Positions 1 to 64,000 of a stretch of DNA of 64,000 nt are shown here, in pieces. The translations under genes and the position numbers were made by a program. The notes below the pieces were generated by a model. The model was not told where the DNA came from, did not search any database, and saw only the letters and a program-made list of their open reading frames with translations. The first letter of the stretch is position 1, and the number at the start of each line of letters is the position of its first letter. The stretch covers positions 480,001 through 544,000 of the forward strand of contig CM000432.1 in NCBI GenBank assembly GCA_000165345.1. The letters run 5' to 3'.

Positions 1-9
1 GAGGTTCTC

Positions 10-729
10 TTAGAATAGATTGTTATTATACGGTCTTACTACCTTGCATTTTATGTTATCTAACAAAATTTCTGATAAGTGTCTGATAAGACTGTTTGAT
101 GTTGCAATCGACAGTGAGATGGGGTGAATCTCATCTAATAATTCATTATGAGAAATACCGGTACCTTTATTAGTAATACAGGAAAAAATGTTCTTTTCCG
201 TTGTATTTATAACTATTGTAGAACAACTAATGCATTGCTCAAATTCTGATTGTGTTGGGTCTAGCATTAAATGAGAAATATCTCTTTCCCCGTAGAAATG
301 ACTAGATTCAGCTATTGAGACGGCTAATGGGAAAAATTCCATAGGGATCCCCAAATCAATGAGGGCAAGAACTGCTGCATTGATACAGACTGGTAAGATC
401 GGACCGTCTTCTGATACAATCTGCAGTGTAATAGAAATAACGCATCTGGAAAAAGAGTTGAAGTCTATAACCTTCTCAAAGAGTCTTAGAATATGGTATT
501 CAATCAGTTTATGTGATTCCTGAGGTTGACCAATTCTGGGTCTTAAAATTACTTCCAAGTATGATTTACATTTATTACTAGATGCTTCCTCCGGCCTCCA
601 AACAGTTGCTATAACTTTAGAAAGCCCAATCGAAAATTCTGCAGATCCATTTAAACTATTGAAAATGCCTACATTAGCCGATATTGCACCACATTCCAAA
701 TTTGTCCTTCCATCATATCTTATAACCAT
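10..729 (-). CDS. Exosome complex RNase PH-like subunit (Rrp46/EXOSC5-like)
   Basis: 239-aa ORF. RYDGR motif near the N-terminus, GSAEFSIGLSKVIATVWRP, and LEVILRPRIG nearly identical to human EXOSC5 LEVILRPKIG. Length fits Rrp46. Confidence 0.7.
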   Translation of the reverse strand: MVIRYDGRTNLECGAISANVGIFNSLNGSAEFSIGLSKVIATVWRPEEASSNKCKSYLEVILRPRIGQPQESHKLIEYHILRLFEKVIDFNSFSRCVISITLQIVSEDGPILPVCINAAVLALIDLGIPMEFFPLAVSIAESSHFYGERDISHLMLDPTQSEFEQCISCSTIVINTTEKNIFSCITNKGTGISHNELLDEIHPISLSIATSNSLIRHLSEILLDNIKCKVVRPYNNNLF

Positions 730-844
730 TAACTTAAAACTAACTTATTAAGAATAAATATTTGCTAGGTAATTATTTTTCATAACAAAAAAAAATGGGC
801 GGTAATATCTAAGTGATTATAATTTTTTTGTTACAGCAAAAGAA

Positions 845-1918
845 ATGGACAGAAACGATGCGGATGAAAACTCTATTGATGAAAGATATAGTCGTCTAAC
901 TGCTCTGGAAAATATGGGAGTAGTTGACGATTATTCTCTTATTATGAAAAAAACTATTTTTGTTATAGGCGTAGGAGGAGTTGGTTCTGTTGTTGTAGAG
1001 ATGCTGACTAGATGCGGAGTGGGAAAACTGATAATAGTTGATTTTGACATTGTTGAGTTATCAAACATGAACAGAATGTTTTATAATATGAATCATATTG
1101 GTATGTATAAAACAGATGCATGTGTTGATACTTTGAAGCTAATAAATCCAAAAATTAACATTGAAAAATATAACATAAATATTGTCGAAGACTATTCAAT
1201 TTTTTATAATATTTTCAAAACAAAGAAAATTGACTTACTAGTATCTTGCGTTGATAATTATTCTGCAAGAAGTATTATTAGCCAAGTCTGTAATGAGTTT
1301 GATTTAGTATGGTTCGAGTCAGGTATTTCTGAGAATGCAATTTCTGGTCATATTCAATTTGTAATCCCAGGTATGACTGCGTGTTATTGCTGTGCACCTC
1401 CTCTTGTTAATTTTGAAAGTAATTTTAGCGAAGATAAAATTAACTCCATTGTGATGAACTCTGAAAATGAAAATAATTCGAAAAAACTGTCATCCAGGAC
1501 TTGTGCAGCATCACTATCTACTACAACGAGCGTTATTGCCGGAATTTTAGTCAACAATATTTTAAAATATTTTTTGGGATTTGGAGAAAACTCGAATTTT
1601 CTCGGTTACCACATGATTGATGATTATTTTCCAAGATACTCAATAATTCCTAATAAAGAATGTATTGACAAATGGTGCCGGTTACGTCAAAAAGAGAAAG
1701 AGTACAATAAAAATGAGAAAACAAAAAATAAGTCTCCCTATAAAGAAGAGCCATCAAGATCCAACGTTTCAAATGGCGAATTACTTGAGAATTATTCTAA
1801 TTTTGAAGTAATCGAATCTGATATTCATATGGAATCATCTAAAAATTTATTGGAAAGTTTAAATAACTTATCAATTTCCGAGCTTATTAACAAACTGGAT
1901 GAAGTTTCGTCAAAGTAA
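845..1918 (+). CDS. UBA5: UFM1-activating E1 enzyme UBA5 (ThiF/MoeB family)
   Basis: 357-aa ORF. [69 protein letters not shown] and [28 protein letters not shown] align closely to human UBA5 ([21 protein letters not shown]..., [31 protein letters not shown]). Confidence 0.85.
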   Translation: [357 protein letters not shown]

Positions 1919-2322
1919 AAGCAGATTTAAGTAAAATGGCTAATTTAATTATTTTCTTATAAAGGCCTATCTTATTAGCGAAATAATATTTGTCTATATT
2001 TACTCTTTTATTGCATGCAGACCAAACCGCCTTTACATGTGCAAAGTGAAAATACGTATAAAAGAAAATTTCTTGAATTTATATATTAAAGATTAAGATT
2101 AAGTAGAAATCTTTCATTGTTAAATTTTTGCCCAATTGAGTTTTTCTCGGAAGAACTCAAGATATATCAATTTGGAATTCTATTCTAGTTGAAGAAGCCA
2201 AATAACTGAAAACAGAAATTGGTAAAAGAGGCTGAACATTTGATCAATTTGAAATAAATTGACTTGTTCAGAAATATCGTCTTTCTGAACAAATAATATT
2301 TCATGTTTAGCTATTAATAAAA

Positions 2323-3111
2323 ATGATTAAGATAATATTTATTACGCTAATATGTTTGTTAATTAAGTAAGTTAATAATTTAATTTTCCGAGTATTTAAA
2401 CATGTTCTCATTTATAGGGATACTTTTGGTTTGGAAATGCGATCAATTGGAAATTCCAAACTTGAATCGTTTTCAGTTACTTATTCCGGAAATCTTCATA
2501 AGTTAAGTGCGCATTCAAGCTTGTTTTCGAACTCACAATTTGAGTCATGCAATACTATGTGCGATGATTTTGATCCAACATGCGACTGCAACACTGCTTC
2601 TACAACAGAAACAGAAATAACTATTGATCAAGTTGAGAGTTGGATTGAAATCATTAAAAAAAATGCTGAGGCTGCTGCAAACCCTATTTTAAAGAACGAT
2701 TCTACGTCAAACACTACAGAAACAACAGATTCTAGCAATCAATATGTATGGATTGGTATTGGTGTTGGAGCCATTGTTCTTATTGGATTAATTATATTCT
2801 TCATTACAAAGTCAAGATCTAATAACAGTCAGGGTCAAGATCCCAATGCAAACTATAATATGCAGGGAGGAGCCCCAGGAATGATGCCAGGTGGAATGCC
2901 TGGTATGCCCGGTATGCCTGGAATGCCAGGTGGAATGCCAGGTGGAATGCCTGGTATGCCCGGTGGAATGCCCGGTATGCCCGGAATGCCCGGAATGCCT
3001 GGAATGCCTGGAATGCCTGGTATGCCTGGAATGCCTGGTGGTATGCCTGGAATGCCAGGCGGAATGCCTGGTGGTATGCCTGGAATGCCTGGTGGAATGC
3101 CAATGCGATAG
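2323..3111 (+). CDS. Type-I membrane protein with Cys/Thr-rich ectodomain and (GMP/GGMP)n repeat cytoplasmic tail. Two exons: 2323..2366 and 2418..3111.
   Basis: The ORF track shows only 2431..3111. Upstream exon ATG 2323 encodes [15 protein letters not shown], a signal peptide. Donor AA|GTAAGT at 2367, acceptor TTTATAG| at 2417 (51-nt intron), in frame with ...[13 protein letters not shown]. The second exon has Cys-rich [15 protein letters not shown], a T/S-rich stretch, [24 protein letters not shown], then about 30 MPG/GMPG units. Confidence 0.55.
2866..3105 (+). repeat. In-frame coding tandem repeat of 9/12-nt units (GGAATGCCTGGTATGCCC etc.) encoding (GMP)/(GGMP)n
   Basis: Direct reading of 2866-3105. 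The alternative-frame ORFs 2819..3103(-) and 2891..3133(+) are artifacts of this repeat. Confidence 0.9.
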
Positions 3112-3252
3112 AGAATTTCTAAAATTTAATTAGGAGTACTATTAATAGAATTCTACAGTTGTTTTGATTGAAAGATATTTTCATATTTCTAGAGCTAAAT
3201 AATAATATATATGCGATTTTTCAATAGAAAGGTGATAAATTGCAAACATAAT

Positions 3253-4332
3253 TTACTCCTTGTAGTTTAACTTGAAACTTAGTGCGCATTGAATAATATC
3301 ATTAATATTTATTGTATAAGGAGCTGTCTTCAAAGTATGCAAAATATTTTCAAATGACTGATTGAAAAGAGAGTTCTTCAAGATTTTCAAAATTGCAATG
3401 GAAATTTTGAAGATTAAGTCTACACCTTCAAGGAAAAACAGGTCCCAAATCCTCGCAACTGCATCCAAATTAAAACTGTAGGCAAATATAGTCATAAACC
3501 ATTGGGAAGCATACATAGTTTCATCCACATTTTCGTTTCTAAAGTGATTATAAAGATTTGGAATCCGTTTCTTAAATATTTTTCTTAACTTCTCTAAATG
3601 AGTATTTAATAATGGCAACCCTGGAAGATACAAGCCAGAAAATTTATACTTTCCAAGAATAGAAATTAGCATATAGAATGAATCCTCTTCTGACATGTAC
3701 ATTAACAGAACACCAACAATAAATCCCATTCCTTGGCAGTAACCAACATCCGGATTATATAGACTATAGGCCCTTAAAACTGAAAACAAAGAATTTTGCC
3801 CATGATTATTTTTATCACGAAATAAAGAATGTCTTGGAAAAGTTCTACTTATATCTCTATATATATCACCACAGCATGGGGCATTTTTTATTTCAGATAG
3901 TTGATAATATAGATTCTCGCTATGCTCGCTTTTTATATTTTCTACTTCTGCCAGCTTCATCCAAATGAATCCTCTAAATTGAGCTGGAATTCCCTTTCTC
4001 AGTTTACTCAATATTTTTAAATGATCTTTTTCTAAATCAAATTTCTCAAAATCGTAACATAAAAATCTCCACTCTTCAATTTCAATTAGTCTACTTCTGT
4101 AGTCAAATTTATGGGGAATTTTTATGTTTTCTGAGTTCTTACTTTGAATATCGCCGATATTTTCAGCATCTATAGTTTTATTTTCACATTCTGAGAACTT
4201 TGCTACATTATCATCATTTATTTCTGGGAACTCTTTAGAAATTTCATTATATCTCTCTTCAAAATCAGACATGTGTTCTCCTTCTACAAACTCCTTATTT
4301 TGAGAGGCTTTTTCCAAATCTTCTTTCGGCAT
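3253..4332 (-). CDS. TBC-domain Rab GTPase-activating protein
   Basis: 359-aa ORF with arginine-finger motif IYRDISRTFP and glutamine-finger VGYCQGMGFIVGVLL. These are the dual-finger TBC signatures. Confidence 0.8.
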   Translation of the reverse strand: MPKEDLEKASQNKEFVEGEHMSDFEERYNEISKEFPEINDDNVAKFSECENKTIDAENIGDIQSKNSENIKIPHKFDYRSRLIEIEEWRFLCYDFEKFDLEKDHLKILSKLRKGIPAQFRGFIWMKLAEVENIKSEHSENLYYQLSEIKNAPCCGDIYRDISRTFPRHSLFRDKNNHGQNSLFSVLRAYSLYNPDVGYCQGMGFIVGVLLMYMSEEDSFYMLISILGKYKFSGLYLPGLPLLNTHLEKLRKIFKKRIPNLYNHFRNENVDETMYASQWFMTIFAYSFNLDAVARIWDLFFLEGVDLIFKISIAILKILKNSLFNQSFENILHTLKTAPYTININDIIQCALSFKLNYKE

Positions 4333-4550
4333 TTGTTACACAAGCTTATATTTACAAAAAGTCTCAGTAAAATGTATAGCTAAGGTTTCATAATAGAAAG
4401 AAAGAAATCCTAGTTTTTCTTAGAATAAGCAAAGTATTATCAGATATATGATAGTAAAAATATATATTAAATAATTGTGTGCTAAACCACATGTGATCAA
4501 ATTTGCAATTCTAAAGTTTGCGCGGTATTGAAAGCAGTTAATTCTTGTAC

Positions 4551-6032
4551 TTAAATATTAATTCCCCTTCTTTTTAAAATACTTTTCGAAGGAGAACTGT
4601 TGGATTCAGAAGGCTTTGATAGTGCCTTTTCAGCAGAGATTATCTCTATATTTTTAAGAGAGTTCAAGTTGTAATTTTTACAGGAATCTGACGAGCAGAG
4701 TTCAGGATCATTTTGGATATCAGAATTCGGTGAAGACCTAAATAAAATGCAGTTTATTTTATTGCTACCCTTCATATCACTTTTCTTATCAAAAATTTTT
4801 ACAAGTGCTCTCGATGTAGATATTGAATCAGGGAGGAGCATACGTACATTCTTTGACATATCAAATCTTACTCTTTTCTCTTTATCTTCATTTTTACTTT
4901 CGTAATTAGCACTTCCCTGCTTGTTAAGTGAATTTCTCTTCTTGTTTTTTGAAACCTTTGGTAAGCTGTTTGAAAGTGCCACATTATTTTTTAAAAAGTT
5001 ACTTATCTTTTCCATAGTTGAATATATATTATTTCTTTTATTTTGAGTAATTGAATTTTCATTAGATTTGGAGAGATTCGAAAGACTTGAATGCAATTTT
5101 GACATGAGATTGACAATATTTTCCAATAAGAAACTGGAGATTAAATTCCTTTCTTCTTGATTAATATTTAAGTCATCAATGTCGCATACCACTTGATCAA
5201 GAAGTGAATCAAAATCAACAAATTTTAGAATCAATTGACTATAAATATTTTCTGTTAAGGTTGAGTGAGTTGTACAAGTTCTGATGACATTAATAATAAA
5301 CTCGGAGTATTCAATAAAAAATGAAGAAATGTATTCATTCAACAAATTTTTGTTTGATGGATTTTCTTTAATGAGTTTGTATTGCTCATATAATAAATAA
5401 ACAGATTCTTGTGGGAATTGCTTACAAAAAATTAAAGATACTCCAATACCTGTAGACCTGTTCGAATATGAGTTAATTGATGGATCAACTTCATCGCCGC
5501 TTCCTATATGGTCACTAATCATTAAAAACTTCCTTTTTTTACCTATAGAATTCTCATTATCTATATTTTCAACAAATAAACATCTACGGTAGACATCAAG
5601 CAAGCCCTTTGCAAATTCAGGATCAAAGTTTTTTTTACTGAGTAAATTTAGTGATTCAGCAAGCATTGTTCTTTGTAAAAATGTAAATTTATCCATCCTA
5701 TAATGATCCATGCCATCCCATCTAAATCTCATCATCAGATAAAATTCTTCAATAAAAGAGAATAAATATTCTTTTACCTCAAATCTTTTCTGTAATTGTG
5801 AAATATTCACTGCAATTTCTCTTTGAATTAAAACTTTATCTGAAAGCCACATACTATAGTAGAGCCCCTTCCAAATTTTCAACATTTGTAAACGCGTCAT
5901 TGAATTGTTGTGCTTTGATATATATCTAGTTATAATGTCTAGACCTTTTTTGCGGCTCGCAGGACTGATACTAGTTAAAGTTTTTGATAACCTCATAAGA
6001 AGCTCATTCTCATTTTCAGAGTTACCCTTCAT
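4551..6032 (-). CDS. Ribosomal RNA processing protein 1 (RRP1/Nop52 family)
   Basis: 493 aa. LKIWKGLYYSMWLSDKVLIQREIAVNISQL matches the Nop52 core (LWKGLFYCMWMSDKPLVQ). Basic S/K-rich C-terminus. Confidence 0.7.
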   Translation of the reverse strand: MKGNSENENELLMRLSKTLTSISPASRKKGLDIITRYISKHNNSMTRLQMLKIWKGLYYSMWLSDKVLIQREIAVNISQLQKRFEVKEYLFSFIEEFYLMMRFRWDGMDHYRMDKFTFLQRTMLAESLNLLSKKNFDPEFAKGLLDVYRRCLFVENIDNENSIGKKRKFLMISDHIGSGDEVDPSINSYSNRSTGIGVSLIFCKQFPQESVYLLYEQYKLIKENPSNKNLLNEYISSFFIEYSEFIINVIRTCTTHSTLTENIYSQLILKFVDFDSLLDQVVCDIDDLNINQEERNLISSFLLENIVNLMSKLHSSLSNLSKSNENSITQNKRNNIYSTMEKISNFLKNNVALSNSLPKVSKNKKRNSLNKQGSANYESKNEDKEKRVRFDMSKNVRMLLPDSISTSRALVKIFDKKSDMKGSNKINCILFRSSPNSDIQNDPELCSSDSCKNYNLNSLKNIEIISAEKALSKPSESNSSPSKSILKRRGINI

Positions 6033-6642
6033 TTCTTTGATACTAGCTTCCGGGATATGCCTCGTGTTAACCCTAAAATTATAATCTCAATATAGTTATA
6101 TGTTTCAATTCGTAAGTAATTTTACTTACAATAACTACAGATCTTACTTAATAAGTCTAATTTTTGAATATAAAATACATATTATTTTGATTGGTTGCTA
6201 ATAATAAATAATCAAGTCCAAAGATCGATAATTTAATCTTCTACCCAATTCTTCGATTTTCAATTATATTATTGTTATTCAGACAAATTCTTGAGAGTCC
6301 AAATAATTTTTGTTGAATTAACGGAATCTAAAATAAGACTTACAAAAAAATTTATTCTTTGACCGTTACCAAGCGCTACTCATTTTTACGTCTGTGTCAA
6401 TTCTGGAAGGCGGCCAATTACATGCAATATTTTATTTGTTCTAGATCAAGTTTGACAATTTTGTAAGAAAAAAAAACATGGGTTTTTAAAAGAGTAATTT
6501 AAAATATATCAAAAAGAATACATTTAAAAGCTATAATTGTTAGTTTATGAAATTGCTTTATTTGATATACTTCAAATCATTTAAAAGATTGTGAAAGTAT
6601 AAATAAATATTTACATCGTGCTAAAGCGATACATTTAAAAAA

Positions 6643-8106
6643 ATGTTCGAGTTTATTTCAGAAATGTTTCATTCATGTTGCAAATTAAAGAAAAATCAAA
6701 AGAATGATGAATACATTTTTATCTTGTGCCCTGCCCCAAGCGATTTAGAAGAGGAATATATTGATCAAGAAGGAAATGTCAAAAAAAAGAAGCTCGAAAA
6801 AATTAGAGGAACTGCCAGAAATATTGTCGATAAGGAAATTGTCAGGGAGTGGAGTGGAAGGGAAATTGGAAGCTGTATTTGCTGTCATTTAATATATGAA
6901 GACGAAATGAATGTTTATAGAGCTGATAAATATGGCAGACATATTGGTAAAGACCATGAAGAATATGAAGGTAGCCAAACAAGAGAAGAAAACTGTGTTA
7001 ACTCAGTTGGATCTCTGAGCTCATATGGCTCAAGAAAACATTTTTCTGAGGAGCCAAATAGCGCAGATTCCAACTCTACCTCAATAAGTTCAGATGAAAA
7101 TAATAATGCAGTTGAGAATAAGAGTAAAAAAACAAAAGAAAGGAGGAAGTTAAATATCAATAGATCCCCAAGCGCAATTGAGAAGGAAATAGATGAAAAA
7201 GAAAAGAACAAAAAACTAAAAGAAACAAAAGATGCCAATAATAAAGAATGCTCTACAATTAGTTCTGATATAAATAATGATATCCATAACACGAATGAGA
7301 AAACAACTGATAATAGAAATAACAAAAAGCCAGAGAATACTAATTTAAAGAATGACGAGCAAATTCCATTATCCGATCAAAAAAAATATTCTAAATCTTC
7401 TCCACTTTCAAAGAATCAATGCCCTCCAAAGTTAGGAAAAAGGCCACCCATAAAGAATGAATTATTGGCTATGAATGATCAGAAAAACAATTCACTTAAG
7501 TCATCAATTCCAAATAGTAAAAAATGTAGTAAAAAAATATCAAGTGCTCCGAAAAATGAATTTAACAAAATTATTTTGGAAAAAGAAAAGGTAGAAAGTA
7601 ATTCTCGCGATACTCATAAAGATGACAAAAATCAAACTGGAAATAATAATAGCCAACAAATCAACCACATTACTAGCAGTTCTAATTCTGATAAAGAAAT
7701 GATTGATAACAATGGGGAAATTAAATATGAAGAGGAAGAGATGAAGTTTAACAAAGACATTTCTTCGAAAATAATACGTCACAGAGCATTAATAGGAATT
7801 CAAGCCGAAATTATTCTAAAAGATGGATCGACAACGGACTGTAAAGTTAGCTTCTCAGATGAGGAAGATGATCTCTCATTTATTTGCAACGATAAAGTTA
7901 AAGCTGTTCCTTGGAGTAACATTAGAGAGATTTTTACAACAAAAAGTGAACTTAGAATGGTGAATACACGAGCAGCTATTTTTAAAGACCCAACATTAAT
8001 TATTGCACTACATTTAAAAGATACAGGAAATTGTATACCTTTGAAATTTAATTCTAAGAAAGGCAAAGAAGATTTTTTAAATTTCGCCCTCAGAATGATT
8101 GGGTAA
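6643..8106 (+). CDS. Hypothetical protein. N-terminal Cys cluster, long K/N/S-rich low-complexity middle, C-terminal PH-like region.
   Basis: 487-aa ORF. No confident family. C-terminal 120 aa (ILKDGSTTDCKVSF...LIIALHLKDTGNCIPLKFNSKKGKEDFLNFALRMI) has a beta-sandwich/PH-like pattern. N-terminal MFEFISEMFHSCCKL has a di-Cys. Confidence 0.4.
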   Translation: MFEFISEMFHSCCKLKKNQKNDEYIFILCPAPSDLEEEYIDQEGNVKKKKLEKIRGTARNIVDKEIVREWSGREIGSCICCHLIYEDEMNVYRADKYGRHIGKDHEEYEGSQTREENCVNSVGSLSSYGSRKHFSEEPNSADSNSTSISSDENNNAVENKSKKTKERRKLNINRSPSAIEKEIDEKEKNKKLKETKDANNKECSTISSDINNDIHNTNEKTTDNRNNKKPENTNLKNDEQIPLSDQKKYSKSSPLSKNQCPPKLGKRPPIKNELLAMNDQKNNSLKSSIPNSKKCSKKISSAPKNEFNKIILEKEKVESNSRDTHKDDKNQTGNNNSQQINHITSSSNSDKEMIDNNGEIKYEEEEMKFNKDISSKIIRHRALIGIQAEIILKDGSTTDCKVSFSDEEDDLSFICNDKVKAVPWSNIREIFTTKSELRMVNTRAAIFKDPTLIIALHLKDTGNCIPLKFNSKKGKEDFLNFALRMIG

Positions 8107-8555
8107 TACTAAAAGCTCACAGAAGATATTTAGTCGTCTTTTATGTAATAAATAAAGGAACATAAAATTTTGGGAGAAAATGATGGAAGTTGCTCCCAAT
8201 GATATCAGACCAGGCTTTTATATTGCCATTTTGTTAGATTGAATTTAGACTTTTATAAATAGTTTAAACATTTAGGCGGCTACTTCTTTTTGCTAAAAGC
8301 TTCATACGAAGGGAATTGTAATTTAATTCTAGTTTACAAGATTCTAATATAAAATATAGAAAATCATCTAGCTAAATAGATTTTTGGAATAAATATTGTT
8401 CAATTGTATTTGCACTTTTTGATTAACCAACAGATTTAAACTTAATTTTCTAGGCACAAGTAATTTACAAAATCAAGCAATATATTAATGATCATTTTAC
8501 TTACATGATAATTAAACAATTTTGATTAATTGAGTTTGTTTTTCTATACTTAATA

Positions 8556-9986
8556 ATGAGTGAAGATGATCAGCTACAGGCATTTGTTGACCCTTTGATT
8601 TTATTGAAGGATACTATTACAAGAGGGAAAACAGATGAAATAATTAAATTAGGAGATGAGTTTCATTTCGAGTTTTACAATTGTTCATTGAATGTTAATA
8701 CTCCCACCAGATGTAGAAATAGAAGAGGAGAGTCATTAAATTTAGATGATTTATATTTATTCATTACAGCTTCTAAAAGCAAGAAGTACACAATGAAACT
8801 TGCTCAAGATAATGGACTTAAATTCATAAATATTCTAGAAAAGAAAAATATTTTGGAATTCCTGAATGAGTTTATTGAAAAAACACAAGATTCAAGAATT
8901 CCATCTACATATTCCATTGAAGATTTAGGTAAATATGAATGTATAAATACGGAATTTTCCTTACAGCCATGCAGAATATTAGATAAAAGTAAGAAAATTT
9001 TAAATTTAAATTATCCATGGGTCGAATATAAGGTAAAAACAGATATTGAATCAATTAACGGAAAAAGCAGTGAAAATATAATACATTCAAAAGTTGCAAA
9101 TTCAATCCAATTAAAGAATAGGGATGAAATTATGTTTGTTAAAAGAAAAGTTAATTTAATTTCACAGATATATCCAATAAATATTGACTACATTTGTCAA
9201 GGAATTGATATGTATACTAGAATTAATAGCTTGCTAACATTTATGAATGAGCCTGCAAAAAGCGAGAACAAAAAAAGATCAGCCGAATCTAGTTCATATA
9301 TTCATAACGCGGAAAATAAAAAATTGAAAGACGGTAGAAGATCTAACACTGCAGATTTTGGAAAAAGAGGTTCCGAATCTTTGATAAGTACTTCAAATAT
9401 ATCAAAATCAAGGAACATACCAAAGTCAATAAATTCTCAACAAAGATCAACATTATTAGCATACCTAAATTCAAATAATCTCAACCCAATAATACTAGTT
9501 CCACCATCATCCAAGAGCCCAATTACATTAAACAATATAATTCAATTCTTACGAGATAAAGAATTTGTAGACCCTAACCTAGCAAAGAGAAACTTTGCTG
9601 GTAACGAACAAACTGTTACATTAAGTTTTGGCTCAGGAACCACTGTACAAAAGGTCACATTTCGAATCCTTGAATCCACTCTTAACTTTAGGAAAAGGGA
9701 TTGGTATTCACTAATTGCAGTGTTCCTTACTGGAGCAGAATGGCAATTGCAGTCCTTCCCATTTAAAACGATTCAAGATATATTTACAATGGTAAAGGGA
9801 TATCATATAACATATGATTCAGAGCCAATTCCTGATAACATCCGAAAATGGAATGTTGATGTCGTAAGAATTAATAGGACAAATCGCCATAACGACCTTT
9901 CAGTTTGGTTTCAATTCATGGAGTCTATTGAATCCGTTTTAGCGTCTAGTAGAGATCATTCTAAATTAGATAGAAGTAAATTATGA
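8556..9986 (+). CDS. CDC73: CDC73/parafibromin (Paf1 complex subunit)
   Basis: 476 aa. C-terminal domain PIILVPPSSKSPITLNNIIQFL...VFLTGAEWQLQSFPF matches the Cdc73 C-domain (PIIIIPSA...ITL.N...VFVTGQ.WQFK...). Confidence 0.75.
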   Translation: MSEDDQLQAFVDPLILLKDTITRGKTDEIIKLGDEFHFEFYNCSLNVNTPTRCRNRRGESLNLDDLYLFITASKSKKYTMKLAQDNGLKFINILEKKNILEFLNEFIEKTQDSRIPSTYSIEDLGKYECINTEFSLQPCRILDKSKKILNLNYPWVEYKVKTDIESINGKSSENIIHSKVANSIQLKNRDEIMFVKRKVNLISQIYPINIDYICQGIDMYTRINSLLTFMNEPAKSENKKRSAESSSYIHNAENKKLKDGRRSNTADFGKRGSESLISTSNISKSRNIPKSINSQQRSTLLAYLNSNNLNPIILVPPSSKSPITLNNIIQFLRDKEFVDPNLAKRNFAGNEQTVTLSFGSGTTVQKVTFRILESTLNFRKRDWYSLIAVFLTGAEWQLQSFPFKTIQDIFTMVKGYHITYDSEPIPDNIRKWNVDVVRINRTNRHNDLSVWFQFMESIESVLASSRDHSKLDRSKL

Positions 9987-10067
9987 ACGTTAACATTATT
10001 CGAATTAGACGATAGATTGCAACAGAAAGCAATTGATATATAATCTAATATTCAATGACTTAATAGT

Positions 10068-12249
10068 TTACCTTGAATAAATACTTCTCTTGTTTTTTCT
10101 ATTAAGTTTGTGGATTTTAAGATCATCTTTGTACGCCAGTACAACTGAATCGCTATTATTATAAAAGGTAGAACAATCCTCAACTCTACTTTCAACTTCT
10201 TTAATTGAATAAGAATATAGATTACCTCTTTTTACGGCTTCAAAGTCCCAAACTATAACAAAATTATCTATGCTTGTAACGATTTTAGTTTCCGCCCAAA
10301 ATCCTTCTGGCCCTTGGCATTGGTCAAATCTGGCAGGCGTGAAGTTAACTTCTGTAATTTTGTAATGAAACAAATCTTCGGGCTTTAAACGCAGTTTCCT
10401 GGATGGAGGTTTATTCCTCAGACTTGAAACAAATCCATTTCTACCTTCAGATCCAGAGTTTTCTTCTTGCTCAGTTACTGGATATAAGTGAATACAATTT
10501 TTTGTAGTTGCGAGAATCCAATTACCATTTCTAGTCACATCTACGGATATAATTGGAGACCCAAATGAATTAAGTAGTGTCTTTGCCTTTTTAAATTCTC
10601 CATCTTTGTTCATTGTACCATCATATAATCTTAGCTCTCCTAAGTCGTTGCCAATCAATATATGTCCATCTTTATCAGTTGCCATACTACTAAAAAGAAC
10701 ATTAGACCTATATATCTTTGAAGTAAATCTGTTGGAAGACTCCTTGATCCTACTATCCATTATAAACATTGCGCTGTTACTTAATCCCAAAAACGTTGGA
10801 ACTGGAGTGGATTGAGAATCTTTGCTTGACAGTCCTAAACAAGAAATTGGAAGTCCATTTGCATCCCAACGACGTAAAATTTTTTCATTTGTCAAATCCA
10901 TTTGATAAACATAATTAGGATCTGTTTCCGACAGAAACAACATTTGGGTTTCACAGTTGTGTAGTTGGCCTCCTACAGGAAGTACACTTTGATTTTCGAA
11001 TTCAATATTTTTAATTACAGAAATATTTCTTGCAGGAGTTCCACTAATATTATAATTGCTTCCTTCCGATTCTGTGTTTTTAAATACAGCAATTTCTGAC
11101 TTCCCATTACGCCTATTTGCCCTACCAACAAAAGTATTTTCATGTCCTATTAACATATATTTGTGATTCAAATACAATTCGTTATTTTTTGTTACTCTCC
11201 TAGGAGTTGAATAACATTCATTTTCTACTTCATCAGCTGAACAAGTGTGGTCACTTTCATTATCGCTGCATTCCCACATAATCTGATCTTTGCTGGGATT
11301 ATAGTTATCATCCAGGTCCATTTTATAACTCACTCCATAGTCTGAAACTTCGTTTTTAATGATTTCAGAAATACTTTTTCTTGGCCTTTTTTCTTCCGGA
11401 TTTACTTGATCTATGTGCTCTAAAAGTTTAGCAATAAATCCATCAATTTCTTCCTCTGAGCTATAGAAGGATTTGTTATCTTCGCCTTCATTCTGTATTC
11501 TTTTAAAATGAATTCGATATCTTTTTCTTATTTCGTCCTGATTAAACCCATAAAATTCAACAACTCTTTCACTTAATTTAGGCAAAAAAAGAATGTTATC
11601 CCCAATTATACTGGCAAACAGTACTTCGCCTTTTCCTGATAAATTCTTAATAGAAAAAATTGTGTCTTTGAAGTCTTTACTCGACAAAAGCTCGCAAATA
11701 GCATTTAGGCTTATTGGCTTCCATTCTTCAGCGTTAAAGCTCAAAATAGAATCTCTTTTCTTTTTAGTTATTGTATCATCGTGTTCATACAATTCTATTG
11801 GGATTTGATCTTTTATACTGCAGAGAGAACGAAGAGACAATGTTATATTATACGATAAGAATGAAAGAATATGTAGATCCATATTTTCAAACTCGAAAAC
11901 GAATTTTACCAAATCTTGTCCTGACCTCGTAATAATTATAAATTCACCCTGTTTATTACTATGAAAGTAATGTATATTCTTAAAATTGAATATATAATTT
12001 TCTTTTTGATCATCATTTGGATTTACACCGCTCATGATTATGTCATCTTCAATATTCATGCAGCAGGATTTAAGTACAAGCTGGTATGTCTTTCCGTTAC
12101 ATTTATACAGAGACCCTAAACAATAGTATTTAGTTCGTTTGATACTAGTTTAAACTGTCTAACTTACCATGATAGCTTTTACTAATTTTAGGGGAATCAC
12201 CAGCACTCGCAGAAAATCCAGTAAATATTCTTCGTATTAAACCACTCAT
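10068..12249 (-). CDS. VID27-like protein (PH-like N-terminus plus WD40-like C-terminus). Two exons: 10068..12115 and 12168..12249.
   Basis: Main ORF 10068..12059. Upstream exon ATG 12249..12247 encodes MSGLIRRIFTGFSASAGDSPKISKSYH. Donor G|GTAAGT, 52-nt intron 12116..12167, acceptor TTGTTTAG|GG, reading in frame into ...SLYKCNGKTYQLVLKSCCMNIEDD. C-terminal repeats resemble VID27. Confidence 0.55.
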
Positions 12250-12506
12250 ATGTATTCGTTGTTTTTGGCATTAAATTAATTTTCACTAAGATAATATTTT
12301 ATGCTCCAAGGAGATTAATTATTATTCTATTAACAATTTGCTATAAAATGTACCGAGGGCGGGGATAATTCATGTTTTTTTTAATTAGATCTCTTAGAAG
12401 TTCTCGAAAGTAACTGAAAGTGAATAATTAATTTTTATAAAATGAACTTAATTGGAATAGTTTAAATATTAGAAAAATAATAATTGTTTTGCGGGCAGAA
12501 AAAAAG

Positions 12507-12591
12507 TGCGTAGAATGGGATTCGAACCCATGAGAGCATACGCTCATTAGATCTTGAGTCTAACGCCTTAGACCAACTCGGCCATCCACGC
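12507..12591 (-). tRNA. tRNA-Leu (anticodon CAA), type II, intronless
   Basis: Minus-strand read GCGTGGATGGCCGAGTTGGTCTAAGGCGTTAGACTCAAGATCTAATGAGCGTATGCTCTCATGGGTTCGAATCCCATTCTACGCA. Acceptor stem pairs 7/7 (one G-U). D-arm GCCGAGTTGGTCTAAGGC, anticodon stem TTAGA/TCTAA with loop CTCAAGA, long variable arm, T-loop GGTTCGAATCC. Followed by TTTTTTT, a Pol III terminator, at 12499-12506. Confidence 0.8.
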
Positions 12592-12808
12592 GCCGCTACT
12601 ACCGACCGTTTATTGTAAAATATATTCAATAACAAGAAACTAAAAATCAGCCAAATTGACGAGGGGGCGTCAATAAAAGTAAATAGTGGTTTAAGTGAAG
12701 AAATGAATTAAATTGACCTAGGAGTACTATATACCTGTAATATATGTTAATTTTAGTTACATTTTGAGAAGTGGCAAATAAGGAGCTATTTATTTGGTAA
12801 AAAAAACA

Positions 12809-13329
12809 TTAAATAAAGTCTCCATACCTGCCTCTTAATTGTCTAGCTAATCTTATATCTCTTGGTAGTAATGTAACTCTTTTGGAGTGCAATGTGCATA
12901 AATATGCATCCTCGAATAACCCTTGTAAAAATGCTTCTGCTGCGCATTGAATAGCATGCAAAGCCTCTGCATTCCATCTCCACATTTCGCCATGTGGCAC
13001 AAATTTTAATGTAACCTCTCTAACAACGCGAGCAAAAGGTAGTTTAGCAATAAGTAAATCAGTTGAGGCTTGATATTTTCTAATTTCTCTTAATGCAACC
13101 GTTCCTTAAATAAATATAATTTGAACACAGAATAAATTATTTAGCTTACCTGGTCTTCTTCTATATCTCCTTGGGCTAATGGGGCTACTACTAATTGCTC
13201 TATTATTCGTTGATTGGTGAAGAATAGGAGTCTAGAGAACTAATGAATATGTTGCATAAATGGAATTAATCAACTTACTTTTGACGGATATTTTGCAATT
13301 CGCTTGCTTGAAGTTTTAGAACGAGCCAT
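12809..13329 (-). CDS. Centromeric histone H3 variant (CenH3/CENP-A-like). Three exons: 12809..13104, 13150..13231 and 13279..13329.
   Basis: Exon 1 encodes [17 protein letters not shown] (H3-like tail), donor |GTAAGTTG. Exon 2 ...PRRYRRRPG. Exon 3 [30 protein letters not shown]...[37 protein letters not shown]. Introns are 47 and 45 nt. The histone fold is clearly H3. The divergent tail, 2-aa longer loop 1 ([13 protein letters not shown]) and C-terminal extension are CenH3 hallmarks. The ORF track only saw the last 63 aa. Confidence 0.7.
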
Positions 13330-13693
13330 AATCAATGAACCAATAGAAATTACTATTGAAGCCGTTAAAACAACGACTGCAATAGTAATAATTGTTAATT
13401 ATCAGCTCTAGACTAATTATTTAGTATTACTTGAAATATCTATTTATTAATTCCAGAAAAATATATCGTTTTCCAAATGAAGCCCGTTTCATGCATGAAT
13501 AATATCTTAATTAAACAACCAAAATATTCAAAAAAAATTATTCTTTTTAAGAAAGAAATTAAGTTTAATATCTAATTTTTTTTTATAAAAAAACTTTCAC
13601 ATGTATAAATTTATTTTATATTCTTTGCAAATTATTTGGCTTTGTCGTCTGTCCATCTAGTTAGTATATATTTCTTTTAAATGTGGGTAATGA

Positions 13694-13708
13694 TTTGGCG
13701 CTGGCGGC
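13694..13708. promoter_or_regulatory. Canonical E2F-type site TTTGGCGC followed by TGGCGGC, in the CenH3/ATG5 divergent intergenic region
   Basis: Direct read gatTTGGCGCtggcggcac. GC-rich islet in AT-rich DNA. Matches E2F consensus TTTSGCGC. Confidence 0.4.
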
Positions 13709-13745
13709 ACTGCTGCTTTTTTTTAAGCTTAAACTTCTAACATTT

Positions 13746-14718
13746 ATGTTAAAAATAATAGAAAGCAAATCACATGCTCTTACACACAAGATAATACACT
13801 CTGGCTTGTTGCTTATTTCAATAAGTATTGATCACGGAGAAGAAAGTAAATTCTCAAAGTGGAAATGTGCTCCTAAACTTTACTTTATTATCCCAAGAAT
13901 AGGTTATTTATTATCTTTGATTGACACTATTCAGGACTATTACGCTTCTATTGATAAGGAATTTTATAATTTAATTGAAAACACTTTCTCTTGGTTTGAG
14001 TACGATGGTTTGGTCATAAATAGGTAATTTATTTTTTAATAATTACATTAAATTGTATCCTTTCTAAGCCAATTCCCTGTAGGAATATTATTTGATAAGT
14101 ATCACAAAAGCAATGATAGCGTTTCATTCAACATTAAATTGGTTCTTCAATACAATAATAGTAATAAAAATAATCGGAAAGCTCCTTTTTTTTCTGAAGA
14201 AAACTCAGTATTTAATAATAACTTGATTAAGATTATTACAAATAACATTAAGCTATCTCAAACTGTAATGTTTGGAGATTGCAGAAAACTTCAAATGATG
14301 AATAAGAAAGATTACAATGAACTATTTGATTCTATATACTCTCTCTCCAAGACAACAGGTGAATACGAGAAGATAATTCATCGATTGTTCGGGTCAGCAA
14401 ATGAAATATATTTCAATACTAAGTAAGTTCTTCAGTATTTAAGCTTTAATAATTTAAAAAAAAAAAATTAGGAATATTCCGGTAAAAATTCACGTTAAGA
14501 ACGAATCATTTTTGAGATCATTCAAAAAAGATATTAACAATCAACTAATTGAAATAAAAGATATTCTAAACCATTTCAAATTTGAAACTAATGTGAGCTT
14601 AGATTCAAATAAAGTAATTTTTCATGGGGTCGCACTACCATTAAATACGCCATTAATATTTTTAACAATATTTTGCCCTTATATTGATGGGATTGTTCAA
14701 TTAGTTATTAAAGATTAA
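13746..14718 (+). CDS. ATG5: Autophagy protein ATG5. Three exons: 13746..14023, 14069..14422 and 14472..14718.
   Basis: Three track ORFs (13683.., 14139.., 14512..) are exons of one gene. PKLYFIIPRIGYL...SWFEYDG matches EPYYLLLPRVSYL...IWFEYEG. PVGILFD matches PIGLLFD. KNIPVKIHV matches FRYIPFRIY. VIFHGVALPLNTPL matches VMIHGIEPMLETPL. Donors AG|GTAATT and AA|GTAAGT, introns 45 and 49 nt. Start could instead be 13683. Confidence 0.75.
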
Positions 14719-14723
14719 TAATA

Positions 14724-15099
14724 TTAGCTTCCTATATTAGTGTTTGTAGAATTGTTTTCAGATGCGCCTCTCTGATCAAGCAATACATTATTAGGCATAA
14801 AGTAGATAGACATAAACCCCATAGTTAGGAACCCAATAAGTGTAATCGTTCTCTGGAAATCGCTATTGTTGGAGGTTGTTATACTTGAAAATATCAAGAC
14901 TACTGAAAGAAAGAATAACTGTTTTATCTGGAAAATTGCTGCTGAAAATCCAGTTATCATCCCTCCTATCAAAATCAACTCCGAAAGCAGAGTGGCTTTA
15001 GTTGCTAAAAATCAAGTAAAAATTATTAATCAAACACATTTTTGGCATACCTGATCTCAATATTTTAATGAAAGGTACGGACTTAGAATCATCTATCAT
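14724..15099 (-). CDS. Small 3-TM membrane protein (about 108 aa). Two exons: 14724..15004 and 15051..15099.
   Basis: Exon 1 ATG 15099 encodes MIDDSKSVPFIKILRS. Donor G|GTATGC, 46-nt intron, acceptor TTTTTAG|CA, reading into ...TKATLLSELILIGGMITGFSAAIF... (track ORF 14724..14978). Three hydrophobic helices. Family not recognised. Confidence 0.45.
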
Positions 15100-15184
15100 T
15101 TTAAAAATTTCTAATTAAAAAAAATAGCAATTTCCCTACATCCACTGTTGGCGCGTAAATATTCTTAGTCTAAATGATAGACAA

Positions 15185-18150
15185 CTACATAAATAAAAAC
15201 TTTTTATTATTCTCCTTCTGAACTGTTTTGATATTAATACTGTTCATGTTAATATCACTTAGATTTGGAATTGAATACTTATATTTCTGTGTTTTCCCTT
15301 TAAGAAAGTTTGAGATTCTATTATTAATATCGTTATAAATGAAGTAGTGTATAAAGCACGACTTATGTGCGGTAACAAACTTATCTCCAACTAGATTCTG
15401 GACGGAACTATTTCCTGATCCAATTGATGAACAATTTTCCTTAAAGGGCCTAAATTTAATTATTTGGTTCGAATTATTTAATACTCTTGTAGGGAACTTC
15501 CACTGAATAAAGCTTAACATTTTGTCGTTAATTTTTTCCTTAATGCTGTTTAATTTAGTAATACTTGCGTCTTGAGATGTATCAACCACAGCCAAGATTA
15601 AATTATGAGATGAGCTTTTCCTATTTTCATCTTCAAATGTATATTTAGTGGAACTTTGTGTGAGAGCTATTGCGTCAGTTGAAATCCAAGATTTATTAAT
15701 TGAGCACCATTTAATATTTAGTGATTCATGACAAATATCGCAAACCATATGTAAATGATCAACTGGAGTATAGGTAGTAATTACACTTTGTGTCATTTCA
15801 TTCCAAAGTGAAGACAAACTATTGCAAATGTCATCTACATCTTTAATTATTTTTCCATAAATATCGTTGTTCGTATCATTAGTGATTGTTACAAGTTTAT
15901 TTAATAACGATTCAAAATCAAAATTAGAAAAATTTTTTAAATAATTTATGTATTGAGCCAACAAGATATTTTTGGATACACCAATAGAAGATGAAACTTT
16001 AACAGTTGGATTAGAACTAGAATCAATTAAATTAACTTCAATTGAATTATCATTAATCCCTTTATGTTCTCTATTTGTTTCAGAAGCCATATGCTTTCCT
16101 GGCTTTCTTTTGAACAATGAGTTAAATAGATCATCAAAGCTGATATTCTTGTCACTAATTTGAGAAACTTCATTCGTGAAATCATTCGATTTCTCACCAA
16201 TTGAATTTCCTAATTTGTCATTATCGCTCATAAAATCCTTACTTTCACCAGAAATTTCGGGTGAGGTCTCACCTAATATATTTTTATCGGAACTGTAAAT
16301 CCAATCCTGAAGAGAAGGCCATAGAATTTGAAAGTTTGAACTTTGTTTTCTTTGTCTAAATATAAGATTTTTCGTTAGATGAATTTGAATATGCGATTCT
16401 TTCTTTTTGCTGTCAATAAATCTATAGCCACAAGTATGGCATTGATTCGGTCTCTCAGCATAATACATCGAAACATTTGCCTGCAAATTGAAATCATTTA
16501 TATTATCAATTATTCTTTTCCTAATGAAATGTGATTTTAACCAAACAGATCTTTTGAACTGAATTGAAGCGTCAACATTCTCTTGGAGTTTTTTGAATAA
16601 AAGTAGCAAATTACTTATTTCTTTAACTTGAAGGCCTTCCAAAAAAATACTTTGATCCCCTCTACCGTCTATAACGTATGAATCTATTCTCCTTAGATTA
16701 TCAGATTCTATTCTTGAATTACCACGAAATAGTTGATTCCAAACAGAAAACAAAATGGATGATGTACTATTTTCTAAAAATCTTGGTGAAAATGTTTTTT
16801 TAATATTACCAGCAATCCCTGATGTGCTTAATGTCGATGCAGAAGATATTGAAGATGATACCGTTGGAGACAACTGTTGTGGGGCGGTGCTAGAGTGAGG
16901 AATATTCATTTTTGATTGAGGCTGGGAAATAATTGGTTGTGCGGATAAAATACCAGATTGGTGTTTTTGATGTTGAATCTGTGCCTTGGATTGTACTACT
17001 GCAGCGGCAGCGGCCGCTGCTGCTGCTGCTGCTGCTGAGACTGATGGAGATACAACAGGATTTGAAGTTGCTGGTAGTTTAACAGATTGATTGGAAGACA
17101 TTTGAGGAGGAGAGACATGCTGCTGTAGAGAAGAAGGTATTCCGATCTGTTTTACAGATTGGGAATTTGAATGATTAAAGTGAGTTTGATTCATTGAATT
17201 AACCTCAGAGTTCCTATTTACTTTGTTAATTGTAATCTCTTGTTTTTGTCTTTTACTAACTGGAAGTTGATCATTTATAGGGTTAACATGTTTATGTTCA
17301 AAATTATTTGACTCTATATTCATTACCAAAGTGTCCATTAACTTTTGGGACTCTTGAATCTTCCCATAAGTGTTCAAGTATGCTATCTTATGTACAATAG
17401 GATCTGAAACCAACTTATTCAATAGAATATTACCTCCATCAGAGATGTTACACTTTTTTATAATTGTTCTTGAGATACTTGTATATATTTCGTTAAGTCT
17501 AGCAGCTTCCGTTCCTGCATGTGACGTTTCAGCTGTGTTTGTAGTAGTCCCGTTTATACCAACGCTAGAGCTGGGGGCTATATTACTTCCAGTGCTTAAA
17601 TTGGGGCTTGTTAATTTAGAAGATACGGAGTTTATGTTATTAACTTCTATTTCTATTGGTGGCTCATTCAATTTTGATCGCACACTATTAGTAGTGGAAA
17701 TAAGTTTTTGAACAATATCTTGAGGGAACGAATCACTCCATACTTTCAAAAGTTTTTCTAAGGAACGTAGTATTTGAGGTGATGTTTTTGTTGTGTAAGC
17801 TTCGGCAAAGTATGGTGCGATATAAGGCAAAAAATATGGAAAAAATATAGAACCCGATCGGCATTTGCGAACGATAGAGTCTACCAAACATAAAAGAACA
17901 TACTTCCTTGGAATATCTGACCTTGGAATCTCTTCTAAAATAACGCTTGCAATAATATGGGCATATTGTCGCTGATCTTCTGCAAGCAAAGTTAAATTCT
18001 GAATCATCTTTCCTGATCCTGCAGGCCCTCTTAAATTTCTTAGAACTTCAGCGTACCTTATTCGAACTAGTTTCTCTAAAATTAAATGAATAACGCAATG
18101 AGATTATACTTTCAATAGCTTTTCAACTTACCTGGACTAGAGCTATCCAT
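15185..18150 (-). CDS. CID/RPR-domain protein, PCF11-like, with zinc finger and poly-Ala tract. Two exons: 15185..18075 and 18132..18150.
   Basis: Track ORF 15185..18007. Upstream micro-exon ATGGATAGCTCTAGTCCAG (MDSSSP), donor |GTAAGT, 56-nt intron 18076..18131, acceptor TTTTAG|AG. The joined N-terminus EKLVRIRYAEVLRNLRGPAGSGKMIQNLTLLAEDQRQYAHIIASVILEEI...CLVDSIVRKC is a CID domain. Cys/His cluster CHTCGYRF...HIQIH. (GCN)12 poly-Ala at about 17010-17045. Confidence 0.6.
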
Positions 18151-18357
18151 CCTGATGGAAAATACAATGAACTCAAATTTTAAATCATAATATGTAAAAA
18201 CGGTCAAGAGGCAACTGTGGCCAGCAAAAGAAGTTATAGAATGCTTTAATATTGATTCTTAAATCTAAGAAAAGAATGTATTGATAAGGGCGATATTAAC
18301 AATTTGCATTCAATAAATAACTTATGTAACAGAATACGTAATTATTAATTTAAAAAA

Positions 18358-18381
18358 TAAAACCGCCTTGGCTTTTGCGCC
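18358..18381. promoter_or_regulatory. AAAACCGCC ... TTTTGCGCC paired GC-islets between the PCF11-like and XRCC3-like divergent genes
   Basis: Direct read aataaaaccgccttggcttttgcgccaatc. TTTTGCGCC is close to E2F TTTSGCGC. Confidence 0.35.
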
Positions 18382-18537
18382 AATCTCACTGCAATATCAA
18401 GTTTATTTAAAATTCATCACTTATGGTAAATAAAAATTATTACAAAATACCTAATTAATAATCCTGCCTATTGTGTGCAAGGCTTTACATAGTTCAGAAA
18501 ACACTTTTAATGCAATAATGTAATTTATATATATGAA

Positions 18538-19599
18538 ATGATTAAAGGAATTTCTGCATTAGAGCTATTACACCGTGAAACAGCATCTACAAATCGAATA
18601 AAAACTCTTTGTGGTACCCTTGATAAAATGCTTTGTATGTTTGAAAACAAACACTTTCCTATTGATTTCTTTTATTTTAAATAGGTGGAGGAATTATTAT
18701 TGGCAAAGGAATTATTGAATTATGCGGTGTTCCAGGAAGTGGAAAAACTCTCTTGTGCAAAATATTAGCTTTAAATATTCAAATCCCAAAAAGTATTGGT
18801 GGGCCAGGCTTGAATGCAATATATATAGGTAAGTCTGTTCTTATTTTCCATAGATCAATTTATTCCACTAAGATTCAGAAGGTGGTTTTAGTGATAATAG
18901 GCTAAGAGAAATCTCAAAAAGTACACTCAATTATATTAATGCGAAAAAAAAAACAGAAGATATGACCTGTGAGAATTTGATTAAAAACATTAAATATATA
19001 AGAATTTTTGATTTGGAAGAATTAATTAATGTATTAACTTTACTGCCTTCTGTAAGTTTAAAGCAAAGTTTTGAGTTATTTACCATTTTTACTAGATGTG
19101 CAAGAATAATAATATTGGCATAATAATAATAGATTCAATAAGTATGCTCATCCGTATTTGTAATTTAAGTAAGTATTGTGCTCATATTATTTTAAATACT
19201 TTATTTTTAGATAACCAACCGTATAGATTAAAAATGCAACAAAAGATTGCAAAAACTTTAGAAAACATGTCCAAAGAATACTCTCTTTCAATAATCGTCA
19301 CTAATCACATGACAAAAAAATATTTCGATGATCAAAAAAAAAAAGATCAATTCGCAAATGTTGCTACAGGAAAAAAAAATTTAGAGCCTTCTTTGGGCTT
19401 ATCTTGGAATTCACTGATTTGTGAAAGGCTAATTTTGAAACGTGAAAAGGATCTTAAGGCTGATAGTGAAGCTTTAAATACCATTTCCGTAACCAACAGT
19501 TTTGGTGAAGTTGCATTTTTTAAGGTAATTTATTCCTAAAATTAAAATAATATTAACTCTTGTCATTAGATCAATTTAAATGGGATTCAAGATTATTAA
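18538..19599 (+). CDS. Rad51 paralog, XRCC3-like. Six exons: 18538..18634, 18685..18828, 18873..19030 (or ..19052), 19096..19168, 19211..19524 and 19570..19599.
   Basis: Walker A GGIIIGKGIIELCGVPGSGKTLLCKILA. AIYI|DSEGGFSDNRLREI (compare YIDTEGTFRPERL). Walker B IGIIIIDSISMLIR. GLSWNSLICERLILKR matches XRCC3 GITWANQLLVRLLADR. Terminal exon INLNGIQDY matches Rad51 AITAGGIADAKD. Donors are mostly GTAAGT, introns 42-65 nt. The exon 3/4 junction is ambiguous (see findings). Confidence 0.6.
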
Positions 19600-19681
19600 A
19601 AAAATTTATTAAAGTAGATATTTAACTCATTTCTATTTATAATATTTTTAAATAGCGACCTAAGAAAAACTCCTTTTCTTC

Positions 19682-19700
19682 TGCATGCATGCATTTTTAG
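19682..19700. promoter_or_regulatory. TGCATGCATGCA + TTTTTAG element about 60 bp upstream of the cyclin ORF
   Basis: Direct read ctgcatgcatgcatttttag. Shares the 14-mer GCATGCATTTTTAG with 30298-30311. Confidence 0.4.
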
Positions 19701-19747
19701 AATTCGAAAATATTTTGTTTGTACAATTTTTAACTATTATTTAAAAC

Positions 19748-21109
19748 TTGAATACTTCTTCTCAATTCATCATTTTAAGATATATAATTAATAAAATGAC
19801 AATATTATTTAAAAAACTTAAAGAAAATGAAACATTTAAACATTTCTTTCGTCAAGTCTCAAAATACTTGGAAGGTAACTCAGATGAAAGCAAAGAAAAT
19901 AAAAGTAATATCTCTAAATGTAACTTAAAGACAAATTATCAATTAATAAAAAGAGAAAATGGTAAAGAAAATAATTATATTAGTGTCAATAACACTGAGT
20001 TTTCATCTGGAATTTTTGAATTTAGTAATAACTTCGAAAAAAGTGAATATAATGAATCAAAACCAGTTAAAAAATTCAAATTTAACATTGGGCAGATTTT
20101 CACAAATAGGATTCTTTCTAAACAAAATGATTATAATATGAAAAGGATTTATACATATTATAGAGAATGTTACAAAAAACAAATTGAGCCAGGTAAAACC
20201 TTAATAGATTTTAGAAGAGAGATAATCGGAGAAATGTCAGAAATTATTTGGAAATATCACCTTAATGAAGAAATACTTTTCCTTACAGTACATTTCATGG
20301 ATAATGTTATTATTAAAGATCAAATAGAGGAAGAAAACTCATTAGAAAGATTAAGATATTTGGGCTTCACATGTCTATATATCACTATTAAAATTGAAAG
20401 AGTGGTGAATTTTAACTTTAAAGAAATTATTAAAAAGCTTTCTTTAAATTCTATTAAATTAATTAGTATGGAGAAATATGTGTTAAATCAACTTACATTT
20501 AAGTTGAACCCTATTTCATCACTCTTTCTTCTGCAATTTCAAATGGGAATTATAATGGAAAGCTATTTAAAGGATATTATTGGGGTAGAAAATATTGACT
20601 ATTCAAGGAAAAACTCAGAAAATAAATATTTTAATTATAGTTATTCAGATAAATATAATAGCCAGATTGTTCAAAGTTATAATTCAAATAGAGTTGGAAA
20701 CGAAGATCAATTGGAGAACAGTTCATCACTATTAATCAATGTATTGAATATGAAAAGTAGCAAAGGGATAAATAAAGTATTGGAATATTTCATCAGCTGT
20801 TATTTATTGGAGATATGCCTCTATGATATTGAAATATTAAAATATTCTCCTTTATCTCAAGCAGTTTCTGCACTATTCATTGCGAAAGAATGTTTAGGAG
20901 CAAGAAAGGATAGCATTGAGGAAGAATGTATTAACGAATATTTTAACATGGAAGTATTGATCGAGGATTATGTGTACAGAAATATTAATGCGATTAAAAG
21001 AACATTAAAATATCCCTACATTAAAAAAATTTCTACAACAAAGAAATACCTAACGAATGAATATATGAACGCAGCTAATTATGTTTTGAGGCTTATATAC
21101 CCAAAATAA
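19748..21109 (+). CDS. Cyclin (cyclin-box fold protein)
   Basis: Cyclin box region IIGEMSEIIWKYHLNEEILFLTVHFMDNVI...LERLRYLGFTCLYITIKIE...YVLNQLTFKL matches MRAILIDWLVEVHEEYKL.ETLYLTVNYIDRFLS...LQLVGVTAMLIASKYEE. The true start may be an internal Met (for example 19796). Confidence 0.65.
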   Translation: MNTSSQFIILRYIINKMTILFKKLKENETFKHFFRQVSKYLEGNSDESKENKSNISKCNLKTNYQLIKRENGKENNYISVNNTEFSSGIFEFSNNFEKSEYNESKPVKKFKFNIGQIFTNRILSKQNDYNMKRIYTYYRECYKKQIEPGKTLIDFRREIIGEMSEIIWKYHLNEEILFLTVHFMDNVIIKDQIEEENSLERLRYLGFTCLYITIKIERVVNFNFKEIIKKLSLNSIKLISMEKYVLNQLTFKLNPISSLFLLQFQMGIIMESYLKDIIGVENIDYSRKNSENKYFNYSYSDKYNSQIVQSYNSNRVGNEDQLENSSSLLINVLNMKSSKGINKVLEYFISCYLLEICLYDIEILKYSPLSQAVSALFIAKECLGARKDSIEEECINEYFNMEVLIEDYVYRNINAIKRTLKYPYIKKISTTKKYLTNEYMNAANYVLRLIYPK

Positions 21110-21173
21110 CGGATCGAATAACCCATATCCGTATAGAATTTTAATAGTTTAAAAATCTAAGTAAATTCCTGTA

Positions 21174-22238
21174 TTATTTTGTCCGAAATGATCCTCTTGC
21201 CGGAGAAATTGATTGCTCTTCGTAGTCTAATTGTTTAATATTTGATAATTCTAAACCTACTAAATTGTGAATATTGGCATTATCATAATTGGACTCTCCT
21301 TTGCTCGTATTTTCTTTTTCTTCTTTTATTTTATTTTTTTTTGCAGCTATTTTTTTCCGATCTGCAACTATCCAGTCTACAGACGAAACAATTTGTCTGC
21401 AAAAGTCATCCGTATTACAGCAACAACAAATTCCTGGCTTATTTTTACTAGTTTCATCTTCTATAACAATCTTTGTAAGATATTCGTAAGTTGTAACCCC
21501 TCTGAAAACCAAATAACAGTGTAATACAAAGAGGTGTCCATTTAAAATTAACAAAGGAATATCAATAGCCAGTATTAATACTCCTATGGTGTAAAACGTT
21601 ATTGGAGACCAAAAATAAAGTCTTGAATTCCAATAGATATATGTGTTATTATTTATAGTTTCCATTATTATCGAAGATATTGTTGCTATAATAATCATAA
21701 TAAGGAGCATTGTCACAAAAAACAAAAGCAAAAAGAAATGCCGATAATTTTTTTCGCCAATACAAGTATTAAGCCACTTGCAGTGATGGTCATAGCGTGG
21801 GATACATTTATTACAAAGTTTGCAATGTTTACTATTTTCCTCAAAAAATAAATGGCAAATCTTACACTCACTGCAGTTAAGGTTCGATGAGTTAAATAAA
21901 GAGTCTTCTTCAGAATAGCCGGGATTAATAGCTGTTACTTTCCATCCTAATGTAAAGACAATTATGCAAAGTATTGCAGAAATTATTCCGATAATAGTAG
22001 CTAGCAATAGTGGTAGAGAGGGAATAACAAACGTATAATACGCCAAAATGTTTGAGCCAAATAATGCCCAAATCAGAATTTGTAATGCAACGAATGGCTT
22101 TTGAAATCCATTTTTTCTAATAATTTCATTTTCGAGATCTTCCTCTAAAATACAGCATGGTGTCTTAGATTTATTAAAAGCATTATCACTATCATTCATC
22201 CCAAACTCAAAAAATCTGCCCCAAAATATTATATGCAA
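21174..22238 (-). CDS. DHHC-type protein S-acyl (palmitoyl) transferase
   Basis: CSECKICHLFFEENSKHCKLCNKCIPRYDHHCKWLNTCIG is a DHHC-CRD, flanked by 4 TM helices. Confidence 0.85.
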   Translation of the reverse strand: MHIIFWGRFFEFGMNDSDNAFNKSKTPCCILEEDLENEIIRKNGFQKPFVALQILIWALFGSNILAYYTFVIPSLPLLLATIIGIISAILCIIVFTLGWKVTAINPGYSEEDSLFNSSNLNCSECKICHLFFEENSKHCKLCNKCIPRYDHHCKWLNTCIGEKNYRHFFLLLFFVTMLLIMIIIATISSIIMETINNNTYIYWNSRLYFWSPITFYTIGVLILAIDIPLLILNGHLFVLHCYLVFRGVTTYEYLTKIVIEDETSKNKPGICCCCNTDDFCRQIVSSVDWIVADRKKIAAKKNKIKEEKENTSKGESNYDNANIHNLVGLELSNIKQLDYEEQSISPARGSFRTK

Positions 22239-22572
22239 CAGTAAAAAATAGATTTATTTCAGGAAAGTTGCTTTTGAACTTTAAAGGTAACTCAGTGATT
22301 TGCCGCCGCAACCCCTCAACAGTGCTATCTTATTTAAAACAAAAACTTAAGCATTATAAACTGATAGAGTGCAATTAGTATTGAGTGAACGACTAAAAAA
22401 CTATATTATATATGTTTCCGCACCAGTAAGATCGTATATTACTAATGAAATTTAAAGTTACTACTTAGTGATATCAAACATAAAAATTTTAAACATGTTC
22501 TAGCTAGAAAACATTTGCCATATAATTTACGATAAATTATCGCTAATACTACACAATTAATTTTTTATGTAG

Positions 22573-24324
22573 TCAGTTGGTGATTGCTTCATACTTGTTT
22601 TTTGCAGCAACTGTAAAATGATGATTAGGGCCTGTTAATATACTGAGATAGCACCATGTGTCGTAGTAATATCTTTGTATTGCAGAAATTTCTTGATTGG
22701 TTTTGGATTTACCTTTATGACGTTCATCTTGCAATATGCTAAGAATGTCCCCTAGTTCCTCAGTTATCCATGCCAATGTATAGGTACAATCTGGGAGGAC
22801 ATTTCTTACGAAATTCAGCCTATTATATAGACAAGAAAGTGCAAATGAAAACTGCTGGGACTCTTTGTATGCTTCAAAAAGCATAGTATCTAATTCGTAC
22901 ATAATCCAGTGCTGAGTAAACACTTTTTGAGCCTCTTGATATACTGCTTCAACATCCTCAACATCATTCTTATCTGTCTCTTCCAGTCTTGCAACATACT
23001 GTGATTCAAGATCAGTATAGCTATCAATAATTTCCCTATCAGGCTGAGATCTGCAGACGGAACATCTACTTGATCTTGTTACTCCATTTTCATCCTCCTT
23101 GAAAAACATGCTTCCAACTCCGCAAGAGGCGCACTTCAACCCTCTAGAAAGATCTGTGGGATTGTTACATCTCTCGCATTGGCAATAAAATAACCAATTG
23201 CTAAGTAATTCTCTTCTAGTTTTAGAACATTTAAATAAATCATCATCAGATATGTAAGATATTGTTATTTCGTCTCCAACTTCTAAACGCGTCTTTGCTC
23301 TTAAAACAAATGTATTATCTACGCCATAGTGCCAGCAACAGCTTGCTCCGCAGTTATGAGCCATCATACTGATTACATTATATAAAACTATTCCATTATT
23401 TGAAGTATGATTGAATGAATTAAACCTCCAAGCATTCAAGGTTCTTTCATATAAATGCGGATCAACATCTATCCCAGTATTTTCTATAATTTTTTGAACA
23501 TCATAACTTGGTTCGGCAGAAGGATCTGGGACCCATTTATCTAAACAAATAGCTTTATCTTCTTCTTCAAGCATTGTTAATGTACACAAAGCTGCTACGT
23601 GCCACAGAGGAGGAAGAGTAAAAGTCTCTTTTGAATTCATATCTTCTAAGAACTCTGATAGTTCTGGAGCAAGTTCTGGAGTGACTACAAGCAACGGGCT
23701 TTCTGCAAAAATAATATCGCCGGGATTAAAACACTTTCGTGCATATAAGCATCTTCCTTTGCTTTCAGTGTATCTCACCTCAACACTCTCATGAATGCTC
23801 TCCAGATCCCATGGTTGAATTAGTTCATCAGGAACAACGTCTGCCTCGTCAATATTATGTTCATCGGTTGCAATCCCTCCTTCTTCGTCAACAGCCAACT
23901 CTTCTAATTCTGCATCATCATCGTTAAACCCAAATTCCCTGGCTTCAACTCCTTCGTTAACACTAAATGCTTCTTTGAAGTGATATCTAATCATTTCTGG
24001 GTAAATAGAGACGTCATCGTTTTTGTTTTTCATCCTGTAGTAACTCTCATCTTCATTATTATCAAATGCTCGATCAAACGACTCATCCTCATCTACTTCT
24101 CCTTCCTCTCCTTCCTCTCCTTCCTCTTCTTCAACTTCATCTTCCAAGTCTTCTTCATGATATTCATATCCATCCTCTTCATCATAATCCGAGTCAGCAT
24201 CTTGTTCTTTTTTTATTAAAGTTTTTTTGTATTCTGCAGTAGATAAAGTTACCCATCTATCATCTCCAAAATCAACTACTGGCCTCAACTTTGTACCTGT
24301 ATTATTTTCATAATATGACGACAT
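22573..24324 (-). CDS. SET-domain protein lysine methyltransferase with acidic N-terminal region and Cys-rich post-SET
   Basis: SET core VEVRYTESKGRCLYARKCFNPGDIIFAESPLL ... MMAHNCGASCCWHYG ... EVGDEITISY ... post-SET CQCERC. The D/E-rich N-terminus gives the ORF a GAA/GAG codon repeat around 24060-24190. Confidence 0.7.
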   Translation of the reverse strand: MSSYYENNTGTKLRPVVDFGDDRWVTLSTAEYKKTLIKKEQDADSDYDEEDGYEYHEEDLEDEVEEEEGEEGEEGEVDEDESFDRAFDNNEDESYYRMKNKNDDVSIYPEMIRYHFKEAFSVNEGVEAREFGFNDDDAELEELAVDEEGGIATDEHNIDEADVVPDELIQPWDLESIHESVEVRYTESKGRCLYARKCFNPGDIIFAESPLLVVTPELAPELSEFLEDMNSKETFTLPPLWHVAALCTLTMLEEEDKAICLDKWVPDPSAEPSYDVQKIIENTGIDVDPHLYERTLNAWRFNSFNHTSNNGIVLYNVISMMAHNCGASCCWHYGVDNTFVLRAKTRLEVGDEITISYISDDDLFKCSKTRRELLSNWLFYCQCERCNNPTDLSRGLKCASCGVGSMFFKEDENGVTRSSRCSVCRSQPDREIIDSYTDLESQYVARLEETDKNDVEDVEAVYQEAQKVFTQHWIMYELDTMLFEAYKESQQFSFALSCLYNRLNFVRNVLPDCTYTLAWITEELGDILSILQDERHKGKSKTNQEISAIQRYYYDTWCYLSILTGPNHHFTVAAKNKYEAITN

Positions 24325-25021
24325 AATTCAATTTTAATTATAAATTGAGATAATTGCTCACTACTGCTTTCTTAGTGCACTTTTGCAAACTATTGTTCGT
24401 TTCCTTTGACGGGTACAATCGATTAATTCCTCTAAATAATTTAACTAATAGCAATAAATCCATATATTTTATATTGTAAGAAAGAATACTTTCCAGGTAT
24501 TATCTAGTTAGTATTATGCCTTTCGATCAAATAACCTGTCATTTTATACTTTATTAAATGTACTTGTTATGCACCTTTTTTGCCGCCTGTGAGTTTATTG
24601 CCCGCTGAAAAAAAGACGGGAAGAGCATGCTTGATCATTTTATCCAAATAGCTATCCTATAAACGTTTTTGTGTGATCAACCAAAACTTTATCAGAGTTT
24701 GTTTTTAATGTGTGTGCGTTTTTAGGGCTTAACAAACATTAATTAATAGGAATGATTTTAGAAAATTTGTGTTGATTTAGGCATCACTATTGCTCTTTAA
24801 TAATCGATTATAATTTATAGAGCGGCGCGCGATAATTTGTTTGTAAAATATTCCTCTATTTATATAACTTGTAAGGTTAGAATAAAAATATAATTTGCAT
24901 TAATTATTTATATCTTTAAAGTATATCAAGTTCGATTAAATAAAAGGTGATAATTTAATTGTTTTTTAATACTTATTTCCACTTGATATTGCTGGTAAAT
25001 TGAATTCATATCGGAAACTAA

Positions 25022-25360
25022 ATGGCAAAAAAAAACGATAAGAATAAGAAAAAAAGATACATTGAGTGGTTGAAAGAAGTGGAGAAGGACAGTAGAAAAA
25101 GAGCAGAAGTGAATGCCATGAAAAGACAAAATATGAAAAGCAAAACTGAGAATATAATTAATGGCCAAAAAGATGTATGCATGAATATAGTTAAGGTAAA
25201 GAAGAAGAAGGTTAAATTAGACAGGAAAGGCCAAAAAAGACTAAATAAACTATCTGGTAAGTTTCTTTTTATTAATCTCTCTTGATTCAATCAAATTAAT
25301 TCGTGAATTAATGTCTAATTTTAAGGTATTAAGAAGAGTAATACCTCAATGGATTTATAA
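25022..25360 (+). CDS. Small basic (K/R-rich) protein, possibly nucleolar. Putative two exons: 25022..25256 and 25326..25360.
   Basis: Track ORF 25022..25285. A G|GTAAGT donor at 25257 and TTTTAAG| acceptor at 25325 would replace the C-terminus with GIKKSNTSMDL. Family not recognised, and the splice is speculative. Confidence 0.3.
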
Positions 25361-25734
25361 GGTAGCTTTTTATATAATAGCAAAATTATGTAGCTTAACT
25401 CCAAATAATAGTGATTTTTAATAAATTATTTCATTTAATTATTTTTTTGATCGCTTTTATTTTAGTTACCCTCTGTGGGGGAAAAAATTAATAAGTGGAG
25501 CCAAAAAATATTGGTAACTGAAGAAAATTTTTCTACTCTAGAAAGTGATTTCATTGAGTTTCATACTTTGTATTATTGAATTTTGCTTCAGATGGTGATC
25601 ATTATATTGTTTTAATATTGCCATTAAGTCTCAAATTAAGTAGTAGTTAATTTAAATGAATGTACATGTGTACATTTATATGCATATATATAGATAAAAT
25701 ATAAGAGAATTAAATAAATATTTTAATAAAGAGA

Positions 25735-27069
25735 ATGAAGTCTGACAAGCCTTCGTATTCTGAAAAAAATGGTTTACCAAATATTTGCATGGTATCTGAC
25801 TTTTTTTATCCTGGTTTAGGCGGAGTTGAAATGCACATTTATGAATTATCTCAATGTTTGATGGTCCGTGGATATAAGGTTATTGTTGTTACTCACAGCA
25901 GGAATGATAGATATGGCGTTAGATATATGGGTATTGGCCTGAAAGTTTATTATTTGCCCTACAAAAGTATCTATGATAATGTTGTTTATCCTTCTTTATT
26001 TACCCTATTCCCTTTATTCAGGCAGATCCTTATCAGAGAAAAAATAGATATTGTTCATGGCCATCAATCAGTTTCAATGCTAGCACTAGAATGCTTATTT
26101 CATGCCACTACAATGGGATACAGAGTGGTATTTACTGATCATTCATTATTTGGACTTTCAAATTATGATTCAATTCACGCGAATAATTTTTTTAGGATAA
26201 ATTTATCCTGTATTGACAATGTGATTTGTGTTTCACACACAAACAAGAAAAATTTGATATATAGATCATTAATTTCTCCAAAAAATGTCACTGTAATACC
26301 AAATGCAATAGATAGCAATGATTTTTTACCCAATCCAAATTACAAGTCTCCAATAAATAATGAAGTCATTGTTATTTCAATTTGCAGAATGACTTATAGG
26401 AAGGGCGTTGATCTACTTGTCGAAATAATTCCAAGAATATGCAACAGCGACCCGAATGTAAGATTCATACTAGGAGGAGACGGCCCAAAAAAACATTTAT
26501 TACATGAAATGTGTAAAAAGTACAATCTTTCGAATAGAGTTGAACTTCTTGGTTCTGTTCCTCACACACAAGTTTGTCGAGTTTTGCAAAGAGGACATAT
26601 TTTTTTAAATACATCTTTGACGGAAGCGTTTGGAATCAGTATTATTGAGGCAGCATCATGTGGTCTGCTTGTTGTTTCTTCAAATGTAGGAGGTATTCCC
26701 GAAATTCTTCCTCAAGAATTCCTTAGGCTTTCAAACCCTTCTATTTCAAATATGGTGAACGAGCTTAAAATTGCAGTAAATATTATTAGAGAAGGAAAAT
26801 TTGATCCATATTCATCACATAAGAAAATCTCAGCAATGTATTCATGGCATGACATTGCAAAGAGGACAGTTTCTGTATATCAGAAGTCGAATCAAGTTGA
26901 TATTATTGGTACTAAGGAAAGAATATTACGTATATATAAGACAGGGAATTTAATAGGAAAGATATTTGCTCTAATAGCAGCGCTAGATTATTTTATTTGG
27001 TTCTTTCTAGAGTTTTTCTACCCAAAAGAATCAATCGAGCATTGCATCGATTTTCCTGGAATCTCTTAG
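25735..27069 (+). CDS. PIGA: GPI-anchor GlcNAc transferase catalytic subunit PIG-A/GPI3
   Basis: [26 protein letters not shown]...GLKVYYLP...VFTDHSLFG...[10 protein letters not shown]...[15 protein letters not shown] is nearly collinear with human PIG-A ([26 protein letters not shown]...). Confidence 0.9.
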   Translation: [444 protein letters not shown]

Positions 27070-27174
27070 ATTTAATATCTTGTATATTAATGTTAAGTAT
27101 TATCAAAATTTTTCTATTTCTCTCCACAAATATTCAGCGTTGCTAACTTTGTCTAAGAGCTTTATTTATTTAGC

Positions 27175-27812
27175 TTATTTATAATTTGGAAACTTACTGT
27201 TTTCATGAATTTGTAGTTGAAATGTCTCGGTTTTTGTCGGGTAATTTACTGGAATAAAGTGGCCTTGTATAAAAGATTCGGAAATCAATGACCAAGTTAT
27301 CATAGAAATACTCTGATACATTTTTTTTTTTGCATACAACACATCCTCTGAATCTCTCATCGATTTTAATAGATTCTTCTTTTTTTCTAATAATAATGCA
27401 TACCTACTATGAACACTTGACAATTCTTTCTCGATCTCCTCACATTTTGATGACATCAAGGCACTGCGTTTATTGTCTTCTTTAAAATTGTTGTAAATTT
27501 CATTACCACTATTATTACATATATTTTCTCCATTTTCAAGTTCCTCTAAGTAGCTATTTTCTATTGATTTGATATCTAGAAGAATATATTTAGTAAATTA
27601 TTGTAAATAAATAATGTATTAAACTAACCATCAATTAGCATCTGCAGCTTGTCATAAGTAGATTTAATATAATTTTCTAGCTCAGCAATTTCATTTTGGA
27701 TCTGAGATAGAACATCTGTTTCGCCCCCTAAATGTTCATAAATACCAGCTATTTCCTGTGTTAACAGTATTATCTCTTTAATATTTTCATTAAATTGAGG
27801 CGAAATAGACAT
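27175..27812 (-). CDS. Coiled-coil protein, about 195 aa. Two exons: 27175..27575 and 27629..27812 (start alternatively 27905).
   Basis: Track ORFs 27624..27905 and 27175..27459 join via donor G|GTTAGT at 27628 and acceptor TTCTTCTAG| at 27576 (53-nt intron), in frame: ...KLQMLIDDIKSIENSYLEELENG...MMSSKCEEIEK.... Heptad-like N-terminal half with a globular C-terminal half, a kinetochore Spc24/Spc25-like architecture. This is speculative. Confidence 0.4.
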
Positions 27813-28102
27813 TTTTCTAACTCCTCTCCCAACCCTATTTCTATCTTGAATTGATTCAAACATTAAAAGAATTAAAATAAATTGATTTTTTGCTTGAAAC
27901 CTCAATATGAATTTCTGATTTCAAAGAATCAAGTTGATTCTTTTGTATTTCAATATTTAAAAAATAATTCTATCCACTTAAAAAACTACGCCCGCATATC
28001 GATTTTATTTGTCATTTGCATGTAAAGTAAACTTACAAATAAGGACACAAAAAATAAATATATGAAATTATTTAAGAATTAATAGCAATATTGAAAGTAA
28101 TA

Positions 28103-30010
28103 TTATTGATCAACTCCGCCATTTACAATTTCGACATTAACCTTCTCTGATCCTTGAGGGCTGTCCTTGATATCTGGCAAATTCGTTCTGTAAGCTGTAC
28201 TATTTTGGTATTTATTCAGAAGAGAGAGGCCCATTCCCCTGGTAAAGTCGGGATCAATAAATACTGCTTGATTTTCAATTCCGCCGATATTTTTTCCTCT
28301 TCTAATTTTCGCGTAACCCTTCTTTCCCCAATTAGCTCCCCACGAGTTTCGAATAATCCAATATGGAATACCATTTTCTTCACCCCAGCCTACAATAGCA
28401 ATAGCGTGATTGGTGTATTCCCATCCATTTAATTGCTTATTTGGTAAGTCGCAATATTTGGTATGATCATTAGGTATTGAGTCATATACCCCATTATCGT
28501 ATACCAATAAGGATGTATCTATATGCATTGCAACTGCTATCGGACCATTCTTAAATATTTCTTCTTTCATCCTATCTTCATCGCAGCAACCATAGCAACC
28601 GCCTACATAGCCATATTCTTCCGCATACATTCTTTCACCTTCTTCACAGTAAATTCGGTCTTCAATTTCAGGTGTTATAAATGGCGAAAAATTACATTCC
28701 TGATTTGAATCCGCATAGTATCCCATACACTTTTCCGACGATATTCCTATTTCTTCAGCTTGTCTGCCGACCAAAAATGGATAGCCACCCTCGCATCCTT
28801 GATTAAAAGGAGAACATGAAAGAACTGATTGTGGTGAAAGCAAAATTTTTTCTTCTCTCGAAGCTCCATTTGTCAATTTGTTTAATTTCAACTCTGCTCT
28901 TTTTGCTAAAATATAAACAGAAGATACAGCATAACATGAACCACAATTACCTTGATTAAATGGAAAATCACTATATTTCTCGTCTGTAAATGGATCACCA
29001 ATGGAAAACGAGGAGGGCAATTTTACTTCATCAGTTTTCCTCCTGACTACGTTGCATGCAAAAATTGAATCGACAATGTTGTCATAATTATCAACACTCC
29101 CCACTCCGTCCTTAAACATCTCGATGAAAGACGAGTGCTGCGAACCCATAATTCTAAACGGATGTATTTTTCTAAAATTTACAGCATTCATATAATATGA
29201 ATGATGCGAGAAAGCAACATCTGTTAAACTAAAATTGCTTCTTGCCCTCCAGTTTTTTGAATCTTTACGATTATGCCTATGCGCAAACTCCTGCAATGAA
29301 TTAGATAAACTTCTTATACTAGACTCGAAAGATTTCTTGATTGGGATCTCCACCCTATTTTTAATAATATCAAGTGAATTCTCGTAACTTTCATCTTTTC
29401 TGCCACTGACACAACCTCTTTTTTTAGAATCTCTGAGATAATACCAACCAATTTGAATTTGGGACGAGTCAGTTTCATAACACAAAGTTTCACCCTTTGT
29501 CGTCTCATTATCTCCATCCTTTGCACTACAATTTCCATTATTTAATAAGTTATATTTCATTATTCCAAAAATTGTCATATTATTTACGACTATTTCAAAT
29601 CCTTCATCATAAACCATAGTCCATCTCCCGACAACTTTTCCATTTTCGGGGTCTTTAACTGCCAAAAATGTCCAATCGCTCCTTCCTGGAAACATTGATC
29701 TATCTAAATCACTATAATCGTTTTCTGAAAATAAAAGATCAGTTAGTATCAGATCCAGTTTCTCTAATTTGCCGTTTGTTTTTGTAGTGAGCCATTTGTT
29801 ATAATCAGCCAAGCTTGGTTGTAAATTTTGAGTGTTTTTGTTTGGAACCCCTGAACCACAACCATCAATCCAATTATTAGCAGGTTCAGAATATTGAAAT
29901 TCCCATCTTCCTATAATATCTGCGGTTGTAACATGTATTGGCAAGTCGCATTTCACAAATACAATGTAAAAAAAGGCAAGTAGTATGGTCTTTCCCAACG
30001 ACTTAAACAT
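28103..30010 (-). CDS. Cathepsin C (dipeptidyl peptidase I), papain-family cysteine protease with N-terminal exclusion domain
   Basis: Signal peptide MFKSLGKTILLAFFYIVFVKC. Exclusion-domain start DLPIHVTTADIIGRWEF (compare DTPANCTY.DLLGTWVF). Catalytic Cys QGNCGSCYAVSS. His/Asn region HAIAIVGWGEENGIPYWIIRNSWGANWG. Confidence 0.85.
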   Translation of the reverse strand: MFKSLGKTILLAFFYIVFVKCDLPIHVTTADIIGRWEFQYSEPANNWIDGCGSGVPNKNTQNLQPSLADYNKWLTTKTNGKLEKLDLILTDLLFSENDYSDLDRSMFPGRSDWTFLAVKDPENGKVVGRWTMVYDEGFEIVVNNMTIFGIMKYNLLNNGNCSAKDGDNETTKGETLCYETDSSQIQIGWYYLRDSKKRGCVSGRKDESYENSLDIIKNRVEIPIKKSFESSIRSLSNSLQEFAHRHNRKDSKNWRARSNFSLTDVAFSHHSYYMNAVNFRKIHPFRIMGSQHSSFIEMFKDGVGSVDNYDNIVDSIFACNVVRRKTDEVKLPSSFSIGDPFTDEKYSDFPFNQGNCGSCYAVSSVYILAKRAELKLNKLTNGASREEKILLSPQSVLSCSPFNQGCEGGYPFLVGRQAEEIGISSEKCMGYYADSNQECNFSPFITPEIEDRIYCEEGERMYAEEYGYVGGCYGCCDEDRMKEEIFKNGPIAVAMHIDTSLLVYDNGVYDSIPNDHTKYCDLPNKQLNGWEYTNHAIAIVGWGEENGIPYWIIRNSWGANWGKKGYAKIRRGKNIGGIENQAVFIDPDFTRGMGLSLLNKYQNSTAYRTNLPDIKDSPQGSEKVNVEIVNGGVDQ

Positions 30011-30293
30011 CTCATATAATTCAACACTTTATTTATAATATTTACTTCAAGCTCTATAAATTCTTTTTAGAATTAATTTTTTTAGTTCGAAATTTGCCAT
30101 ATACCAACGAATTCCAATTATTAATAAATATACTCTTTTCTTCGAAATGCAGCTCAAATACTAAAATACCTAATAACTCATTTATTGTTGAACCCGGTTG
30201 GTAATAAAATTTTATATTAAAAATTCCAGCTGCTATATAATCTAGTAATAATTCGAATTACAAAATATTAGTTATATAAGTCTTAAATATTCT

Positions 30294-30314
30294 AGTGCAT
30301 GCATTTTTAGGCGG
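30294..30314. promoter_or_regulatory. Composite promoter element AGTGCATGCATT + TTTTAGGCGG, with a second TTTGCATGC at 30323, in the cathepsin C / PX-gene divergent region
   Basis: Direct read agtgcatgcatttttaggcggtatatctctttgcatgc. TGCATGCA is the classic apicomplexan AP2-type octamer. The GC-islet resembles E2F-like sites. Confidence 0.45.
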
Positions 30315-30762
30315 TATATCTCTTTGCATGCTTGTATTAAAAAAAAAAAAGAGAGAAAAAATTTACCTGTAAAAAGTACATTTAAAAATTAATAACAATT
30401 TACTTCCAAAAACTATTAAAATTTGATTCATAACTTAGAAATAATGCTAATGCCAATATAAAATCTTATATTCAAATATATAAAGTAAAATGTAAGGATA
30501 TTAACTTATTAAATATATTTTTACTATTTTAAACTAGTATTTAAAAAAAAATTAATAAAAAAATTAACATTGGCGCCTTTACATTGAGGGGTATCAAATT
30601 GTATTCGGATTTTAAAGCACAGTTAGAAAACAAACAATAGTAAATTAATAAAAAAAAACACTTTTAGAGAATATTATTTCAGTATTATAATTGGGAATTA
30701 ATTAACTTCATTTAAAAAGTTTCATTCAACATTAATTTGTTAATTGCATATGAAACTTTAAA

Positions 30763-32244
30763 ATGTCGCCTGATAGCATTAAGACTGAAAATACAGAGAA
30801 TGTTGGCGATCAAGAGCAAATTAATAATCTTATTATATCTGACTGGGGAATGGAACCAAAAAGATACAACTATCAAGTGAATGTGACTGATCCTGAAAAT
30901 AAATCCATAGGATTAGGAAAGTATACGGTATATTTAGTTTCTGGGGTTACTCCAGATGGTCACAATTTTTCTACTAGAAAGAGGTATAGTGATTTTGAAT
31001 GGTTAAGATCTACCTTAGTAATTCAGTTTCCAGGTGTATTTATTCCTCCAATACCAAAAAAGAAAAAAGTTGGTAGATTTGAAAAAGATTTTATTGAATT
31101 TAGAAGACGCTATTTGGAGGAGTTTTTAAGAAGAGTATTTAATAGGGGATACCTTATTTCCTCTAATTTGGTTAGAACATGGCTAAATAGAAGTGATAGC
31201 GGTATGGAAACTTTGAAAAAAGAGGAAGCAAACCGTCCTCTCTTCGATATTGTTACTCAATACTTTAGCAGTTTTGACAACGTTTTATCTACAGATAATC
31301 CTAATAGCAGACCGGGAAAACCTTCTAACCGTTTTTCAGTTCCAACAGTAGATATTAGCCCTATCTCTGAATTTTCAAATCGTTTAGAGAATCACTTTAT
31401 TCAACTTGAACAACTAAGCGAGCACTTGAATACAATTACATCCTCATATAATCGTGCACATATCTCTTTCAAAGAAATCCCATCACTGTTTCACAATATT
31501 TCGCTGAATAACACAAATAATGAATCAAGACTTGATCTATCTTCTATTTTCCAAAATTTGTACAATATTAATTCTAATTCTTCTCAGAGGCATTTTGACA
31601 TGCTTTATAGTATAATTGCAAGAGAGATGAATGACACCGAGTGTATGCTCGAAGCAGTTCAAACTTTAGAGAAAATGCAATGCTTATTAAATACGAATAA
31701 CTCAGCTATGCAATACTCTGATGAAGTAAATTCAGGAGACTTGAGATCTAATTCATTTGCAAATTCAAATATTAGCAATAGCTCAATAACGAGTGTAGTT
31801 AGTTCAGCTGCCAAGGGACTTGTAAGCGGTTTTTCTTTATTTTCTTCGAAGACTCGTGAAGGATCATTTACTTCAGACGCAAATCTTTCTAAACTAGATA
31901 GATATAGGGAAGACCAGTCCGCACTAAAAACGCTTCTTTCAGCCGGAAGGGTGGTATTGATTGTACACGAAATGCCTCACTTCTTTTCAGAAAAAATAAA
32001 TATATTCAATGAGACTATCCAAGAATTTATTATAAGACAGTCTCAGTCTTCAAATATTGAGAATGAGTTTTGGAGTAGGGTTCTAAATAAGCTTAAATCT
32101 CTTAATCAATATAACGATAATTTACAGGGTCAAAACACCTATCATGATGAATTTTATACTAATGATAGTAGAAACTATGTGAATAACCAATATAATAAAG
32201 GAAATAATACTAATGAGTGGGGTTATGAAGGCTATGACTATTGA
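30763..32244 (+). CDS. PX-domain protein (sorting-nexin-like)
   Basis: YTVYLVSGVTPDGHNFSTRKRYSDFEWLRSTLVIQFPGVFIPPIPKKK...FIEFRRRYLEEFLRRV is the PX phosphoinositide-binding signature (RYSDF...PP.P). Confidence 0.7.
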   Translation: MSPDSIKTENTENVGDQEQINNLIISDWGMEPKRYNYQVNVTDPENKSIGLGKYTVYLVSGVTPDGHNFSTRKRYSDFEWLRSTLVIQFPGVFIPPIPKKKKVGRFEKDFIEFRRRYLEEFLRRVFNRGYLISSNLVRTWLNRSDSGMETLKKEEANRPLFDIVTQYFSSFDNVLSTDNPNSRPGKPSNRFSVPTVDISPISEFSNRLENHFIQLEQLSEHLNTITSSYNRAHISFKEIPSLFHNISLNNTNNESRLDLSSIFQNLYNINSNSSQRHFDMLYSIIAREMNDTECMLEAVQTLEKMQCLLNTNNSAMQYSDEVNSGDLRSNSFANSNISNSSITSVVSSAAKGLVSGFSLFSSKTREGSFTSDANLSKLDRYREDQSALKTLLSAGRVVLIVHEMPHFFSEKINIFNETIQEFIIRQSQSSNIENEFWSRVLNKLKSLNQYNDNLQGQNTYHDEFYTNDSRNYVNNQYNKGNNTNEWGYEGYDY

Positions 32245-32336
32245 CCGAGTTGATCGTTGGAAGTAGTGCAATTTATCTTAGAAATAGTTAAAGGGAATCT
32301 ACAGATAACTATATAAATTAGCTAAAATATACTGAA

Positions 32337-33422
32337 TTAGTCTTCATCAGAAAAAACAATTTCATCTTCATCAAAATTCATTTGTGATTCGATTTGCTTT
32401 CTCTTCTCCTCCTGTTGCATCATCTCTTCAAGTACGATTTCCCTCAAGTTATTAACTTCATCCTGGGTAATTTCTATATCAAGGGCATTATCTACCAAAT
32501 GCAAGAAAAAACTCCCTGCCCTCTCCTCTTCTTTACCTAAGAAATCTTTGTGCTCCAATAAGTCATGGTAAACTTTCTCATCTAATCGTAAAATGGCAAG
32601 GACTTGTGAAGCGTCTTTCGCATTTAAAATATCTTCTCTGCACACATCAACAATAGAAAGACCAAATTGAAATAGAAATAAATTGCCCTTTTCAAACAAT
32701 ATTTCGAAGAATTTGCATAATGAAGGAAAAGGTAGTACATGTACATTTAATCCAACAAACCACTTTGAACAAAATGCTTCTGCGCATGCCGACTCCTCAA
32801 TTTTCTTCGCTGCATCAGGGTATCTTTTCATTAATAGTTTTTCGAAAACCTTAGCATCTCTAACATAATTAAATGGAGCTGTCTTAAAATATCCAGGTAA
32901 ATAATATCTATTTAAAGACAATGCTAAACGAACAGTATCTTCCGGTGTTAATTGCAATAAAAAGAATGCAACCACAAACCCTAAACCTTGGTGATAATCC
33001 TTGATCTCTTGATATATTGTGCTCAAAACAGTTATCATCTTAATTCTATTTTCCTCGTCTGAGAAGGTTCTTTCTGCATCTAATTTAAAAATTCGATCAA
33101 TTTCTGGATTATCCGTATGGTCAACAAGATTAATTTCTATATTTTGATCTAACTGAATCAGACTGTCATTATTGCAGTTAATCTCGTTTCCACTTTCATT
33201 GAGCTGCTTAATGTCATTATTTGGATTAAGAGCAATATCTAGCCAACTTTCAGCTCTATTTATATGTGGAACCATTTCTTTTAATTTACTGGAAAACATA
33301 CCAGCATTTCGCTTCAATAATGGGGCTTTCGCCTCCTTGTTCCAAAAATCAATAGATCCAATCATTAAATTTTCAGTAAAGAAAAATATAAAAATAAAAA
33401 AATTATCAAAAGATAATTCCAA
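32337..33422 (-). CDS. TBC-domain Rab GTPase-activating protein (second one in the window)
   Basis: Arginine finger IDRIFKLDAERTF and glutamine finger YHQGLGFVVAFFLL. The start may be an internal Met (MIGSIDFW). Confidence 0.7.
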   Translation of the reverse strand: MELSFDNFFIFIFFFTENLMIGSIDFWNKEAKAPLLKRNAGMFSSKLKEMVPHINRAESWLDIALNPNNDIKQLNESGNEINCNNDSLIQLDQNIEINLVDHTDNPEIDRIFKLDAERTFSDEENRIKMITVLSTIYQEIKDYHQGLGFVVAFFLLQLTPEDTVRLALSLNRYYLPGYFKTAPFNYVRDAKVFEKLLMKRYPDAAKKIEESACAEAFCSKWFVGLNVHVLPFPSLCKFFEILFEKGNLFLFQFGLSIVDVCREDILNAKDASQVLAILRLDEKVYHDLLEHKDFLGKEEERAGSFFLHLVDNALDIEITQDEVNNLREIVLEEMMQQEEKRKQIESQMNFDEDEIVFSDED

Positions 33423-33644
33423 AAAAATTTTGAATGGCGCCTATGTTAACAAAAAAATCATGGCAAGTGCAGAATAATAGCTCAATTATTAAATACCATG
33501 GCTCACTACTATGCCTGAATCAAATGATCTGTCTGCTAATTTAGTTTAACTACTCTATTTTATTCTATGAACCCCACCAAATTTTCGATACTTAAATTCA
33601 AATACACATGCACCCTGCACATGTTAGCGCCAACAGAATGTTGA

Positions 33645-34844
33645 GTGCTTGTATTGACCTATTTTTTGTATAAAAAGATGGATAATAATAAAACAGAAAA
33701 AAAAGAAGGAGTTAAATTGGGAGAGCTAAATAAGGTAGGTGACTCACCTATTGGCGATAATATTAAAGTGATACAGCAATCAATATCTACTATTGCAAAT
33801 TCTAATGTTAACACAGCAGACATTAGTACAAGCAAACTCACACCAGCGCAAATAAGAACATTCCAAGAAAATCCAAAAGCTCCTCTTCCAAACAACTCTC
33901 CGGTTGAAGAAAGATGGCCTCATCTAGATGTAGTTACAGATATTGGAACCACAATTACTGATTTGAAAAGCGGTTTACTTGATTATTATGGAACTCTGTT
34001 CATCCCTTCAGAGCAAGACTTATCATCAAAAATTGACTCTCTAAGAACTCAAGACACAATCCATGGGAATTATGAATCAAATAGGAGATTTATAAATAAT
34101 AGTGAGATAAAGGTTACTAAAGATAATAATGGATTTGACGTTTTTCATAAAAGAAAAAATGCTCCGCTTCTTGATGATATCCCAGATCCTTGGTCTCCTG
34201 TTCCAAATTCTATATTTTTATATAGAGATGCAAATGGTAACCCTATTTCAGAAAAACTTAAGATGGAAAATTCAGAGATGGTCGACTTTCACGGGCTTAC
34301 AGAAATACCTGGTAAAGGTAGTATTAGAGCAGCAACTAGTAAGTCTAATAAATCCAATAAGGGCGTTGGCTCAAAAAGTGAAAAATCAAACAAAGTTGCT
34401 TTTGATCAAATTAGCATAGAGGAGAATGGACCTGAGAATCTTCTTGGGTTTGATTTGAAGGATTTAGCGGCGAGAGGTGCTTTAAGCACAAGAGCTAGGG
34501 TACCATACAATGATATTGGAGAAATGATGGAGTGTATTTCTAGAAACTGTAAAGATGTTCAGAACAAGCTTTTATTTTTTGAAGATACTTTATCATCATA
34601 TCAAAGTAACCCAAATATGGCTCAGTTCATTCCACCTGTTAATGAGTCGAGACGTTTTTTAAAGAATTTTCATTCAAAAGATCCAATTGCCACGTATATT
34701 TACACGTTATATAGAGACTTGTATAATAAATCAGAAATTAATTCAAGACGTATAGAAGTTATTAAAGCAAAATTAAAGGTTTTACAGTCGCATTCTAAAC
34801 CTAAAATGGTTCGAATTGCTGCTCACTCATCACTCGGCATATGA
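33645..34844 (+). CDS. Hypothetical protein (start probably at 33678, MDNNK)
   Basis: 399-aa ORF, no recognisable family. Hydrophilic, S/N/K-rich. Confidence 0.35.
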   Translation: MLVLTYFLYKKMDNNKTEKKEGVKLGELNKVGDSPIGDNIKVIQQSISTIANSNVNTADISTSKLTPAQIRTFQENPKAPLPNNSPVEERWPHLDVVTDIGTTITDLKSGLLDYYGTLFIPSEQDLSSKIDSLRTQDTIHGNYESNRRFINNSEIKVTKDNNGFDVFHKRKNAPLLDDIPDPWSPVPNSIFLYRDANGNPISEKLKMENSEMVDFHGLTEIPGKGSIRAATSKSNKSNKGVGSKSEKSNKVAFDQISIEENGPENLLGFDLKDLAARGALSTRARVPYNDIGEMMECISRNCKDVQNKLLFFEDTLSSYQSNPNMAQFIPPVNESRRFLKNFHSKDPIATYIYTLYRDLYNKSEINSRRIEVIKAKLKVLQSHSKPKMVRIAAHSSLGI

Positions 34845-34925
34845 GTTTTGAAATTGAGAAATTTGGTCATAATTAACTAAATTAATTTACTAATTGTTAA
34901 AACATATGCATACAGCATATGAATA

Positions 34926-37109
34926 CTAGTGGTATTTAGAAATTGTCTCCAATCTAAACTCTTCTCTTTGTTTAAATATTGAATCTTTTTCTTTATTCAA
35001 CTTTATAATTATATTAGATATGTTTTCGTCGTTGATATGGAGTTTAACCAGTTTTACTCCTCTATCCACCGTTGAATCGCCCAACTTAATATATTCTGGC
35101 CATTTATTAGACAGTCTAATTATAGAGTCTTGCACCTCTCCAATTTCCGGAGAATTCCTTGCACATGTTGTCAACCTCTTTGCTAACAAAGGAAGCTGAG
35201 TTGCAGGAATTAACTTTTTTGTTCTAAGAAAAACAAATGATAATTGCTGTACTGTCCAAATTTCATTTTTCACTTGATCAAGTTTTTTATTAAAGTCCTC
35301 ATCCTCGACATTTATCATGGCGCTTATCTCCTTTATCTTTTCTCTTCTTTTTACACTTTCAAGAAGATTTCTTTGAGAAGGAGTCAACAAGTTTTTATTT
35401 TTCGAAAGTATTGTAACTGGCTTAGAAAATTGTGTGTTAGATAATTGTATTTTCACATTATTTGGAGTAAGTGTGGGCGAAATCGAACGAGAAAGCATAT
35501 ATGATGACCTAATGTTTCTAATAGGCGTAGATACCATATTTGTATTGTTTGAAATGCGAGAGTCAGTAACCAATTTATCCTTTTCTTTGTTTAAGTTAAT
35601 TACATTTGCTTCACATTTTGATTGTTTGCTCCTTAATGGGGTTGTAAACGTTTGATTACTCTCGTCCTTTTTTATATTATCTGCAGATAATGATCTTCTA
35701 TTATTTTTCTCCTTTTCAATATTTTCTTCTAAATTAACTAAGTTACTTACTATCTTTAAATTATATAAGCTCCTTATATTTGGAGTCAAGCTTGAGCTGC
35801 TGATTCTTTTATCACTATTCTGAAAACTATTAATTAAATTACAATTACCCATTTTTTTTCGAGGTAATTTTGCTTTTGGGATTTCAACACAGTTTTCAAT
35901 ATTGAAAAAGGATGACCAACCTTTCAGCTCTAATATATCAGTATTTATTTCCATATTTTTCGTCATTATTTGTCTCAAATGCATTTCTTGTTGAATCATA
36001 GTAAATTCAATAAGTATGAATCTGAAAATATCTACTCTTTCATTTATATTTGAATGGGAAAGTCTTTTTAGTGGATTATTGATTCCATCATTCAAGATTA
36101 TTTCCAGCTCGCACTGGTCATAAAATTCGTTTAAGGTATTTTTTGGTGATTCTAACCTAGAATTATTAATTTTATTTGCTTCACACCATCTGATAGATAT
36201 CAATTGAGGAGATATCCAAACAATTCGAAGCAAGTTATCAAGAGAAAATGTTTTTTTAGTTATATTTTCTACCTGTTCTTTAATAAAAGTAGGATAAAAG
36301 AATGGCTTTTGTCTTCTTTCAAGTAGTCTTAAAACTATTTCCAAGCCTTGAAAGATTTCGATTAAGTATTCATATTTTTCTGATAATTTAATTTTCTTCA
36401 ATCTATCAAAGTTGGCTTTGTTACTTTGTTTAAAAAGATGTTTATAAATTGATAAATTTGTATTTTGGTCTTTAGATAAAACAGCTTCAAGCCTATTTCC
36501 TTGTTCAAATTCACAAACATTAGTGAAACAGGATGCCTTATTAGAAATAAGTTCTACATTGTCATTTTCTCTTGTTGGAGAGTTATTTTGAGACTCGGGG
36601 GCAGTAGGTGGTAATAAACTATCTAGATGAGATATATCATTAAAACTCGTTTTTTCTGTGTCGAAATGCTTAGAAGTCAACGCATCTTTTGAGTTATTCA
36701 GTAAAACAAGCTTTTCTTTAGAATCTGAAAGTGAATTATTATCATTATTGATGATATTACTATGGTTAACTTTAATTTCTTGATTTGTTTTAGTTGTAAA
36801 TTTTGAACTCTTGGAATTTTTAAGTCTAGTCTTGGATTTTTTTTTGGGAGAGGTATCTTCTAGCTCAGCAAGCTTAGAAGTGCCATCATCTGCTATATTA
36901 GTAACTTGAATTTCAAAATTGTTCTTATTAATATTTGATCTAGCCATTGAGCGAGTTTGTACGCCTTGATTTTTTTTTAAATCTTCTTGACTAGATAAAT
37001 CATTTATAAAAACATTTGATTTAATTCCATAGCCGGCATCCAATTTAGTTTGAAGTAATTCATTGTTTTCAGGTAGTATTGATTGTAACCTTTTGCTTCT
37101 TCTGGCCAT
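34926..37109 (-). CDS. Putative Cdt1-like DNA replication licensing factor
   Basis: Central region LSEKYEYLIEIFQGLEIVLRLLERRQKPFFYPTFIKEQVENITKKTFSLDNLLRIVWISP resembles the Cdt1 winged-helix core (LPYKYKVLAEMFRSMDTIV.ML..R.E..TF.K...V). C-terminal ...LPLLAKRL... Basic N-terminus. Weak similarity. Confidence 0.45.
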   Translation of the reverse strand: MARRSKRLQSILPENNELLQTKLDAGYGIKSNVFINDLSSQEDLKKNQGVQTRSMARSNINKNNFEIQVTNIADDGTSKLAELEDTSPKKKSKTRLKNSKSSKFTTKTNQEIKVNHSNIINNDNNSLSDSKEKLVLLNNSKDALTSKHFDTEKTSFNDISHLDSLLPPTAPESQNNSPTRENDNVELISNKASCFTNVCEFEQGNRLEAVLSKDQNTNLSIYKHLFKQSNKANFDRLKKIKLSEKYEYLIEIFQGLEIVLRLLERRQKPFFYPTFIKEQVENITKKTFSLDNLLRIVWISPQLISIRWCEANKINNSRLESPKNTLNEFYDQCELEIILNDGINNPLKRLSHSNINERVDIFRFILIEFTMIQQEMHLRQIMTKNMEINTDILELKGWSSFFNIENCVEIPKAKLPRKKMGNCNLINSFQNSDKRISSSSLTPNIRSLYNLKIVSNLVNLEENIEKEKNNRRSLSADNIKKDESNQTFTTPLRSKQSKCEANVINLNKEKDKLVTDSRISNNTNMVSTPIRNIRSSYMLSRSISPTLTPNNVKIQLSNTQFSKPVTILSKNKNLLTPSQRNLLESVKRREKIKEISAMINVEDEDFNKKLDQVKNEIWTVQQLSFVFLRTKKLIPATQLPLLAKRLTTCARNSPEIGEVQDSIIRLSNKWPEYIKLGDSTVDRGVKLVKLHINDENISNIIIKLNKEKDSIFKQREEFRLETISKYH

Positions 37110-37330
37110 AATACTATGAAATTAATTCAAGTAATTGATTTACACAATAATTAGTCTTGACTTCGAAATTTACCACTATAGATAGATATCCAATTTTATG
37201 TTGCAAATCAAAAAACAAATATAAGTTTTATGTGTGCTATATTTTGTCTGGAAGTTTTTTTCTGAATATTTTATATCTACCTTTTTAATGATTTAACAGA
37301 AATAAGGTGAACTACTGCAAATAGAATAAA

Positions 37331-37340
37331 TGCGCCCGCA
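37331..37340. promoter_or_regulatory. GC-islet TGCGCCCGCA about 220 bp upstream of the Cdt1-like gene (E2F-like candidate)
   Basis: Direct read aataaatgcgcccgcattagc in otherwise more than 75% AT intergenic DNA. Confidence 0.3.
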
Positions 37341-37553
37341 TTAGCAAATCGATTAAACGATAATAAATCAAATTGGTTGAAAAAATAATTATAGCTTTAA
37401 GAAATTATTCATAAAATTTGAGTATAAATTATCTTTGGCTTGAAGAAATTTAATCATATATAGTTAATTGTAAAAAACTACTTTATTTCTAATTAATTTT
37501 TGGCTTAACAGATATTTCGAACCTGTTGGAATGACTACAGATAATGTATTTAA

Positions 37554-38556
37554 TCAATGCATGTCTTCATTTAATGGAAAATTTGAAGAAAACAACTTAC
37601 CATTTTGTTGAGGTCTATTAAAATTTATTTTCTGTTGATTATTATTTAATTCGAGTTCCCCCCAATTTACTGAATACCCATCTTTTTCTATAATTTCACT
37701 TGCTGTTGACCAAGAGAATCGGACAATATTTGGAAATCCAAATACAGGGTCAAAAACACGCCTAAGAAAATCTTTTGTTTTTGGATCGCCTGGATATCCA
37801 CTACCTTGTTCATAGTTACTAATTTTATTACCGTTAAAATCACAGCTCTCAACGGATGCTTGCGTCCACCAATTTGACAAAAAATCGTCTCTTTTAACCT
37901 TTGCCAAAATAGATGCGCCACTTACAGAAGGAAATAGTGCATCAGCTTTTGGCTTTACTGTAATATTAATGCCTGGGAAAATATTCATCAGTTTACTTCT
38001 ATAAGTATCTGGTGGCCCAACTGTATCTATGTAAACTTCTTTAACTTTAACTCCACAGTTAATTATGTACTTTATTAAATCTAAAAATATAAGAATAAAT
38101 AATTAATCAAAGCAAACTTACTAATTGCTGCTGAATGCGATATCTCATTCAAATTGTTTTTTTTTCTACAACAAATTATAATTAAAATGAAATTCTTTTT
38201 GAAAAACTTACTTCCTTTGCATTTCACAGCTTAAATATTCGGGCGACATGATATGAATCCTCCAGCCAAATTTGTCTTTTAAACTTCTTATTTTGTCGTT
38301 AATTTTATCTCTATTTTGAGATGATAATCTTTTGGAATCTTAATGAGCAATTAAAGTTGTTTGAACAAGAATTAAATTTATCTAACAACTTACCATCAAC
38401 GCTGATCATTTTTAATAAATCTTCATTCTCTCTAGGGTAAAATAGGCATGCATATACCATTGGGCCCAATACAGGACCTCTACCAGCTTCATCAATACCC
38501 AATATAACTTCCTTATGCTCAAATCTGTGAATATTCTCCTCAAATATGTGTTCCAT
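37554..38556 (-). CDS. RNASEH2A: Ribonuclease H2 catalytic subunit A (RNASEH2A/RNH201). Four exons: 37554..38080, 38122..38165, 38212..38338 and 38394..38556.
   Basis: [20 protein letters not shown]. Exon 2 [26 protein letters not shown] matches human DSKTLLESERERLF...DFVGW. Exon 3 [14 protein letters not shown]. Exon 4 [62 protein letters not shown]...[14 protein letters not shown]...[12 protein letters not shown] is collinear with human RNASEH2A. Introns 55, 46 and 41 nt, all GTAAGT donors. Upstream of Met 38556 the track ORF extends to 38739 but looks non-coding. Confidence 0.8.
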
Positions 38557-39007
38557 TTTTTTACTTAATATTGAGCCTGAAAAACTTCTAATGATATTAC
38601 TAATGCGGGTAAAGATTAAAAGAAGAATAATAAAAATATTTAAAATGTATAAATAGATGTCAATATGCGCAATAGAGTAAAAGCAACGAGCTCTAAGCAT
38701 TTTCCTATTTGATTGCATATTGTGAATAGCACTGATCATAATTACTATAAAAAAAAATAAGATAAAATATTATTTTTTTCAATATTTACTTTTACGGAGA
38801 AAGAAAATTTGAATAATATGGACTAGAATGACAATATTTATAAAGTAGCAGAGTAATCATTCGATAATAAATCATCTTTTACAATTTTAAATAGTTAAGT
38901 ATTATTTGGAAAATATTGCGCCAAATAATTGTTTATACGATGACTTGAAATAAAAAGAAAGTTTGCAAATAGCATTTTCATTATATTTATAAGACATTAT
39001 AAGTTCT

Positions 39008-41338
39008 ATGATGCAGTTTCCAGAGCTGCTTAAAAGTTATTTATTAAAAAAAAAAAAGTTGGAAGACTTATCCCCAATTTATGTTGAAATACTGAATTGG
39101 TTAGATTCAGATTCAGAAAATTATAGCTTAACAATTAAGAAATTAACTCAGCTATGCAATTACATGTTATCAAATTTCAATTCAAATGGACAGATTAACT
39201 CCCACTTAAACTATCTTTGCTCTGATATTCTCTCAATTATTTATGATAGAAGCTCAAAATATATTTGTTTTCCTTCCAGTTGCTATTGTAATATATGTAA
39301 TCCATTTGAAAACATGAAAGGCTATGAACAAGAATACGAGTTCTGGAAACTACTTCGTGATCTTTCAATGAATATAGCTTTAAAGTGCTCTCCTAAAGAA
39401 GGTTATATAATCTTTATTGAAGTGATCTTAGGTAGTATTAGCTTGCCAATATTCTCAGATAAAGAAGAATTGTCTTCACAGAAAACTCGAGAAGAAAGTC
39501 AGAATATGTATGAAAAAATCAATCCAGTACTATTCTCAAAAGAAAAAAAAATTCTTCCAAGGTTTTATAGATATTTGGGACTTTATTACTCTCTTATATG
39601 TATCTCAAGAATGAAAAGAAACAAAGCACAATTTATTACTAGTGTGTGTTCATTGGTACTACGAAAACTTGTGTATGATATAGAATGTAATTCACTTTAT
39701 GCATGCAATTGCAATCCCAAAATGAACGGAACACACAGATATTGTACAACTCTAAAGATGCTTTTTTTGAAATATTTAGTTGATAATATCATAAAGCTTC
39801 TGTTTGATTGTTTGACAGAAAGTAAGAGTGATGCTGAATATAAAGATCAGGAAATTGGAATTTTCAATTCAGAATTATCTGAAGGAAATATTAATGTTAC
39901 TCAGCATACTATTTATTCATTTTTAATGAAAGTTCTAGAAAATATATTAGTAATCGATTTACACAACGTTGAAATTTTGAACAATTCTGGAATTTACTCC
40001 AAAAATAAAAACTTTAATCAAAACACCGGCTTATTTTCAAGTGTTTTGACAAATAAGCCAACAGAGTCAATTTTGAATGTTATTTCATCTGAAATGTTGG
40101 ATTCGGAACTTCAAAAGAACTTCAGTAATAATAAGAATGAATGGGTGGAAATAATTTATAAATTATGCTACAATATTAGCTATTTATCGCCATATTCAAT
40201 GATTGATACTCTAAACAATATCCCTATTTGTGTATACGATGTTGAGACTCAATCAGGAGATCTAGATGTCACACCATTAACTCTTTCATGCTATGCATAT
40301 GCATTATTCGTGATATTGGAAATAAAATACCCAATTGCAGTAAATTACCTATACCCAAAAAAAATAATTTCACTGACAACAAAATTAAACATAATTTATA
40401 GAGCTACTACAATATTTTTGATCTTTAGTGATGGTAAAAAACTTGGGCATGAAATAAATCGTAGAAGTTTAGGAAATCAAGAAATATTACTTTCATATTT
40501 TAATGCTTTTCAACCAAAAAACATTTCAAAAAGTGTAGAGTTAGTTTACAAATATCATGCCTTAATATTTAATCGACTACAGGAAAAGGCATATTTTCTA
40601 ATAGATAATAACATTAACAACTTTTTAAAGTGTAAGAAAACTGCTCCTAATCTATTTAGCACTATATATGGTTTAAACTGGCATCAAAATATTTTGGTTA
40701 AGCAGGCTATGCTTTCATTTACTAGAAATATATCTGATATAATGCAATTGAACAATTTAAACAAGTTAAGTTCTAAATTGAGAATAAGCATAAGTCTATA
40801 CAAAAACTTATTTGATAAATTTACAAGATCATTAAATGAATGCTACCGCTATTCAGTACTCTTTAATCTTTACTTTGATTTGATGGAATTTCAAAAGGAT
40901 CTATTATTCAAAAATTTAATACACTCTGCTAATGTAATTATTGGAGTTTTGGACGTCATCCGTGGTATATTATGGAAAGATATATGCAACAATGGATGCG
41001 ATATTTCAACATATATTAAGGATATAAATAAAATTATTATATTTTCTTCAACATTTTTTACAAATTTCAAAAAAGTAAATCTTGATTCAAGTCAATCTGA
41101 TAAAATGATGCTAATAGTATTAAATCTAATAAAACTCATATTACTTTCATATAAAAATAACGGAACGAGACTTGTAAAAGACATTGTTAAATACTTAGTT
41201 AAAGAACCAAATACTATCAAAAAATATATATTTCATATTAAATCAGTTATTTCAGAAATGGAAAGCTCTAATTTTAATCAATTTGGTACAGTGCATTTTA
41301 TCATTGAAGATATTGAGGAAATACTTGATTCTTTTTAA
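39008..41338 (+). CDS. Hypothetical large helical protein (776 aa)
   Basis: Long ORF with L/I/N-rich, probably alpha-helical repeat character. No family recognised. Confidence 0.4.
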   Translation: MMQFPELLKSYLLKKKKLEDLSPIYVEILNWLDSDSENYSLTIKKLTQLCNYMLSNFNSNGQINSHLNYLCSDILSIIYDRSSKYICFPSSCYCNICNPFENMKGYEQEYEFWKLLRDLSMNIALKCSPKEGYIIFIEVILGSISLPIFSDKEELSSQKTREESQNMYEKINPVLFSKEKKILPRFYRYLGLYYSLICISRMKRNKAQFITSVCSLVLRKLVYDIECNSLYACNCNPKMNGTHRYCTTLKMLFLKYLVDNIIKLLFDCLTESKSDAEYKDQEIGIFNSELSEGNINVTQHTIYSFLMKVLENILVIDLHNVEILNNSGIYSKNKNFNQNTGLFSSVLTNKPTESILNVISSEMLDSELQKNFSNNKNEWVEIIYKLCYNISYLSPYSMIDTLNNIPICVYDVETQSGDLDVTPLTLSCYAYALFVILEIKYPIAVNYLYPKKIISLTTKLNIIYRATTIFLIFSDGKKLGHEINRRSLGNQEILLSYFNAFQPKNISKSVELVYKYHALIFNRLQEKAYFLIDNNINNFLKCKKTAPNLFSTIYGLNWHQNILVKQAMLSFTRNISDIMQLNNLNKLSSKLRISISLYKNLFDKFTRSLNECYRYSVLFNLYFDLMEFQKDLLFKNLIHSANVIIGVLDVIRGILWKDICNNGCDISTYIKDINKIIIFSSTFFTNFKKVNLDSSQSDKMMLIVLNLIKLILLSYKNNGTRLVKDIVKYLVKEPNTIKKYIFHIKSVISEMESSNFNQFGTVHFIIEDIEEILDSF

Positions 41339-41346
41339 TTAACGTA

Positions 41347-44300
41347 TTAAAATAAAAAGAAACTATAAATAAAATCGATCTTCCTCTTCTCGACATTGTG
41401 AAATAGGTTCCAATATTTAATTATACATACGTTATTAGGGTCAAGCAATTTTGAAAATTTCCATAACTTGTTGTAAACTGTCCTAATTAGCCACGAAGGG
41501 TATTTTTTCTGTATTGTTTTTGATCTAAGACTTTCAATTTCAATCGTTTTTAGATATGAAGAAATCATACAGGTATTATATGCAAGGCTTACAATACACA
41601 TATCAAAGTCAATGTTAATTATTTTGTTGCTGTTTAGATATTCACTGATTCTGATAAGACTTTTAAACTCAAAATTTGACGAAATCAATTTAATCAGTTC
41701 ATTTTCAAAAATCAATTCGAGCGATTTATTTATAACAAACTCGGTTCTACCATTTATTTGTTCTGAAAATAATATGAATCCTAATATCATCTTTAAACTG
41801 TAGCTTTGATTTAATTTAATTCTGGAACTAAACTCTTCTTCAATAACTTCCAAACCATTATGTTTGGATGTTTCTTGTTTATAAAGCTCAATAGACATGT
41901 TGTATTTTTCAAAAATACGTTTTGGATCATCTCCAATATCATAGTCAAGAAATTCTGCATAGTTAAATATTACGTAGCTGCTGTTCGGAAATATTGAAAC
42001 AGCTTTTTCATATAATAACTTTGAAACATCAATAATGTTATAAATATCGATAATTATTCTCGCATAATCAACCATATTTTGTGGGCAAAAAGAGTCATTA
42101 ATTATACAATGATTCATTATCCATGGCCTCCATGACTCATTCCAATCCAAAAGCTTTCTTTTGAATGAAAAATTAGAGAAGTCATTGTAATTTTTCTTTT
42201 CAACGAAAATATTAGTCTGAACAAGCTTTAAATCTTCAATCGGTTTCCTTTTATATAATGAATAGTGTGCATTTCTATAAACAAGATCAAAATATCTAGA
42301 TTGGCTATCTAATTGGATTCTCCAACATGTCCTTTGAAAAATGTTTTCTTGATTATTGCAACGGTGATTTATATTGTCCAAGAAATTAGTTACATGAATC
42401 ATTGTAATTGCATTTTTATCGCCTCTAGGAATTGCGCATCGATAAATGCTAAGCAACAGATATTCAGTTTTATATTGTTGTTGCATGGTTTCATATAGTT
42501 CTTTTAGCGAAATGCAGGCTGATATTGAATACATGAATTGAGTTCTTCTTCTAATTTTTATATGTTCATATTGAGGATGGGTAACTATCTTTGTCTTCGT
42601 TGCTAATCTTAATGTTGCGCTGACAACCATATCTGAAAGTATTGGCGTGTGATTTGGTAAATTTGAATTAATCCAACCAACCAATCTAGACTTTGAAGAG
42701 GATGCGTTGTTTTCTGGGATAAGTCCTGTCTGAATTTCACTAAATGGAAACTTTGAAATTGAAAAAGAAAGAAAAATAATAGAAGTTGCGAAAAAAATAA
42801 AACAAGCAATTCTATTATTAAAATATCTTTTATTTGGATTAATTGCTTTATTTTTATTATATTTAATTCTAAATATCCATAATAAAATAGGTTTATAGTA
42901 ATTAAATATAAAACTTAAGTATTTCCTTGATGCAAATAAACTAGAAACAACTGCAATATATGGTAAGGCCAATACCCTTAATCTTGAAATAATAATTGCC
43001 AATAGACAGAAAAAAATGGTTTGAAAAGTCAAAAAAGATATCGCAGTATCTTGATTTTCAAAATTTATATTATAAAACTTATCAAGTAATAAATTTTTTT
43101 TATTTTTGTAACTGCTTTGCTTCTCTTTCAAATTTTTCGGGTATTCATCTTGCAAATTATTCTTAAAACAGTGAACGTTGCTTTGCTTCAACGAAATAGC
43201 TGCTTCAGGAGAATAAGATGCTGCCGTAGAGACAATTGAAGAATTTGATGAAGAATCGGATATCTCATCATTAATTTGAGAGCAATCCTCAAACTGATAT
43301 GAAAACGATGATTCGATATTTTTATATGGGAAATATTTTGAAGCCCGAATATTTGCTGTATCAATAATTATTGAGAATAAAATAAGAAAGGTGCCAGGTA
43401 TAAAAATAAATAATACTCCTGAATTTTTTATCATCTCCAGCTGTTCTTTAGTAATAAAAGAAAATTCTGAACCTCCCATTTTGTAAATCATCGTGTCGAA
43501 GTTAGCAAACTCCTGACCAAAAATTGCACTTTTTAGCATATCGAAGACGTGTGTATCGTGATCTGAAAATGGATTTAGAATTAACTTGAAAACTAAAAAT
43601 AGCGCTAATGAAATAATGCCAGAAGTGAAAGAATATAACAATGAAAATTTTTCCCGTTTAAACAAGATTTTGCAAAGTGAAATTGAAAGTAAAATTGAGA
43701 CTCCAATTTGAGGCAGAGGTGTCAATAAAATATAATAATTGAAAAAATGTAATAAATACGAAGTAAACATGGCAATCATATTGAAAAAAATCAATTTTCT
43801 GAGAACCAATATAAGTTTTGAATGCTCACATCCAAACAAAAACAGAGCATAAACTGATAATATTTGAGTGGAAATTACAAACACAGAAAATTGCCAGAAT
43901 TCTAGAAGTATAACCGATGTAAAATAAAGTAAAATCCATTTTTTTTTTTGATTTCCCCTGTTTGTATATTTAATTATTGAAATTAATATCATATTATTGA
44001 TCCAAATAAACGGAAGAGCAAAATTTTCTCTTAAAGGCAAACTAGAAATTCTTGATAGTAACCTTAATCTAAAATTTGCAAATAAAAATCCCATACAAGT
44101 TAATCCACTAATATATGATCCGTCAGCGATAAATGTACTCGTTCCGCATAAAACTCCCATTCCTATTCCAAGTAATGAGTTTACAAAGAAAAAATAAAAA
44201 TTATATGGAGTAGATAAAAAAACGAATTCACTGCTTAAATTATTAAAGCCAAATGTATTTTTTAATAAATGCTCGCCATTAATGAAAGAATAAATAAGAT

Positions 44301-44745
44301 GAATGATGAATTTTAACTTGAAATAAAACTCTAAAAAAAGCTTATATAAAATACCCAATATAACTTCTTGATAAATATTAAATCTTGAAAGTGAATTAAT
44401 TATATCAGGATATTCAGTTCTGTCATCAGATATCATTTTTTTTATTATATTATATATGCTTTCGGAAGAATTAACAATGTCATCATAAAAAGAAAAATAA
44501 AATGCTGTTTCGCTAAACAATGACATTTTCTGTTCTTCGTATGACCGTAAGAGCATTTTTCTATGCCTAAGTATCAGAAATGATGAAAATATGATGCTAG
44601 AAAGGACAGTCATCCAAAATGTTTTATTCCAAATTTTTTCGTCGCAAAAATTTGAAAAATTATTCTCAGAATAGGCATTTAACTCATGTTTTAAAATTTT
44701 GTCATGTTTATAATTTACTCTATATTTGTTTTTATGCAAATTCAT
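41347..44745 (-). CDS. Polytopic membrane protein (about 12+ TM in first 650 aa) with 480-aa C-terminal soluble helical/TPR-like domain. TMTC-like glycosyltransferase is a hypothesis.
   Basis: 1132-aa ORF. Many hydrophobic helices (LSSIIFSSFLIL, FVNSLLGIGMGVLCG, ...). C-terminal YEKAVSIFPNSSYVIFNYAEFLDYD is TPR-like. Architecture resembles TMTC-family (DUF1736 plus TPR) transferases. Not verified. Confidence 0.4.
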   Translation of the reverse strand: MNLHKNKYRVNYKHDKILKHELNAYSENNFSNFCDEKIWNKTFWMTVLSSIIFSSFLILRHRKMLLRSYEEQKMSLFSETAFYFSFYDDIVNSSESIYNIIKKMISDDRTEYPDIINSLSRFNIYQEVILGILYKLFLEFYFKLKFIIHLIYSFINGEHLLKNTFGFNNLSSEFVFLSTPYNFYFFFVNSLLGIGMGVLCGTSTFIADGSYISGLTCMGFLFANFRLRLLSRISSLPLRENFALPFIWINNMILISIIKYTNRGNQKKKWILLYFTSVILLEFWQFSVFVISTQILSVYALFLFGCEHSKLILVLRKLIFFNMIAMFTSYLLHFFNYYILLTPLPQIGVSILLSISLCKILFKREKFSLLYSFTSGIISLALFLVFKLILNPFSDHDTHVFDMLKSAIFGQEFANFDTMIYKMGGSEFSFITKEQLEMIKNSGVLFIFIPGTFLILFSIIIDTANIRASKYFPYKNIESSFSYQFEDCSQINDEISDSSSNSSIVSTAASYSPEAAISLKQSNVHCFKNNLQDEYPKNLKEKQSSYKNKKNLLLDKFYNINFENQDTAISFLTFQTIFFCLLAIIISRLRVLALPYIAVVSSLFASRKYLSFIFNYYKPILLWIFRIKYNKNKAINPNKRYFNNRIACFIFFATSIIFLSFSISKFPFSEIQTGLIPENNASSSKSRLVGWINSNLPNHTPILSDMVVSATLRLATKTKIVTHPQYEHIKIRRRTQFMYSISACISLKELYETMQQQYKTEYLLLSIYRCAIPRGDKNAITMIHVTNFLDNINHRCNNQENIFQRTCWRIQLDSQSRYFDLVYRNAHYSLYKRKPIEDLKLVQTNIFVEKKNYNDFSNFSFKRKLLDWNESWRPWIMNHCIINDSFCPQNMVDYARIIIDIYNIIDVSKLLYEKAVSIFPNSSYVIFNYAEFLDYDIGDDPKRIFEKYNMSIELYKQETSKHNGLEVIEEEFSSRIKLNQSYSLKMILGFILFSEQINGRTEFVINKSLELIFENELIKLISSNFEFKSLIRISEYLNSNKIINIDFDMCIVSLAYNTCMISSYLKTIEIESLRSKTIQKKYPSWLIRTVYNKLWKFSKLLDPNNVCIIKYWNLFHNVEKRKIDFIYSFFLF

Positions 44746-45135
44746 TCTTCAAGATTTAAAATAAATTATGGTAAAATCTATGAAGTTCCATTAATTTAAT
44801 TGTTATCATTTAACTTTTTTTAGTGATTTTAATGCAATGAATTGTTGCGCCTTTATTGGTGGGGTCAAAGATGTTAAAAATATATATAACGTGAAATAAT
44901 TCAGTTAAAATTATCAATTAAGAATCGATAAATGCTAATAATAATTAATTACTTTATTATATTAGTTTTATCAGACTATTAAAGCGATGTTATTTTCTTC
45001 CTAAAAATTTTTATGAGTTAAAGAATATTTAATCCAAATTTGGTACTTAAAGACCCAATTTAGTGATTAAATTCATAAACTTTAAATTTATTTCAAGATT
45101 TTTAATATATATAATACTAAAATCTAACTTAATAC

Positions 45136-46788
45136 CTAAATTCCATAATTGCTTTTTACTGAAAAATTGAATTTTCTAAAGAACTTGTGGAATATTGTTA
45201 AAAAGGAAAATAAAATAGCTATTATTAGAGATGAAGAAATTAAAATCCCCCAAATCTCATATTTTTTGTTTTTTAAAACGACATATCTTTTTACCAGTAT
45301 TTTGGATAATACATTTTTGTGAATATCCCTTACGTGGGCATTCGTCAATTTTCCTTCATAATAGTTTGTGGCTCCTATATCGGAATTAGAGTTATTTAAT
45401 TTGTGTCGGAAATTATTCGTAGTTTTCGGTAAGATGCCGTTTCTATCTTTAGAATTTAGATAGTTATATCTTATCATGATTTTATTTTCATTCAAAATAA
45501 AAGTGATCTCTTTGTATATAAAAAAAGTAGCACCAAGTATTATTTCGTTACTAGAGGAGTTTTCTCCATTCTTATCCGCCCCTATTTCTGAATTTATCAA
45601 GTTATTACTTGCTATTCCTAAACAATAAACTTTAATATTACCTTCTAAAATTTTATTTAAGTATAAATAAGACTCTGGGGGCCAGTTTATTACTAACTGT
45701 TCCGTCAATTTATTTCTATTATTGTTGAACACAACTTTAATATTAGGAAATTTATCAGTTGAAATCCCGTTGAGCATTCTCCAGCATGTAAGACCATCTT
45801 TTTCATCATGCCCAGAAATTTTTGGATAGTATTTTGAAACATTATTAAACAGACCTCTGGTAATTTTTTTAAATAATCTAGCAGGAAAAATTGAAATTGT
45901 AGTTCCTGTATCAAAAATTGCTTTGAACAACCTTTCATTTAATTTGGTATCTAATTCACGGGTATTTGAATCAACTTCAATTTTGCTTATATAAGCACAG
46001 TACCTTTCATCATTAATACACCTCGTAATATTATAATTTTCAAATGGATAATTCATCATTTTAGTTTGATCAAAGCAGGTAGACCCAAAAGTTAACTTTC
46101 CTCCATCCTTTTCAAAAAAAATTGAAATTATTTTATCGGAATCAGTTTTTCTTACTTCACCACTTTTGAAAATATAGTTGATTATTTGATTCATTTCTTT
46201 ATTACTGAAGTTTGCAAGGCCCATTATACCTGATGCTTTTTGAAATTTAAAAAAGTTATTTTCAATGATATTACATCCGAAAACGAACTTATTCTTAAAT
46301 TTCTGTCTAATTTCCAAGTTGGACGACAGCTTATTTTCAAATTCAACAAAGTCCTCAAAAAAGTATCCAAGTATACGGCTACCTTCTGAATATTTAATAT
46401 CGTAAACGCATTTGTTGTTCAGAAAACTCTTATTATAATTGGGATAATTCATACTGATTCTTCCATGAATACTTTTATTTATTATATCTGTTTCGTTATT
46501 TGGAGTATTATTTCTCTTACATTTAATAATATTACTAGTGTCTGACAAATTAATATTAAATGGCTTATTTTCATGTGTTCCACAGTTAATACAATCTGAA
46601 CATGCAAAGCCAGTAAGAGAGCTTCCCGTATCTATAATAAGAGTCTGCTGCTGAGTAATTGGAAACCCCACATTAACTTTAATAAAGTAATAACCATATT
46701 TGTGTACATTTCCATACAAGGGTAATGTGATCGTTTTTCCCTTAATAATTACGAATAAGGTCGTAATCAAAAAAATTAAAAGGTTCAT
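45136..46788 (-). CDS. Pepsin-family (A1) aspartic protease with signal peptide and C-terminal transmembrane anchor
   Basis: Signal MNLLIFLITTLFVIIKG. Catalytic motifs IIDTGSSLTGF and AIFDTGTTISIFP. Multiple Cys pairs. C-terminal TM IWGILISSSLIIAILFSFLTIF plus short basic tail. This is a plasmepsin V/BACE-like topology. Confidence 0.85.
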   Translation of the reverse strand: MNLLIFLITTLFVIIKGKTITLPLYGNVHKYGYYFIKVNVGFPITQQQTLIIDTGSSLTGFACSDCINCGTHENKPFNINLSDTSNIIKCKRNNTPNNETDIINKSIHGRISMNYPNYNKSFLNNKCVYDIKYSEGSRILGYFFEDFVEFENKLSSNLEIRQKFKNKFVFGCNIIENNFFKFQKASGIMGLANFSNKEMNQIINYIFKSGEVRKTDSDKIISIFFEKDGGKLTFGSTCFDQTKMMNYPFENYNITRCINDERYCAYISKIEVDSNTRELDTKLNERLFKAIFDTGTTISIFPARLFKKITRGLFNNVSKYYPKISGHDEKDGLTCWRMLNGISTDKFPNIKVVFNNNRNKLTEQLVINWPPESYLYLNKILEGNIKVYCLGIASNNLINSEIGADKNGENSSSNEIILGATFFIYKEITFILNENKIMIRYNYLNSKDRNGILPKTTNNFRHKLNNSNSDIGATNYYEGKLTNAHVRDIHKNVLSKILVKRYVVLKNKKYEIWGILISSSLIIAILFSFLTIFHKFFRKFNFSVKSNYGI

Positions 46789-46899
46789 ATTTAGTTAAGC
46801 TAAAAACAAAAAATTTTTTCAGTAAAATAGAAAGTATTAATATTATTAGCATAGTATTCATCTGAACTACTTTTGCTTTATTGCCTACAGTTTGGAATA

Positions 46900-46943
46900 A
46901 GTGCATGCATTCTGGGGAAATTAATTTAATCATTTAGGCGGCT
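46900..46943. promoter_or_regulatory. Same composite element AGTGCATGCATT ... CATTTAGGCGGCT, about 115 bp upstream of the aspartic protease ATG
   Basis: Exact 12-mer agtgcatgcatt identical to 30294-30305. catttaggcggct is identical to 8269-8281. Confidence 0.45.
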
Positions 46944-47009
46944 TAGATTTTATTTCAAAATCTGAAGAAAGATTAAGCTATTATATAGAATATTGAGGAG
47001 TTCGAAATA

Positions 47010-50000
47010 TCATTTATTTTTTCTACGAACCTTGTTATCAATCATTATTTCATTTTTGTCTCCGAATTTTTCATCGCATTCATTTCCGTTAAAGAAGTTC
47101 TCAATTCTGCTTACAGTTGAGATACCATTAATTAGTTCAGTCTTAAACAATACATCTGCCTTATTAAACATTCCTTCTTTAAGTGAAACAATTATAAATT
47201 GGGAATTAGGGAAATGATTTTTGATCATCTTCCCAATATTCTGCGTATGCCCGAGATCGAGCGCAGAATCAATCTCATCCAAAATATAGACTGGCGCAGG
47301 CTTGAATCTTAGCATCGATAGAATCAATGATAGTGCTAATAATGATCTCTGTCCACCACTAAGTTCAGTCAAAGACTTTTTCCAAATTCCACCAAACCCA
47401 ACTTTAAATTCTAGCCCTTCATAAAAACTCTCAACATTAGTTTCCGGATTGAAATAAGGGACAAGCTCTGCGTTAGAATTTGGTAGAAGAGTACTATATA
47501 TTGATTTAAATGATGAGTTCACAGTTTTCCAAGTATTTTCCAAAGCTTGTCTTTTTTTCTGATCCAAATCACTTATTACATCTTCGATTTTATCTTTATC
47601 TTTTATTACAATATCTCTTTTATTGATTAATTCATTACACTCGGCGTTAACTCTATCGTACAAATTTAAAATTCTTCTGTTCACATTTTTAGAAAGTGAG
47701 ATTTGCTCATTCTGGAGTTCTTCCAACTTTTCTACACAACTCTTATATGAATGCGCCTCTAAATCAATTTTATTAGTAAAATTTTTATCCAGGAGCCATT
47801 CGAACCTTCTGGACATCGAGTCTTTTAATTTATTTTTTTGTGACAAGTCGGTTTTAAGTGTTTTTATTACATGAATAATCTTAGAATTTTCAATCTGCTT
47901 ACCATTAATCAATTTTTCAATTTTCTTGATCTCTGATTTATACTCCTTTATTATATCGTTGCTCGATTCAATTTGTTGCTGAAGCTTCATTAACGAAGAC
48001 TTGCTTTCATTAAGTTGGGATTGGAAATTTTTCAAAGTTTCGTTTTGATCCTCGATTTTTTGTCTTATATCGCTAATATTATTAGTTTTGCCGAAAATTA
48101 AATCTGATATTTGGTCTAATTCCGCCTTCAATGCTTTTTGTTCAATTCTAGTATCAGAAGTCATTTTTTCCAAATTTTTATATGAGGCTGTTAAATCTCT
48201 AATTTCTCTTTTTAAATGATCTATTTCTACTTCCAAATGTTTTTCTCTAGATTCCTTTGTATCTTCAAATACTTTAATTTCGTTTTCAAGCCTGGATTTA
48301 TTTTCTTTCAAACATTTCTCTTTATCAAGTAACTCTTGATGCTCGTTCTTTAGTGCCATTATTTCTTTCAAATATTCTTCAATCTTTGATTCAGCAGATT
48401 CTTCTTTCAGTCTTGTTATACGTTCTTCTAAAAGTTTAAGCTGGTGTTTATTTATGTCTAATTGTATTAGGGAGTGTCTGTATGTATCTGCAGCCTTGCC
48501 CAAATCCAATAAAATTTTATTTATTTCTTCGATCCTTTTGTTATTTGCTAGTATTTTAAGTCTAAGATTATTGTATTGCTTATATGCTGATAGAATACTT
48601 CTTTGGTTACTTGGAATAGATCCACCTGATAAAGTTCCACTGGGATCGTATATATCGCCATTTAATGTTACAGTTCTTGCTAGTATTCCAGGATTGAATG
48701 TTATCATCTTGGCGATATTTTCATCTTCACAAATAATTGTATGCCCAAAACAAAACTTAATAGCAGGCTCTAGCTCTTTATCAAATTTTAAAATATTCAT
48801 TGCACTTAAAACACGTAAATCTTCTGTACTGTTACAATTAATCAAGCTTCTGGCAGAATTTAATGTTTTTTCTGGAATTGAAGGATCCATAATTTTATCT
48901 AATGGTATTATCGTAATTCTTTTTTTAATTAATCCACTACTCAGAAGTTTCTTTCCAATTTCATGATTTTCGACCACCAAATTGTACAGTCTCCCTCCTG
49001 CTATCATCTCCAATGCTATTGAATATTTAGAGTCTAAGTAATCTATAAGTTCAAATACAGACCCCTTAACTTTTGTTTTTTGAGCTTTTGAATAATCTAA
49101 TAGAGTATCCACTTCATTTATATGAGCTTGTATTGCCAACTCACTGGAGGTTCCTACATTATAAATGCATTGCCGAGTGCGAATGAACATCTCGATTGGC
49201 TGTAGTTGAATTTCTAAAGAGTCATTGTCTAATTTTATTTTTCTTTTTTCAAGATTATATTTTTCACATAACTCTGCATCTTCCTTTAAATTAATTACTT
49301 CACTTTCTAGTTTTTTAATTTGACCATTCATGTATTGATATTCTTCATCTGGAGTCATTGACTTATGTTTGCTAGAAGTAGATGAGCTCTTAACAATTTG
49401 GTCATTTAAAGGCCTAATTTTCTTTTCAATTTCCCCGATTTTCATTTTGACTTTTTTTTCTTGAACAGAGACTTTGGCCAATTCTTTTTCAGTATCAAAT
49501 AACGACTGCCTCAGTGACTTTTGCTCGGAATTTATCGAATTAATATCGCATCCTGCTCTAATTCCTTGAAGAGACTTTTTATTTGCTTCCATCTTTTCTT
49601 TCAAATCACTAATCTGCTTTTCCAGTTTAAAAAATTCTTCAGATTTCTTTATTAAGTTTCCTTGATTTGAATTTATACGAGGATTAAGCTTATCCTCGAT
49701 TATTTTCTTTTGGTTTAAATAATCTTTAAGTAAGTTTTCTTCGTCATTCAGATCTATTTTCAATTCATTAAGCTGAACTTGAGTTAATCTAACTTTTGAC
49801 TCTACATCTGAAATTCTGTCTTTACAGGTTTTTAGTGGGGCTGACCACTCTGTAGACAATTTATTTTCCTCTTCCTCAACTAATTTTTTTAAATTTATTA
49901 TTTTTTCTTTTCCATCAGATATAGCCTTTTCAATCCCACTTAATGCAATTTCAGAGTTATTTAGTTCGCCCTCAATTTCCAATACCTCCGAAGATAAGTT

Positions 50001-50720
50001 ATTATAATTGTGCAAAGTACAAATTCGCTCAATAAACTCGATTTCTTCATTGATGCTATTCCATTTGAGATAATCAGATCTCTCCTTCTTGAGTCGTTCA
50101 AGTTTTGGTATTATATCCTCCTCTAGCATTCTATTAATTTCTTCCAATTTGCTATCTTTTTTTTCGATAAGTTTTAAGCTTTGCTGTTTCTTTGTTTCAT
50201 ACATCCTTGTACCTGCAGCTTCCTCTACCATTGATAGTAATTCTTTAGGTTTCATATTAATAACTTTTGTAATTCTCCCTTGCATTATTAAAAAATGAGA
50301 GTTGTTCACATTTAACTGAACCGAATGAAAAAAATTTGTTATTTCAATTGGTTTAACAACACTTCCGTTTAATAAATATCTATTCCTTCCTCCAGTAGCG
50401 ATCTGTCTTGTTACCGTAATCTTGTCCAAGTCCCTATATAAAGGCGAGGAATTGGACTTATCATCATTATTAAAAATAATAGAAACAGATGCTTTGCTAA
50501 TTCCTGCTTGACCAGATTTATAAACCAGTTCCTCAAGTTTGTTGATGCGTATCTGTGACAAATTAGTTATTCCAAGCACAAAGCAAATTGAATCCAAAAT
50601 ATTCGATTTCCCACTTCCATTTAAACCTGTTATTGCATTAAATTTTGGATTAAATTTCCCTATTACTGTTCTCTTTTGATAGGACTTAAATCCATCAAGA
50701 ATTATTTCCTCAATGTACAT
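47010..50720 (-). CDS. SMC2: Structural maintenance of chromosomes protein 2 (condensin SMC2)
   Basis: N-terminus [58 protein letters not shown]...[11 protein letters not shown] is nearly identical to SMC2 ([58 protein letters not shown]). Long coiled coils, hinge, and C-terminal [18 protein letters not shown]...[10 protein letters not shown]. Confidence 0.9.
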   Translation of the reverse strand: [1236 protein letters not shown]

Positions 50721-50955
50721 TATAAAATTACCCTCTTATTCCAAAGCAGGTAAAAATACAAAAATAATTATTTACATGCAACCCAAATTATTCTTTAGAT
50801 AAACCAAAACTTCCAATATTAGTTTTAATACGTGCTTATATATTACTATATTAGTTTACGATAACTTTCTAACTCTAAATTAATTTACATTTTAATTTTA
50901 CCAGTGATTAATAACCTGAGTTTCTTCATTGTAAATATTACACATGTTTGTGGGG

Positions 50956-50967
50956 TTTTTAGCGCCG
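50956..50967. promoter_or_regulatory. TTTTTAGCGCCG GC-islet about 240 bp upstream of SMC2 (E2F-like candidate)
   Basis: Direct read ggggtttttagcgccgatt immediately before the (AT)n microsatellite. Confidence 0.3.
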
Positions 50968-50969
50968 AT

Positions 50970-51017
<48 letters not shown>

Positions 51018-51232
51018 GTATGCAATAACTGAATAGATATTGCTATTGAAGCAGTCAAAGAACAGAAAATTTTATGTATTTTTCTCCGTTCTATTCCATT
51101 TTTATTTTTGTCCTTAATTAAACATAAAAACTTTATAAAAAGCCAAATCATTCTAATTTGATGTATCATTTGCGACAAATAAAAGCAATAAATTGATGAA
51201 AGAGAATTTATGGAGTTTATATAACGGTTAAA

Positions 51233-53932
51233 ATGCAATACGTTGATTCATTCTCATCTCGTCAATTATTTGACCTCGTTAAATCAATAGGAGAATGTCG
51301 CTCTAAACATGAAGAAGATAATATTATATTAAATGAATCATCCATGTTGAAGATCAAACTAATTCAAAACTCTTTATCATCCAATAAGCTACGTGAATAT
51401 ATGATAAGAGCAATATATATTGAAATGCTGGGCCATGACGCTTCTTTTGCCTATATTCATGCAATTAAGATGACCAATGATAAGAACGCTTTCGTAAAAA
51501 GGATTGGTTATCTGGCATGTTCTATATTTTTAAATAAAAATCACGAACTTTTGGTTCTACTTGTTAATACACTACAACGAGATCTTAATAGCAGAAATCA
51601 GCTTGATGTGGCATCAGCGCTTTCAAGCCTACCTTATTTATTAAATTTTGAAATATTTTCTTCTATAGAAAACTCACTATTAATGTTATTATCTCATCAA
51701 ACACCGGCAATAAGGCGAAAGGCATATTTAGCTTTAATCTGTGCATTGGAAATAAAGCCAGCAATAATAGAGGAAAACGCCGATATTTTGAATAGGGGGT
51801 TGTGCGATTCAGATATTTCTGTCAAAAATTCAGTATTATATTTGATAGATAAGATCAGTTCATATAATCCAAAGCTATGCATTCCGCTGATACCTCATTT
51901 AACAGCAATAATGAAACAAATATTAGAAAGTAATATCCCCAAAGAATACGATTATTACTTTATTTCTGCCCCATGGACACAAATTAATATTCTGCGTACG
52001 CTTTCGAAAGTCGCTTCTTTTGAAAAAAACACTAATCAGATATATGAAATACTATACAATTTAATAAAGAAAGTTGAATACTCCATCTCTTTGCCATCTT
52101 ATAATGTAAAATCAATGATATATCCTTTAAATACTAGGAATACTAGTAATACAGCTAATATTTCGTACGCAGTACTTGAATCTTGTATAGACACCATCGC
52201 TTCTATTAATCCAAACAATGAATTACTGGATAAAGCTGATGAAATAATTTCGAGATTTTTGAATTCTGATTTAAATTACCTTAAATACATAGGTATCAAG
52301 AGCCTCTCAAAAATCGCTCTAATAGATCCCTCTTATGCAATTCCACACCAAATTGTTGTAGTGGACTGTCTTGAAGATAAAGATGAAACTATTCGTAGAT
52401 GTACGCTTGAATTATTATGTAATATGTCTAATCCTCAGAACATACAAGTTGTAATATCTAAACTCATTAATAATTTGAAGATTTCAACGGACATTCACTT
52501 TTGCAAAGAGCTGGTAAAAAATATACTTTTGTTAAGTGAAAAATTTGCTCCGAGCTATAACTGGTATTTAAATACAATGGTTAGTCTATTTGAACTATCA
52601 GGGGAATTTGTTGGAAAGGATAAAGTCAATAATATTGCACAGATAATTGCAGAAGGTCCAACAGGCAATGATATATCCGATCATGAATTTAGAGTTCATG
52701 CATCAACTCTGTTTTTACAATTGCTTAAAGAAAAGGTGAATATATTACCAGAAATATTGTATAATTTAGGAATTTGGGTTATAGGCGAATATGGTTCATG
52801 CGTAGAAAATGATGTTAATGAAATTAACACGTTGAAAATTCAATATGAAGTTACAGCACTTCTTTACGATATTTTTCAAAAACTAAAAATCTATATTCGT
52901 GTTTGTCAGAGTGACATTAAATGTTCAAATAAATCGCTTGCAAACAGTGTAACTACTTTTAGAACTAATACGAAATTAGAAACTATTTCAATGATTATTA
53001 CAGCACTTTTGAAATCTTATTCTTATACAATTATTTCTTCCAAAAAACTGAGCCTTTCAAAAAACAATACTTGTATTGAAAATGAAATTAACGGGAAATA
53101 CATTATTTTTCTGGAAAAAATGAATGATGTTTACAATCAAATTTTTAAAGATTCTTCTTACATTCCATCTAATCTCATAAATCAAAGAATCAAAGAGTTT
53201 ATTTCAATAATCCATTTAAGTGATCAAACTAATTCCAAATGTATTAATATGGAAAGTGAATATGTAGAATTACTGAGTTGCATTCTACCTTTTGATGCAT
53301 CTTGCGAAGAAATTTATGTAGATAGAGAACTTTCATTTCTAGATGAGCTTGTTACTGAATATAAACTCTCAGAAAAATACATGAATAGAAAAGGTCGTAA
53401 AAATCCTTATTATTCAGCAAAGAACATTAATTTGAGTCAAGGATTGCAAATTACTGAAATGGAAACGATAAAAGAACGAGATCTTATAGAAGTTTTTTCA
53501 AATCCTGAAATGAATTCGGAGCGTGAAATTGAGCAACGTAATATTGAAGTACAAGTTATAAATCACAAAACTCAACAATTGGCCAATCCCTTCACCGAAA
53601 CGAATATTGAAAAGATTCACGGTTCAAACAAAACAAAAACAGTAAGAAACTTGAATTGCACCCTCCGAAATAGTCAAATTAGTATGGATTCATCTAGTAA
53701 TAAAGGCTATAATACAAAAAAATGGAGTCCAGAAGGTTTCGGAAAACACGAAAAACTGCAAACCAGAGGAAGAGATCTGGGATCTAAATTAACCAATAAC
53801 CCTAAAAGCATATTAGTTGAATCAAAAAAAGATTGTCAAAACTTTTCGAGTAAGCAAAGAGAGGCAAACGCTTTGTTTAGCGGTATTTCAAATACTCAAA
53901 AAAAGAAATCACCTTCCATAGTTAATTCCTAG
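51233..53932 (+). CDS. Adaptor-protein complex large subunit (adaptin; closest to the AP-4 epsilon / AP-3 delta type)
   Basis: N-terminal adaptin trunk IRAIYIEMLGHDASFAYIHAIKMTNDKNAFVKRIGYLACSIFL...LLVNTLQRDLNSRNQLDVASALSSL resembles AP4E1 (LGYDVSFG.IHAIKLAQ....EKRVGYLAVSLFL) and the general adaptin motif (MLG.D..F......L......KRIGYL). Confidence 0.7.
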   Translation: MQYVDSFSSRQLFDLVKSIGECRSKHEEDNIILNESSMLKIKLIQNSLSSNKLREYMIRAIYIEMLGHDASFAYIHAIKMTNDKNAFVKRIGYLACSIFLNKNHELLVLLVNTLQRDLNSRNQLDVASALSSLPYLLNFEIFSSIENSLLMLLSHQTPAIRRKAYLALICALEIKPAIIEENADILNRGLCDSDISVKNSVLYLIDKISSYNPKLCIPLIPHLTAIMKQILESNIPKEYDYYFISAPWTQINILRTLSKVASFEKNTNQIYEILYNLIKKVEYSISLPSYNVKSMIYPLNTRNTSNTANISYAVLESCIDTIASINPNNELLDKADEIISRFLNSDLNYLKYIGIKSLSKIALIDPSYAIPHQIVVVDCLEDKDETIRRCTLELLCNMSNPQNIQVVISKLINNLKISTDIHFCKELVKNILLLSEKFAPSYNWYLNTMVSLFELSGEFVGKDKVNNIAQIIAEGPTGNDISDHEFRVHASTLFLQLLKEKVNILPEILYNLGIWVIGEYGSCVENDVNEINTLKIQYEVTALLYDIFQKLKIYIRVCQSDIKCSNKSLANSVTTFRTNTKLETISMIITALLKSYSYTIISSKKLSLSKNNTCIENEINGKYIIFLEKMNDVYNQIFKDSSYIPSNLINQRIKEFISIIHLSDQTNSKCINMESEYVELLSCILPFDASCEEIYVDRELSFLDELVTEYKLSEKYMNRKGRKNPYYSAKNINLSQGLQITEMETIKERDLIEVFSNPEMNSEREIEQRNIEVQVINHKTQQLANPFTETNIEKIHGSNKTKTVRNLNCTLRNSQISMDSSSNKGYNTKKWSPEGFGKHEKLQTRGRDLGSKLTNNPKSILVESKKDCQNFSSKQREANALFSGISNTQKKKSPSIVNS

Positions 53933-53974
53933 TTATATAGCTTTTAAAATAGGCTTGGAAGTCTAATATCAGGA

Positions 53975-54367
53975 TCAAAATTCATAATCATCGTCATCAA
54001 AAACTCCTTTCCTACAGATCTTTATTCTTGAGCTGCTTTTCTCAGTTGTCTCATTCATCATTGAAATCATATTTATAAGTTCGCTCTCCTGTATTTTTCT
54101 ATAAGGAGAATACCCATGATTTCTTGCGGTACGTAATATATAATCCTCAATTTGTAAAACTTTGTCAGGCTTAACTAATGCGATTCTATTTAATCTTTCT
54201 ATCGAACTATTTTCTAAAATTGCTCTCAATGCGCCTCTTTTCTGATCCTCAATTATTCTCTTTTGATCATCGACTTTCTGGTTAAATTCTTGGTTAGTTT
54301 CAATCGGGCCAACGTTATTACTTCCGTTTTTTCCAGAATTGAATTCATTTGGGTCGCTAATATTCAT
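53975..54367 (-). CDS. PDCD5: Programmed cell death protein 5 (PDCD5/TFAR19; dsDNA-binding domain)
   Basis: ILENSSIERLNRIALVKPDKVLQIEDYILRTARNHGYS...SELINMISMMNETTEKSSSRIKICRKGVFDDDDYEF is collinear with PDCD5 ([24 protein letters not shown]...VENYLIQMAR.GQL...). Confidence 0.75.
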   Translation of the reverse strand: MNISDPNEFNSGKNGSNNVGPIETNQEFNQKVDDQKRIIEDQKRGALRAILENSSIERLNRIALVKPDKVLQIEDYILRTARNHGYSPYRKIQESELINMISMMNETTEKSSSRIKICRKGVFDDDDYEF

Positions 54368-54862
54368 TATTTTGGTGTTTAATTATTATATCTATTATAA
54401 TTTTTTGCAACGTATAAGTTCTAAAGTTTATTTGCTGCAATTATAGCGGTATAAAAAATTCTTGAAAATATTTCGATTTCATTCAAAAATTATAATAGTA
54501 ATTTTGTGCTAAAAAAATTGCTGCTTTGGGATAAGCTTAATTGCGATTTTTTGTAGTAAAATTTATTCACTACTTGCCATAAATCAAAATACAATATAAT
54601 TCATAATAGAAATAAATACGAACTAAATTGAACTTCTATTCATTTACTTTAGTATAATATTAATTTCGTTTAGTATATATAATATATACATATATATATT
54701 CATATATAATAGCAGTCTTCATTATTTCGCCCCACACTTGCCGCTTTAAAAAATTGCTATTTTGCTTTTGGCTATGAAATAATAAGAATGAAAGATAGTA
54801 GATTCTTCAACTCTTCATGAAATTTATTCTACGATAATAATAGTAATGTAAATATATGAGAT

Positions 54863-56518
54863 ATGGGAAACACATTGAACTTTGATAATGAAGAACAACT
54901 GGTATTATTAACAACTCATTCTAACCCTTTATTACCACTGAAAAGGTCACATTCTAATTTGGATTTGAATAGCGGACTATCGTCTAGGACGGATTCTTTG
55001 CAATGCATATCTAGCTCTAAAGTTGAAAATTCTATTTCCAATGTACTTTTTAATATTTCGGAAAGAATTTCGAAAACGAATGGAATCATTTACTTTTTTT
55101 CTAAGATGGAGAAGAAAGAAATAGGACTGGATCATTCAGATCAAGAAACTTTTTGTGAATCAAATTACGTTTTTGAAATAATGGATCTCAAGGAAAAAAG
55201 AGCTCAGAAAGAGTCGAATGTCATTGAATCAAATGGCTTTGGCTTTGGAGTTCGCACAATTAATGGGGCAGAAAGAAATCTAAGTCATGAAAGTGGATTT
55301 GGGTTTGAAAAAAAAGAATCAATTGAAAGTTCTGAAATTTCAAAGATCGAAATTGATATTCCTGAGATCCAAAATTCAGTTTCTATGTTCGGAAATAATA
55401 TTGCAAATATGTTAAAAAGTATTCGTGTAACGAGTAAAAAATTTGTTATATTTGGTAATAAGAACAACCACAAACCATTTTTAAGCCCTGGAATTATTGA
55501 CTCATTTTTACCATATATTTTGGATGAAACTCTATTATCCTGTTTCCTGGTTTGTCCCCATTGGCTACTCACGATAACCGAATTCATCAATGAATATTAT
55601 TGCAAATCTATTGATAATCAGTTTAGAGAAACTTACAGAAAATATCTTGATTTAGAGCATACAACTATTACCATACAGCCAGTTCTAACTGTTGGTGGAA
55701 GCGTACGTATAGATCGAGTTTTATACGCTAAAGTGTTAAAAAATTGCGTAAACAAAACCTCTTGCCTAACTTACAACTTTAAGTACAAAAATACTTCTAT
55801 AATAAAAGATTGTCTAAAAAAAGAGAACATCTCTCAGAGAAACTCTCTTTGTCCAATAATCAAACCATTAATTAACAAACCTTATTTGTACTCTCAAATT
55901 TCAAATACTCCGTTCATTTCTTGCTACAAATTCGTGGCTAATAAAACAGGTACTAAAAGAATACAATGGGCGCATAAGGATTTATCTAGATGCCATTGTG
56001 AAGAGGTTGCAGTTGCTCAAACTACTACTACATCAAATGTAAATGTTGGAGATCGTATTGAAATTGCAATAAATTTGAGTAATTCTTTTGGTATTGTTGA
56101 TATTGAATCAATTCACTTCCTGCCATTACAATTTGAAATAGCTAGTCCTGAAAAGTGTGAAATTGAAGATATATACACTTCTGGGGCAGATTGGAGATTT
56201 TATAATAGTGATGACGGGGACATTACTGAGTACTTTAATGTTCCAAATCTACTACCGCAATTTAAGGTAACTTCGCTAGAATATGCAGGGACAGATATAA
56301 TCACTTGTAAAATTACGTATAAAGCTATTTCTTCAGGGCTTTTAGCTAATTCAAAAGAACACTTCGGAGTTGATATATCTGTCGTACCAAGAGAATATGC
56401 GATCATTTCTGCATTGAAAAGAAAAGGACTCCAGCATGATCGATATAGCCCGCTTCAAATGAGGGTCGATGATCAACTAGTTTTGTACATCTCAAAAGGC
56501 GGAGCAATTCCTACATAG
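54863..56518 (+). CDS. Hypothetical protein with possible F-box-like motif
   Basis: 551 aa. LSPGIIDSFLPYILDETLLSCFLVCPHWLLTI loosely fits the F-box pattern (LP.EIL..I...L....L.....VCK.W). Otherwise unrecognised. Confidence 0.35.
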   Translation: MGNTLNFDNEEQLVLLTTHSNPLLPLKRSHSNLDLNSGLSSRTDSLQCISSSKVENSISNVLFNISERISKTNGIIYFFSKMEKKEIGLDHSDQETFCESNYVFEIMDLKEKRAQKESNVIESNGFGFGVRTINGAERNLSHESGFGFEKKESIESSEISKIEIDIPEIQNSVSMFGNNIANMLKSIRVTSKKFVIFGNKNNHKPFLSPGIIDSFLPYILDETLLSCFLVCPHWLLTITEFINEYYCKSIDNQFRETYRKYLDLEHTTITIQPVLTVGGSVRIDRVLYAKVLKNCVNKTSCLTYNFKYKNTSIIKDCLKKENISQRNSLCPIIKPLINKPYLYSQISNTPFISCYKFVANKTGTKRIQWAHKDLSRCHCEEVAVAQTTTTSNVNVGDRIEIAINLSNSFGIVDIESIHFLPLQFEIASPEKCEIEDIYTSGADWRFYNSDDGDITEYFNVPNLLPQFKVTSLEYAGTDIITCKITYKAISSGLLANSKEHFGVDISVVPREYAIISALKRKGLQHDRYSPLQMRVDDQLVLYISKGGAIPT

Positions 56519-56582
56519 TTATTTGATATACTAATCGCTAATGAAGGTCTATTAATTAATTTTCTTTGATGCATTTTAACAG

Positions 56583-59500
56583 TTATTTATCTCCATCGAT
56601 ATTTTTTATTAGTTCACTAAGTGATAATAGTTTATTATAGTATTGGTTATCTCTGTCGTGGTTTTTGCATGCATTTACGAAGTACAAAAACCATCTTTGA
56701 AATAGTAAATAACAATCGTTAGAATTAATGAAATGGTGTTCCCAGAGCATCGTTTTGTATGGAGCTTCTATGGTTATATAAAAGCTAACTTCATTTTTGC
56801 AAAGTTTATTTTGAATAAATTGAAATAGATCATTAATTTGTATTTTTGGAGAATTTTTTAATTCATTTTGATCTTTTTTATCGTTTGAAATATTTATACT
56901 GAAATGAAAGGGGTTTAAGAGCCAAAACCTCTCAATAAAAAGTTTTTTTGTTTTTGTATCGACTAATGAGCAAATTTCTGCATCATTAATAATTTCATAT
57001 ATAGTATTTATTTCAGTACTTGAAATAGAAGGGTCCTTAATACTTGGCAAAACTACTCTCAATAGTAAACCATGAATAATATCATTAGGAATAGATGCAA
57101 ACAAAGAATTCTTATCATTCATGTAACTAACCGTCTCTGCAAACACTTCGTTTTCACCTTTCATATTCGGATTATCAAATCGATTATAAACCTTTGGATA
57201 TGTATGTAAAAGCCCAAAAATAGATTTGAGAAATATTTTATTGATCCAGTCAGAAGAAAAAGATGTTTCCAATAACCTTATTGATAAATTAATACATGAA
57301 GGAAGTGAAGGGGCTATTATTTGGCTATTTAACGAGATATCAGGATTTTTTTTAGTTTGGGCATGATGCGAATGATAGTATGATAGACCATTAATACTAT
57401 AATGAATAAGTGGGTTGGCTGAAAAACTTTCTTGTTTAATTGTTGGCTTGACTCCTGTAAAAAATAAAGAAGTAGAAACAATTCTAACAAATTTCAAGGT
57501 CAATATATCAGAATAGTTTTGATATTTTAATGCAGAAATCGAATTAATATAACCAATTAATTCGTTTCTTATTGACTTCAGCAATTCGTTCCGTGTAGAT
57601 TTTTTCTTTTCGCATTCATTATTTTGAAAAGTAAAATTTGATTTTTGAGACGATATTGAAAGCTCTAGATACCTGTCAATTAATGGAAGAAATGTAGAAA
57701 AAACTGTGTTGTGAAGTCTGGGAATATTGCTATCAATTGCTGATGAGACATGGCAAAAAGTCGTTTGTTGGAAAGATACATCAATTTTTTTTTTATCTTT
57801 TAAATCCATCAGTTGTGTAATATTTGGCGAATACGAGCAGTCGCCTGCATCAATTATTTGAGGGTTTTCCTTAATTTGAGCTTTGTTTAAATTGAATGTA
57901 GTTAATAAATTCAGTAAAGTATCAAACCTAATTGCAAAGCTAACCTGATTATTTTCTATATTATTTTGTATAGTAGCTGCATCATTGATATTTTTTCTAT
58001 ATCTTTTTCTTGGAATAGTAGATAAACTATTATTTTTAGAATTTAGATCATTTGAAATAATCTTTCTAAATGGTGAAATTGATCTTGAAGCAGATTTTCC
58101 AATAAATTGATTGTTGATACTACTTGTAGCGACTGAACTTGAAATTGAATTTGTACTAGAATTTGTTAAGAACGAAGAATTTCTAAGAAGTGAATTTTTG
58201 TTTTTAAATGATAAAAAAGGAGAATTCAGCCCTAGTGATATAAGAGCAATGGGGATCTTTCTTCTTTGAGGATTTAGAACTAGCATTGCATCCATTGATG
58301 AGTGAAACATAGTTAGAATAGATGTTTCAAGAATAAACTCCGAACAAATGAATAGAAAATGGGGTTCTGAAAATATAAAAGATATGTCAGATAGATCATC
58401 TTTTGACTTAATTATTAATGTTGAAGAAATATTAACTAATGATTCTTGACTTTTATTTGATGAAAAGCCATCCCTTAATATATTTCCAACAATATGTATA
58501 CAGGGCCAAGCGATTGGATCGCACTCAGATATTGCCAATGGGCTTAATGCTTCGAAGTTTGATAATTCAGTTTGATTGGATTTTTCTGGGTTAAATTCAT
58601 TATTATTATTCATTAAATTGGATTTCTCATTTTCTATTAGCTTTTTTTCTTCTTCTTCGCTCCTATTCAATTTGTTATTGAAGTGGAATATTCTTAATGC
58701 AACGAAAATTCTCAATGAAGATAGATAGGGCTCTCCTGAAAAGTTATTCAATCTTTGTTCGTTTAATTTAGAAATTATTTGCTTTTTATCTCCTAGTAAA
58801 AAACTGTTTTCCTGCTTACAGCCGATATTATTGGGAGCATTTTTTCTATGAAATTCTTCAGCATTACTGAAATCCCCTTCTAATCTAGAACCATTTAATA
58901 ACTTATTCGTCGGGATTTTGCTGGTTTTATTATTTTGAGAAATAGAATTAGTTTGTGAGGGAAAATGAATATGTGGATTCGTAGAATTTGAGTTGATAGA
59001 ATTATTTGTATTGTTGGAGCATACGGGAATTTGATTAACGCATGTAATTAAGTCAGTTTGTGCTGCTTGAATGTCAATATTATGAGAAAGAGAGTCAATA
59101 TAAAGCTGCCTTAACGTATTTACAAAATAAATATATAGCTCTTTGTAGTTCCCAATACAATAAGAAATATATGCAACGATTCTACCTAGTCTTAAAATGT
59201 TCCCACAAATGGTCATGTTACAGCACGAAGAGTTAATTGTAGAATTATTACTTAAATCAGTATTTATTGATCTGCCATTTATTAATGGATTTGAGTGTAA
59301 CGAATGGCTTGATACATTGTTAATTTTAGGTATGCTGGATATATTGTGAATTGCGGAGCAAACATTTGTACTAATTGATGCACTTAAAGAATTTTCAGGT
59401 AACAATAGTTCATCTTTCTGAAGTTTAATAAAGCTTTTATAGAAATCTCCAGAGTCCATAAAATTAAATGCTAGAGACTTACAAGACTCTCCGAGGCGTT

Positions 59501-60548
59501 CAATGTTTTCGTGTTCAATCTCAACACATGAAACATAAAGAGATTGGATTCTTGAAACAAAAGTATAAATAGAATCAATAGAATTCGTTTGTTGAGAAAA
59601 TTTTCTTTCATACAGACTGCAGCACTCGTTTCTTTTAACAAATTCAAAAAAGAAGCTATCAATTTCAGTTTTTAAATCTGATCCAGCATTTCCCCTTGAG
59701 TCAATTTTAGCAGATCTTAGAAATTCCCTAATAAGTTCAAAAGAAGAGTTTTGATCATTGGAGTTTCTTGGATTTGAAATATTAAAAATTGAATAGTAAT
59801 CTACACTTGAGAAAATTTTTGTAAAGAGAATAACAAGTGGAATAATTTCATATACAAACCACCTCGGTCTTCTAAGCCACATTTGCTGACGCAATTTAAT
59901 CGGAGCTAATTTATAAAAAGAAAGAAATCTTGGAAATAAATAAAGATCTGGAGTGGTAATTTCTTTGATAACCTTATCAGATAAACGGTTAAATTTAGTT
60001 AAAAGTGCAATTACTGATTCAACTAAATGAGGAACATTAATCATTTTAACACATTTTAGAGCTAAATCATCAAACTTTGTGTACGTTCTATAATCAAGGA
60101 TTTTTTTATTTTTTAATTTTGAGATGAATATTTTCGAAAGCAACTCGAATAAATCTCTATAAGTTTTATTTTTTTTGATTCCACATAATTTTGTAAAATC
60201 TACCAGTTCCATAACAAAAGTGTTTTTAATTTCGTTTTCCTTTCTCCAGTCTGAAAGAATCCGAGAAATATTCGGTATGCTGAGGTTGTAAATTTGGCTA
60301 GATTGAATGCTCGCCTCTAAAAAAGTTTTCAGCTTTTGTCTCCCAATTGGTCCACTATTAATTGTTTCATTGCAGTTAAATATTGGGTCTGAACAACTTA
60401 CACTATTAATAGGAACTCTATTTCCCATGCTCCAAGGGAATATAACTTTTGAGTTGCATAGCTCCTCATTGTACAAGTTAATACTATTTGTTTCCTTATG
60501 CCAAGTTGAAATACAACATGTCTGGTCAAGTTCTTGATTTAATGGCAT
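56583..60548 (-). CDS. Hypothetical large protein (1321 aa), S/N-rich with helical regions
   Basis: Single long ORF. No family recognised. Contains low-complexity N/S tracts. Confidence 0.4.
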   Translation of the reverse strand: MPLNQELDQTCCISTWHKETNSINLYNEELCNSKVIFPWSMGNRVPINSVSCSDPIFNCNETINSGPIGRQKLKTFLEASIQSSQIYNLSIPNISRILSDWRKENEIKNTFVMELVDFTKLCGIKKNKTYRDLFELLSKIFISKLKNKKILDYRTYTKFDDLALKCVKMINVPHLVESVIALLTKFNRLSDKVIKEITTPDLYLFPRFLSFYKLAPIKLRQQMWLRRPRWFVYEIIPLVILFTKIFSSVDYYSIFNISNPRNSNDQNSSFELIREFLRSAKIDSRGNAGSDLKTEIDSFFFEFVKRNECCSLYERKFSQQTNSIDSIYTFVSRIQSLYVSCVEIEHENIERLGESCKSLAFNFMDSGDFYKSFIKLQKDELLLPENSLSASISTNVCSAIHNISSIPKINNVSSHSLHSNPLINGRSINTDLSNNSTINSSCCNMTICGNILRLGRIVAYISYCIGNYKELYIYFVNTLRQLYIDSLSHNIDIQAAQTDLITCVNQIPVCSNNTNNSINSNSTNPHIHFPSQTNSISQNNKTSKIPTNKLLNGSRLEGDFSNAEEFHRKNAPNNIGCKQENSFLLGDKKQIISKLNEQRLNNFSGEPYLSSLRIFVALRIFHFNNKLNRSEEEEKKLIENEKSNLMNNNNEFNPEKSNQTELSNFEALSPLAISECDPIAWPCIHIVGNILRDGFSSNKSQESLVNISSTLIIKSKDDLSDISFIFSEPHFLFICSEFILETSILTMFHSSMDAMLVLNPQRRKIPIALISLGLNSPFLSFKNKNSLLRNSSFLTNSSTNSISSSVATSSINNQFIGKSASRSISPFRKIISNDLNSKNNSLSTIPRKRYRKNINDAATIQNNIENNQVSFAIRFDTLLNLLTTFNLNKAQIKENPQIIDAGDCSYSPNITQLMDLKDKKKIDVSFQQTTFCHVSSAIDSNIPRLHNTVFSTFLPLIDRYLELSISSQKSNFTFQNNECEKKKSTRNELLKSIRNELIGYINSISALKYQNYSDILTLKFVRIVSTSLFFTGVKPTIKQESFSANPLIHYSINGLSYYHSHHAQTKKNPDISLNSQIIAPSLPSCINLSIRLLETSFSSDWINKIFLKSIFGLLHTYPKVYNRFDNPNMKGENEVFAETVSYMNDKNSLFASIPNDIIHGLLLRVVLPSIKDPSISSTEINTIYEIINDAEICSLVDTKTKKLFIERFWLLNPFHFSINISNDKKDQNELKNSPKIQINDLFQFIQNKLCKNEVSFYITIEAPYKTMLWEHHFINSNDCYLLFQRWFLYFVNACKNHDRDNQYYNKLLSLSELIKNIDGDK

Positions 60549-60838
60549 CTTAAAATTTAGAAATTTTACATTTTTAAACTAAAAATGCCTGGTTTTTCAA
60601 AATATAAGTTAATTCAAAGTATTTTCAATTTTTTCAGCTTTTTCTTTTATTGTTTTTTAATTCGAATCTTAAAGCGCAGTGTTATTCTCGACCCTCATTA
60701 ATAATTAATGCAAAATATTCTAAAGAATCAAAATTAAAGTAATAATATATAAATATATATATTAATTACAAAATTTTATTATGAAAGGTACATTCATTAT
60801 TAAGCGAACCTATTCAAAAAGAAAGCAGATACTGAATA

Positions 60839-61765
60839 ATGGAATCGATTAAATTGCGACCTAACAAGATAAATTTGTCCGAATTCATTTTAAGAGAAAT
60901 AAAAATTCATAATAGGAATATTGTAGTTATTACAAGTGGCGGAACTTATGTTCCTTTAGAGAAAAACATGGTAAGATATATAGACAATTTCAGCACAGGT
61001 ACAAGAGGTGCGCAATCAGCTGAATACTTTCTAAAATCTGGATTTAGCGTGATATTTTTTCACAGGAAAGGTAGTCATATACCGTTCACAATTGATTGCC
61101 CATCGAAATATGATATGTTAATGGCAATAGCGAATAATATTGTTAGTTTAAATGGAGATCATTTTAACTTGTTAATAAATGAGCGATTTAAGAAAGTCAT
61201 CGAAGCATCACAAAATCTAACAAAATATTCAGATAGAATGTTTCTCATGGAATTTGGTTCAGTCCATGAATACTTCAATGGAGTTGACTACATTACTTCT
61301 CATTGTACTGAATTTCCTGGCAATTTTATATTCTTCTTAGCAGCAGCTGTTTCAGATTTCTATATTCCAGAGAATCTGTTACCCAAGAATAAGATATCGT
61401 CTAGCTCCGGTATATCTTTGGACTTGGAAAATGAACCTAAAACTCCTAGTATTACGTTAGAATTATATTCAACGCCAAAATATGCTCGATATATTCGAAA
61501 CAAATTACCTCTTTGCTTTCTTGTTTTATTTAAGCTTGAGACCGAATATGAAATATTATTTAAAAAATCAGATAATCTCTTGAAGATTTGCGATGCCAAC
61601 GTAATTTGTGCAAATTTGTTACAGGATCGAAGAGATCACGTAATCATTCTTACTGCAAATTCAAAAACTGAGATTAAAAAAATGTCTGGCCCTATTGAAG
61701 AGGCAATCGTTTCTAATATAATATCATTATACGAGAATTACTCTTTAAATAATACGCGATATTAA
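60839..61765 (+). CDS. PPCS: Phosphopantothenoylcysteine synthetase (PPCS, CoA biosynthesis)
   Basis: IVVITSGGTYVPLEKNMVRYIDNFSTGTRGAQSAEYFLKSGFSVIFFHRKGS aligns with human PPCS ([52 protein letters not shown]). Confidence 0.85.
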   Translation: MESIKLRPNKINLSEFILREIKIHNRNIVVITSGGTYVPLEKNMVRYIDNFSTGTRGAQSAEYFLKSGFSVIFFHRKGSHIPFTIDCPSKYDMLMAIANNIVSLNGDHFNLLINERFKKVIEASQNLTKYSDRMFLMEFGSVHEYFNGVDYITSHCTEFPGNFIFFLAAAVSDFYIPENLLPKNKISSSSGISLDLENEPKTPSITLELYSTPKYARYIRNKLPLCFLVLFKLETEYEILFKKSDNLLKICDANVICANLLQDRRDHVIILTANSKTEIKKMSGPIEEAIVSNIISLYENYSLNNTRY

Positions 61766-62680
61766 TGTTTAAGAGATATTCCATTATCTAGTCAAATTAA
61801 TTGCTTTAACCTCTTTACATTCAAATTAAAACTAATATAAATTCATTTGTGCTAATTTATTTTCAAAAAAATTAAATTTTGGCTGCAATATGTCATTTTA
61901 CGTTCGTGACTATTACATAAAGATTTAAAGTATTTCTTTTTCTCTTCAGTACTATTACCATGTTGCAAAGAATACGGTATAGTGATATTTAGATCTAATT
62001 GTTCTCCAGAAAATCTCTTTAATAAGATCCGCAAAAATGATGAAAAGAAAAAAAAATCGAGTAATTTTATGTTTTGAAAATGCCAAAAAATATTCGAGCT
62101 CTTTGTTTTTTATATAGTTTGATTCCACTATAAAATAACTTATTTTTGGTGAAAACGCACTTGAAGTTATCCTATAAAGTTTATTTTTTTATCTCAAAAT
62201 TATTTCTATTACCATGTCTTTGTGAATTAATTATTTTGAAAACAGTAACTTAATTTATTATTTTTTTTAAATCTATTGTTGTATCTTACAAATACCAAGA
62301 GATATTTTTAATCTGGAAATTTTCTCAAAATATTTTTTTTTGGATTATGCATCAGGAAATTCAATAGTAAAGTTGTATATCAAAAATTTCCTAAATGAAA
62401 TTGTTGATTGCAATCACTCCAAACAATTTAACGAAAGTTTCTGAGTAACTGCAATACATAGGGGTAAAATGTTTAAAAGACGTGCGAACAACAGTTCAAA
62501 ATTTATCTAAAAACCCTCAAATGTAGATTCCTTAAGCATCCTCAACAATCGATCTATCGTGCCGTTTTGACTGCTCAACACTAATACTCAGTTTTCGAAA
62601 AGAACGCTAACGAAAAAAAAATCCCTATGAGTAGAGATAAACCTAAAGATCGATAAGTTAGACACCAGCTCCTAACTAGA

Positions 62681-63613
62681 TCAGTCAAATAATGAAAAAC
62701 CTAAATCACCCTCTTCTTCTTCTTCTTCCTCTACTGGGGCAGACGCGCCAACAGCGGTTGTATTATCAGCTGCTGTAGAGGCAGCAACAAATGAAGAGGG
62801 GTTTGCTAATGCATTTTTAATGGCTTGCATTTCTGGGAAGTCGAAATCAACATCCAAACCAAGCGCAACGCAGTTCCTGAATGAAGAAATAATGCCGTCG
62901 CGAGCAGAAGGCAGAGTCGGTATAGCCGTTTCTTTTGAGAATGCAGCAACATATTTGGTTGCCTCAGCGACTCTAGAAATTAAGTCTTCTGATGTAATAT
63001 CAAGAACGGATGAACTGTAAACACTACCATGGTCATAGATATTGTTAACTTTAAGTCCATAAGAAAATGGTTTGATGTTAAGCTTCTGCAACAAGACTGC
63101 TTGTGAAGCCGTAACTTTCTTCCCCTCATCTATTAAATTAACATCAGATTGGATCTCAACCTGACCCTTCACAATCTTTGTGGCAATTCCGAGGGCCTGG
63201 AAAAACGAAGTTTGAGATGGATCCAATCCAGTAGCTCCAGCTGGAACTACAACATTGCATGGTGCAATTACACCTTGACGTGCAGGTGCAGGTACTCTGT
63301 ATTCTTCTATAATCTTCCTTACCTCAGACGGCTCATCAATACAAAAAATTAGTCCGACATTCAAGCGAACCAACTCTATGAGCTTCTCTAATTCCGGATG
63401 AGAACCAAGCATCTGCTTTAGAGCAGTTCTTATCATGGTATTTTTTCCCATCAAAACTGCTGCTTTGCCTCTTAATGCTAGACGGATGTCTGCCATTTGC
63501 TTAGAACCAACATGGTCCGCATTTGCTACTAAAATTCTCGGGTAAGATGTAGCATATTCTGACAGGCGTTCGAAGTATTGCTTCTTCTTTGCTGCTTTCT
63601 CTGGAGATGGCAT
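62681..63613 (-). CDS. RPLP0: 60S acidic ribosomal protein P0 (uL10)
   Basis: MPSPEKAAKKKQYFERLSEY...ILVANADHVGSKQMADIRLALRGKAAVLMGKNTM...C-terminal EEEEEEEGDLGFSLFD is the acidic P-protein tail. Start taken at ATG 63613 (the track's 63637 start is a non-ATG extension). Confidence 0.9.
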   Translation of the reverse strand: MPSPEKAAKKKQYFERLSEYATSYPRILVANADHVGSKQMADIRLALRGKAAVLMGKNTMIRTALKQMLGSHPELEKLIELVRLNVGLIFCIDEPSEVRKIIEEYRVPAPARQGVIAPCNVVVPAGATGLDPSQTSFFQALGIATKIVKGQVEIQSDVNLIDEGKKVTASQAVLLQKLNIKPFSYGLKVNNIYDHGSVYSSSVLDITSEDLISRVAEATKYVAAFSKETAIPTLPSARDGIISSFRNCVALGLDVDFDFPEMQAIKNALANPSSFVAASTAADNTTAVGASAPVEEEEEEEGDLGFSLFD

Positions 63614-64000
63614 AGTTAATGCTTTACAATTTAACAATTATTTGATACTTGTGGAGACTGTCAGAGCCTTGTGCCTGTTCAATCAATTTAACCACAAGCA
63701 AAAGTTATTCAAGATAAATAAATCTTCAGCTTGGATTGAAATAAATTCCCAAAGATTGGTCTGCGAGACACCCGTCAAAGACAGCCAATTAAAATTTAGC
63801 ACCTGAAGAGACGGCGGGAAATTGCTTAATAAAAGATTATACAAATTTTTGTTCAGAACAAACACTAATGAAAGAAAATATGATTGTATCAAGTGACTTA
63901 TAGTTGCGTTGTAATTCAACAACTTGGATTTCAAAGTAGTAATTTTTGCATCTAATTCAATTAAATTTGTTAAATTTCGGTAGATTTTGTATTCGCTTTA

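Follow-up and report, generated by a model that had tools for sequence, protein, structure and literature searches.

Does the minus strand at positions 12809-13329 of this Cryptosporidium parvum DNA hold a complete histone gene, and if so, a gene for which kind of histone? The window (the whole stretch of DNA that was analyzed, 64 kb with a GC content of 30%) came with a prokaryote-style ORF list, in which the locus is represented by a single GTG-started ORF of 63 amino acids (12809..13000, minus strand). The list cannot extend this ORF upstream because an in-frame TAA lies at the 3' end of what proved to be intron 2. Reading the locus straight from the sequence, we found three exons and two introns, all on the minus strand. 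Exon 1 (13279..13329), which was found by tblastn at 100% identity, has 51 nt, the ATG plus 16 codons, and is followed after codon 17 by intron 1 (13232..13278; 47 nt, GTAAGT...TAG, phase 0). Exon 2 (13150..13231; 82 nt) encodes the variable part of the N-terminal tail. Intron 2 (13105..13149; 45 nt, GTAAGC...AAG, phase 1) interrupts the Gly45 codon (RRRPG/TVAL). Exon 3 (12809..13104; 296 nt including the TAA) encodes the histone fold, with αN, α1, an extended loop 1, α2, and α3, followed by a C-terminal RYGDFI. The spliced coding sequence of 429 nt has an open frame throughout and encodes 142 amino acids. An earlier note on this DNA had described the ORF as only the last 63 codons of a gene that, after removal of two GTAAGT-type introns of 47 and 45 nt, would encode a 142-amino-acid protein with the H3 fold. 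The ORF, the spliced product, and its N-terminal tail, which is exactly as quoted there, agree with that description, as do both intron lengths; the GTAAGT start is correct for intron 1, while intron 2 starts with GTAAGC.

An exact-sequence look-up showed no residue to differ between the 142-amino-acid product and QOY42241.1/WKS77541.1/WRK31784.1, which GenBank names [quoted passage not shown] We conclude, with a probability of roughly 0.94, that the three-exon gene is real and is cgd4_2030, the centromeric H3 variant (CenH3/CENP-A/Cse4 family) of C. parvum.

The C. parvum gene was compared with loci L001 to L004, its orthologues in C. felis, C. ubiquitum, C. bovis, and a gastric species (L004), and for each of them we solved for the GT..AG intron pair with which the annotated protein is reproduced. 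Intron positions and phases (0, then 1) are the same in all five species, and exon 1 has 51 nt and a conserved peptide in each of them. Intron 1 ranges from 47 to 63 nt and intron 2 from 43 to 79 nt, and intron identity to C. parvum is 46 to 76% (56 to 63% for intron 1), versus 73 to 98% for exon 1 and 79 to 87% for exon 3. Exon 2 is the most divergent coding part, with 57 to 91% nucleotide identity between species. In exon 3, the changes at codon positions 3, 1, and 2 number 44, 3, and 0 against C. felis (no amino acid change), 35, 3, and 0 against C. ubiquitum (no amino acid change), and 44, 3, and 0 against C. bovis (one amino acid change); the gastric species differs by nine amino acids. 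With changes biased toward third positions and, in the first three comparisons, zero or one amino acid altered, exon 3 bears the mark of a coding exon on which purifying selection is strong. A reading of the locus as a pseudogene is ruled out by this third-position substitution pattern.

CenH3 proteins are usually noted for rapid evolution, and the conservation of the fold is unusually strict for a member of this family. Among C. parvum, C. felis, and C. ubiquitum, none of the 97 amino acids of the histone fold differ, with 36 to 45% of third positions changed.

The spliced protein matches the Pfam histone family (PF00125, 1.8e-35), and a PDB search gave 176 H3-family matches with a best value of 5.5e-37. 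The best of these are engineered H3 chains carrying the CENP-A targeting domain (5z23, 7by0, and 7bxt; about 130 bits), and the next is Schizosaccharomyces pombe Cnp1, with 118.7 bits over a shorter alignment, ahead of all H3.1 and H3.3 chains (at most 118 bits). In a search of 5.8 billion proteins, the top match was "centromere protein A" from C. felis (93% identity, 142 amino acids, full coverage), followed by C. serpentis (75%), and below these two there was a mixture of CenH3 and H3 proteins. All the orthologues are labeled CENP-A or Cse4-like by their sources. A fungal origin, such as Pneumocystis, which the short GTAAGT introns and the AT-richness had first suggested, was discarded, since the database matches point to Cryptosporidium. 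No second H3-fold locus was found when the window was searched by tblastn.

Loss of the H3-invariant residues Q68, F84, and T107 is a criterion by which CenH3 proteins are recognized. At the equivalent positions, the C. parvum protein has A, W, and A (PFARV, WRWNAEA, and FEDAY). Among the 131 sequences retrieved, every one with an ARTKQTARKS tail has Q at α1 (PFQR) and T after FED, and the matches named CenH3 have A or S at position 68 and A, T, C, G, or S at position 107. The N-terminal tail contains neither an ARTKQTARKS nor an ARKSAP motif, and the exon 2 that encodes it is the part varying most between species. The span from PF in α1 to FED in α2 covers 39 residues in the C. parvum protein, as many as in the Cse4 reference sequence and one more than in that of human CENP-A (38); canonical H3 has 36, the value seen in human H3.1 and H3.3 and in 18 of the 22 H3-tailed matches. 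Across the L1/α2 region equivalent to the CENP-A targeting domain (CATD), 25 of 43 residues are identical to CENP-A versus 17 of 43 to H3.1, the CATD sequence being taken from the PDB alignment. The features of canonical H3/H3.3, namely, an ARTKQTARKS...ARKSAP tail, Q68/F84/T107, and a short loop 1, are absent. The earlier note had taken a noncanonical tail, an extended loop 1, and a C-terminal extension as hallmarks of CenH3, and the tail motifs, the A/W/A residues, loop 1, and the CATD identity back this assignment. Two of its measurements needed correction: loop 1 is indeed extended, by three residues over H3 (span of 39 versus 36) and not by two, and the C terminus is longer than that of H3 by three residues (RGRYGDFI versus RGERA) and not by a five-residue YGDFI add-on.

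A CenH3 gene is a handle for finding the centromeres of an organism, and in Cryptosporidium it has been used in this way. According to a preprint (Kimball et al., bioRxiv 10.1101/2025.09.30.679541), the canonical C. parvum H3 genes are cgd3_2540 and cgd4_3220, and cgd4_2030, annotated as CENH3, is confirmed as such by BLASTP and a tree. Kimball et al. tagged the protein at either end and observed nuclear, diffuse staining through mitosis. By CUT&RUN, they mapped small CENH3 windows to all eight chromosomes, 347 of them coding and 58 intergenic, with a signal that is GA-rich, correlated with H3K9me3, and anticorrelated with H3K4me3, and they read this dispersed binding as holocentric-like. The preprint thus already contains the equivalent of the ChIP-seq with a tagged protein that had been suggested for mapping the centromeres. 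The description of the gene product as the key centromere-defining protein needs qualification: the published signal is spread diffusely over hundreds of small binding windows, and no chromosome shows one regional centromere, so that the centromere-defining role rests on the interpretation given in this one preprint. The gene, its three-exon structure, its identity as a CenH3, and the map of its chromosomal binding had all been made public before. The case is mainly a method check, in which a spliced gene hidden from the ORF track was rebuilt from raw sequence and equals the current annotation residue for residue.

From what is known of the family, CenH3 would replace H3 in a subset of nucleosomes. 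By analogy, the extended loop 1 and α2, which are equivalent to the CATD, may direct its chaperone-dependent deposition, and the CenH3 nucleosome, including the hydrophobic C-terminal ...GDFI, may recruit kinetochore proteins.

The gene order of ATG5 (divergent), CenH3, tRNA-Leu, and VID27 is kept in all species examined. ATG5 (13746..14718, plus strand; 292 amino acids) has three exons (13746-14023, 14069-14422, and 14472-14718), separated by introns of 45 nt (14024-14068, GTAATT..AAG) and 49 nt (14423-14471, GTAAGT..TAG), and its product matches ATG5_UblA (1.8e-12) and ATG5_UblB (6.2e-7) in Pfam. Gene model and Pfam matches together substantiate the head-to-head arrangement with CenH3 that had been noticed earlier. 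ATG5 is equally hidden from the ORF list, where it appears as three separate ORF fragments. A tRNA-Leu(CAA) gene (12506..12591, minus strand) follows CenH3 on its strand, at a distance of 218 nt from the stop codon, and is syntenic in five of five species. VID27 (10068..12059, minus strand), also downstream and syntenic, is an intronless ORF of 663 amino acids with the VID27 C-terminal WD40-like domain (Pfam, 2.2e-55). On the other side of ATG5, a small ORF for a hydrophobic peptide of 84 amino acids (14724..15099, minus strand) ends 5 nt from the ATG5 stop. As the two are convergent and nearly abutting, their 3' UTRs must overlap. Called genes of 94 to 116 amino acids occupy the position of this small ORF in C. 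ubiquitum and the gastric species.

The 416 nt between the CenH3 ATG and the ATG5 ATG (13330..13745; 25% GC) are presumed to be a bidirectional promoter. An E2F-like site, TTTGGCGC followed by TGGCGG, matches the TTTSGCGC consensus at 13694..13701 on the plus strand, so the site reported by the earlier note between the two genes is present, and it is conserved. E2F/DP, whose genes are present in C. parvum, is kept in Cryptosporidium, unlike in other Apicomplexa. On sequence grounds, the site is plausibly functional, but it is generic, and it is nearer to ATG5 than to CenH3. That it has nothing to do with CenH3, being either a chance match or a core promoter element of ATG5 only, is an explanation to which we give slightly less than an even chance. 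The count of the motif fits this explanation: the window contains two TTTSGCGC sites where 1.05 are expected, and at least two also turn up in 27 of 100 shuffles, so the number is not above chance. The position fits as well: the site lies upstream of both start codons, at a distance of 45 nt for ATG5 and 365 nt for CenH3. In addition, the site, with GGCGCT, departs slightly from the palindromic core [C/G]GCGC[G/C] defined for C. parvum (PMC3734150); among the five species, only C. bovis has GGCGCC. Finally, no upstream motif is more abundant in C. parvum than the E2F-like one, which precedes about 2,379 genes and is tied to no particular pattern of expression (PMC3734150). Against chance, however, stands the finding that a GGCGC/GCGCC core lies 38 to 59 nt from the ATG5 ATG in five of five species, even in the barely alignable region of the gastric species, and is the sole such core in each intergenic region. 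Since these regions have only 24 to 29% GC, the retention of the core in all of them is not a chance event. Against a role in ATG5 only, E2F motifs dominate the C. parvum ATAC-seq peaks, and over half of these peaks carry the annotation of a bidirectional promoter, which makes a role common to CenH3 and ATG5 plausible. The sole other exact TTTGGCGC in the window is at 38918..38925 on the minus strand.

The E2F-like site is part of a conserved noncoding block (13621..13710). In the alignment, C. parvum, C. felis, C. ubiquitum, and C. bovis have almost the same sequence there, and its conservation exceeds that of synonymous sites in the neighboring CenH3 exon. In minus-strand reading, the block also holds ATTACCCACATTTA, and it reads CCGCCAGCGCCAAATCATTACCCACATTTA ... 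TAACTAGATGGACAGACGACAAAGCCAAATAATTTGCAAAG. We considered several identities for it. A repeat or common motif is ruled out, as a 24-mer taken from it has no second copy in the window, even with three mismatches allowed. A search of positions 12000 to 15000 against Rfam with a permissive threshold gave only the tRNA-Leu and sub-threshold chance matches, none of them in the block; one of the rejected matches was snoR77Y, on the opposite strand at intron 1/exon 1, with 22.5 bits versus a gathering score of 52. We likewise rejected a conserved RNA fold for the block (-1.26 kcal/mol, six pairs, no covariation), which makes DNA-level promoter elements more likely. An upstream ORF on the CenH3 strand (MDRRQSQIICKEYKINLYM) keeps neither its length nor its peptide sequence across species in the alignment and was discarded. 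The block is probably a cluster of promoter elements, consisting of the E2F-like site, a G-box-like TGTGGGT, and a 20-mer.

CenH3 is probably transcribed from the 416-nt divergent promoter common with ATG5, which bears the genus-conserved E2F-like element. One may go further than the published work and speculate that, in a lineage with reportedly holocentric-like CenH3 binding, CenH3 has escaped the centromere-drive arms race, and that its expression is that of a generic S-phase histone driven by E2F. Such a reading is suggested by the invariant fold (0 of 97 amino acids, with about 40% third-position divergence) together with the conserved E2F-containing promoter block common with ATG5; the data are compatible with it, and we consider it improbable.

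A very unlikely reading is that the protein is a noncentromeric H3 variant, of a replacement or stage-specific kind, instead of a CenH3. Its N-terminal tail, at 44 amino acids, is as long as that of H3 and opens with MARSK, close to the MARTK of H3. The extreme conservation of the fold within the genus is what one would sooner expect of H3 than of rapidly evolving CenH3 proteins, the published staining is diffuse over the nucleus, and the PDB scores of H3.3 (about 113 to 118 bits) are only a little under those of the CENP-A chimeras. Such a variant is hard to reconcile, however, with the replacement of all three of Q68, F84, and T107, the three additional residues in loop 1, the greater closeness of the CATD-equivalent region to CENP-A, and the CENP-A or Cse4-like names carried by all orthologues. 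Two further genes in the genome encode canonical H3, and the CUT&RUN signal shows a positive correlation with H3K9me3 and a negative one with H3K4me3.

We also built a neighbor-joining tree (Kimura distance, 500 bootstraps, about 100 columns). The Cryptosporidium proteins form one clade in 500 of 500 bootstraps, their exclusive grouping with canonical-like H3 occurs in just 2 of 500, and the nearest neighbor of the clade is "CSE4" of the apicomplexan Cardiosporidium. The backbone of the tree is weak, as expected with only about 100 columns; the canonical-like group itself reaches 82 of 500, partly because of atypical H3-like sequences in the match list. The phylogeny, a check that had been proposed, places the protein outside canonical H3, in agreement with the published tree, in which cgd4_2030 is with the CenH3 proteins.

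The support for the intron junctions of CenH3 comes from cross-species comparison and published annotation. The original Iowa II entry of 2004 (EAK87944.1/XP_625797.1, "cse4 like, partial") has 98 amino acids, corresponding to exon 3 alone, and the 2015 Iowa II re-annotation (CUV05584.1) likewise has a partial product of 98 amino acids. Exons 1 and 2 were all that this old annotation lacked, and later annotations fixed that. CenH3 has 141 or 142 amino acids in 10 independent annotations, and orthologues of this length are found in C. hominis, C. meleagridis, C. canis, C. ubiquitum, C. bovis, C. xiaoi, C. ryanae, and the chipmunk genotype. The IOWA-ATCC re-annotation, which holds QOY42241.1 (= CPATCC_001863), claims RNA-seq support for 100% of introns (PMC8744675). 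We regard as the least probable alternative, and dismiss, a product of exon 3 only or one with another start or other junctions: it agrees with the two partial entries, and the junctions do rest on comparison and annotation, but the 98-amino-acid product would have neither a start codon nor an N-terminal tail, exons 1 and 3 have 51 and 296 nt in five species with canonical GT..AG at all junctions, the encoded N-terminal peptide ...KYPSK is conserved while intron lengths drift by non-multiples of 3, and the ten annotations and the RNA-seq claim are on the side of the three-exon gene.

Compared with known systems, the three-exon CenH3 of C. parvum has the same fold as canonical H3/H3.3, a like length (142 versus 136 amino acids), and 57.6% identity over the fold; it differs by having no ARTKQTARKS tail, no Q68/F84/T107, and a loop 1 longer by three residues. 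Saccharomyces cerevisiae Cse4 has an equal loop 1 span (39) and a similar hydrophobic C-terminal end (QFI versus DFI in C. parvum), but its N-terminal tail is about 130 amino acids long versus 44. S. pombe Cnp1 is the best natural PDB match to the C. parvum protein (118.7 bits). Human CENP-A and the CATD chimeras 5z23, 7by0, and 7bxt share with it the H3-type fold, the extended loop 1, Trp at F84, and Ala-Tyr after FED, and human CENP-A is further alike in 25 of 43 residues across L1/α2 and in a C-terminal tail that exceeds that of H3 by three amino acids. In contrast to human CENP-A, the C. parvum protein has a loop 1 longer by one residue, an unrelated tail, and an αN that is H3-like, whereas that of CENP-A is divergent. 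With C. parvum CENH3, cgd4_2030 (QOY42241.1/CPATCC_001863; older partial entry, XP_625797.1), there is no difference; the two are the identical 142-amino-acid protein.

Follow-up and report, generated by a model that had tools for sequence, protein, structure and literature searches.

The 64,000-nt stretch of DNA analysed here (the window) raises the question as to what the short segments interrupting its reading frames are: genuine introns, errors of sequencing or the marks of gene decay, and, if they are introns, whether they represent a gap in what is known about this genome. An earlier note on this DNA had listed 18 such introns, proposed that at least 11 genes carry them and flagged the interval 13683-19599. 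The window is part of chromosome 4 of the gut parasite Cryptosporidium parvum (cgd4_20xx-21xx region). It is 100% identical to GCA_031892065.1 (CP029783.1) across 21.3 kb and to IOWA-ATCC (CP044419.1) across 14.3 kb, and its proteins could be located by exact match on the 1.1-Mb chromosomes of four C. parvum assemblies; assembly identity and the agreement of spliced products with deposited proteins thus both place it at an already annotated locus. Rfam and tRNA scans of the window returned one tRNA-Leu gene and nothing else.

Rebuilding the gene models by hand gave 10 intron-bearing genes with 20 introns among the approximately 35 genes of the window. All 18 introns listed earlier are borne out and two had been missed, while the number of genes falls short of 11 and the flagged interval holds only four of them (ATG5, a small membrane protein, a PCF11-like gene and a RAD51 paralogue). 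Judging from the sequence, the 20 interruptions are very probably (probability about 0.96) canonical spliceosomal introns (U2-type, GT-AG) in a compact, AT-rich apicomplexan genome. On established knowledge of splicing, the consensus G/GTAAGTT would be fully complementary to the 5' end of U1 snRNA and pair with it, and the 3' splice site would be marked by TAG or AAG behind a T-rich tract. Intron removal would then join the exons of CenH3, ATG5, the PCF11-like CID protein, a RAD51C-like protein, VID27 and RNase H2A, and would also produce the frames of four small or lineage-specific proteins.

Six of the intron-bearing genes are consecutive neighbours, namely VID27, CenH3, ATG5, the membrane protein, PCF11-like and RAD51C, the first five of which are built as follows.

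10068..12249, minus strand: VID27-related protein, 709 aa, 2 exons; spliced product identical to QOY42242.1.
12116..12167, minus strand: VID27 intron, 52 nt, GTAAGT..TAG, after an 82-nt first exon; frameshift if retained; GT..AG kept in five other species at 48-56 nt.
12809..13329, minus strand: centromeric histone H3 (CenH3), 142 aa, 3 exons; spliced product identical to QOY42241.1.
13232..13278, minus strand: CenH3 intron 1, 47 nt, GTAAGT..TAG, after a 51-nt first exon; kept in five species at 45-61 nt.
13105..13149, minus strand: CenH3 intron 2, 45 nt, GTAAGC..AAG; stop or frameshift if retained; conserved across species.
13746..14718, plus strand: ATG5, 292 aa, 3 exons; spliced product identical to QOY42240.1.
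14024..14068, plus strand: ATG5 intron 1, 45 nt, GTAATT..AAG; kept in five species at 43-56 nt.
14423..14471, plus strand: ATG5 intron 2, 49 nt, GTAAGT..TAG; stop or frameshift if retained; conserved across species.
14724..15099, minus strand: small membrane (TM) protein, 109 aa, 2 exons; spliced product identical to QOY42239.1.
15005..15050, minus strand: membrane-protein intron, 46 nt, GTATGC..TAG, after a 49-nt first exon; frameshift if retained; kept in five species at 46-54 nt.
15185..18150, minus strand: PCF11-like CID-domain protein, 969 aa, 2 exons; same range and length in the deposited records.
18076..18131, minus strand: PCF11-like intron, 56 nt, GTAAGT..TAG, after a 19-nt first exon (MDSSSP); unique solution; micro-exon and GT..AG kept in five species at 52-60 nt.

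Once spliced, CenH3 gives one continuous Pfam Histone match (residues 15-135) over both junctions. Intron 2 lies within the codon after 'RRRP', inside the conserved H3 motif, and the 47-nt form of intron 1 is the only solution that carries the frame into a 19-residue motif; a 41-nt version with the acceptor CATTAG breaks the frame and was discarded. ATG5 matches UblA (19-117), HBR (148-199) and UblB (212-290). Its first junction, at codon 93, falls inside the single UblA match, and directly after the second junction the UblB domain begins from profile position 1. Position 13683, the beginning of the flagged interval, is the GTG of a spurious ORF call, the true ATG5 start being 13746. In the PCF11-like protein, the CID match forms a single stretch that begins at residue 27 and so precedes the first ATG in the long ORF (residue 30). 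The small membrane protein has a weak Asterix-like match (PF03669, E = 3e-4) that lies under the Pfam cut-off.

The sixth neighbour carries five introns, as the earlier note had stated, under a label (XRCC3-like) that fits less well than RAD51C.

18538..19599, plus strand: RAD51 paralogue (RAD51C-like), 278 aa, 6 exons; spliced product identical to QOY42237.1 and WRK31788.1.
18635..18684, plus strand: RAD51C intron 1, 50 nt, GTATGT..TAG; codon-33 junction in an unbroken human RAD51C alignment; kept in five species.
18829..18872, plus strand: RAD51C intron 2, 44 nt, GTAAGT..AAG; kept in five species.
19052..19095, plus strand: RAD51C intron 3, 44 nt, GTAAGT..TAG; cross-species conservation and RAD51C alignment.
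19169..19210, plus strand: RAD51C intron 4, 42 nt, GTAAGT..TAG; gap-free RAD51C alignment once removed.
19525..19569, plus strand: RAD51C intron 5, 45 nt, GTAATT..TAG, before a 30-nt last exon; kept in five species.

By sequence comparison this gene appears closer to RAD51C than to XRCC3: its best solved-structure matches are human RAD51C chains (E = 1.5e-28 to 6e-25), compared with 3e-19 to 1.5e-14 for XRCC3 chains, and its UniRef name is RAD51 homolog 3. The protein has the RecA/Rad51 core, the Walker A sequence GVPGSGKT and an IDSEGGF motif, but lacks the ~75-residue N-terminal domain of human RAD51C, since the alignment begins at RAD51C residue 76. That alignment crosses the junctions at codons 33, 81, 140 and 165. 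Splicing of intron 2 yields AIYIDSEGGF, aligned to AVFIDTEGSF of RAD51C. A 50-nt version of the same intron, with the acceptor TTCAG, was rejected: the conserved D-S of IDSEGGF is lost, and the summed intron lengths fit the deposited products only with 44 nt.

The remaining four genes lie elsewhere in the window.

2323..3111, plus strand: signal-peptide/TM protein with a C-terminal GMP repeat, 245 aa, 2 exons; the deposited range and length admit one solution only.
2367..2417, plus strand: GMP intron, 51 nt, GTAAGT..TAG, after a 44-nt signal-peptide exon; in-frame stop if retained.
25022..25360, plus strand: small basic protein, 89 aa, 2 exons; spliced product identical to QOY42233.1.
25257..25325, plus strand: small basic gene intron, 69 nt, GTAAGT..AAG; in-frame stop if retained; kept in three species at 62-75 nt.
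27103..27863, minus strand: coiled-coil protein, 220 aa from the upstream ATG, 3 exons; range and length as in the CpBGF 220-aa model.
27576..27628, minus strand: coiled-coil intron 1, 53 nt, GTTAGT..TAG; rebuilt model and cross-species alignment.
27153..27197, minus strand: coiled-coil intron 2, 45 nt, GTAAGT..TAG; kept with the downstream exon in four species.
37464..38556, minus strand: RNase H2 subunit A, 294 aa, 5 exons; spliced product identical to QOY42225.1.
38339..38393, minus strand: RNase H2A intron 1, 55 nt, GTAAGT..AAG; codon-55 junction; kept in C. ubiquitum and C. felis.
38166..38211, minus strand: RNase H2A intron 2, 46 nt, GTAAGT..TAG; unbroken alignment and cross-species conservation.
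38081..38121, minus strand: RNase H2A intron 3, 41 nt (the shortest of the 20), GTAAGT..TAG; unbroken alignment and cross-species conservation.
37535..37600, minus strand: RNase H2A intron 4, 66 nt, GTAAGT..TAG; intron and last exon kept in C. ubiquitum and C. felis.

RNase H2A aligns with the mouse protein (3kio_A; E = 2e-67, residues 17-260) without gaps across the junctions at codons 55, 97 and 112, and its C-terminus, once spliced, aligns to a C-terminal motif conserved in other eukaryotic RNase H2A proteins. The RNase HII fold, the DEAGRG, DSK and DTVG motifs and the eukaryotic C-terminal extension identify it as RNase H2 subunit A; the motifs are complete only when introns 1-3 are spliced, and the C-terminal motif appears only without intron 4. 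The two introns missed earlier are this fourth one, where three had been listed, and the second intron of the coiled-coil gene, where there had been one. The counts for VID27 (one), CenH3 (two), ATG5 (two), the TM protein (one), PCF11-like (one, with the 19-nt first exon), the small basic gene (one) and the GMP-repeat protein (one) agree with the rebuilt models. In C. canis, the GTAAGT donor and TAG acceptor of the GMP gene are found at the same position, and the signal-peptide exon is also conserved.

Seven of the 10 hand-spliced proteins are letter-for-letter matches of deposited C. parvum IOWA-ATCC proteins; for the other three, gene range and product length agree with deposited models. The GMP (245 aa) and PCF11-like (969 aa) sequences and a 203-aa coiled-coil version from a downstream ATG have no exact entry in the protein collection, and a search of Logan sources for cDNA-type contigs returned none for any of the full-length spliced proteins.

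Could the interruptions instead be sequencing or assembly errors, or belong to decaying pseudogenes, with the GT..AG ends coincidental? The splice motif by itself leaves room for such a reading. The window has 32 copies of GTAAGT, no enrichment when hexamers of the same composition have a median of 35, and rescanning by motif alone (donor set, 38-79 nt, Y-rich tail, low GC) produced 125 candidates, only 18 of which are real, with 33 in sense CDS and 40 antisense. GTAAGT alone is therefore no evidence for introns, and the remedy proposed earlier, a rescan with a length and GTAAGT..YAG model, is too unspecific on its own. Two further candidates of this kind were dropped as coding introns: the 39 nt available ahead of ThiF (769-836) contain no ATG, and upstream of Nop52 (6073-6129, minus strand) the sole upstream ATG meets a stop after 7 codons, so that this segment could at best be a 5'-UTR intron.

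Other evidence effectively refutes error or decay. The same sequence is present in several independent assemblies, long-read and T2T assemblies included. Retention of the segment introduces a stop or a frameshift for 19 of the 20 introns, RAD51C intron 4 being the sole exception, and removal returns uninterrupted homologous coding sequence, with unbroken homology regained in RNase H2A, RAD51C, histone H3 and ATG5. Junctions that break conserved homology had been named earlier as grounds for giving up the introns; instead, the RNase H2A, RAD51C, Histone, ATG5 UblA and CID matches run across them. Approximately 10 junctions are directly spanned by homology in this way, and the others, in non-conserved termini, rest on cross-species evidence. 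The spliced products retain DEAGRG, the Walker A sequence and the H3 αN region, which argues against pseudogenes.

Six other species (C. meleagridis, chipmunk genotype I, C. ubiquitum, C. felis, C. ryanae and C. canis) have the segments at matching positions, with GT and AG kept. All 15 introns tested across as many as five of the other Cryptosporidium species keep GT and AG at equivalent aligned positions, as against 19 of 547 exonic decoy pairs (3.5%); in addition, the four RNase H2A introns and the GMP-gene intron are conserved in the species available. Exon indels, also hard to reconcile with decay, are in-frame throughout (22/22 multiples of three in the three closest species, versus 4/42 for intron indels), intron length changes are not multiples of three in 49 of 71 comparisons, and identity is lower in introns than in exons in every species pair. 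The segments thus carry a non-coding signature flanked by coding sequence.

The intron lengths are 41, 42, 44, 44, 45, 45, 45, 45, 46, 46, 47, 49, 50, 51, 52, 53, 55, 56, 66 and 69 nt, in exact agreement with the range of 41-69 nt given earlier, and their GC content is 15-30%. All 20 begin with GT and end with AG, and these ends are kept in every aligned orthologue. The donors are GTAAGT (14), GTAATT (2), GTAAGC, GTATGC, GTATGT and GTTAGT (1 each), which includes the three forms reported before (GTAAGT, GTAATT and GTATGC) and adds three. At donor positions +3 to +6, A, A, G and T occur in 19, 18, 18 and 18 of the 20, an extended 5' splice-site consensus. The acceptors are TAG (15) or AAG (5), preceded by a T-rich tract at about -10 to -3, as the (T)nAG description had it. 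YTRAY-like branch-point sites are present at plausible distances in some introns only and in 7 of 20 there are none; no clear branch-point motif is definable across the 20. The GT..AG termini, the GTAAGT donor consensus, the AT-rich interior, the narrow length distribution near the minimum, the use of all three phases and lengths free modulo 3 are all shared with the short-intron U2-type GT-AG class of compact eukaryotic genomes. The truly ultra-short introns of ciliates or nucleomorphs measure about 15-30 nt, and 'ultra-short' is too strong a label here since the present introns are much longer. Their median of 46 nt is below the published C. parvum mean of 99 bp; the same study gives ~32% GC for exons and 22% for introns (PMC4637869).

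Accepting canonical introns as a class, we consider it improbable, though far from negligible, that at least one of the 20 junctions differs in the dominant mRNA through an alternative acceptor, retention or alternative splicing, in which case some hand-built or deposited models would be slightly wrong. The deposits do disagree: the coiled-coil gene is given as 189 aa with a 68-nt intron or as 220 aa with introns of 53 and 45 nt, and there are models of 273 and 278 aa for the RAD51 paralogue, 229, 294 and 313 aa for RNase H2A, and 224 and 245 aa for the GMP protein. RAD51C intron 4 is open in frame, and a Logan ORF call from a variant of the locus reads through the TM-protein intron to give 124 aa; this protein, considered as possible cDNA evidence, is an intron read-through instead. 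At every contested site, however, comparative and homology evidence prefers the present models. In C. ryanae and C. ubiquitum the orthologues of RAD51C intron 4 are 49 and 43 nt long, lengths not divisible by three, and the 229-aa RNase H2A model, which skips two exons in three assemblies, drops 57 conserved residues. For the coiled-coil gene, some records place the acceptor of intron 1 15 nt further on, and this intron may span either 53 or 68 nt; orthologue models in other species are 219-221 aa long.

The exons at the gene ends are often tiny. First exons measure 19 nt (PCF11-like), 44 nt (GMP protein), 49 nt (TM protein) and 51 nt (CenH3), matching the 5' micro-exons of 19-51 nt described earlier, and last exons 30 nt (RAD51 paralogue), 35 nt (89-aa protein) and 50 nt (coiled-coil gene). 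Because 5' exons are as small as 19-51 nt and 3' exons as 30-50 nt, callers that need one uninterrupted ORF truncate, split or miss genes. A Logan assembly of the same DNA (locus L005) illustrates this under prokaryote-style calling: VID27 shrinks from 709 to 663 aa, with a separate 34-aa scrap, PCF11-like becomes 940 instead of 969 aa, ATG5 a 114-aa fragment with a GTG start and the RAD51 paralogue pieces of 48 and 147 aa, and CenH3 and the small TM protein are absent altogether. The short introns also caused the errors in the 2004 annotations, where CenH3 is a 98-aa 'partial' (XP_625797), VID27 has 663 aa (XP_625796), ATG5 93 aa (XP_667859) and the TM protein 78 aa (XP_667858), and which evidence-based re-annotation later mended. 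The earlier claim that ORF-only annotation mis-starts, fragments or misses genes is thus well founded on both counts.

Is any of this new? Some records are deficient. RAD51C intron 5, present in the 278-aa IOWA-ATCC and CpBGF models, is missing from the 273-aa models of GCA_031892065.1 (the window's own record, identical to it) and GCA_048859185.1. At least one deposited annotation also lacks the GMP intron, and at least one lacks RNase H2A intron 4. In both of these assemblies the RNase H2A, RAD51 paralogue and coiled-coil models are poorer than those of IOWA-ATCC and CpBGF, as is the GMP model of GCA_048859185.1 (intron-less, 224 aa, versus 245 aa over 2323..3111 in IOWA-ATCC). Among orthologues, the last RNase H2A exon is mis-annotated in C. 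ubiquitum, C. felis, C. canis and the chipmunk genotype, with several models entering the last intron. Even so, it is very unlikely that these are previously unrecognised genes or introns and a real gap in current knowledge: the deposited IOWA-ATCC or CpBGF annotation of C. parvum, or both, already has each of the 20 introns, and intron under-calling in this organism has been published repeatedly (PMC4637869, PMC8744675). In 2015, Isaza et al. increased the proportion of genes with introns from 4.3% to 10.8% and the introns from 237 to 688, adding 451 (PMC4637869). The IOWA-ATCC re-annotation of Baptista et al. (2022), which includes the present junctions, corrected more than 500 genes at their N termini and states 100% RNA-seq support for its annotated introns (PMC8744675), and the CpBGF T2T annotation of 2025 was curated with Iso-Seq (PMC12179316). 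It is from such published work that the loss of the segments from the mRNA is taken. These studies concern the same organism, chromosome and genes, and reach the same general conclusion, that the original ORF-centred annotation under-called introns and gave genes wrong starts. Since the re-annotations of 2015, 2022 and 2025 contain such corrections, the under-calling claim is right but already known.

The main value of the analysis is as a quality check, in which a reading of raw sequence arrived at the correct proteins and at 18 of the 20 introns, and in which ORF-only calling performed poorly on a compact eukaryotic genome (CenH3 and the membrane protein missed, ATG5 and the RAD51 paralogue fragmented). 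Because the community re-annotations already hold these models, it offers no new insight into Cryptosporidium biology. As a practical residue, the RNase H2A, RAD51 paralogue, coiled-coil and GMP models in some records could follow IOWA-ATCC/CpBGF. Tentatively, and with the odds clearly against it, intron-bearing genes may be clustered here (six in a row and 10 of ~35, versus 10.8% genome-wide), and deposited Cryptosporidium genomes may continue to mis-annotate terminal micro-exons systematically, the last RNase H2A exon of the orthologues, the 229-aa RNase H2A model and the missing last RAD51C exon being examples. If true, the clustering might mirror regionally uneven intron loss, and a comparative clean-up of the micro-exons would alter many gene models.

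The GTAAGT hexamer occurs 32 times in the window, about the average for hexamers of like composition, and 14 of these copies act as donors. A scan by intron motif and length, as proposed in an earlier note on this DNA, proved unspecific, with 18 real introns among 125 candidates. Because of these numbers, the motif by itself is no evidence for an intron. Gene models were built from deposited gene ranges and product lengths as starting points, followed by enumeration of GT..AG deletions that leave an open ATG-to-stop frame. This gave 20 introns of 41-69 nt in ten genes, the same length range and GT..AG ends that the earlier note had described. That note had claimed at least 11 genes; all ten that it named are intron-bearing, but no eleventh was found in the window. 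Its intron counts hold for most of the named genes, but not for the coiled-coil gene (two rather than one in our models) or RNase H2A (four rather than three). The five-intron gene at 18538..19599 (+), which had been labelled XRCC3-like, is nearer to RAD51C than to XRCC3 and is listed as RAD51 homolog 3 in the source databases.

The 20 segments are canonical U2-type spliceosomal introns. Fourteen start with GTAAGT, two with GTAATT and one each with GTAAGC, GTATGC, GTATGT and GTTAGT; 15 end in TAG and five in AAG, with a T-rich tract upstream. Their GC content is 15-30%, and no branch-point motif could be convincingly defined among them. Retention would lead to a stop or frameshift for 19 of the 20, the sole intron open in frame if kept being the 42-nt intron 4 of the RAD51 paralogue. 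The 5' splice site consensus, G|GTAAGTT, would pair with the 5' end of U1 snRNA, to which it is complementary. The 3' splice site is set by the T-rich tract together with TAG or AAG. A cDNA-type contig with the spliced proteins was not found, and removal of these introns from mRNA is taken from the literature. Micro first exons of 19-51 nt, also part of the earlier description, are present in the following genes.

Lengths of short first exons
PCF11-like gene: 19 nt
GMP protein: 44 nt
TM protein: 49 nt
CenH3: 51 nt

Three independent kinds of evidence support the introns, namely homology, splice-site conservation and substitution pattern. As regards homology, alignments for RNase H2A, RAD51C, Histone and UblA all run across junctions. 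Mouse RNase H2A (3kio_A, E = 2e-67) aligns gap-free across three junctions (codons 55, 97 and 112), and the alignment with human RAD51C (E = 1.5e-28) crosses those of the RAD51 paralogue at codons 33, 81, 140 and 165, the conserved IDSEGGF motif of this protein being created by splicing itself. Pfam Histone covers CenH3 residues 15-135 in one stretch, the UblA match of ATG5 (residues 19-117) crosses the codon-93 junction, and in the PCF11-like protein the CID domain begins upstream of the long ORF's first ATG. We also compared syntenic loci from C. felis, C. ryanae, C. ubiquitum, C. meleagridis, chipmunk genotype I and C. canis. GT and AG are found at the aligned positions in all species aligned for 15 of 15 introns, compared with 19 of 547 (3.5%) exonic GT..AG decoy pairs of equal spacing; conservation in the species available also holds for the GMP intron (2367-2417) and for all four introns of RNase H2A. 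Conservation is lower in introns than in exons in all five species comparisons, and among the three closest species the indels that are multiples of 3 number 22 of 22 in exons vs. 4 of 42 in introns. Orthologous introns measure 42-75 nt; in 49 of the 71 comparisons their lengths differ by a number not divisible by 3. In the aligned DNA, the substitution pattern thus sets coding apart from non-coding sequence.

The damage predicted from ORF-only annotation can be seen directly in prokaryote-style calls from a Logan assembly that covers this DNA, where calls are truncated, split or absent, and also in the 2004 annotations.

Logan ORF calls for intron-bearing genes
VID27: 663 aa, and a scrap of 34 aa
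ATG5: 114-aa piece from a GTG at 13683, where the interval flagged in the earlier note starts
PCF11-like gene: 940 aa
RAD51 paralogue: two pieces, 48 aa and 147 aa

CenH3 and the TM protein have no call whatever among these ORFs. The 2004 reference annotations share such errors (CenH3, 98 aa "partial"; VID27, 663 aa; ATG5, 93 aa; TM protein, 78 aa). On another Logan contig (988 nt), the 124-aa call P0031, ortholog of window 14724-15099 (-), includes the intron of the TM-protein gene. This intron is apparently 45 nt and stop-free in the isolate or species concerned, so that the ORF caller joins the exons with a 15-residue insertion. The Logan protein P0184 (269 aa), a GMP-repeat call from a related Cryptosporidium and ortholog of window 2323-3111, starts far upstream, crosses the intron region and carries an unrelated N-terminus instead of the signal peptide; it is a further case of mis-starting. 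Overall, the earlier observation is confirmed and its interpretation is supported, and already known.

The window is gene-dense, with a GC content of ~30% and numerous long single ORFs. Six adjacent protein-coding genes at 10068-19599 (VID27, CenH3, ATG5, TM protein, PCF11-like and RAD51C) all bear introns, and the window has 10 intron-bearing genes among ~35, vs. a published genome-wide 10.8%. Under independence, a run of six is unusual if the true intron-bearing fraction is at most ~15%, but not if it is at least 20%; the window itself may have been selected for this run. Between VID27 and CenH3 lies a tRNA-Leu gene (anticodon CAA; 12506-12591 (-)), and Rfam and ARAGORN gave nothing else over the window. 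The 109-aa membrane protein at 14724-15099 (-) weakly matches the Pfam profile Asterix (PAT complex subunit, PF03669; E = 3e-4; residues 22-88 vs. profile positions 25-92 of 96), with a score slightly under the curated cut-off. At 6073-6129 (-), a 57-nt GTAAGT..TTTTAG segment precedes the start codon of Nop52 by 41 nt; no usable coding exon lies upstream of it, and it may represent an intron in the 5'-UTR or a match by chance.

Four single-exon window proteins (ribosomal protein P0, cyclin, RabGAP and a 776-aa protein) have exact matches in four NCBI assemblies, each time on a chromosome of 1.1 Mb. The names that the matching proteins carry, with gene tags such as CPHLJ_4g2034 and cpbgf_4002093, show this to be chromosome 4 of Cryptosporidium parvum. 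The window is 100% identical to GCA_031892065.1 (CP029783.1) across 21.3 kb and to IOWA-ATCC GCA_015245375.1 (CP044419.1) across 14.3 kb. Of the ten proteins that we spliced by hand, seven are identical to IOWA-ATCC database entries (QOY42225, 42233, 42237, 42239, 42240, 42241, 42242), and the remaining three agree with deposited models in range and length. Indeed, intron under-calling is a long recognised and already repaired problem. With RNA-seq, the share of genes bearing introns rose from 4.3% to 10.8%, and the number of introns from 237 to 688 (Isaza et al. 2015, PMC4637869); later work made 1926 annotation changes, mended N termini in >500 genes and states that RNA-seq supports 100% of the introns annotated (Baptista et al. 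2022, PMC8744675). Iso-Seq served to curate the annotation of CpBGF T2T (PMC12179316), and a 2026 paper reports introns in 28% of C. proliferans genes (PMC13125899). CpBGF T2T (GCA_035232765.1) is ~0.9 kb shorter inside the PIGA (GPI GlcNAc-transferase) gene than the window (~26149-27052) and three further C. parvum assemblies, with a product of only 138 aa vs. 444 aa; an assembly artefact or a genuine deletion could account for the difference.

Several deposited models still disagree. In GCA_031892065.1, whose record is identical to the window, the RAD51 paralogue lacks intron 5 (273 aa) and the coiled-coil gene has a 68-nt intron (189 aa). For the latter, cross-species comparison supports a pair of introns (53 nt and 45 nt), and in both gene range and product length this agrees with the CpBGF model of 220 aa. 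RNase H2A (37464-38556 (-)) is 229 aa in GCA_031892065.1, GCA_048859185.1 and a C. hominis assembly, where a single 313-nt "intron" (38081-38393) takes in exons 2 and 3 and 57 conserved residues are lost; homology favours the 294-aa IOWA-ATCC model. The donor, acceptor and last exon of RNase H2A intron 4 are all conserved, and a conserved C-terminal motif emerges only once it is spliced out, which supports a real intron. Several orthologue models in other species run into this intron. Those of C. ubiquitum, C. felis, C. canis and the chipmunk genotype (P0064, P0065, P0067, P0070) end in short C-terminal peptides beginning xK (e.g. CKLFIF, GKYLRC), which look like read-through of the last intron's conserved GTAAGT donor; the conserved final exon is found in C. 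ubiquitum DNA (locus L020, ~3900-4100). The sole practical value of our analysis is this kind of short list of deposited gene models open to harmonising.

What the first reader, a model, noticed from the sequence alone, without database searches (positions are those of the whole stretch)
13694..13708. E2F-type GC-islets upstream of replication/chromosome-cycle genes
Short GC-rich elements matching or close to E2F TTTSGCGC stand out in AT-rich intergenic DNA, specifically next to cell-cycle genes:
- TTTGGCGCTGGCGGC (13694-13708) in the CenH3/ATG5 divergent region;
- TGCGCCCGCA (37331-37340) upstream of Cdt1-like;
- TTTTTAGCGCCG (50956-50967) upstream of SMC2;
- AAAACCGCC...TTTTGCGCC (18358-18381) between the XRCC3-like and PCF11-like genes;
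- GCGGCGCGCG (24823-24832) upstream of the SET gene and the small basic protein;
- TGGGCGG (796-802) upstream of UBA5.

Cdt1, SMC2, histone H3 variants and Rad51 paralogs are canonical E2F targets in other eukaryotes. The pattern argues for an E2F/DP-driven S-phase programme. Such a programme is reported for Cryptosporidium and is absent in Plasmodium.
Basis: partly seen in the sequence, partly recalled or inferred. Interest (0 to 1): 0.55.

Follow-up and report, generated by a model that had tools for sequence, protein, structure and literature searches.

The report
Conserved E2F-like promoter islets in Cryptosporidium
The short GC-rich "E2F-like" elements are real and conserved across Cryptosporidium species, but they sit in front of almost every gene in this window, not only cell-cycle genes, and this motif is already described as the commonest upstream motif in C. 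parvum.

Summary
The window is C. parvum chromosome 4, about 480-544 kb. All six quoted strings are present, two of them one base off. These lie in 22 of 25 intergenic regions that contain a gene 5' end. None lie in 3'-3' spacers. Density is 3.4 per kb in promoter-type DNA against 0.76 per kb in coding DNA.

An unbiased 6-mer scan recovers GGCGGC, TGGCGC and AGGCGG, along with the known TGCATG and GTGGGG motifs. In syntenic loci from up to six other Cryptosporidium species, an islet sits at nearly the same offset in each orthologous promoter (61 of 78 comparisons; 23.5 expected). This includes the focal site and the other five listed sites.

The claimed specificity for replication and chromosome-cycle genes fails: 5 of 6 such genes have an islet, against 26 of 29 other genes. 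The cyclin gene has none. The focal site is 38-53 bp from the ATG5 start codon and 366 bp from CenH3.

Published work already names this E2F-like motif as the most abundant upstream and open-chromatin motif in C. parvum, which encodes two E2F and two DP proteins. Binding by E2F/DP remains untested. Verdict: real and functional, but already known and not S-phase-specific.

The parts
13694..13708 (.). Focal tandem E2F-like site TTTGGCGC-T-GGCGGC in the CenH3/ATG5 divergent region. It is 38-53 bp upstream of the ATG5 ATG (13747) and 366 bp from the CenH3 ATG (13328, minus strand).
   Evidence: exact TTTSGCGC. It is conserved as GGCGCTGGCG[G/C] in C. canis and C. felis, AGCGCCGGCGGC in C. ubiquitum, GGCGCC in C. 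bovis and GGCGCTAGCGG in C. andersoni.
796..802 (.). TGGGCGG islet in the 115-bp RNase PH/UBA5 divergent promoter.
   Evidence: TGGGCGG is identical in C. ubiquitum and C. canis; C. felis has GCGGG nearby.
2027..2031 (.). AAACCGCCTTT islet upstream of the unknown 224-aa gene.
   Evidence: The block ATGCA..AAACCGCCTTTACATGTGCA is conserved in C. ubiquitum, C. canis and C. felis, with islet conservation 0.93 against 0.43 for the region.
4520..4525 (.). TTTGCGCGG islet upstream of the TBC RabGAP gene.
   Evidence: It is conserved in C. ubiquitum and C. canis. In C. felis and C. bovis it is displaced as GGCGG and GGGGCGGG.
6409..6415 (.). GGCGGCC islet in the Nop52/ISP1-like divergent promoter, followed by a conserved ACATGCA.
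8275..8280 (.). TTAGGCGGC islet upstream of Cdc73.
   Evidence: GGCGG is at the same offset in C. ubiquitum, C. canis and C. bovis.
12357..12364 (.). GGGCGGGG islet 108 bp upstream of the true VID27 ATG (12249, minus strand; exon 1 found by tblastn).
   Evidence: conserved in C. ubiquitum and C. felis.
15149..15156 (.). TGGCGCGT islet upstream of a small gene (about 94 aa, minus strand, annotated in C. ubiquitum and C. andersoni), just 3' of PCF11-like.
   Evidence: an islet at the same offset in all five other species.
18358..18381 (.). Paired islets AAAACCGCC..TTTTGCGCC in the PCF11-like/Rad51-paralog (XRCC3-like) divergent promoter, 156-170 bp from the Rad51-paralog ATG (18538).
   Evidence: The pair is conserved in C. 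ubiquitum, C. bovis and C. xiaoi at the same distance from the ATG, and as a single site in C. felis and C. andersoni.
22299..22309 (.). TTTGCCGCCGC, an exact TTTSSCGC match, upstream of the DHHC palmitoyltransferase.
   Evidence: GCCGCC sits at the same offset in C. xiaoi.
24579..24605 (.). TTTGCCGCC plus GCCCGC islets upstream of SET/AKMT (cgd4_2090).
   Evidence: GCACCTTTTTTGCCGCCTGT is identical in C. xiaoi.
24822..24831 (.). GCGGCGCGCG islet between SET/AKMT and the small basic protein gene.
   Evidence: C. xiaoi has CGGCGG at the same distance from PIGA (917 against 913 bp).
27989..27995 (.). CGCCCGC islet upstream of a small intron-containing coiled-coil gene.
   Evidence: The C. xiaoi counterpart is GCCGCCG.
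30310..30314 (.). TGCATGCATTTTTAGGCGG composite in the cathepsin C/PX divergent region.
   Evidence: It is conserved in C. xiaoi at an identical offset.
30571..30578 (.). TGGCGCCT palindromic site 185 bp upstream of the PX gene.
   Evidence: TGGCGCCT is conserved in C. xiaoi.
33435..33442 (.). TGGCGCCT site 70 bp upstream of the TBC2 gene.
   Evidence: C. ubiquitum and C. canis have GGCGCCC and C. felis has GCGCC at a similar offset.
33627..33631 (.). CTGCACATGTTAGCGCCAAC composite 46 bp upstream of the unknown 388-aa gene.
   Evidence: The block is conserved in all four other species, with islet conservation 0.80.
37331..37340 (.). TGCGCCCGCA islet 222 bp upstream of Cdt1.
   Evidence: The core (T)TCCCGCA is conserved in C. 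ubiquitum, C. canis and C. felis, and GCCCGCC in C. bovis, all at offsets 215-241.
38918..38925 (-). TTTGGCGC, an exact TTTSGCGC match, in the RNase H2/unknown-776 divergent promoter.
   Evidence: TGCGCCAA is conserved in C. ubiquitum and C. canis, and GCGCC sits at the matching offset in C. felis.
44847..44851 (.). TTGCGCC..TTGGTGGG composite 101 bp upstream of the Dpy19 C-mannosyltransferase.
   Evidence: conserved in C. ubiquitum, C. canis and C. felis.
46937..46942 (.). TTAGGCGGC islet 148 bp upstream of the aspartyl protease.
50950..50967 (.). GTGGGGTTTTTAGCGCCG, a G-box plus E2F-like composite in the SMC/adaptin divergent promoter (241 bp from SMC, 265 bp from adaptin).
   Evidence: GTGGGGTTTT..GCGCC is conserved in C. 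ubiquitum, C. canis and C. felis.
54728..54744 (.). CGCCCC and GCCGC islets in the PDCD5/unknown-551 divergent promoter.
   Evidence: Cross-species conservation was not examined.
63812..63821 (-). TTTCCCGCCG, an exact TTTSSCGC match, 198 bp upstream of ribosomal protein P0.
   Evidence: This fits the published E2F-like motif upstream of ribosomal protein genes (PMC3734150).

Best explanation
The finding is one instance of a general promoter element in Cryptosporidium. Almost every gene 5' region in this chromosome-4 segment carries a 5-10 bp GC islet with a GGCG[C/G] or CCCGC core, often reading (T/A)(T/A)GGCGC or TTTSSCGC. Unidirectional promoters usually have one islet. Divergent promoters have one to three. 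The islets lie about 40-450 bp from the start codons (median about 240 bp). Purifying selection has kept each one in place across the genus.

The most likely mechanism is that the islets are docking sites for the E2F/DP winged-helix heterodimers that Cryptosporidium alone among apicomplexans has retained. On this view, binding opens or marks the promoter, often for both genes of a divergent pair. Neighbouring TGCATGCA/CACATG (ApiAP2) and GTGGGG (G-box) motifs would then supply stage specificity.

The element therefore acts as a near-universal promoter module, not a switch reserved for S-phase genes.

Shown here: the islets are real, they are restricted to promoter-type intergenic DNA, they are conserved in position, and they lack functional specificity. 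Taken from the literature: E2F and DP genes exist, and the motif dominates ATAC-seq peaks. Inferred: E2F/DP is the factor that binds, and it activates transcription.
For: An unbiased 6-mer scan of intergenic DNA finds GGCGGC (6 observed, 0.26 expected, 0 in coding), AGGCGG and TGCGCC-type words, and TGGCGC (7 observed, 0.72 expected), plus the known TGCATG and GTGGGG motifs.

32 islets lie in 22 of 25 promoter-type intergenic regions. None lie in 1.6 kb of 3'-3' spacers. Density is 3.38 per kb against 0.76 per kb in coding DNA (p = 1.6e-9).

Syntenic loci were fetched from C. ubiquitum, C. canis, C. felis, C. bovis, C. andersoni and C. xiaoi. An islet sits at nearly the same offset in each orthologous region, in 61 of 78 comparisons against 23.5 expected under random placement. 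Each species also shows a 3- to 7-fold excess of islets over dinucleotide shuffles.

Islet columns are more conserved than other intergenic columns (0.564 against 0.447, p = 7e-6).

The focal site is conserved in five other species.

Literature: the E2F-like motif [A/T][C/G]GCGC[G/C][A/T] and GGCGGG is the most over-represented upstream motif (PMC3734150). It lies upstream of 161 of 200 expression clusters (PMC4117751). [quoted passage not shown] There are two E2F genes (cgd1_1560/1570, cgd6_1430) and two DP genes (cgd7_3650, cgd8_1850) (PMC12246861). Protein-binding microarrays show C. parvum AP2 domains binding TGCAT, CACACA and the G-box, not this motif (PMC4117751).
Against: I found no direct evidence in the searchable library (ChIP, CUT&RUN, EMSA or PBM) that Cryptosporidium E2F/DP binds these sites.

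The flanks are only weakly T/A-biased beyond background, so many islets match only the GC core of the E2F consensus. Only 5 sites in the window are exact TTTSSCGC matches, which is not significant for the window as a whole.

Some islets (TGGGCGG, GGGCGGGG) fit an Sp1-type GC box equally well.

Three promoter-type regions have no islet: those upstream of cyclin and PIGA, and the divergent region between the unknown 1321-aa gene and DFP.

The gene map is my own, built from ORFs, Pfam and ortholog annotation. No transcription start site data were available.
Confidence: 0.65

Rival explanations
1. The islets are E2F sites that mark a dedicated S-phase, replication and chromosome-cycle regulon (Cdt1, SMC, CenH3, the Rad51 paralog), as in animals and plants.
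For: Cdt1, SMC, the Rad51 paralog, RNase H2 and (at a distance) CenH3 each have an islet in their 5' region. Earlier work found a G-rich motif, later called E2F-like, upstream of C. parvum DNA-replication genes (PMC1779779, as reinterpreted in PMC3734150).
Against: There is no specificity in this window. Five of 6 cell-cycle genes have an islet against 26 of 29 others (Fisher p = 0.55). For exact TTTSSCGC the figures are 2 of 6 against 6 of 29. The cyclin gene has no islet in any species. The focal site is proximal to ATG5, not CenH3. Genome-wide, the motif precedes 161 of 200 clusters, which peak at every time point, and it also precedes ribosomal and oocyst-wall protein genes (PMC3734150, PMC4117751). 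Four window genes fall in four different expression clusters: 51, 66, 74 and 119. No Rb ortholog is reported (PMC3734150).
Confidence: 0.1
2. The islets are functional promoter elements but are not read by E2F/DP. They might be bound by another GC-box factor, such as one of the C2H2 zinc-finger proteins. Alternatively, they might act structurally, as a short GC island in 75-80% AT DNA that positions the nucleosome-free region or the start site.
For: Position and presence are conserved while the exact sequence drifts between GGCGC, GGCGG, GCGGG and CCCGC. Several islets are GGGCGG-type. Flank preferences are weak. No binding data exist. C. parvum encodes several C2H2 zinc-finger proteins (PMC12246861).
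Against: The published de novo motifs from upstream regions and ATAC peaks match E2F1 and E2F6 matrices best (bioRxiv 10.1101/2025.01.17.633476). The palindromic forms TGGCGCCT and GGCGCC and the TTTGGCGC and TTTCCCGC forms are classic E2F/DP sites. The lineage that retained E2F/DP is the one that shows this motif.
Confidence: 0.22
3. The islets are chance GC-rich words or a compositional artefact, picked out by eye from AT-rich DNA.
For: Strict TTTSSCGC is not significantly enriched over the whole window (5 observed, 2.4 expected).
Against: Dinucleotide-preserving shuffles never reach the observed number of islet-bearing regions (14 observed, maximum 9). No islet lies in a 3'-3' spacer. Position is conserved in up to six other species.
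Confidence: 0.02

Closest known systems
C. parvum 'E2F-like' upstream motif family: [C/G]GCGC[G/C], GGCGGG and TGGCGCCA (Bankier 2003; Mullapudi 2007; Oberstaller 2013, PMC3734150; Xiao et al. 2025, bioRxiv 10.1101/2025.01.17.633476)
   Same: Same organism, same core sequences and same location in upstream regions. The motif is equally pervasive, typically occurs once per promoter or open-chromatin peak, and is shared by bidirectional promoters. It occurs upstream of ribosomal protein genes; here, that gene is P0.
   Different: Nothing essential differs. This window is simply a local sample of that family. The analysis here adds gene-by-gene positional conservation across seven Cryptosporidium species, which the papers I read did not report.
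Canonical E2F/DP sites (TTTSSCGC) of animals and plants, which control G1/S genes
   Same: The GC core is the same, with exact TTTGGCGC, TTTGCCGC and TTTCCCGC forms. The sites are promoter-proximal and work in either orientation. They are present at Cdt1, SMC and Rad51-family genes.
   Different: The sites are not restricted to cell-cycle genes. No Rb pocket protein is reported in apicomplexans (PMC3734150). Many sites keep only the GGCG[C/G] core without the T-run.
Sp1/KLF GC box (GGGCGG) of housekeeping promoters
   Same: It is a short GC element at many unrelated promoters. TGGGCGG (796) and GGGCGGGG (12357) fit it exactly.
   Different: Most islets are GGCGC/GCGCC or palindromic GGCGCC, which is not an Sp1 site. 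No Sp1 ortholog was tested or is known to me in Cryptosporidium.
ApiAP2 motifs of apicomplexan promoters (TGCATGCA, GTGGGG G-box)
   Same: They are short, conserved words in the same intergenic regions, and often lie within 5-20 bp of the islets.
   Different: The sequences are distinct. Protein-binding microarrays assign them to AP2 domains, none of which binds GGCGC (PMC4117751).

Membership tests
E2F/DP binding site (cis-element) | Sequence matches TTTSSCGC or the symmetric SGCGCS core | tested here: met
The focal site TTTGGCGC is an exact match. The others carry GGCG[C/G], GCGCC or CCCGC cores with 1-2 mismatches in the T-run.
E2F/DP binding site (cis-element) | Located in promoter or 5' regulatory DNA | tested here: met
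   All 32 non-coding islets lie in intergenic regions that contain a gene 5' end. None lie in 3'-3' spacers. No transcription start site data were available.
E2F/DP binding site (cis-element) | Site maintained by selection (phylogenetic footprint) | tested here: met
   Position matches in 61 of 78 comparisons against 23.5 expected. Islet columns are more conserved than other intergenic columns (p = 7e-6).
E2F/DP binding site (cis-element) | Cognate E2F and DP proteins are encoded by the organism | not testable with these tools
   The genes are not in this window, and the genome could not be searched. The literature reports cgd1_1560/1570 and cgd6_1430 (E2F) and cgd7_3650 and cgd8_1850 (DP) (PMC3734150; PMC12246861).
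E2F/DP binding site (cis-element) | Physical occupancy or binding by E2F/DP | not testable with these tools
   No ChIP, EMSA or PBM data for Cryptosporidium E2F/DP turned up in the library. The review states that most regulators lack validation (PMC12246861).
   Five of 6 against 26 of 29 genes have an islet (p = 0.55). At most one mismatch to TTTSSCGC: 4 of 6 against 18 of 29 (p = 1.0). The cyclin gene has none. The sample is small, one 64-kb window.
   Only four window genes could be found in the truncated supplement of PMC3734150. They lie in four different clusters: 51, 66, 74 and 119. The paper reports that motif-bearing clusters peak at all time points.
Sp1-type GC box | GGGCGG core | tested here: not met
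   Only 2 or 3 of 32 islets contain GGGCGG (797, 12357). The majority are GGCGC/GCGCC or GGCGGC.
Structured RNA or known RNA family at the focal locus | Rfam match or covarying structure | tested here: not met
   Only tRNA-Leu reaches the gathering score in the window. Nothing scores better than E = 0.2 in 13300-13800. No compensatory pairs were found.

The most novel reading that the evidence does not exclude
In Cryptosporidium, E2F/DP has been repurposed from a cell-cycle switch into the general promoter-defining factor. On this reading, essentially one position-conserved GGCG[C/G] islet licenses each promoter or divergent promoter pair across the whole genus, from intestinal to gastric species. 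Genes that lack an islet in every species, such as the cyclin downstream of the Rad51 paralog, would be transcribed as downstream members of polycistrons. Islet presence would then predict transcription-unit boundaries from sequence alone.
Probability: 0.4. Interest if true: 0.45.

Novelty: already known. Interest (0 to 1): 0.15.

Why it matters
The finding matters little as a discovery. The E2F-like motif, its abundance upstream of C. parvum genes, and the retention of E2F/DP in this genus alone among apicomplexans have been published since 2003-2013 and were reinforced by ATAC-seq in 2025.

The check is useful in two ways. It corrects the idea that these sites mark an S-phase regulon. It also shows, gene by gene, that the sites are held in place across up to seven species. 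That supports treating them as real promoter landmarks when designing reporter constructs, annotating transcription units or planning E2F/DP ChIP experiments in a parasite where regulators remain unvalidated.

Tried and rejected
1. Strict consensus counting over the whole window. TTTSSCGC gives 5 hits against 2.4 expected, which is not significant. The signal lies in the location of the hits and in their conservation, so I switched to compartment-specific and cross-species tests.

2. Curated gene calls for the window through the look-up of encoding contigs on a window protein. This returned only ORF-style calls from a read-assembly contig. I used the eukaryotic annotation of the orthologous loci instead, plus tblastn for the first exon of VID27.

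3. A hidden RNA gene at the focal locus. There is no Rfam hit and no covariation. Two possible upstream ORFs that I read directly from the sequence (13602-13661 and 13681-13740) are not conserved in C. ubiquitum in the alignment: one meets an immediate stop there and the other is shifted by an indel.

4. A T-rich or A-rich flank signature for the islets. It is only weakly above background.

5. A consistent orientation of the islets relative to the downstream gene. From reading, no consistent orientation is apparent.

6. Supplementary tables. I looked for the polycistron list of Xiao et al. and the small-RNA list of Li et al.; neither is held. Templeton 2004 is also not held.

7. Independent confirmation of the E2F/DP genes by sequence search. 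This was not possible, because the genes lie on other chromosomes and no searchable collection holds the Cryptosporidium genome.

8. Column-identity conservation underestimates the footprint, because MAFFT often misaligns 5-bp islets in AT-rich DNA. I therefore added an offset-based test.

Full report
**Identity of the window.** The DNA is about 30% GC. ORFs with Pfam hits give a compact, almost intron-free gene map. The Cdt1-like protein is identical to one encoded on 1.1-Mb chromosome records of three NCBI assemblies. The 583-aa SET protein at 22573-24324 (minus strand) matches the published cgd4_2090, CpAKMT, in length, strand and span: chromosome 4, 502,573-504,324 (PMC9487757). This places the window at C. 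parvum chromosome 4, about 480-544 kb. Gene identifiers from the Oberstaller supplement agree: cgd4_2040 is the RPR/C2H2 (PCF11-like) gene, cgd4_2160 is RNase H2 and cgd4_2210 is adaptin.

They confirm a 142-aa histone H3 variant (CenH3, two introns, ATG at 13328 on the minus strand), ATG5, a Rad51-family paralog, PCF11-like, a cyclin, Cdt1 and an SMC protein. They also show a small gene between ATG5 and PCF11-like. In addition, 62681-63613 (minus strand) encodes ribosomal protein P0. VID27 has an upstream first exon starting at 12249.

**Checking the observation.** All six quoted strings are present, two of them one base off. Only the focal TTTGGCGC matches TTTSGCGC exactly. The one other exact match in the window, at 38918-38925 between RNase H2 and an unknown gene, was not listed.

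I then asked without prior assumptions which 6-mers are over-represented in the 12 kb of intergenic DNA, relative to dinucleotide-preserving shuffles. Apart from TATATA, the top words are:
- GGCGGC (6 observed, 0.26 expected, none in 51 kb of coding DNA)
- TGCATG
- AGGCGG
- TGGCGC (7 observed, 0.72 expected)
- GTGGGG
- GCGGGC

These are exactly the E2F-like, AP2_1 and G-box families published for C. parvum.

I defined an islet as a run of at least 5 G/C bases that contains GCG or CGC. The window then has 32 non-coding islets. All 32 lie in intergenic regions that contain at least one gene 5' end, and 22 of 25 such regions have one. None lies in the 1.6 kb of 3'-3' spacers. Density is 3.38 per kb against 0.76 per kb in the more GC-rich coding DNA (p = 1.6e-9). 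Unidirectional promoters typically have exactly one islet; divergent promoters have one to three.

The canonical TTTSSCGC is not significantly enriched over the window as a whole (5 observed, 2.4 expected). All five copies are nevertheless intergenic.

**Cross-species test.** Using VID27, Dpy19 and PIGA orthologues, I fetched fully syntenic loci from C. ubiquitum, C. canis, C. felis, C. bovis, C. andersoni and C. xiaoi.

In 15 of 16 orthologous intergenic regions, every species (two exceptions: C. bovis upstream of the aspartyl protease, C. felis upstream of Cdc73) has an islet at nearly the same offset. The offsets below are listed in the order C. parvum, C. ubiquitum, C. canis, C. felis, C. 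bovis:
- SMC/adaptin: 242, 243, 221, 197, 245
- Cdt1: 223, 233, 215, 221, 241
- Dpy19: 102, 102, 99, 100, 165

The sixteenth region, upstream of the cyclin, has no islet in any species.

Each species shows the same excess over shuffles. In C. parvum, 14 of 15 regions have an islet, against a shuffle mean of 3.5 and a maximum of 9. Positional matches number 61 of 78 against 23.5 expected under random placement. Islet columns are more conserved than other intergenic columns (0.564 against 0.447, p = 7e-6). This holds despite frequent misalignment of such short words.

The focal site reads as follows in the other species:
- C. canis and C. felis: GGCGCTGGCG[G/C]
- C. ubiquitum: AGCGCCGGCGGC
- C. 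bovis: GGCGCC
- C. andersoni: GGCGCTAGCGG

The PCF11/Rad51-paralog pair, the UBA5 TGGGCGG, the Cdt1 CCCGC core, the SMC GTGGGGTTTT..GCGCC block and the SET-upstream sites are all conserved as well. The elements are therefore real and under selection.

**Testing the interpretation.** In this window it fails.
- Five of 6 such genes (CenH3, the Rad51 paralog, Cdt1, RNase H2 and SMC, but not the cyclin) have an islet upstream, against 26 of 29 other genes (Fisher p = 0.55).
- For exact TTTSSCGC matches the figures are 2 of 6 against 6 of 29.
- The other islet-bearing genes include UBA5, two RabGAPs, Nop52, Cdc73, VID27, a DHHC enzyme, cathepsin C, a PX protein, Dpy19, an aspartyl protease, adaptin, PDCD5 and ribosomal protein P0.
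- The focal site lies 38-53 bp from the ATG5 start codon and 366 bp from that of CenH3. The element nearer to CenH3 is a conserved TGCATGCA.
- The 'SET gene' is the apical lysine methyltransferase, not a chromatin-cycle enzyme.

With six genes the test has little power. It agrees, however, with published genome-wide data. The motif lies upstream of 161 of 200 expression clusters (PMC4117751), and these clusters peak at every time point (PMC3734150). It also lies upstream of ribosomal and oocyst-wall protein genes (PMC3734150). [quoted passage not shown]

**Mechanism.** The best-supported reading is a near-universal promoter element read by E2F/DP. The literature reports two E2F and two DP genes in C. 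parvum, none in other apicomplexans, and no Rb ortholog (PMC3734150; PMC12246861). Protein-binding microarrays assign TGCAT, CACACA and the G-box to AP2 domains, but not this motif.

Binding by E2F/DP is still inferred. I found no ChIP, EMSA or PBM data. Flank preferences are weak, and a few islets are GGGCGG-type. I therefore keep a rival in which another factor, or a structural role, reads the islets at about 0.2.

Chance is excluded by the shuffles and by conservation. An RNA-gene explanation for the focal locus is also excluded: only the tRNA scores in Rfam, and no covarying structure was found.

**Comparison and novelty.** This is a local sample of the published C. parvum E2F-like motif family, so the finding is already known. 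It works like canonical E2F sites in sequence and promoter location. It does not behave like the animal or plant G1/S regulon, because it lacks target specificity.

The only increment here is the gene-by-gene positional conservation across seven species, and the observation that islet-less genes are islet-less in all species. The most novel reading still open is that E2F/DP is the general promoter-licensing factor of the genus, and that islet presence predicts transcription-unit boundaries. The 2013-2025 papers already suggest this in outline.

**Verdict.** Novelty: already known. Interest: low.

Noticed in passing
window 13624-13692: A highly conserved block lies just upstream of the focal site: TTTGCAAATTATTTGGCTTTGTCGTCTGTCCATCTAGTTA ... 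TAAATGTGGGTAAT. The 20-mer GTCGTCTGTCCATCTAGTTA (13644-13663) is unique in the window. It is identical, apart from two C/T positions, in C. ubiquitum, C. canis, C. felis and C. bovis, about 80 bp upstream of ATG5. There is no Rfam hit, no covarying structure and no conserved upstream ORF. Its function is unknown. It may be a promoter or 5' UTR element, and it is better conserved than the E2F-like site itself.
   Followed up: partly
window 50950-50967; 33613-33634; 2013-2041; 30296-30314; 6409-6427; 44845-44863: E2F-like islets are often paired within 5-20 bp with conserved CATG-type words (TGCATGCA, CACATGT, ACATGCA) or G-box words (GTGGGG, TGGTGGG). Examples are GTGGGGTTTTTAGCGCC, CTGCACATGTTAGCGCCAAC and TGCATGCATTTTTAGGCGG. 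The whole composite is conserved across species. This suggests fixed E2F plus ApiAP2 modules.
   Followed up: partly
window 19540-21109: The 256-bp region upstream of the cyclin gene has no GC islet in C. parvum, C. ubiquitum, C. canis or C. felis. C. bovis and C. xiaoi annotations fuse the cyclin with the upstream Rad51 paralog into one 692-aa product. The pair may be a dicistronic transcript of the kind reported by Xiao et al. 2025. The published polycistron list was not available.
   Followed up: partly
window 12506-12591 (minus strand): A tRNA-Leu(CAA) gene lies between VID27 and CenH3. The GC runs at 12491-12496 and 12589-12596 flank or overlap it, so they should not be counted as promoter islets.
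   Followed up: yes
window 13486-13497: TTTCATGCATG, a near-match to the ApiAP2 'AP2_1' motif TGCATGCA, lies about 160 bp upstream of the CenH3 ATG. It is conserved in C. ubiquitum and C. canis. It is a more proximal candidate regulator of CenH3 than the E2F-like site.
   Followed up: partly
window 60549-60838 and 25286-25734: Two promoter-type intergenic regions lack any GGCG-type islet: the divergent region between the unknown 1321-aa gene and DFP, and the region upstream of PIGA. The PIGA region has a G-box-like GTGGGGG at 25475-25481 instead.
   Followed up: no
window 2907-2993: Five copies of GCCCGG lie within about 90 bp inside the unknown 224-aa ORF. This is a short coding repeat in a gene with no Pfam match.
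   Followed up: no
window 12060-12249: The mechanical ORF for VID27 (663 aa) misses a first exon. The C. hominis 710-aa protein aligns to 12249-12148 and then to 12116 onward. The true ATG is therefore at 12249, followed by a short intron.
   Followed up: yes

Follow-up and report, generated by a model that had tools for sequence, protein, structure and literature searches.

CpASP3 (cgd4_2190), a predicted membrane-anchored aspartic protease of the plasmepsin V/ASP5-like family in Cryptosporidium

We analyzed the aspartic protease gene cgd4_2190 of a C. parvum-type genome and assign its product, CpASP3, to the alveolate plasmepsin V (PMV)/ASP5-like family ('clade D') on the basis of sequence comparison and a structural model. 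CpASP3 is probably a catalytically competent A1 endopeptidase of type I topology that resides in the secretory pathway, is made without a prosegment and matures secretory proteins.

Identity of the gene and its locus

The open reading frame listing contained an unbroken minus-strand frame with an ATG start, encoding 550 aa. All coordinates refer to the window, i.e., the whole 64-kb stretch of DNA that was analyzed.

45136-46788, minus strand: coding sequence of the PMV/ASP5-like aspartic protease, a complete single exon (550 aa plus stop)

The protein differs from a Logan protein at 3 positions over 550 aa and from C. tyzzeri TRY52142.1 at 18 amino acids. The gene adjoins DPY19 (cgd4_2180) and is therefore cgd4_2190, which is listed as CpASP3 in a 2026 review. 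The gene order adaptin-SMC2-ASP-DPY19 is common to the window and C. serpentis (contig L002), and we conclude from synteny that the frame is cgd4_2190/CpASP3 of a C. parvum-type genome. The names CpASP1-5 reportedly go back to Wallbank 2025. Public annotations of the orthologues read "membrane associated aspartyl protease" and "putative plasmepsin V". Since both the gene and its family assignment are already present in public annotation and in the literature, their novelty is low, and our analysis adds detail rather than discovery.

Synteny also identified the true orthologue of the gastric species (P0033, P0179 and P0180), located between SMC and Dpy19. The C. muris, C. andersoni and C. serpentis proteins P0010, P0020 and P0021 were rejected as CpASP3 orthologues, as synteny showed them to be a paralogue at another locus. 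The divergence between CpASP3 and its C. serpentis orthologue was 37%, the same as for the adjoining DPY19; fast evolution as a sign of host interaction was rejected on these grounds.

The preliminary description had drawn on a promoter element in arguing for a protease that processes secreted proteins.

46902-46909, no strand assigned: palindromic TGCATGCA, an ApiAP2 site of the AP2_1 type, located 121 nt ahead of the ATG within an intergenic region of 221 bp

The element is indeed present and occurs 8 times in the window (about one occurrence expected); a copy also precedes the C. serpentis orthologue (L002 9873), at a distance of 128 nt from its ATG. The AP2 domains of cgd2_3490 and cgd1_3520 bind TGCATGCA (PMC4117751), and over-representation of the AP2_1 site has been described for the upstream regions of 55 co-expression clusters, which together hold about 1,034 C. 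parvum genes. It is thus a generic site that adds nothing to the secretory-processing argument, and its conservation says nothing about the function of CpASP3.

Catalytic domain and active-site residues

A search of Pfam with the 550-aa protein returned TAXi_N as the top domain (1.1e-17) and Asp (3.2e-13), both above the gathering cut-offs. The catalytic domain was delimited with the AlphaFold model and the alignment to P. vivax PMV (PvPMV), which begins at query residue 21-23; the motifs and the insert within it were located by motif scan and alignments.

45454-46731, minus strand: pepsin-fold catalytic domain, approximately aa 20-445
46618-46632, minus strand: first catalytic motif, DTGSS (D53)
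46408-46521, minus strand: nepenthesin-type (NAP1) insert, C90 to C127
46378-46392, minus strand: flap motif Y133-S-E135-G-S137
45898-45912, minus strand: second catalytic motif, DTGTT (D293, codon gat at 45912-45910)

A scan of the whole protein for D[TS]G found only D53 (IIDTGSSLTG) and D293 (IFDTGTTISI), so that both catalytic motifs are intact, as first described. D53, G55 and S56 were invariant in every aligned group; T54 was invariant in the Cryptosporidium orthologues, with Thr or Ser elsewhere. Together with Y133 and the psi-psi-Gly motifs IMGLA and ILGATFF, the two D(T/S)G motifs identify an A1 protease of the Pfam Asp and TAXi_N type. In the flap, Y133, E135, G136 and S137 were invariant among the 12 aligned Cryptosporidium sequences; in the alignment of alveolate homologues, E135, G136 and S137 were invariant and Y133 was occasionally replaced by Phe. 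Both catalytic Asp residues, the flap Tyr and Glu, Q183 and T297 were invariant in all orthologues, including those across the deepest split of the genus. The alignments further showed conserved Cys at positions 63, 66, 69, 90, 127, 172, 335 and 389. The first strand begins only about four residues after the predicted signal cleavage site, i.e., a prosegment is absent.

In the alignment, E135, Q183 and T297 of CpASP3 are equivalent to E506, Q549 and T686 of Toxoplasma ASP5 (TgASP5), where E506 contacts the P3 Arg (bioRxiv 10.1101/2023.02.16.528815). These S3-pocket residues were considered as evidence for RxL specificity and rejected: they are invariant throughout the alveolate PMV/ASP5-like family and, because of this family-wide conservation, do not discriminate between its members.

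The nepenthesin-type insert of PMV, which the preliminary description had proposed to look for, was found between C90 and C127 (for insert-1 of ASP5 and PMV, see bioRxiv 10.1101/2023.02.16.528815). It contains a variable Asn-rich stretch (pLDDT 45-63). Four Cys are present in the insert of C. muris, C. felis, C. bovis-type sequences, PMV and ASP5, whereas the lineage from C. parvum to C. canis has kept only the outer pair. The C. parvum lineage also lacks two further Cys of PMV and ASP5, and CpASP3 carries an additional clade-specific pair, C257/C264. With 11 Cys, about five pairs are predicted for CpASP3 (pairing from sequence), compared to seven disulfides in PMV and ASP5. The helix-turn-helix of PMV, the other feature named in that description, is absent, as it is in Toxoplasma ASP5, and residues 308-343 of the PvPMV chain remained unmatched.

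Predicted membrane topology

Hydrophobic segments were sought in a Kyte-Doolittle scan (19-residue window, mean >1.6), which returned aa 1-23 and aa 509-538 and no others in the 550-aa protein.

46738-46788, minus strand: predicted signal peptide aa 1-17, MNLLIFLITTLFVIIKG, followed by KT (hydropathy and -3/-1 rule; kept in orthologues)
45262-45453, minus strand: juxtamembrane stalk aa 446-509, of low conservation (pLDDT <50 for aa 445-509 in the full-length model)
45190-45255, minus strand: predicted transmembrane helix aa 512-533 (IWGILISSSLIIAILFSFLTIF)
45139-45189, minus strand: basic tail aa 534-550 (HKFFRKFNFSVKSNYGI), 17 residues at the C-terminal end, cytosolic in the predicted topology

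The N-terminal segment has an h-region from L3 to I15 followed by IIKG/KT, which fits the -3/-1 rule and agrees with the cleavable signal peptide described initially; both its cleavage and the membrane insertion of the protein are predictions from hydropathy alone. The hydropathy maximum (2.55) lies at aa 515-533, and an equally placed segment was found in most orthologues, including P0033 of the gastric species. The proposed single C-terminal helix with a short basic tail is thus recovered, with its core at aa 512-533 followed by HKFFRKFNFSVKSNYGI, and basic residues directly after the helix were kept across the orthologue alignment. By eye, no KKXX ER-retrieval or YxxPhi motif was recognized in the 17-residue tail. 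Two hydrophobic segments with a basic tail after the second predict a type I topology like that of PMV, ASP5 and BACE, in agreement with the preliminary description, which had named PMV and BACE. Its remark on the rarity of C-terminal anchors among pepsin-family enzymes does not hold within the PMV/ASP5-like family, where an anchor is the norm (102 of the 136 top homologues).

Family placement by sequence and structure

In a single-sequence search of the PDB, only PvPMV matched (3.8e-26). The profile search again ranked PvPMV first (3.7e-64, 220 bits), followed by BACE1 (1.2e-15, 60 bits). One paralogue and one unknown sequence are included in alignment A2 and hence in the profile searches that used it; the rank of PMV is not affected, as the single-sequence search agrees. 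When the profile search was word-indexed, it reached only plant A1B proteins, and PMV and ASP5 were reached by exhaustive search. The AlphaFold model of aa 18-450 (pLDDT 83.8, pTM 0.87) was used for the fold search, from which the first full-length model (11 sequences, pLDDT 53.5) was excluded. Foldseek ranks 1-4 were all PvPMV (1.6e-28 to 3.3e-27), followed by generic pepsins and BACE at 1e-21 and weaker, and every strong match was an A1 protease. Therefore, both sequence search and Foldseek uphold the earlier view of an A1 aspartic protease nearest to PMV among characterized relatives.

A neighbour-joining (NJ) tree placed the CpASP3 clade among PMV, coccidian ASP5 and gregarine homologues, with plant A1B proteins as the outgroup. 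No grouping with soluble digestive plasmepsins or cathepsin D was observed, a placement that had been named as one that would speak against the PMV/BACE-like assignment. The tree contained three PMV-like Cryptosporidium lineages (clades A, B and C), each with 100% bootstrap, of which clade A includes CpASP3. This number is consistent with the three C. parvum aspartyl proteases that resemble PMV/ASP5 according to Dumaine et al. Clade A is the least similar of the three to the PMV, ASP5, gregarine and Amoebophrya homologues. NJ bootstraps with amino-acid distance/Dayhoff-6 recoding were 43%/29% for A+B, 36%/6% for A+B+PMV and 8%/6% for A+PMV. These values do not single out any Cryptosporidium lineage as the 1:1 orthologue of PMV/ASP5. 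The likeness to PMV thus stands in that PMV is the nearest solved relative, but it has to be qualified: CpASP3 belongs to one of three such lineages, and to the one most divergent from PMV/ASP5.

Comparison with characterized aspartic proteases

Plasmodium PMV (PDB 4ZL4, 6C4G, 8TYF, 8TYG) is the best match of CpASP3 in both sequence and fold. The two proteins share a type I topology (predicted for CpASP3) with a C-terminal transmembrane segment, the CxxCxxC motif together with the nepenthesin-type insert, the flap xEGS and the Gln and Thr lining S3, and in neither is removal of a prosegment needed. They differ in the helix-turn-helix insert (insert-3), reported as Plasmodium-specific and missing from CpASP3, in the flap, where PMV has an unpaired Cys and CpASP3 has Ser134, and in the second catalytic motif (DSGS/T in PMV, DTGTT in CpASP3). 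The seven disulfides of PMV stand against about five predicted ones in CpASP3, with its own Cys257/Cys264 pair, and unlike PMV, CpASP3 has a stalk of approximately 65 residues ahead of the transmembrane segment.

Coccidian ASP5, the Golgi protease that processes TEXEL motifs in Toxoplasma, resembles CpASP3 in family, anchor and absence of the helix-turn-helix insert, and S505/E506 of TgASP5 correspond to the flap Ser-Glu. In contrast to CpASP3, whose protease domain starts about four residues past the signal peptide, ASP5 has an N-terminal extension of 300-400 residues, extra transmembrane segments and a Gly-rich insert-1. Of the three Cryptosporidium clades, C and B also gave better scores with coccidian ASP5 than clade A did. 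The Cryptosporidium paralogues are PMV-like as CpASP3 is and lie at other loci; those of clade C (788-798 aa) differ from CpASP3 in having no C-terminal hydrophobic segment in the hydropathy scan.

BACE1 and BACE2 (memapsins) are type I anchored A1 proteases whose cytosolic tail is short, as predicted for CpASP3. Their prosegment is cleaved by furin, and their protease domain (DTGS/DSGT) lacks a nepenthesin-type insert. CpASP3 has the insert and no prosegment, and BACE1 matched it more weakly than PMV did (60 vs 220 bits; Foldseek 1e-19 vs 1e-28). The likeness to BACE is therefore one of topology and not of membership. Plant A1B proteases of the nepenthesin/TAXi type share TAXi_N with CpASP3, as well as Cys at the C63/C66/C69, C90 and C127 columns, but their flap has Asp-Asn/Gln in place of Glu-Gly and they lack Q183 and T297. 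These plant proteases are soluble and made with prosegments.

Proposed role and alternative explanations

The gene, its motifs, fold, family and synteny and the predicted topology are described above; from these points on, we infer localization, activity, substrates and cleavage motif. The signal peptide would direct CpASP3 into the ER co-translationally, and the C-terminal helix would anchor it in a membrane of the secretory pathway, with the basic tail in the cytosol and the protease domain in the lumen. Since a prosegment is absent, the enzyme, like PMV, would probably not have to be converted from a zymogen to become active. It would most likely act as a maturase, cleaving a particular group of proteins on their way through the secretory pathway, and by analogy an Arg-x-Leu-type preference is possible, because CpASP3 retains the flap Glu as well as the Gln and Thr through which PMV and ASP5 contact a basic residue at P3. 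A processing-protease role, as proposed initially, is a plausible candidate function. Several observations count against this best explanation. The CpASP3 lineage is the one least like PMV/ASP5, the NJ bootstraps single out no lineage as their orthologue, the conserved S3 residues are common to the whole family, and of the seven disulfides of PMV and ASP5 two are missing. In MEDLE2 and MVP1, which are known to be exported, a Ser-hydrophobic motif resembles PMIX/X sites rather than RxL.

We consider it unlikely that CpASP3 has a narrower role as the functional equivalent of PMV/ASP5, in which cleavage of a host-targeting motif, in the ER or the Golgi, would license effectors such as MEDLE2 and MVP1 to be exported into the enterocyte. 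PMV is the nearest solved relative, the predicted topology is the same, and MEDLE2 export requires processing at a Leu, for which a PMV/ASP5-like enzyme has been proposed (Dumaine et al.). However, PMV likeness is common to all three paralogue lineages, that of CpASP3 being the most divergent, the NJ bootstraps favor no single lineage as the orthologue, and the MEDLE2 and MVP1 motifs look like PMIX/X sites. Moreover, where the 2026 review cites a 2025 conference abstract, the preliminary evidence for effector processing is for CpASP4 (cgd6_660) and not for CpASP3. The review assigns egress to CpASP2 (cgd1_3690), again not to CpASP3. In Cryptosporidium, family ancestry does not predict role, and enrichment of AP2_1 sites has been noted upstream of clusters expressed late and of Plasmodium sporozoite genes. 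Both points would suit a protease that, despite its PMV-like ancestry, works in the manner of PMIX/PMX or Toxoplasma ASP3 and matures invasion or egress factors after the Golgi, or one specific to sexual or oocyst stages. We nevertheless consider such a function unlikely, as enzymes of the PMIX/X type are soluble and synthesized with a prosegment, whereas CpASP3 is prosegment-less and predicted to be anchored.

Two further alternatives are very improbable. The hydrophobic segment near the C-terminus, with small residues (S, G) upstream, might be read as a GPI-attachment signal of a yapsin-like surface protease. In the yapsin type, this signal lies at or near the C-terminus, whereas in CpASP3 a hydrophilic tail of 17 residues, five of them basic, follows the helix. 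Its conservation in orthologues and in the family argues against a GPI signal and for the transmembrane anchor originally assumed; in addition, the anchored family homologues have a median tail of 47 aa (≤5 aa in only 4 of 102), and the nearest relatives, PMV and ASP5, are transmembrane proteins. It is just as hard to regard CpASP3 as an inactive or decaying paralogue, a pseudo-protease with a non-catalytic role. This view could draw on the degree of divergence, greatest here among the three lineages, on the loss of one NAP1 disulfide, on the Asn-rich low-complexity insert and on the annotated C. hominis model, which misses the first catalytic Asp. Nevertheless, this short model looks like an annotation truncation, the reading frame is intact, all orthologues share the catalytic Asp pair, the flap Tyr/Glu, Q183 and T297 without exception, and the C. 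serpentis divergence matches that of DPY19.

Alongside the secretory maturase that we favor, it is possible, though less than probable, that CpASP3 is a Cryptosporidium-specific, prosegment-less offshoot of PMV/ASP5 with a remodeled insert, a Cys257/Cys264 loop and a substrate set of its own. The remodeling would comprise the loss of the NAP1 disulfide and the gain of the Asn-rich loop in the lineage from C. parvum to C. canis. If so, its substrates might be, for example, genus-specific secreted or host-interface proteins, and CpASP3 would add a third branch of secretory proteolysis, one that could be drugged separately, to those of ASP2 (egress) and ASP4 (export). PMV is a validated drug target in Plasmodium, ASP5 is a virulence determinant in Toxoplasma, and effector export in Cryptosporidium needs proteolytic processing. 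Recognizing cgd4_2190 as one of three PMV-like genes, the most divergent one, with a predicted anchor and no prosegment, helps to prioritize genetic and inhibitor work.

Identification of the protease gene

The window has about 30% G+C and carries long, intron-free ORFs. The protease gene and its surroundings comprise the following features:

28103-30010 (-), cathepsin C-like cysteine protease, 635 aa (Peptidase_C1 1.3e-40 and CathepsinC exclusion domain)
39008-41338 (+), ORF of 776 aa, no Pfam match at E <= 0.001
41347-44745 (-), DPY19 tryptophan C-mannosyltransferase, downstream neighbour of the protease gene (Pfam Dpy19 9e-159)
45136-46788 (-), protease ORF, uninterrupted, 550 codons, ATG start
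46902-46909, TGCATGCA, 121 nt 5' of the protease ATG, within a 221-bp intergenic region
47010-50720 (-), SMC2-type condensin subunit, flanking the protease gene
51233-53932 (+), adaptin N-terminal-domain protein, also flanking; the SMC2/adaptin order is kept in C. serpentis
54863-56518 (+), ORF of 551 aa, no Pfam match at E <= 0.001
56583-60548 (-), ORF of 1321 aa, no Pfam match at E <= 0.001

DPY19 was the synteny anchor for naming the protease gene. Since the C. parvum DPY19 gene is cgd4_2180 (PMC10034466), the cathepsin C-like gene, eight ORFs before the protease ORF, is probably cgd4_2110 (counted among the cryptopains in reviews), and cgd4_2190 appears in a 2026 review under the name CpASP3, an aspartyl protease (PMC13637054), we assigned the ORF to cgd4_2190/CpASP3. 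This gene had been annotated and named before; the remaining C. parvum ASPs are CpASP1 (cgd1_2240), CpASP2 (cgd1_3690), CpASP4 (cgd6_660) and CpASP5 (cgd6_3820) (PMC13637054).

Across its 550 residues, CpASP3 has three differences from a Logan-derived protein and 18 from C. tyzzeri TRY52142.1, which makes the window C. parvum-like. The 90% cluster of the Logan-derived protein includes TRY52142.1 as well as C. hominis PPS96313.1, each labelled 'Aspartic peptidase A1 family'. As deposited, the C. hominis model (P0017, 438 aa) lacks the N-terminal 112 residues, hence the signal peptide and first catalytic Asp, which is probably an annotation truncation and not a true difference. Other orthologues are annotated as 'membrane associated aspartyl protease' (C. 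ubiquitum, chipmunk genotype I, C. canis), '...with a transmembrane domain at the C-terminus' (C. bovis-type) and 'putative plasmepsin V' (C. felis).

Topology and family placement of CpASP3

Both catalytic motifs are intact; D[TS]G occurs in the 550-aa protein only at D53 (IIDTGSSLTG) and D293 (IFDTGTTISI). A 19-residue Kyte-Doolittle scan found hydrophobic stretches only at aa 1-23 and aa 509-538. The former has an h-region (L3-I15) followed by IIKG|KT and satisfies the -3/-1 rule for signal peptidase; the latter has the core IWGILISSSLIIAILFSFLTIF (maximum 2.55) and is followed by the C-terminal end HKFFRKFNFSVKSNYGI, which contains the basic tail quoted in the preliminary description. Signal-peptide cleavage and membrane insertion are predictions from hydropathy. 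A prosegment is absent: the first strand lies about 4 residues past the predicted cleavage site and aligns with the start of the crystal construct of Plasmodium vivax plasmepsin V (PvPMV), and just 36 residues separate this site from D53. A weakly conserved stalk of 65 residues precedes the TM helix.

Both Pfam domains, TAXi_N (1.1e-17) and Asp (3.2e-13), exceeded their gathering thresholds. When all PDB chains were searched with the single sequence, PvPMV was the sole match (3.8e-26); it also led the profile search (3.7e-64, 220 bits), with BACE1 next (1.2e-15, 60 bits). The AlphaFold model of aa 18-450 (106 homologues; pLDDT 83.8, pTM 0.87) retrieved four PvPMV entries on top in Foldseek against the PDB (1.6e-28 to 3.3e-27), followed by rhizopuspepsin, chymosin and BACE at 1e-21 and weaker. 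In an exhaustive HMMER search, 1.84 billion representatives yielded 4,804 relatives (425 below 1e-30), the named ones including Plasmodium PMV, ASP5 of Besnoitia, Cystoisospora and Cyclospora, Selenidium gregarines and Amoebophrya. A hydrophobic segment C-terminal to the protease domain, with a hydrophilic tail (median 47 aa), was present in 102 of the 136 top matches with two catalytic motifs. Therefore, the C-terminal anchor, which the preliminary description had considered a rarity, is the usual architecture in this family. The preliminary interpretation of the protein from its sequence alone was correct: the analyses support both family and topology, the protein did not group with soluble digestive plasmepsins or cathepsin D, and the C-terminal helix is unlikely to be a GPI signal.

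Orthologues and paralogues

Synteny identifies C. serpentis P0033 (664 aa; C. muris CMU_017180) as the true CpASP3 orthologue: its gene, at locus L002, is part of the conserved order adaptin-SMC-ASP-(TRAM/LAG1)-Dpy19. P0010, P0020 and P0021, encoded at another locus (L001), are paralogues. The C. serpentis TRAM/LAG1/CLN8-family gene between protease and Dpy19 (L002 12005-13090, -) corresponds in the window to a gap of only 390 bp (44746-45135), and tblastn detected it nowhere in the 64 kb. CpASP3 and DPY19 are equally identical to their C. serpentis counterparts (37%; adaptin 46%, SMC2 58%), thus CpASP3 is no outlier in evolutionary rate.

In neighbour-joining trees, the Cryptosporidium sequences fell into three lineages, all with 100% bootstrap: clade A (CpASP3 and orthologues), clade B (410-500 aa) and clade C (788-798 aa). 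How these branch with respect to PMV, ASP5 and gregarines received low support (A+B, 43% of amino-acid and 29% of Dayhoff-6 replicates; A+B+PMV, 36% and 6%). For PMV, ASP5, Selenidium and Amoebophrya alike, phmmer scores ranked clade C above B above A. This accords with the literature, in which three C. parvum ASPs resemble PMV/ASP5 (Dumaine et al.) and CpASP2 is phylogenetically nearest to PMV (PMC13637054). CpASP3 is the most divergent of the three PMV-like paralogues. The clade C proteins P0087, P0181 and P0121 are the most similar to PMV/ASP5, and this paralogue may be CpASP2; a hydropathy scan found no C-terminal hydrophobic segment in them, whereas clades A and B have one. C. ryanae KAH8740362.1 (P0062), labelled 'AT hook motif protein', is a PMV-like A1 protease of clade B.

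Comparison with plasmepsin V and ASP5

CpASP3 shares with PMV/ASP5 the cysteines C63-x2-C66-x2-C69, C172, C335 and C389, the flap Y-x-E-G-S, Q183 and T297. The flap Glu, Q183 and T297 are equivalent to E506, Q549 and T686 of Toxoplasma ASP5, residues in contact with the P3 Arg (bioRxiv 10.1101/2023.02.16.528815), but are non-discriminating, because they are invariant across the whole alveolate family. Of the two PMV hallmarks the preliminary description proposed to look for, the nepenthesin-type insert is present (C90...C127), whereas the helix-turn-helix, reported as Plasmodium-specific, has no counterpart (PvPMV chain 308-343 unaligned). The C. parvum-to-C. canis lineage retains only the outer Cys pair of the nepenthesin-type insert, with an Asn-rich, low-confidence loop inside; like PMV and ASP5, the sequences of C. 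muris, C. felis and the C. bovis type have four Cys there. An invariant Cys257/Cys264 pair is peculiar to clade A, whose intestinal species have DTGTT as the second motif in place of DSG(S/T).

The upstream element

The 8-mer TGCATGCA occurs eight times in the window against about one expected, a count attained in 0 of 100 shuffles. Five of these occurrences are outside long ORFs. All eight, with the C. serpentis site, are at the following positions:

2012, 19682/19686, 29053, 30296, 39700, 46902 and 56666, window sites
L002 9873, C. serpentis site

The overlapping double site (19682/19686) lies just 5' of an ORF starting at 19748 (+). In C. serpentis the element sits at a similar position (128 nt 5' of the orthologue's ATG versus 121 nt), which suggests that it is a genuine cis-element and conserved. 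The 8-mer corresponds to AP2_1, a site recognised by the AP2 domains of cgd2_3490 and cgd1_3520 (PMC4117751); the upstream regions of 55 co-expression clusters (1,034 genes) are enriched in AP2_1-like motifs. The element, earlier taken as support for a processing role, is uninformative on secretory processing by CpASP3 and carries no weight.

Possible function of CpASP3

We regard the identity and family assignment as nearly certain, and a type I orientation with a lumenal protease domain as likely. An export-licensing equivalent of PMV/ASP5 seems improbable: effector processing has been linked, preliminarily, to CpASP4 (PMC13637054), and the motifs of the exported proteins MEDLE2 and MVP1 are PMIX/X-like. 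Since CpASP3 is the most divergent of the three PMV-like paralogues, any specific PMV-like function would be hypothetical. Maturation of proteins for invasion or egress, or a stage-specific role, is plausible from the CpASP2 precedent, and we consider it similarly unlikely. The conserved basic tail makes a GPI-anchored surface protease very improbable, and the invariance of the catalytic residues throughout the genus speaks just as strongly against a pseudo-protease.

On balance, we slightly favour a secretory-protein maturase. CpASP3 would then be anchored in the membrane as a type I protein and, as a constitutively competent endopeptidase, would cut secretory proteins within the lumen of the secretory pathway.
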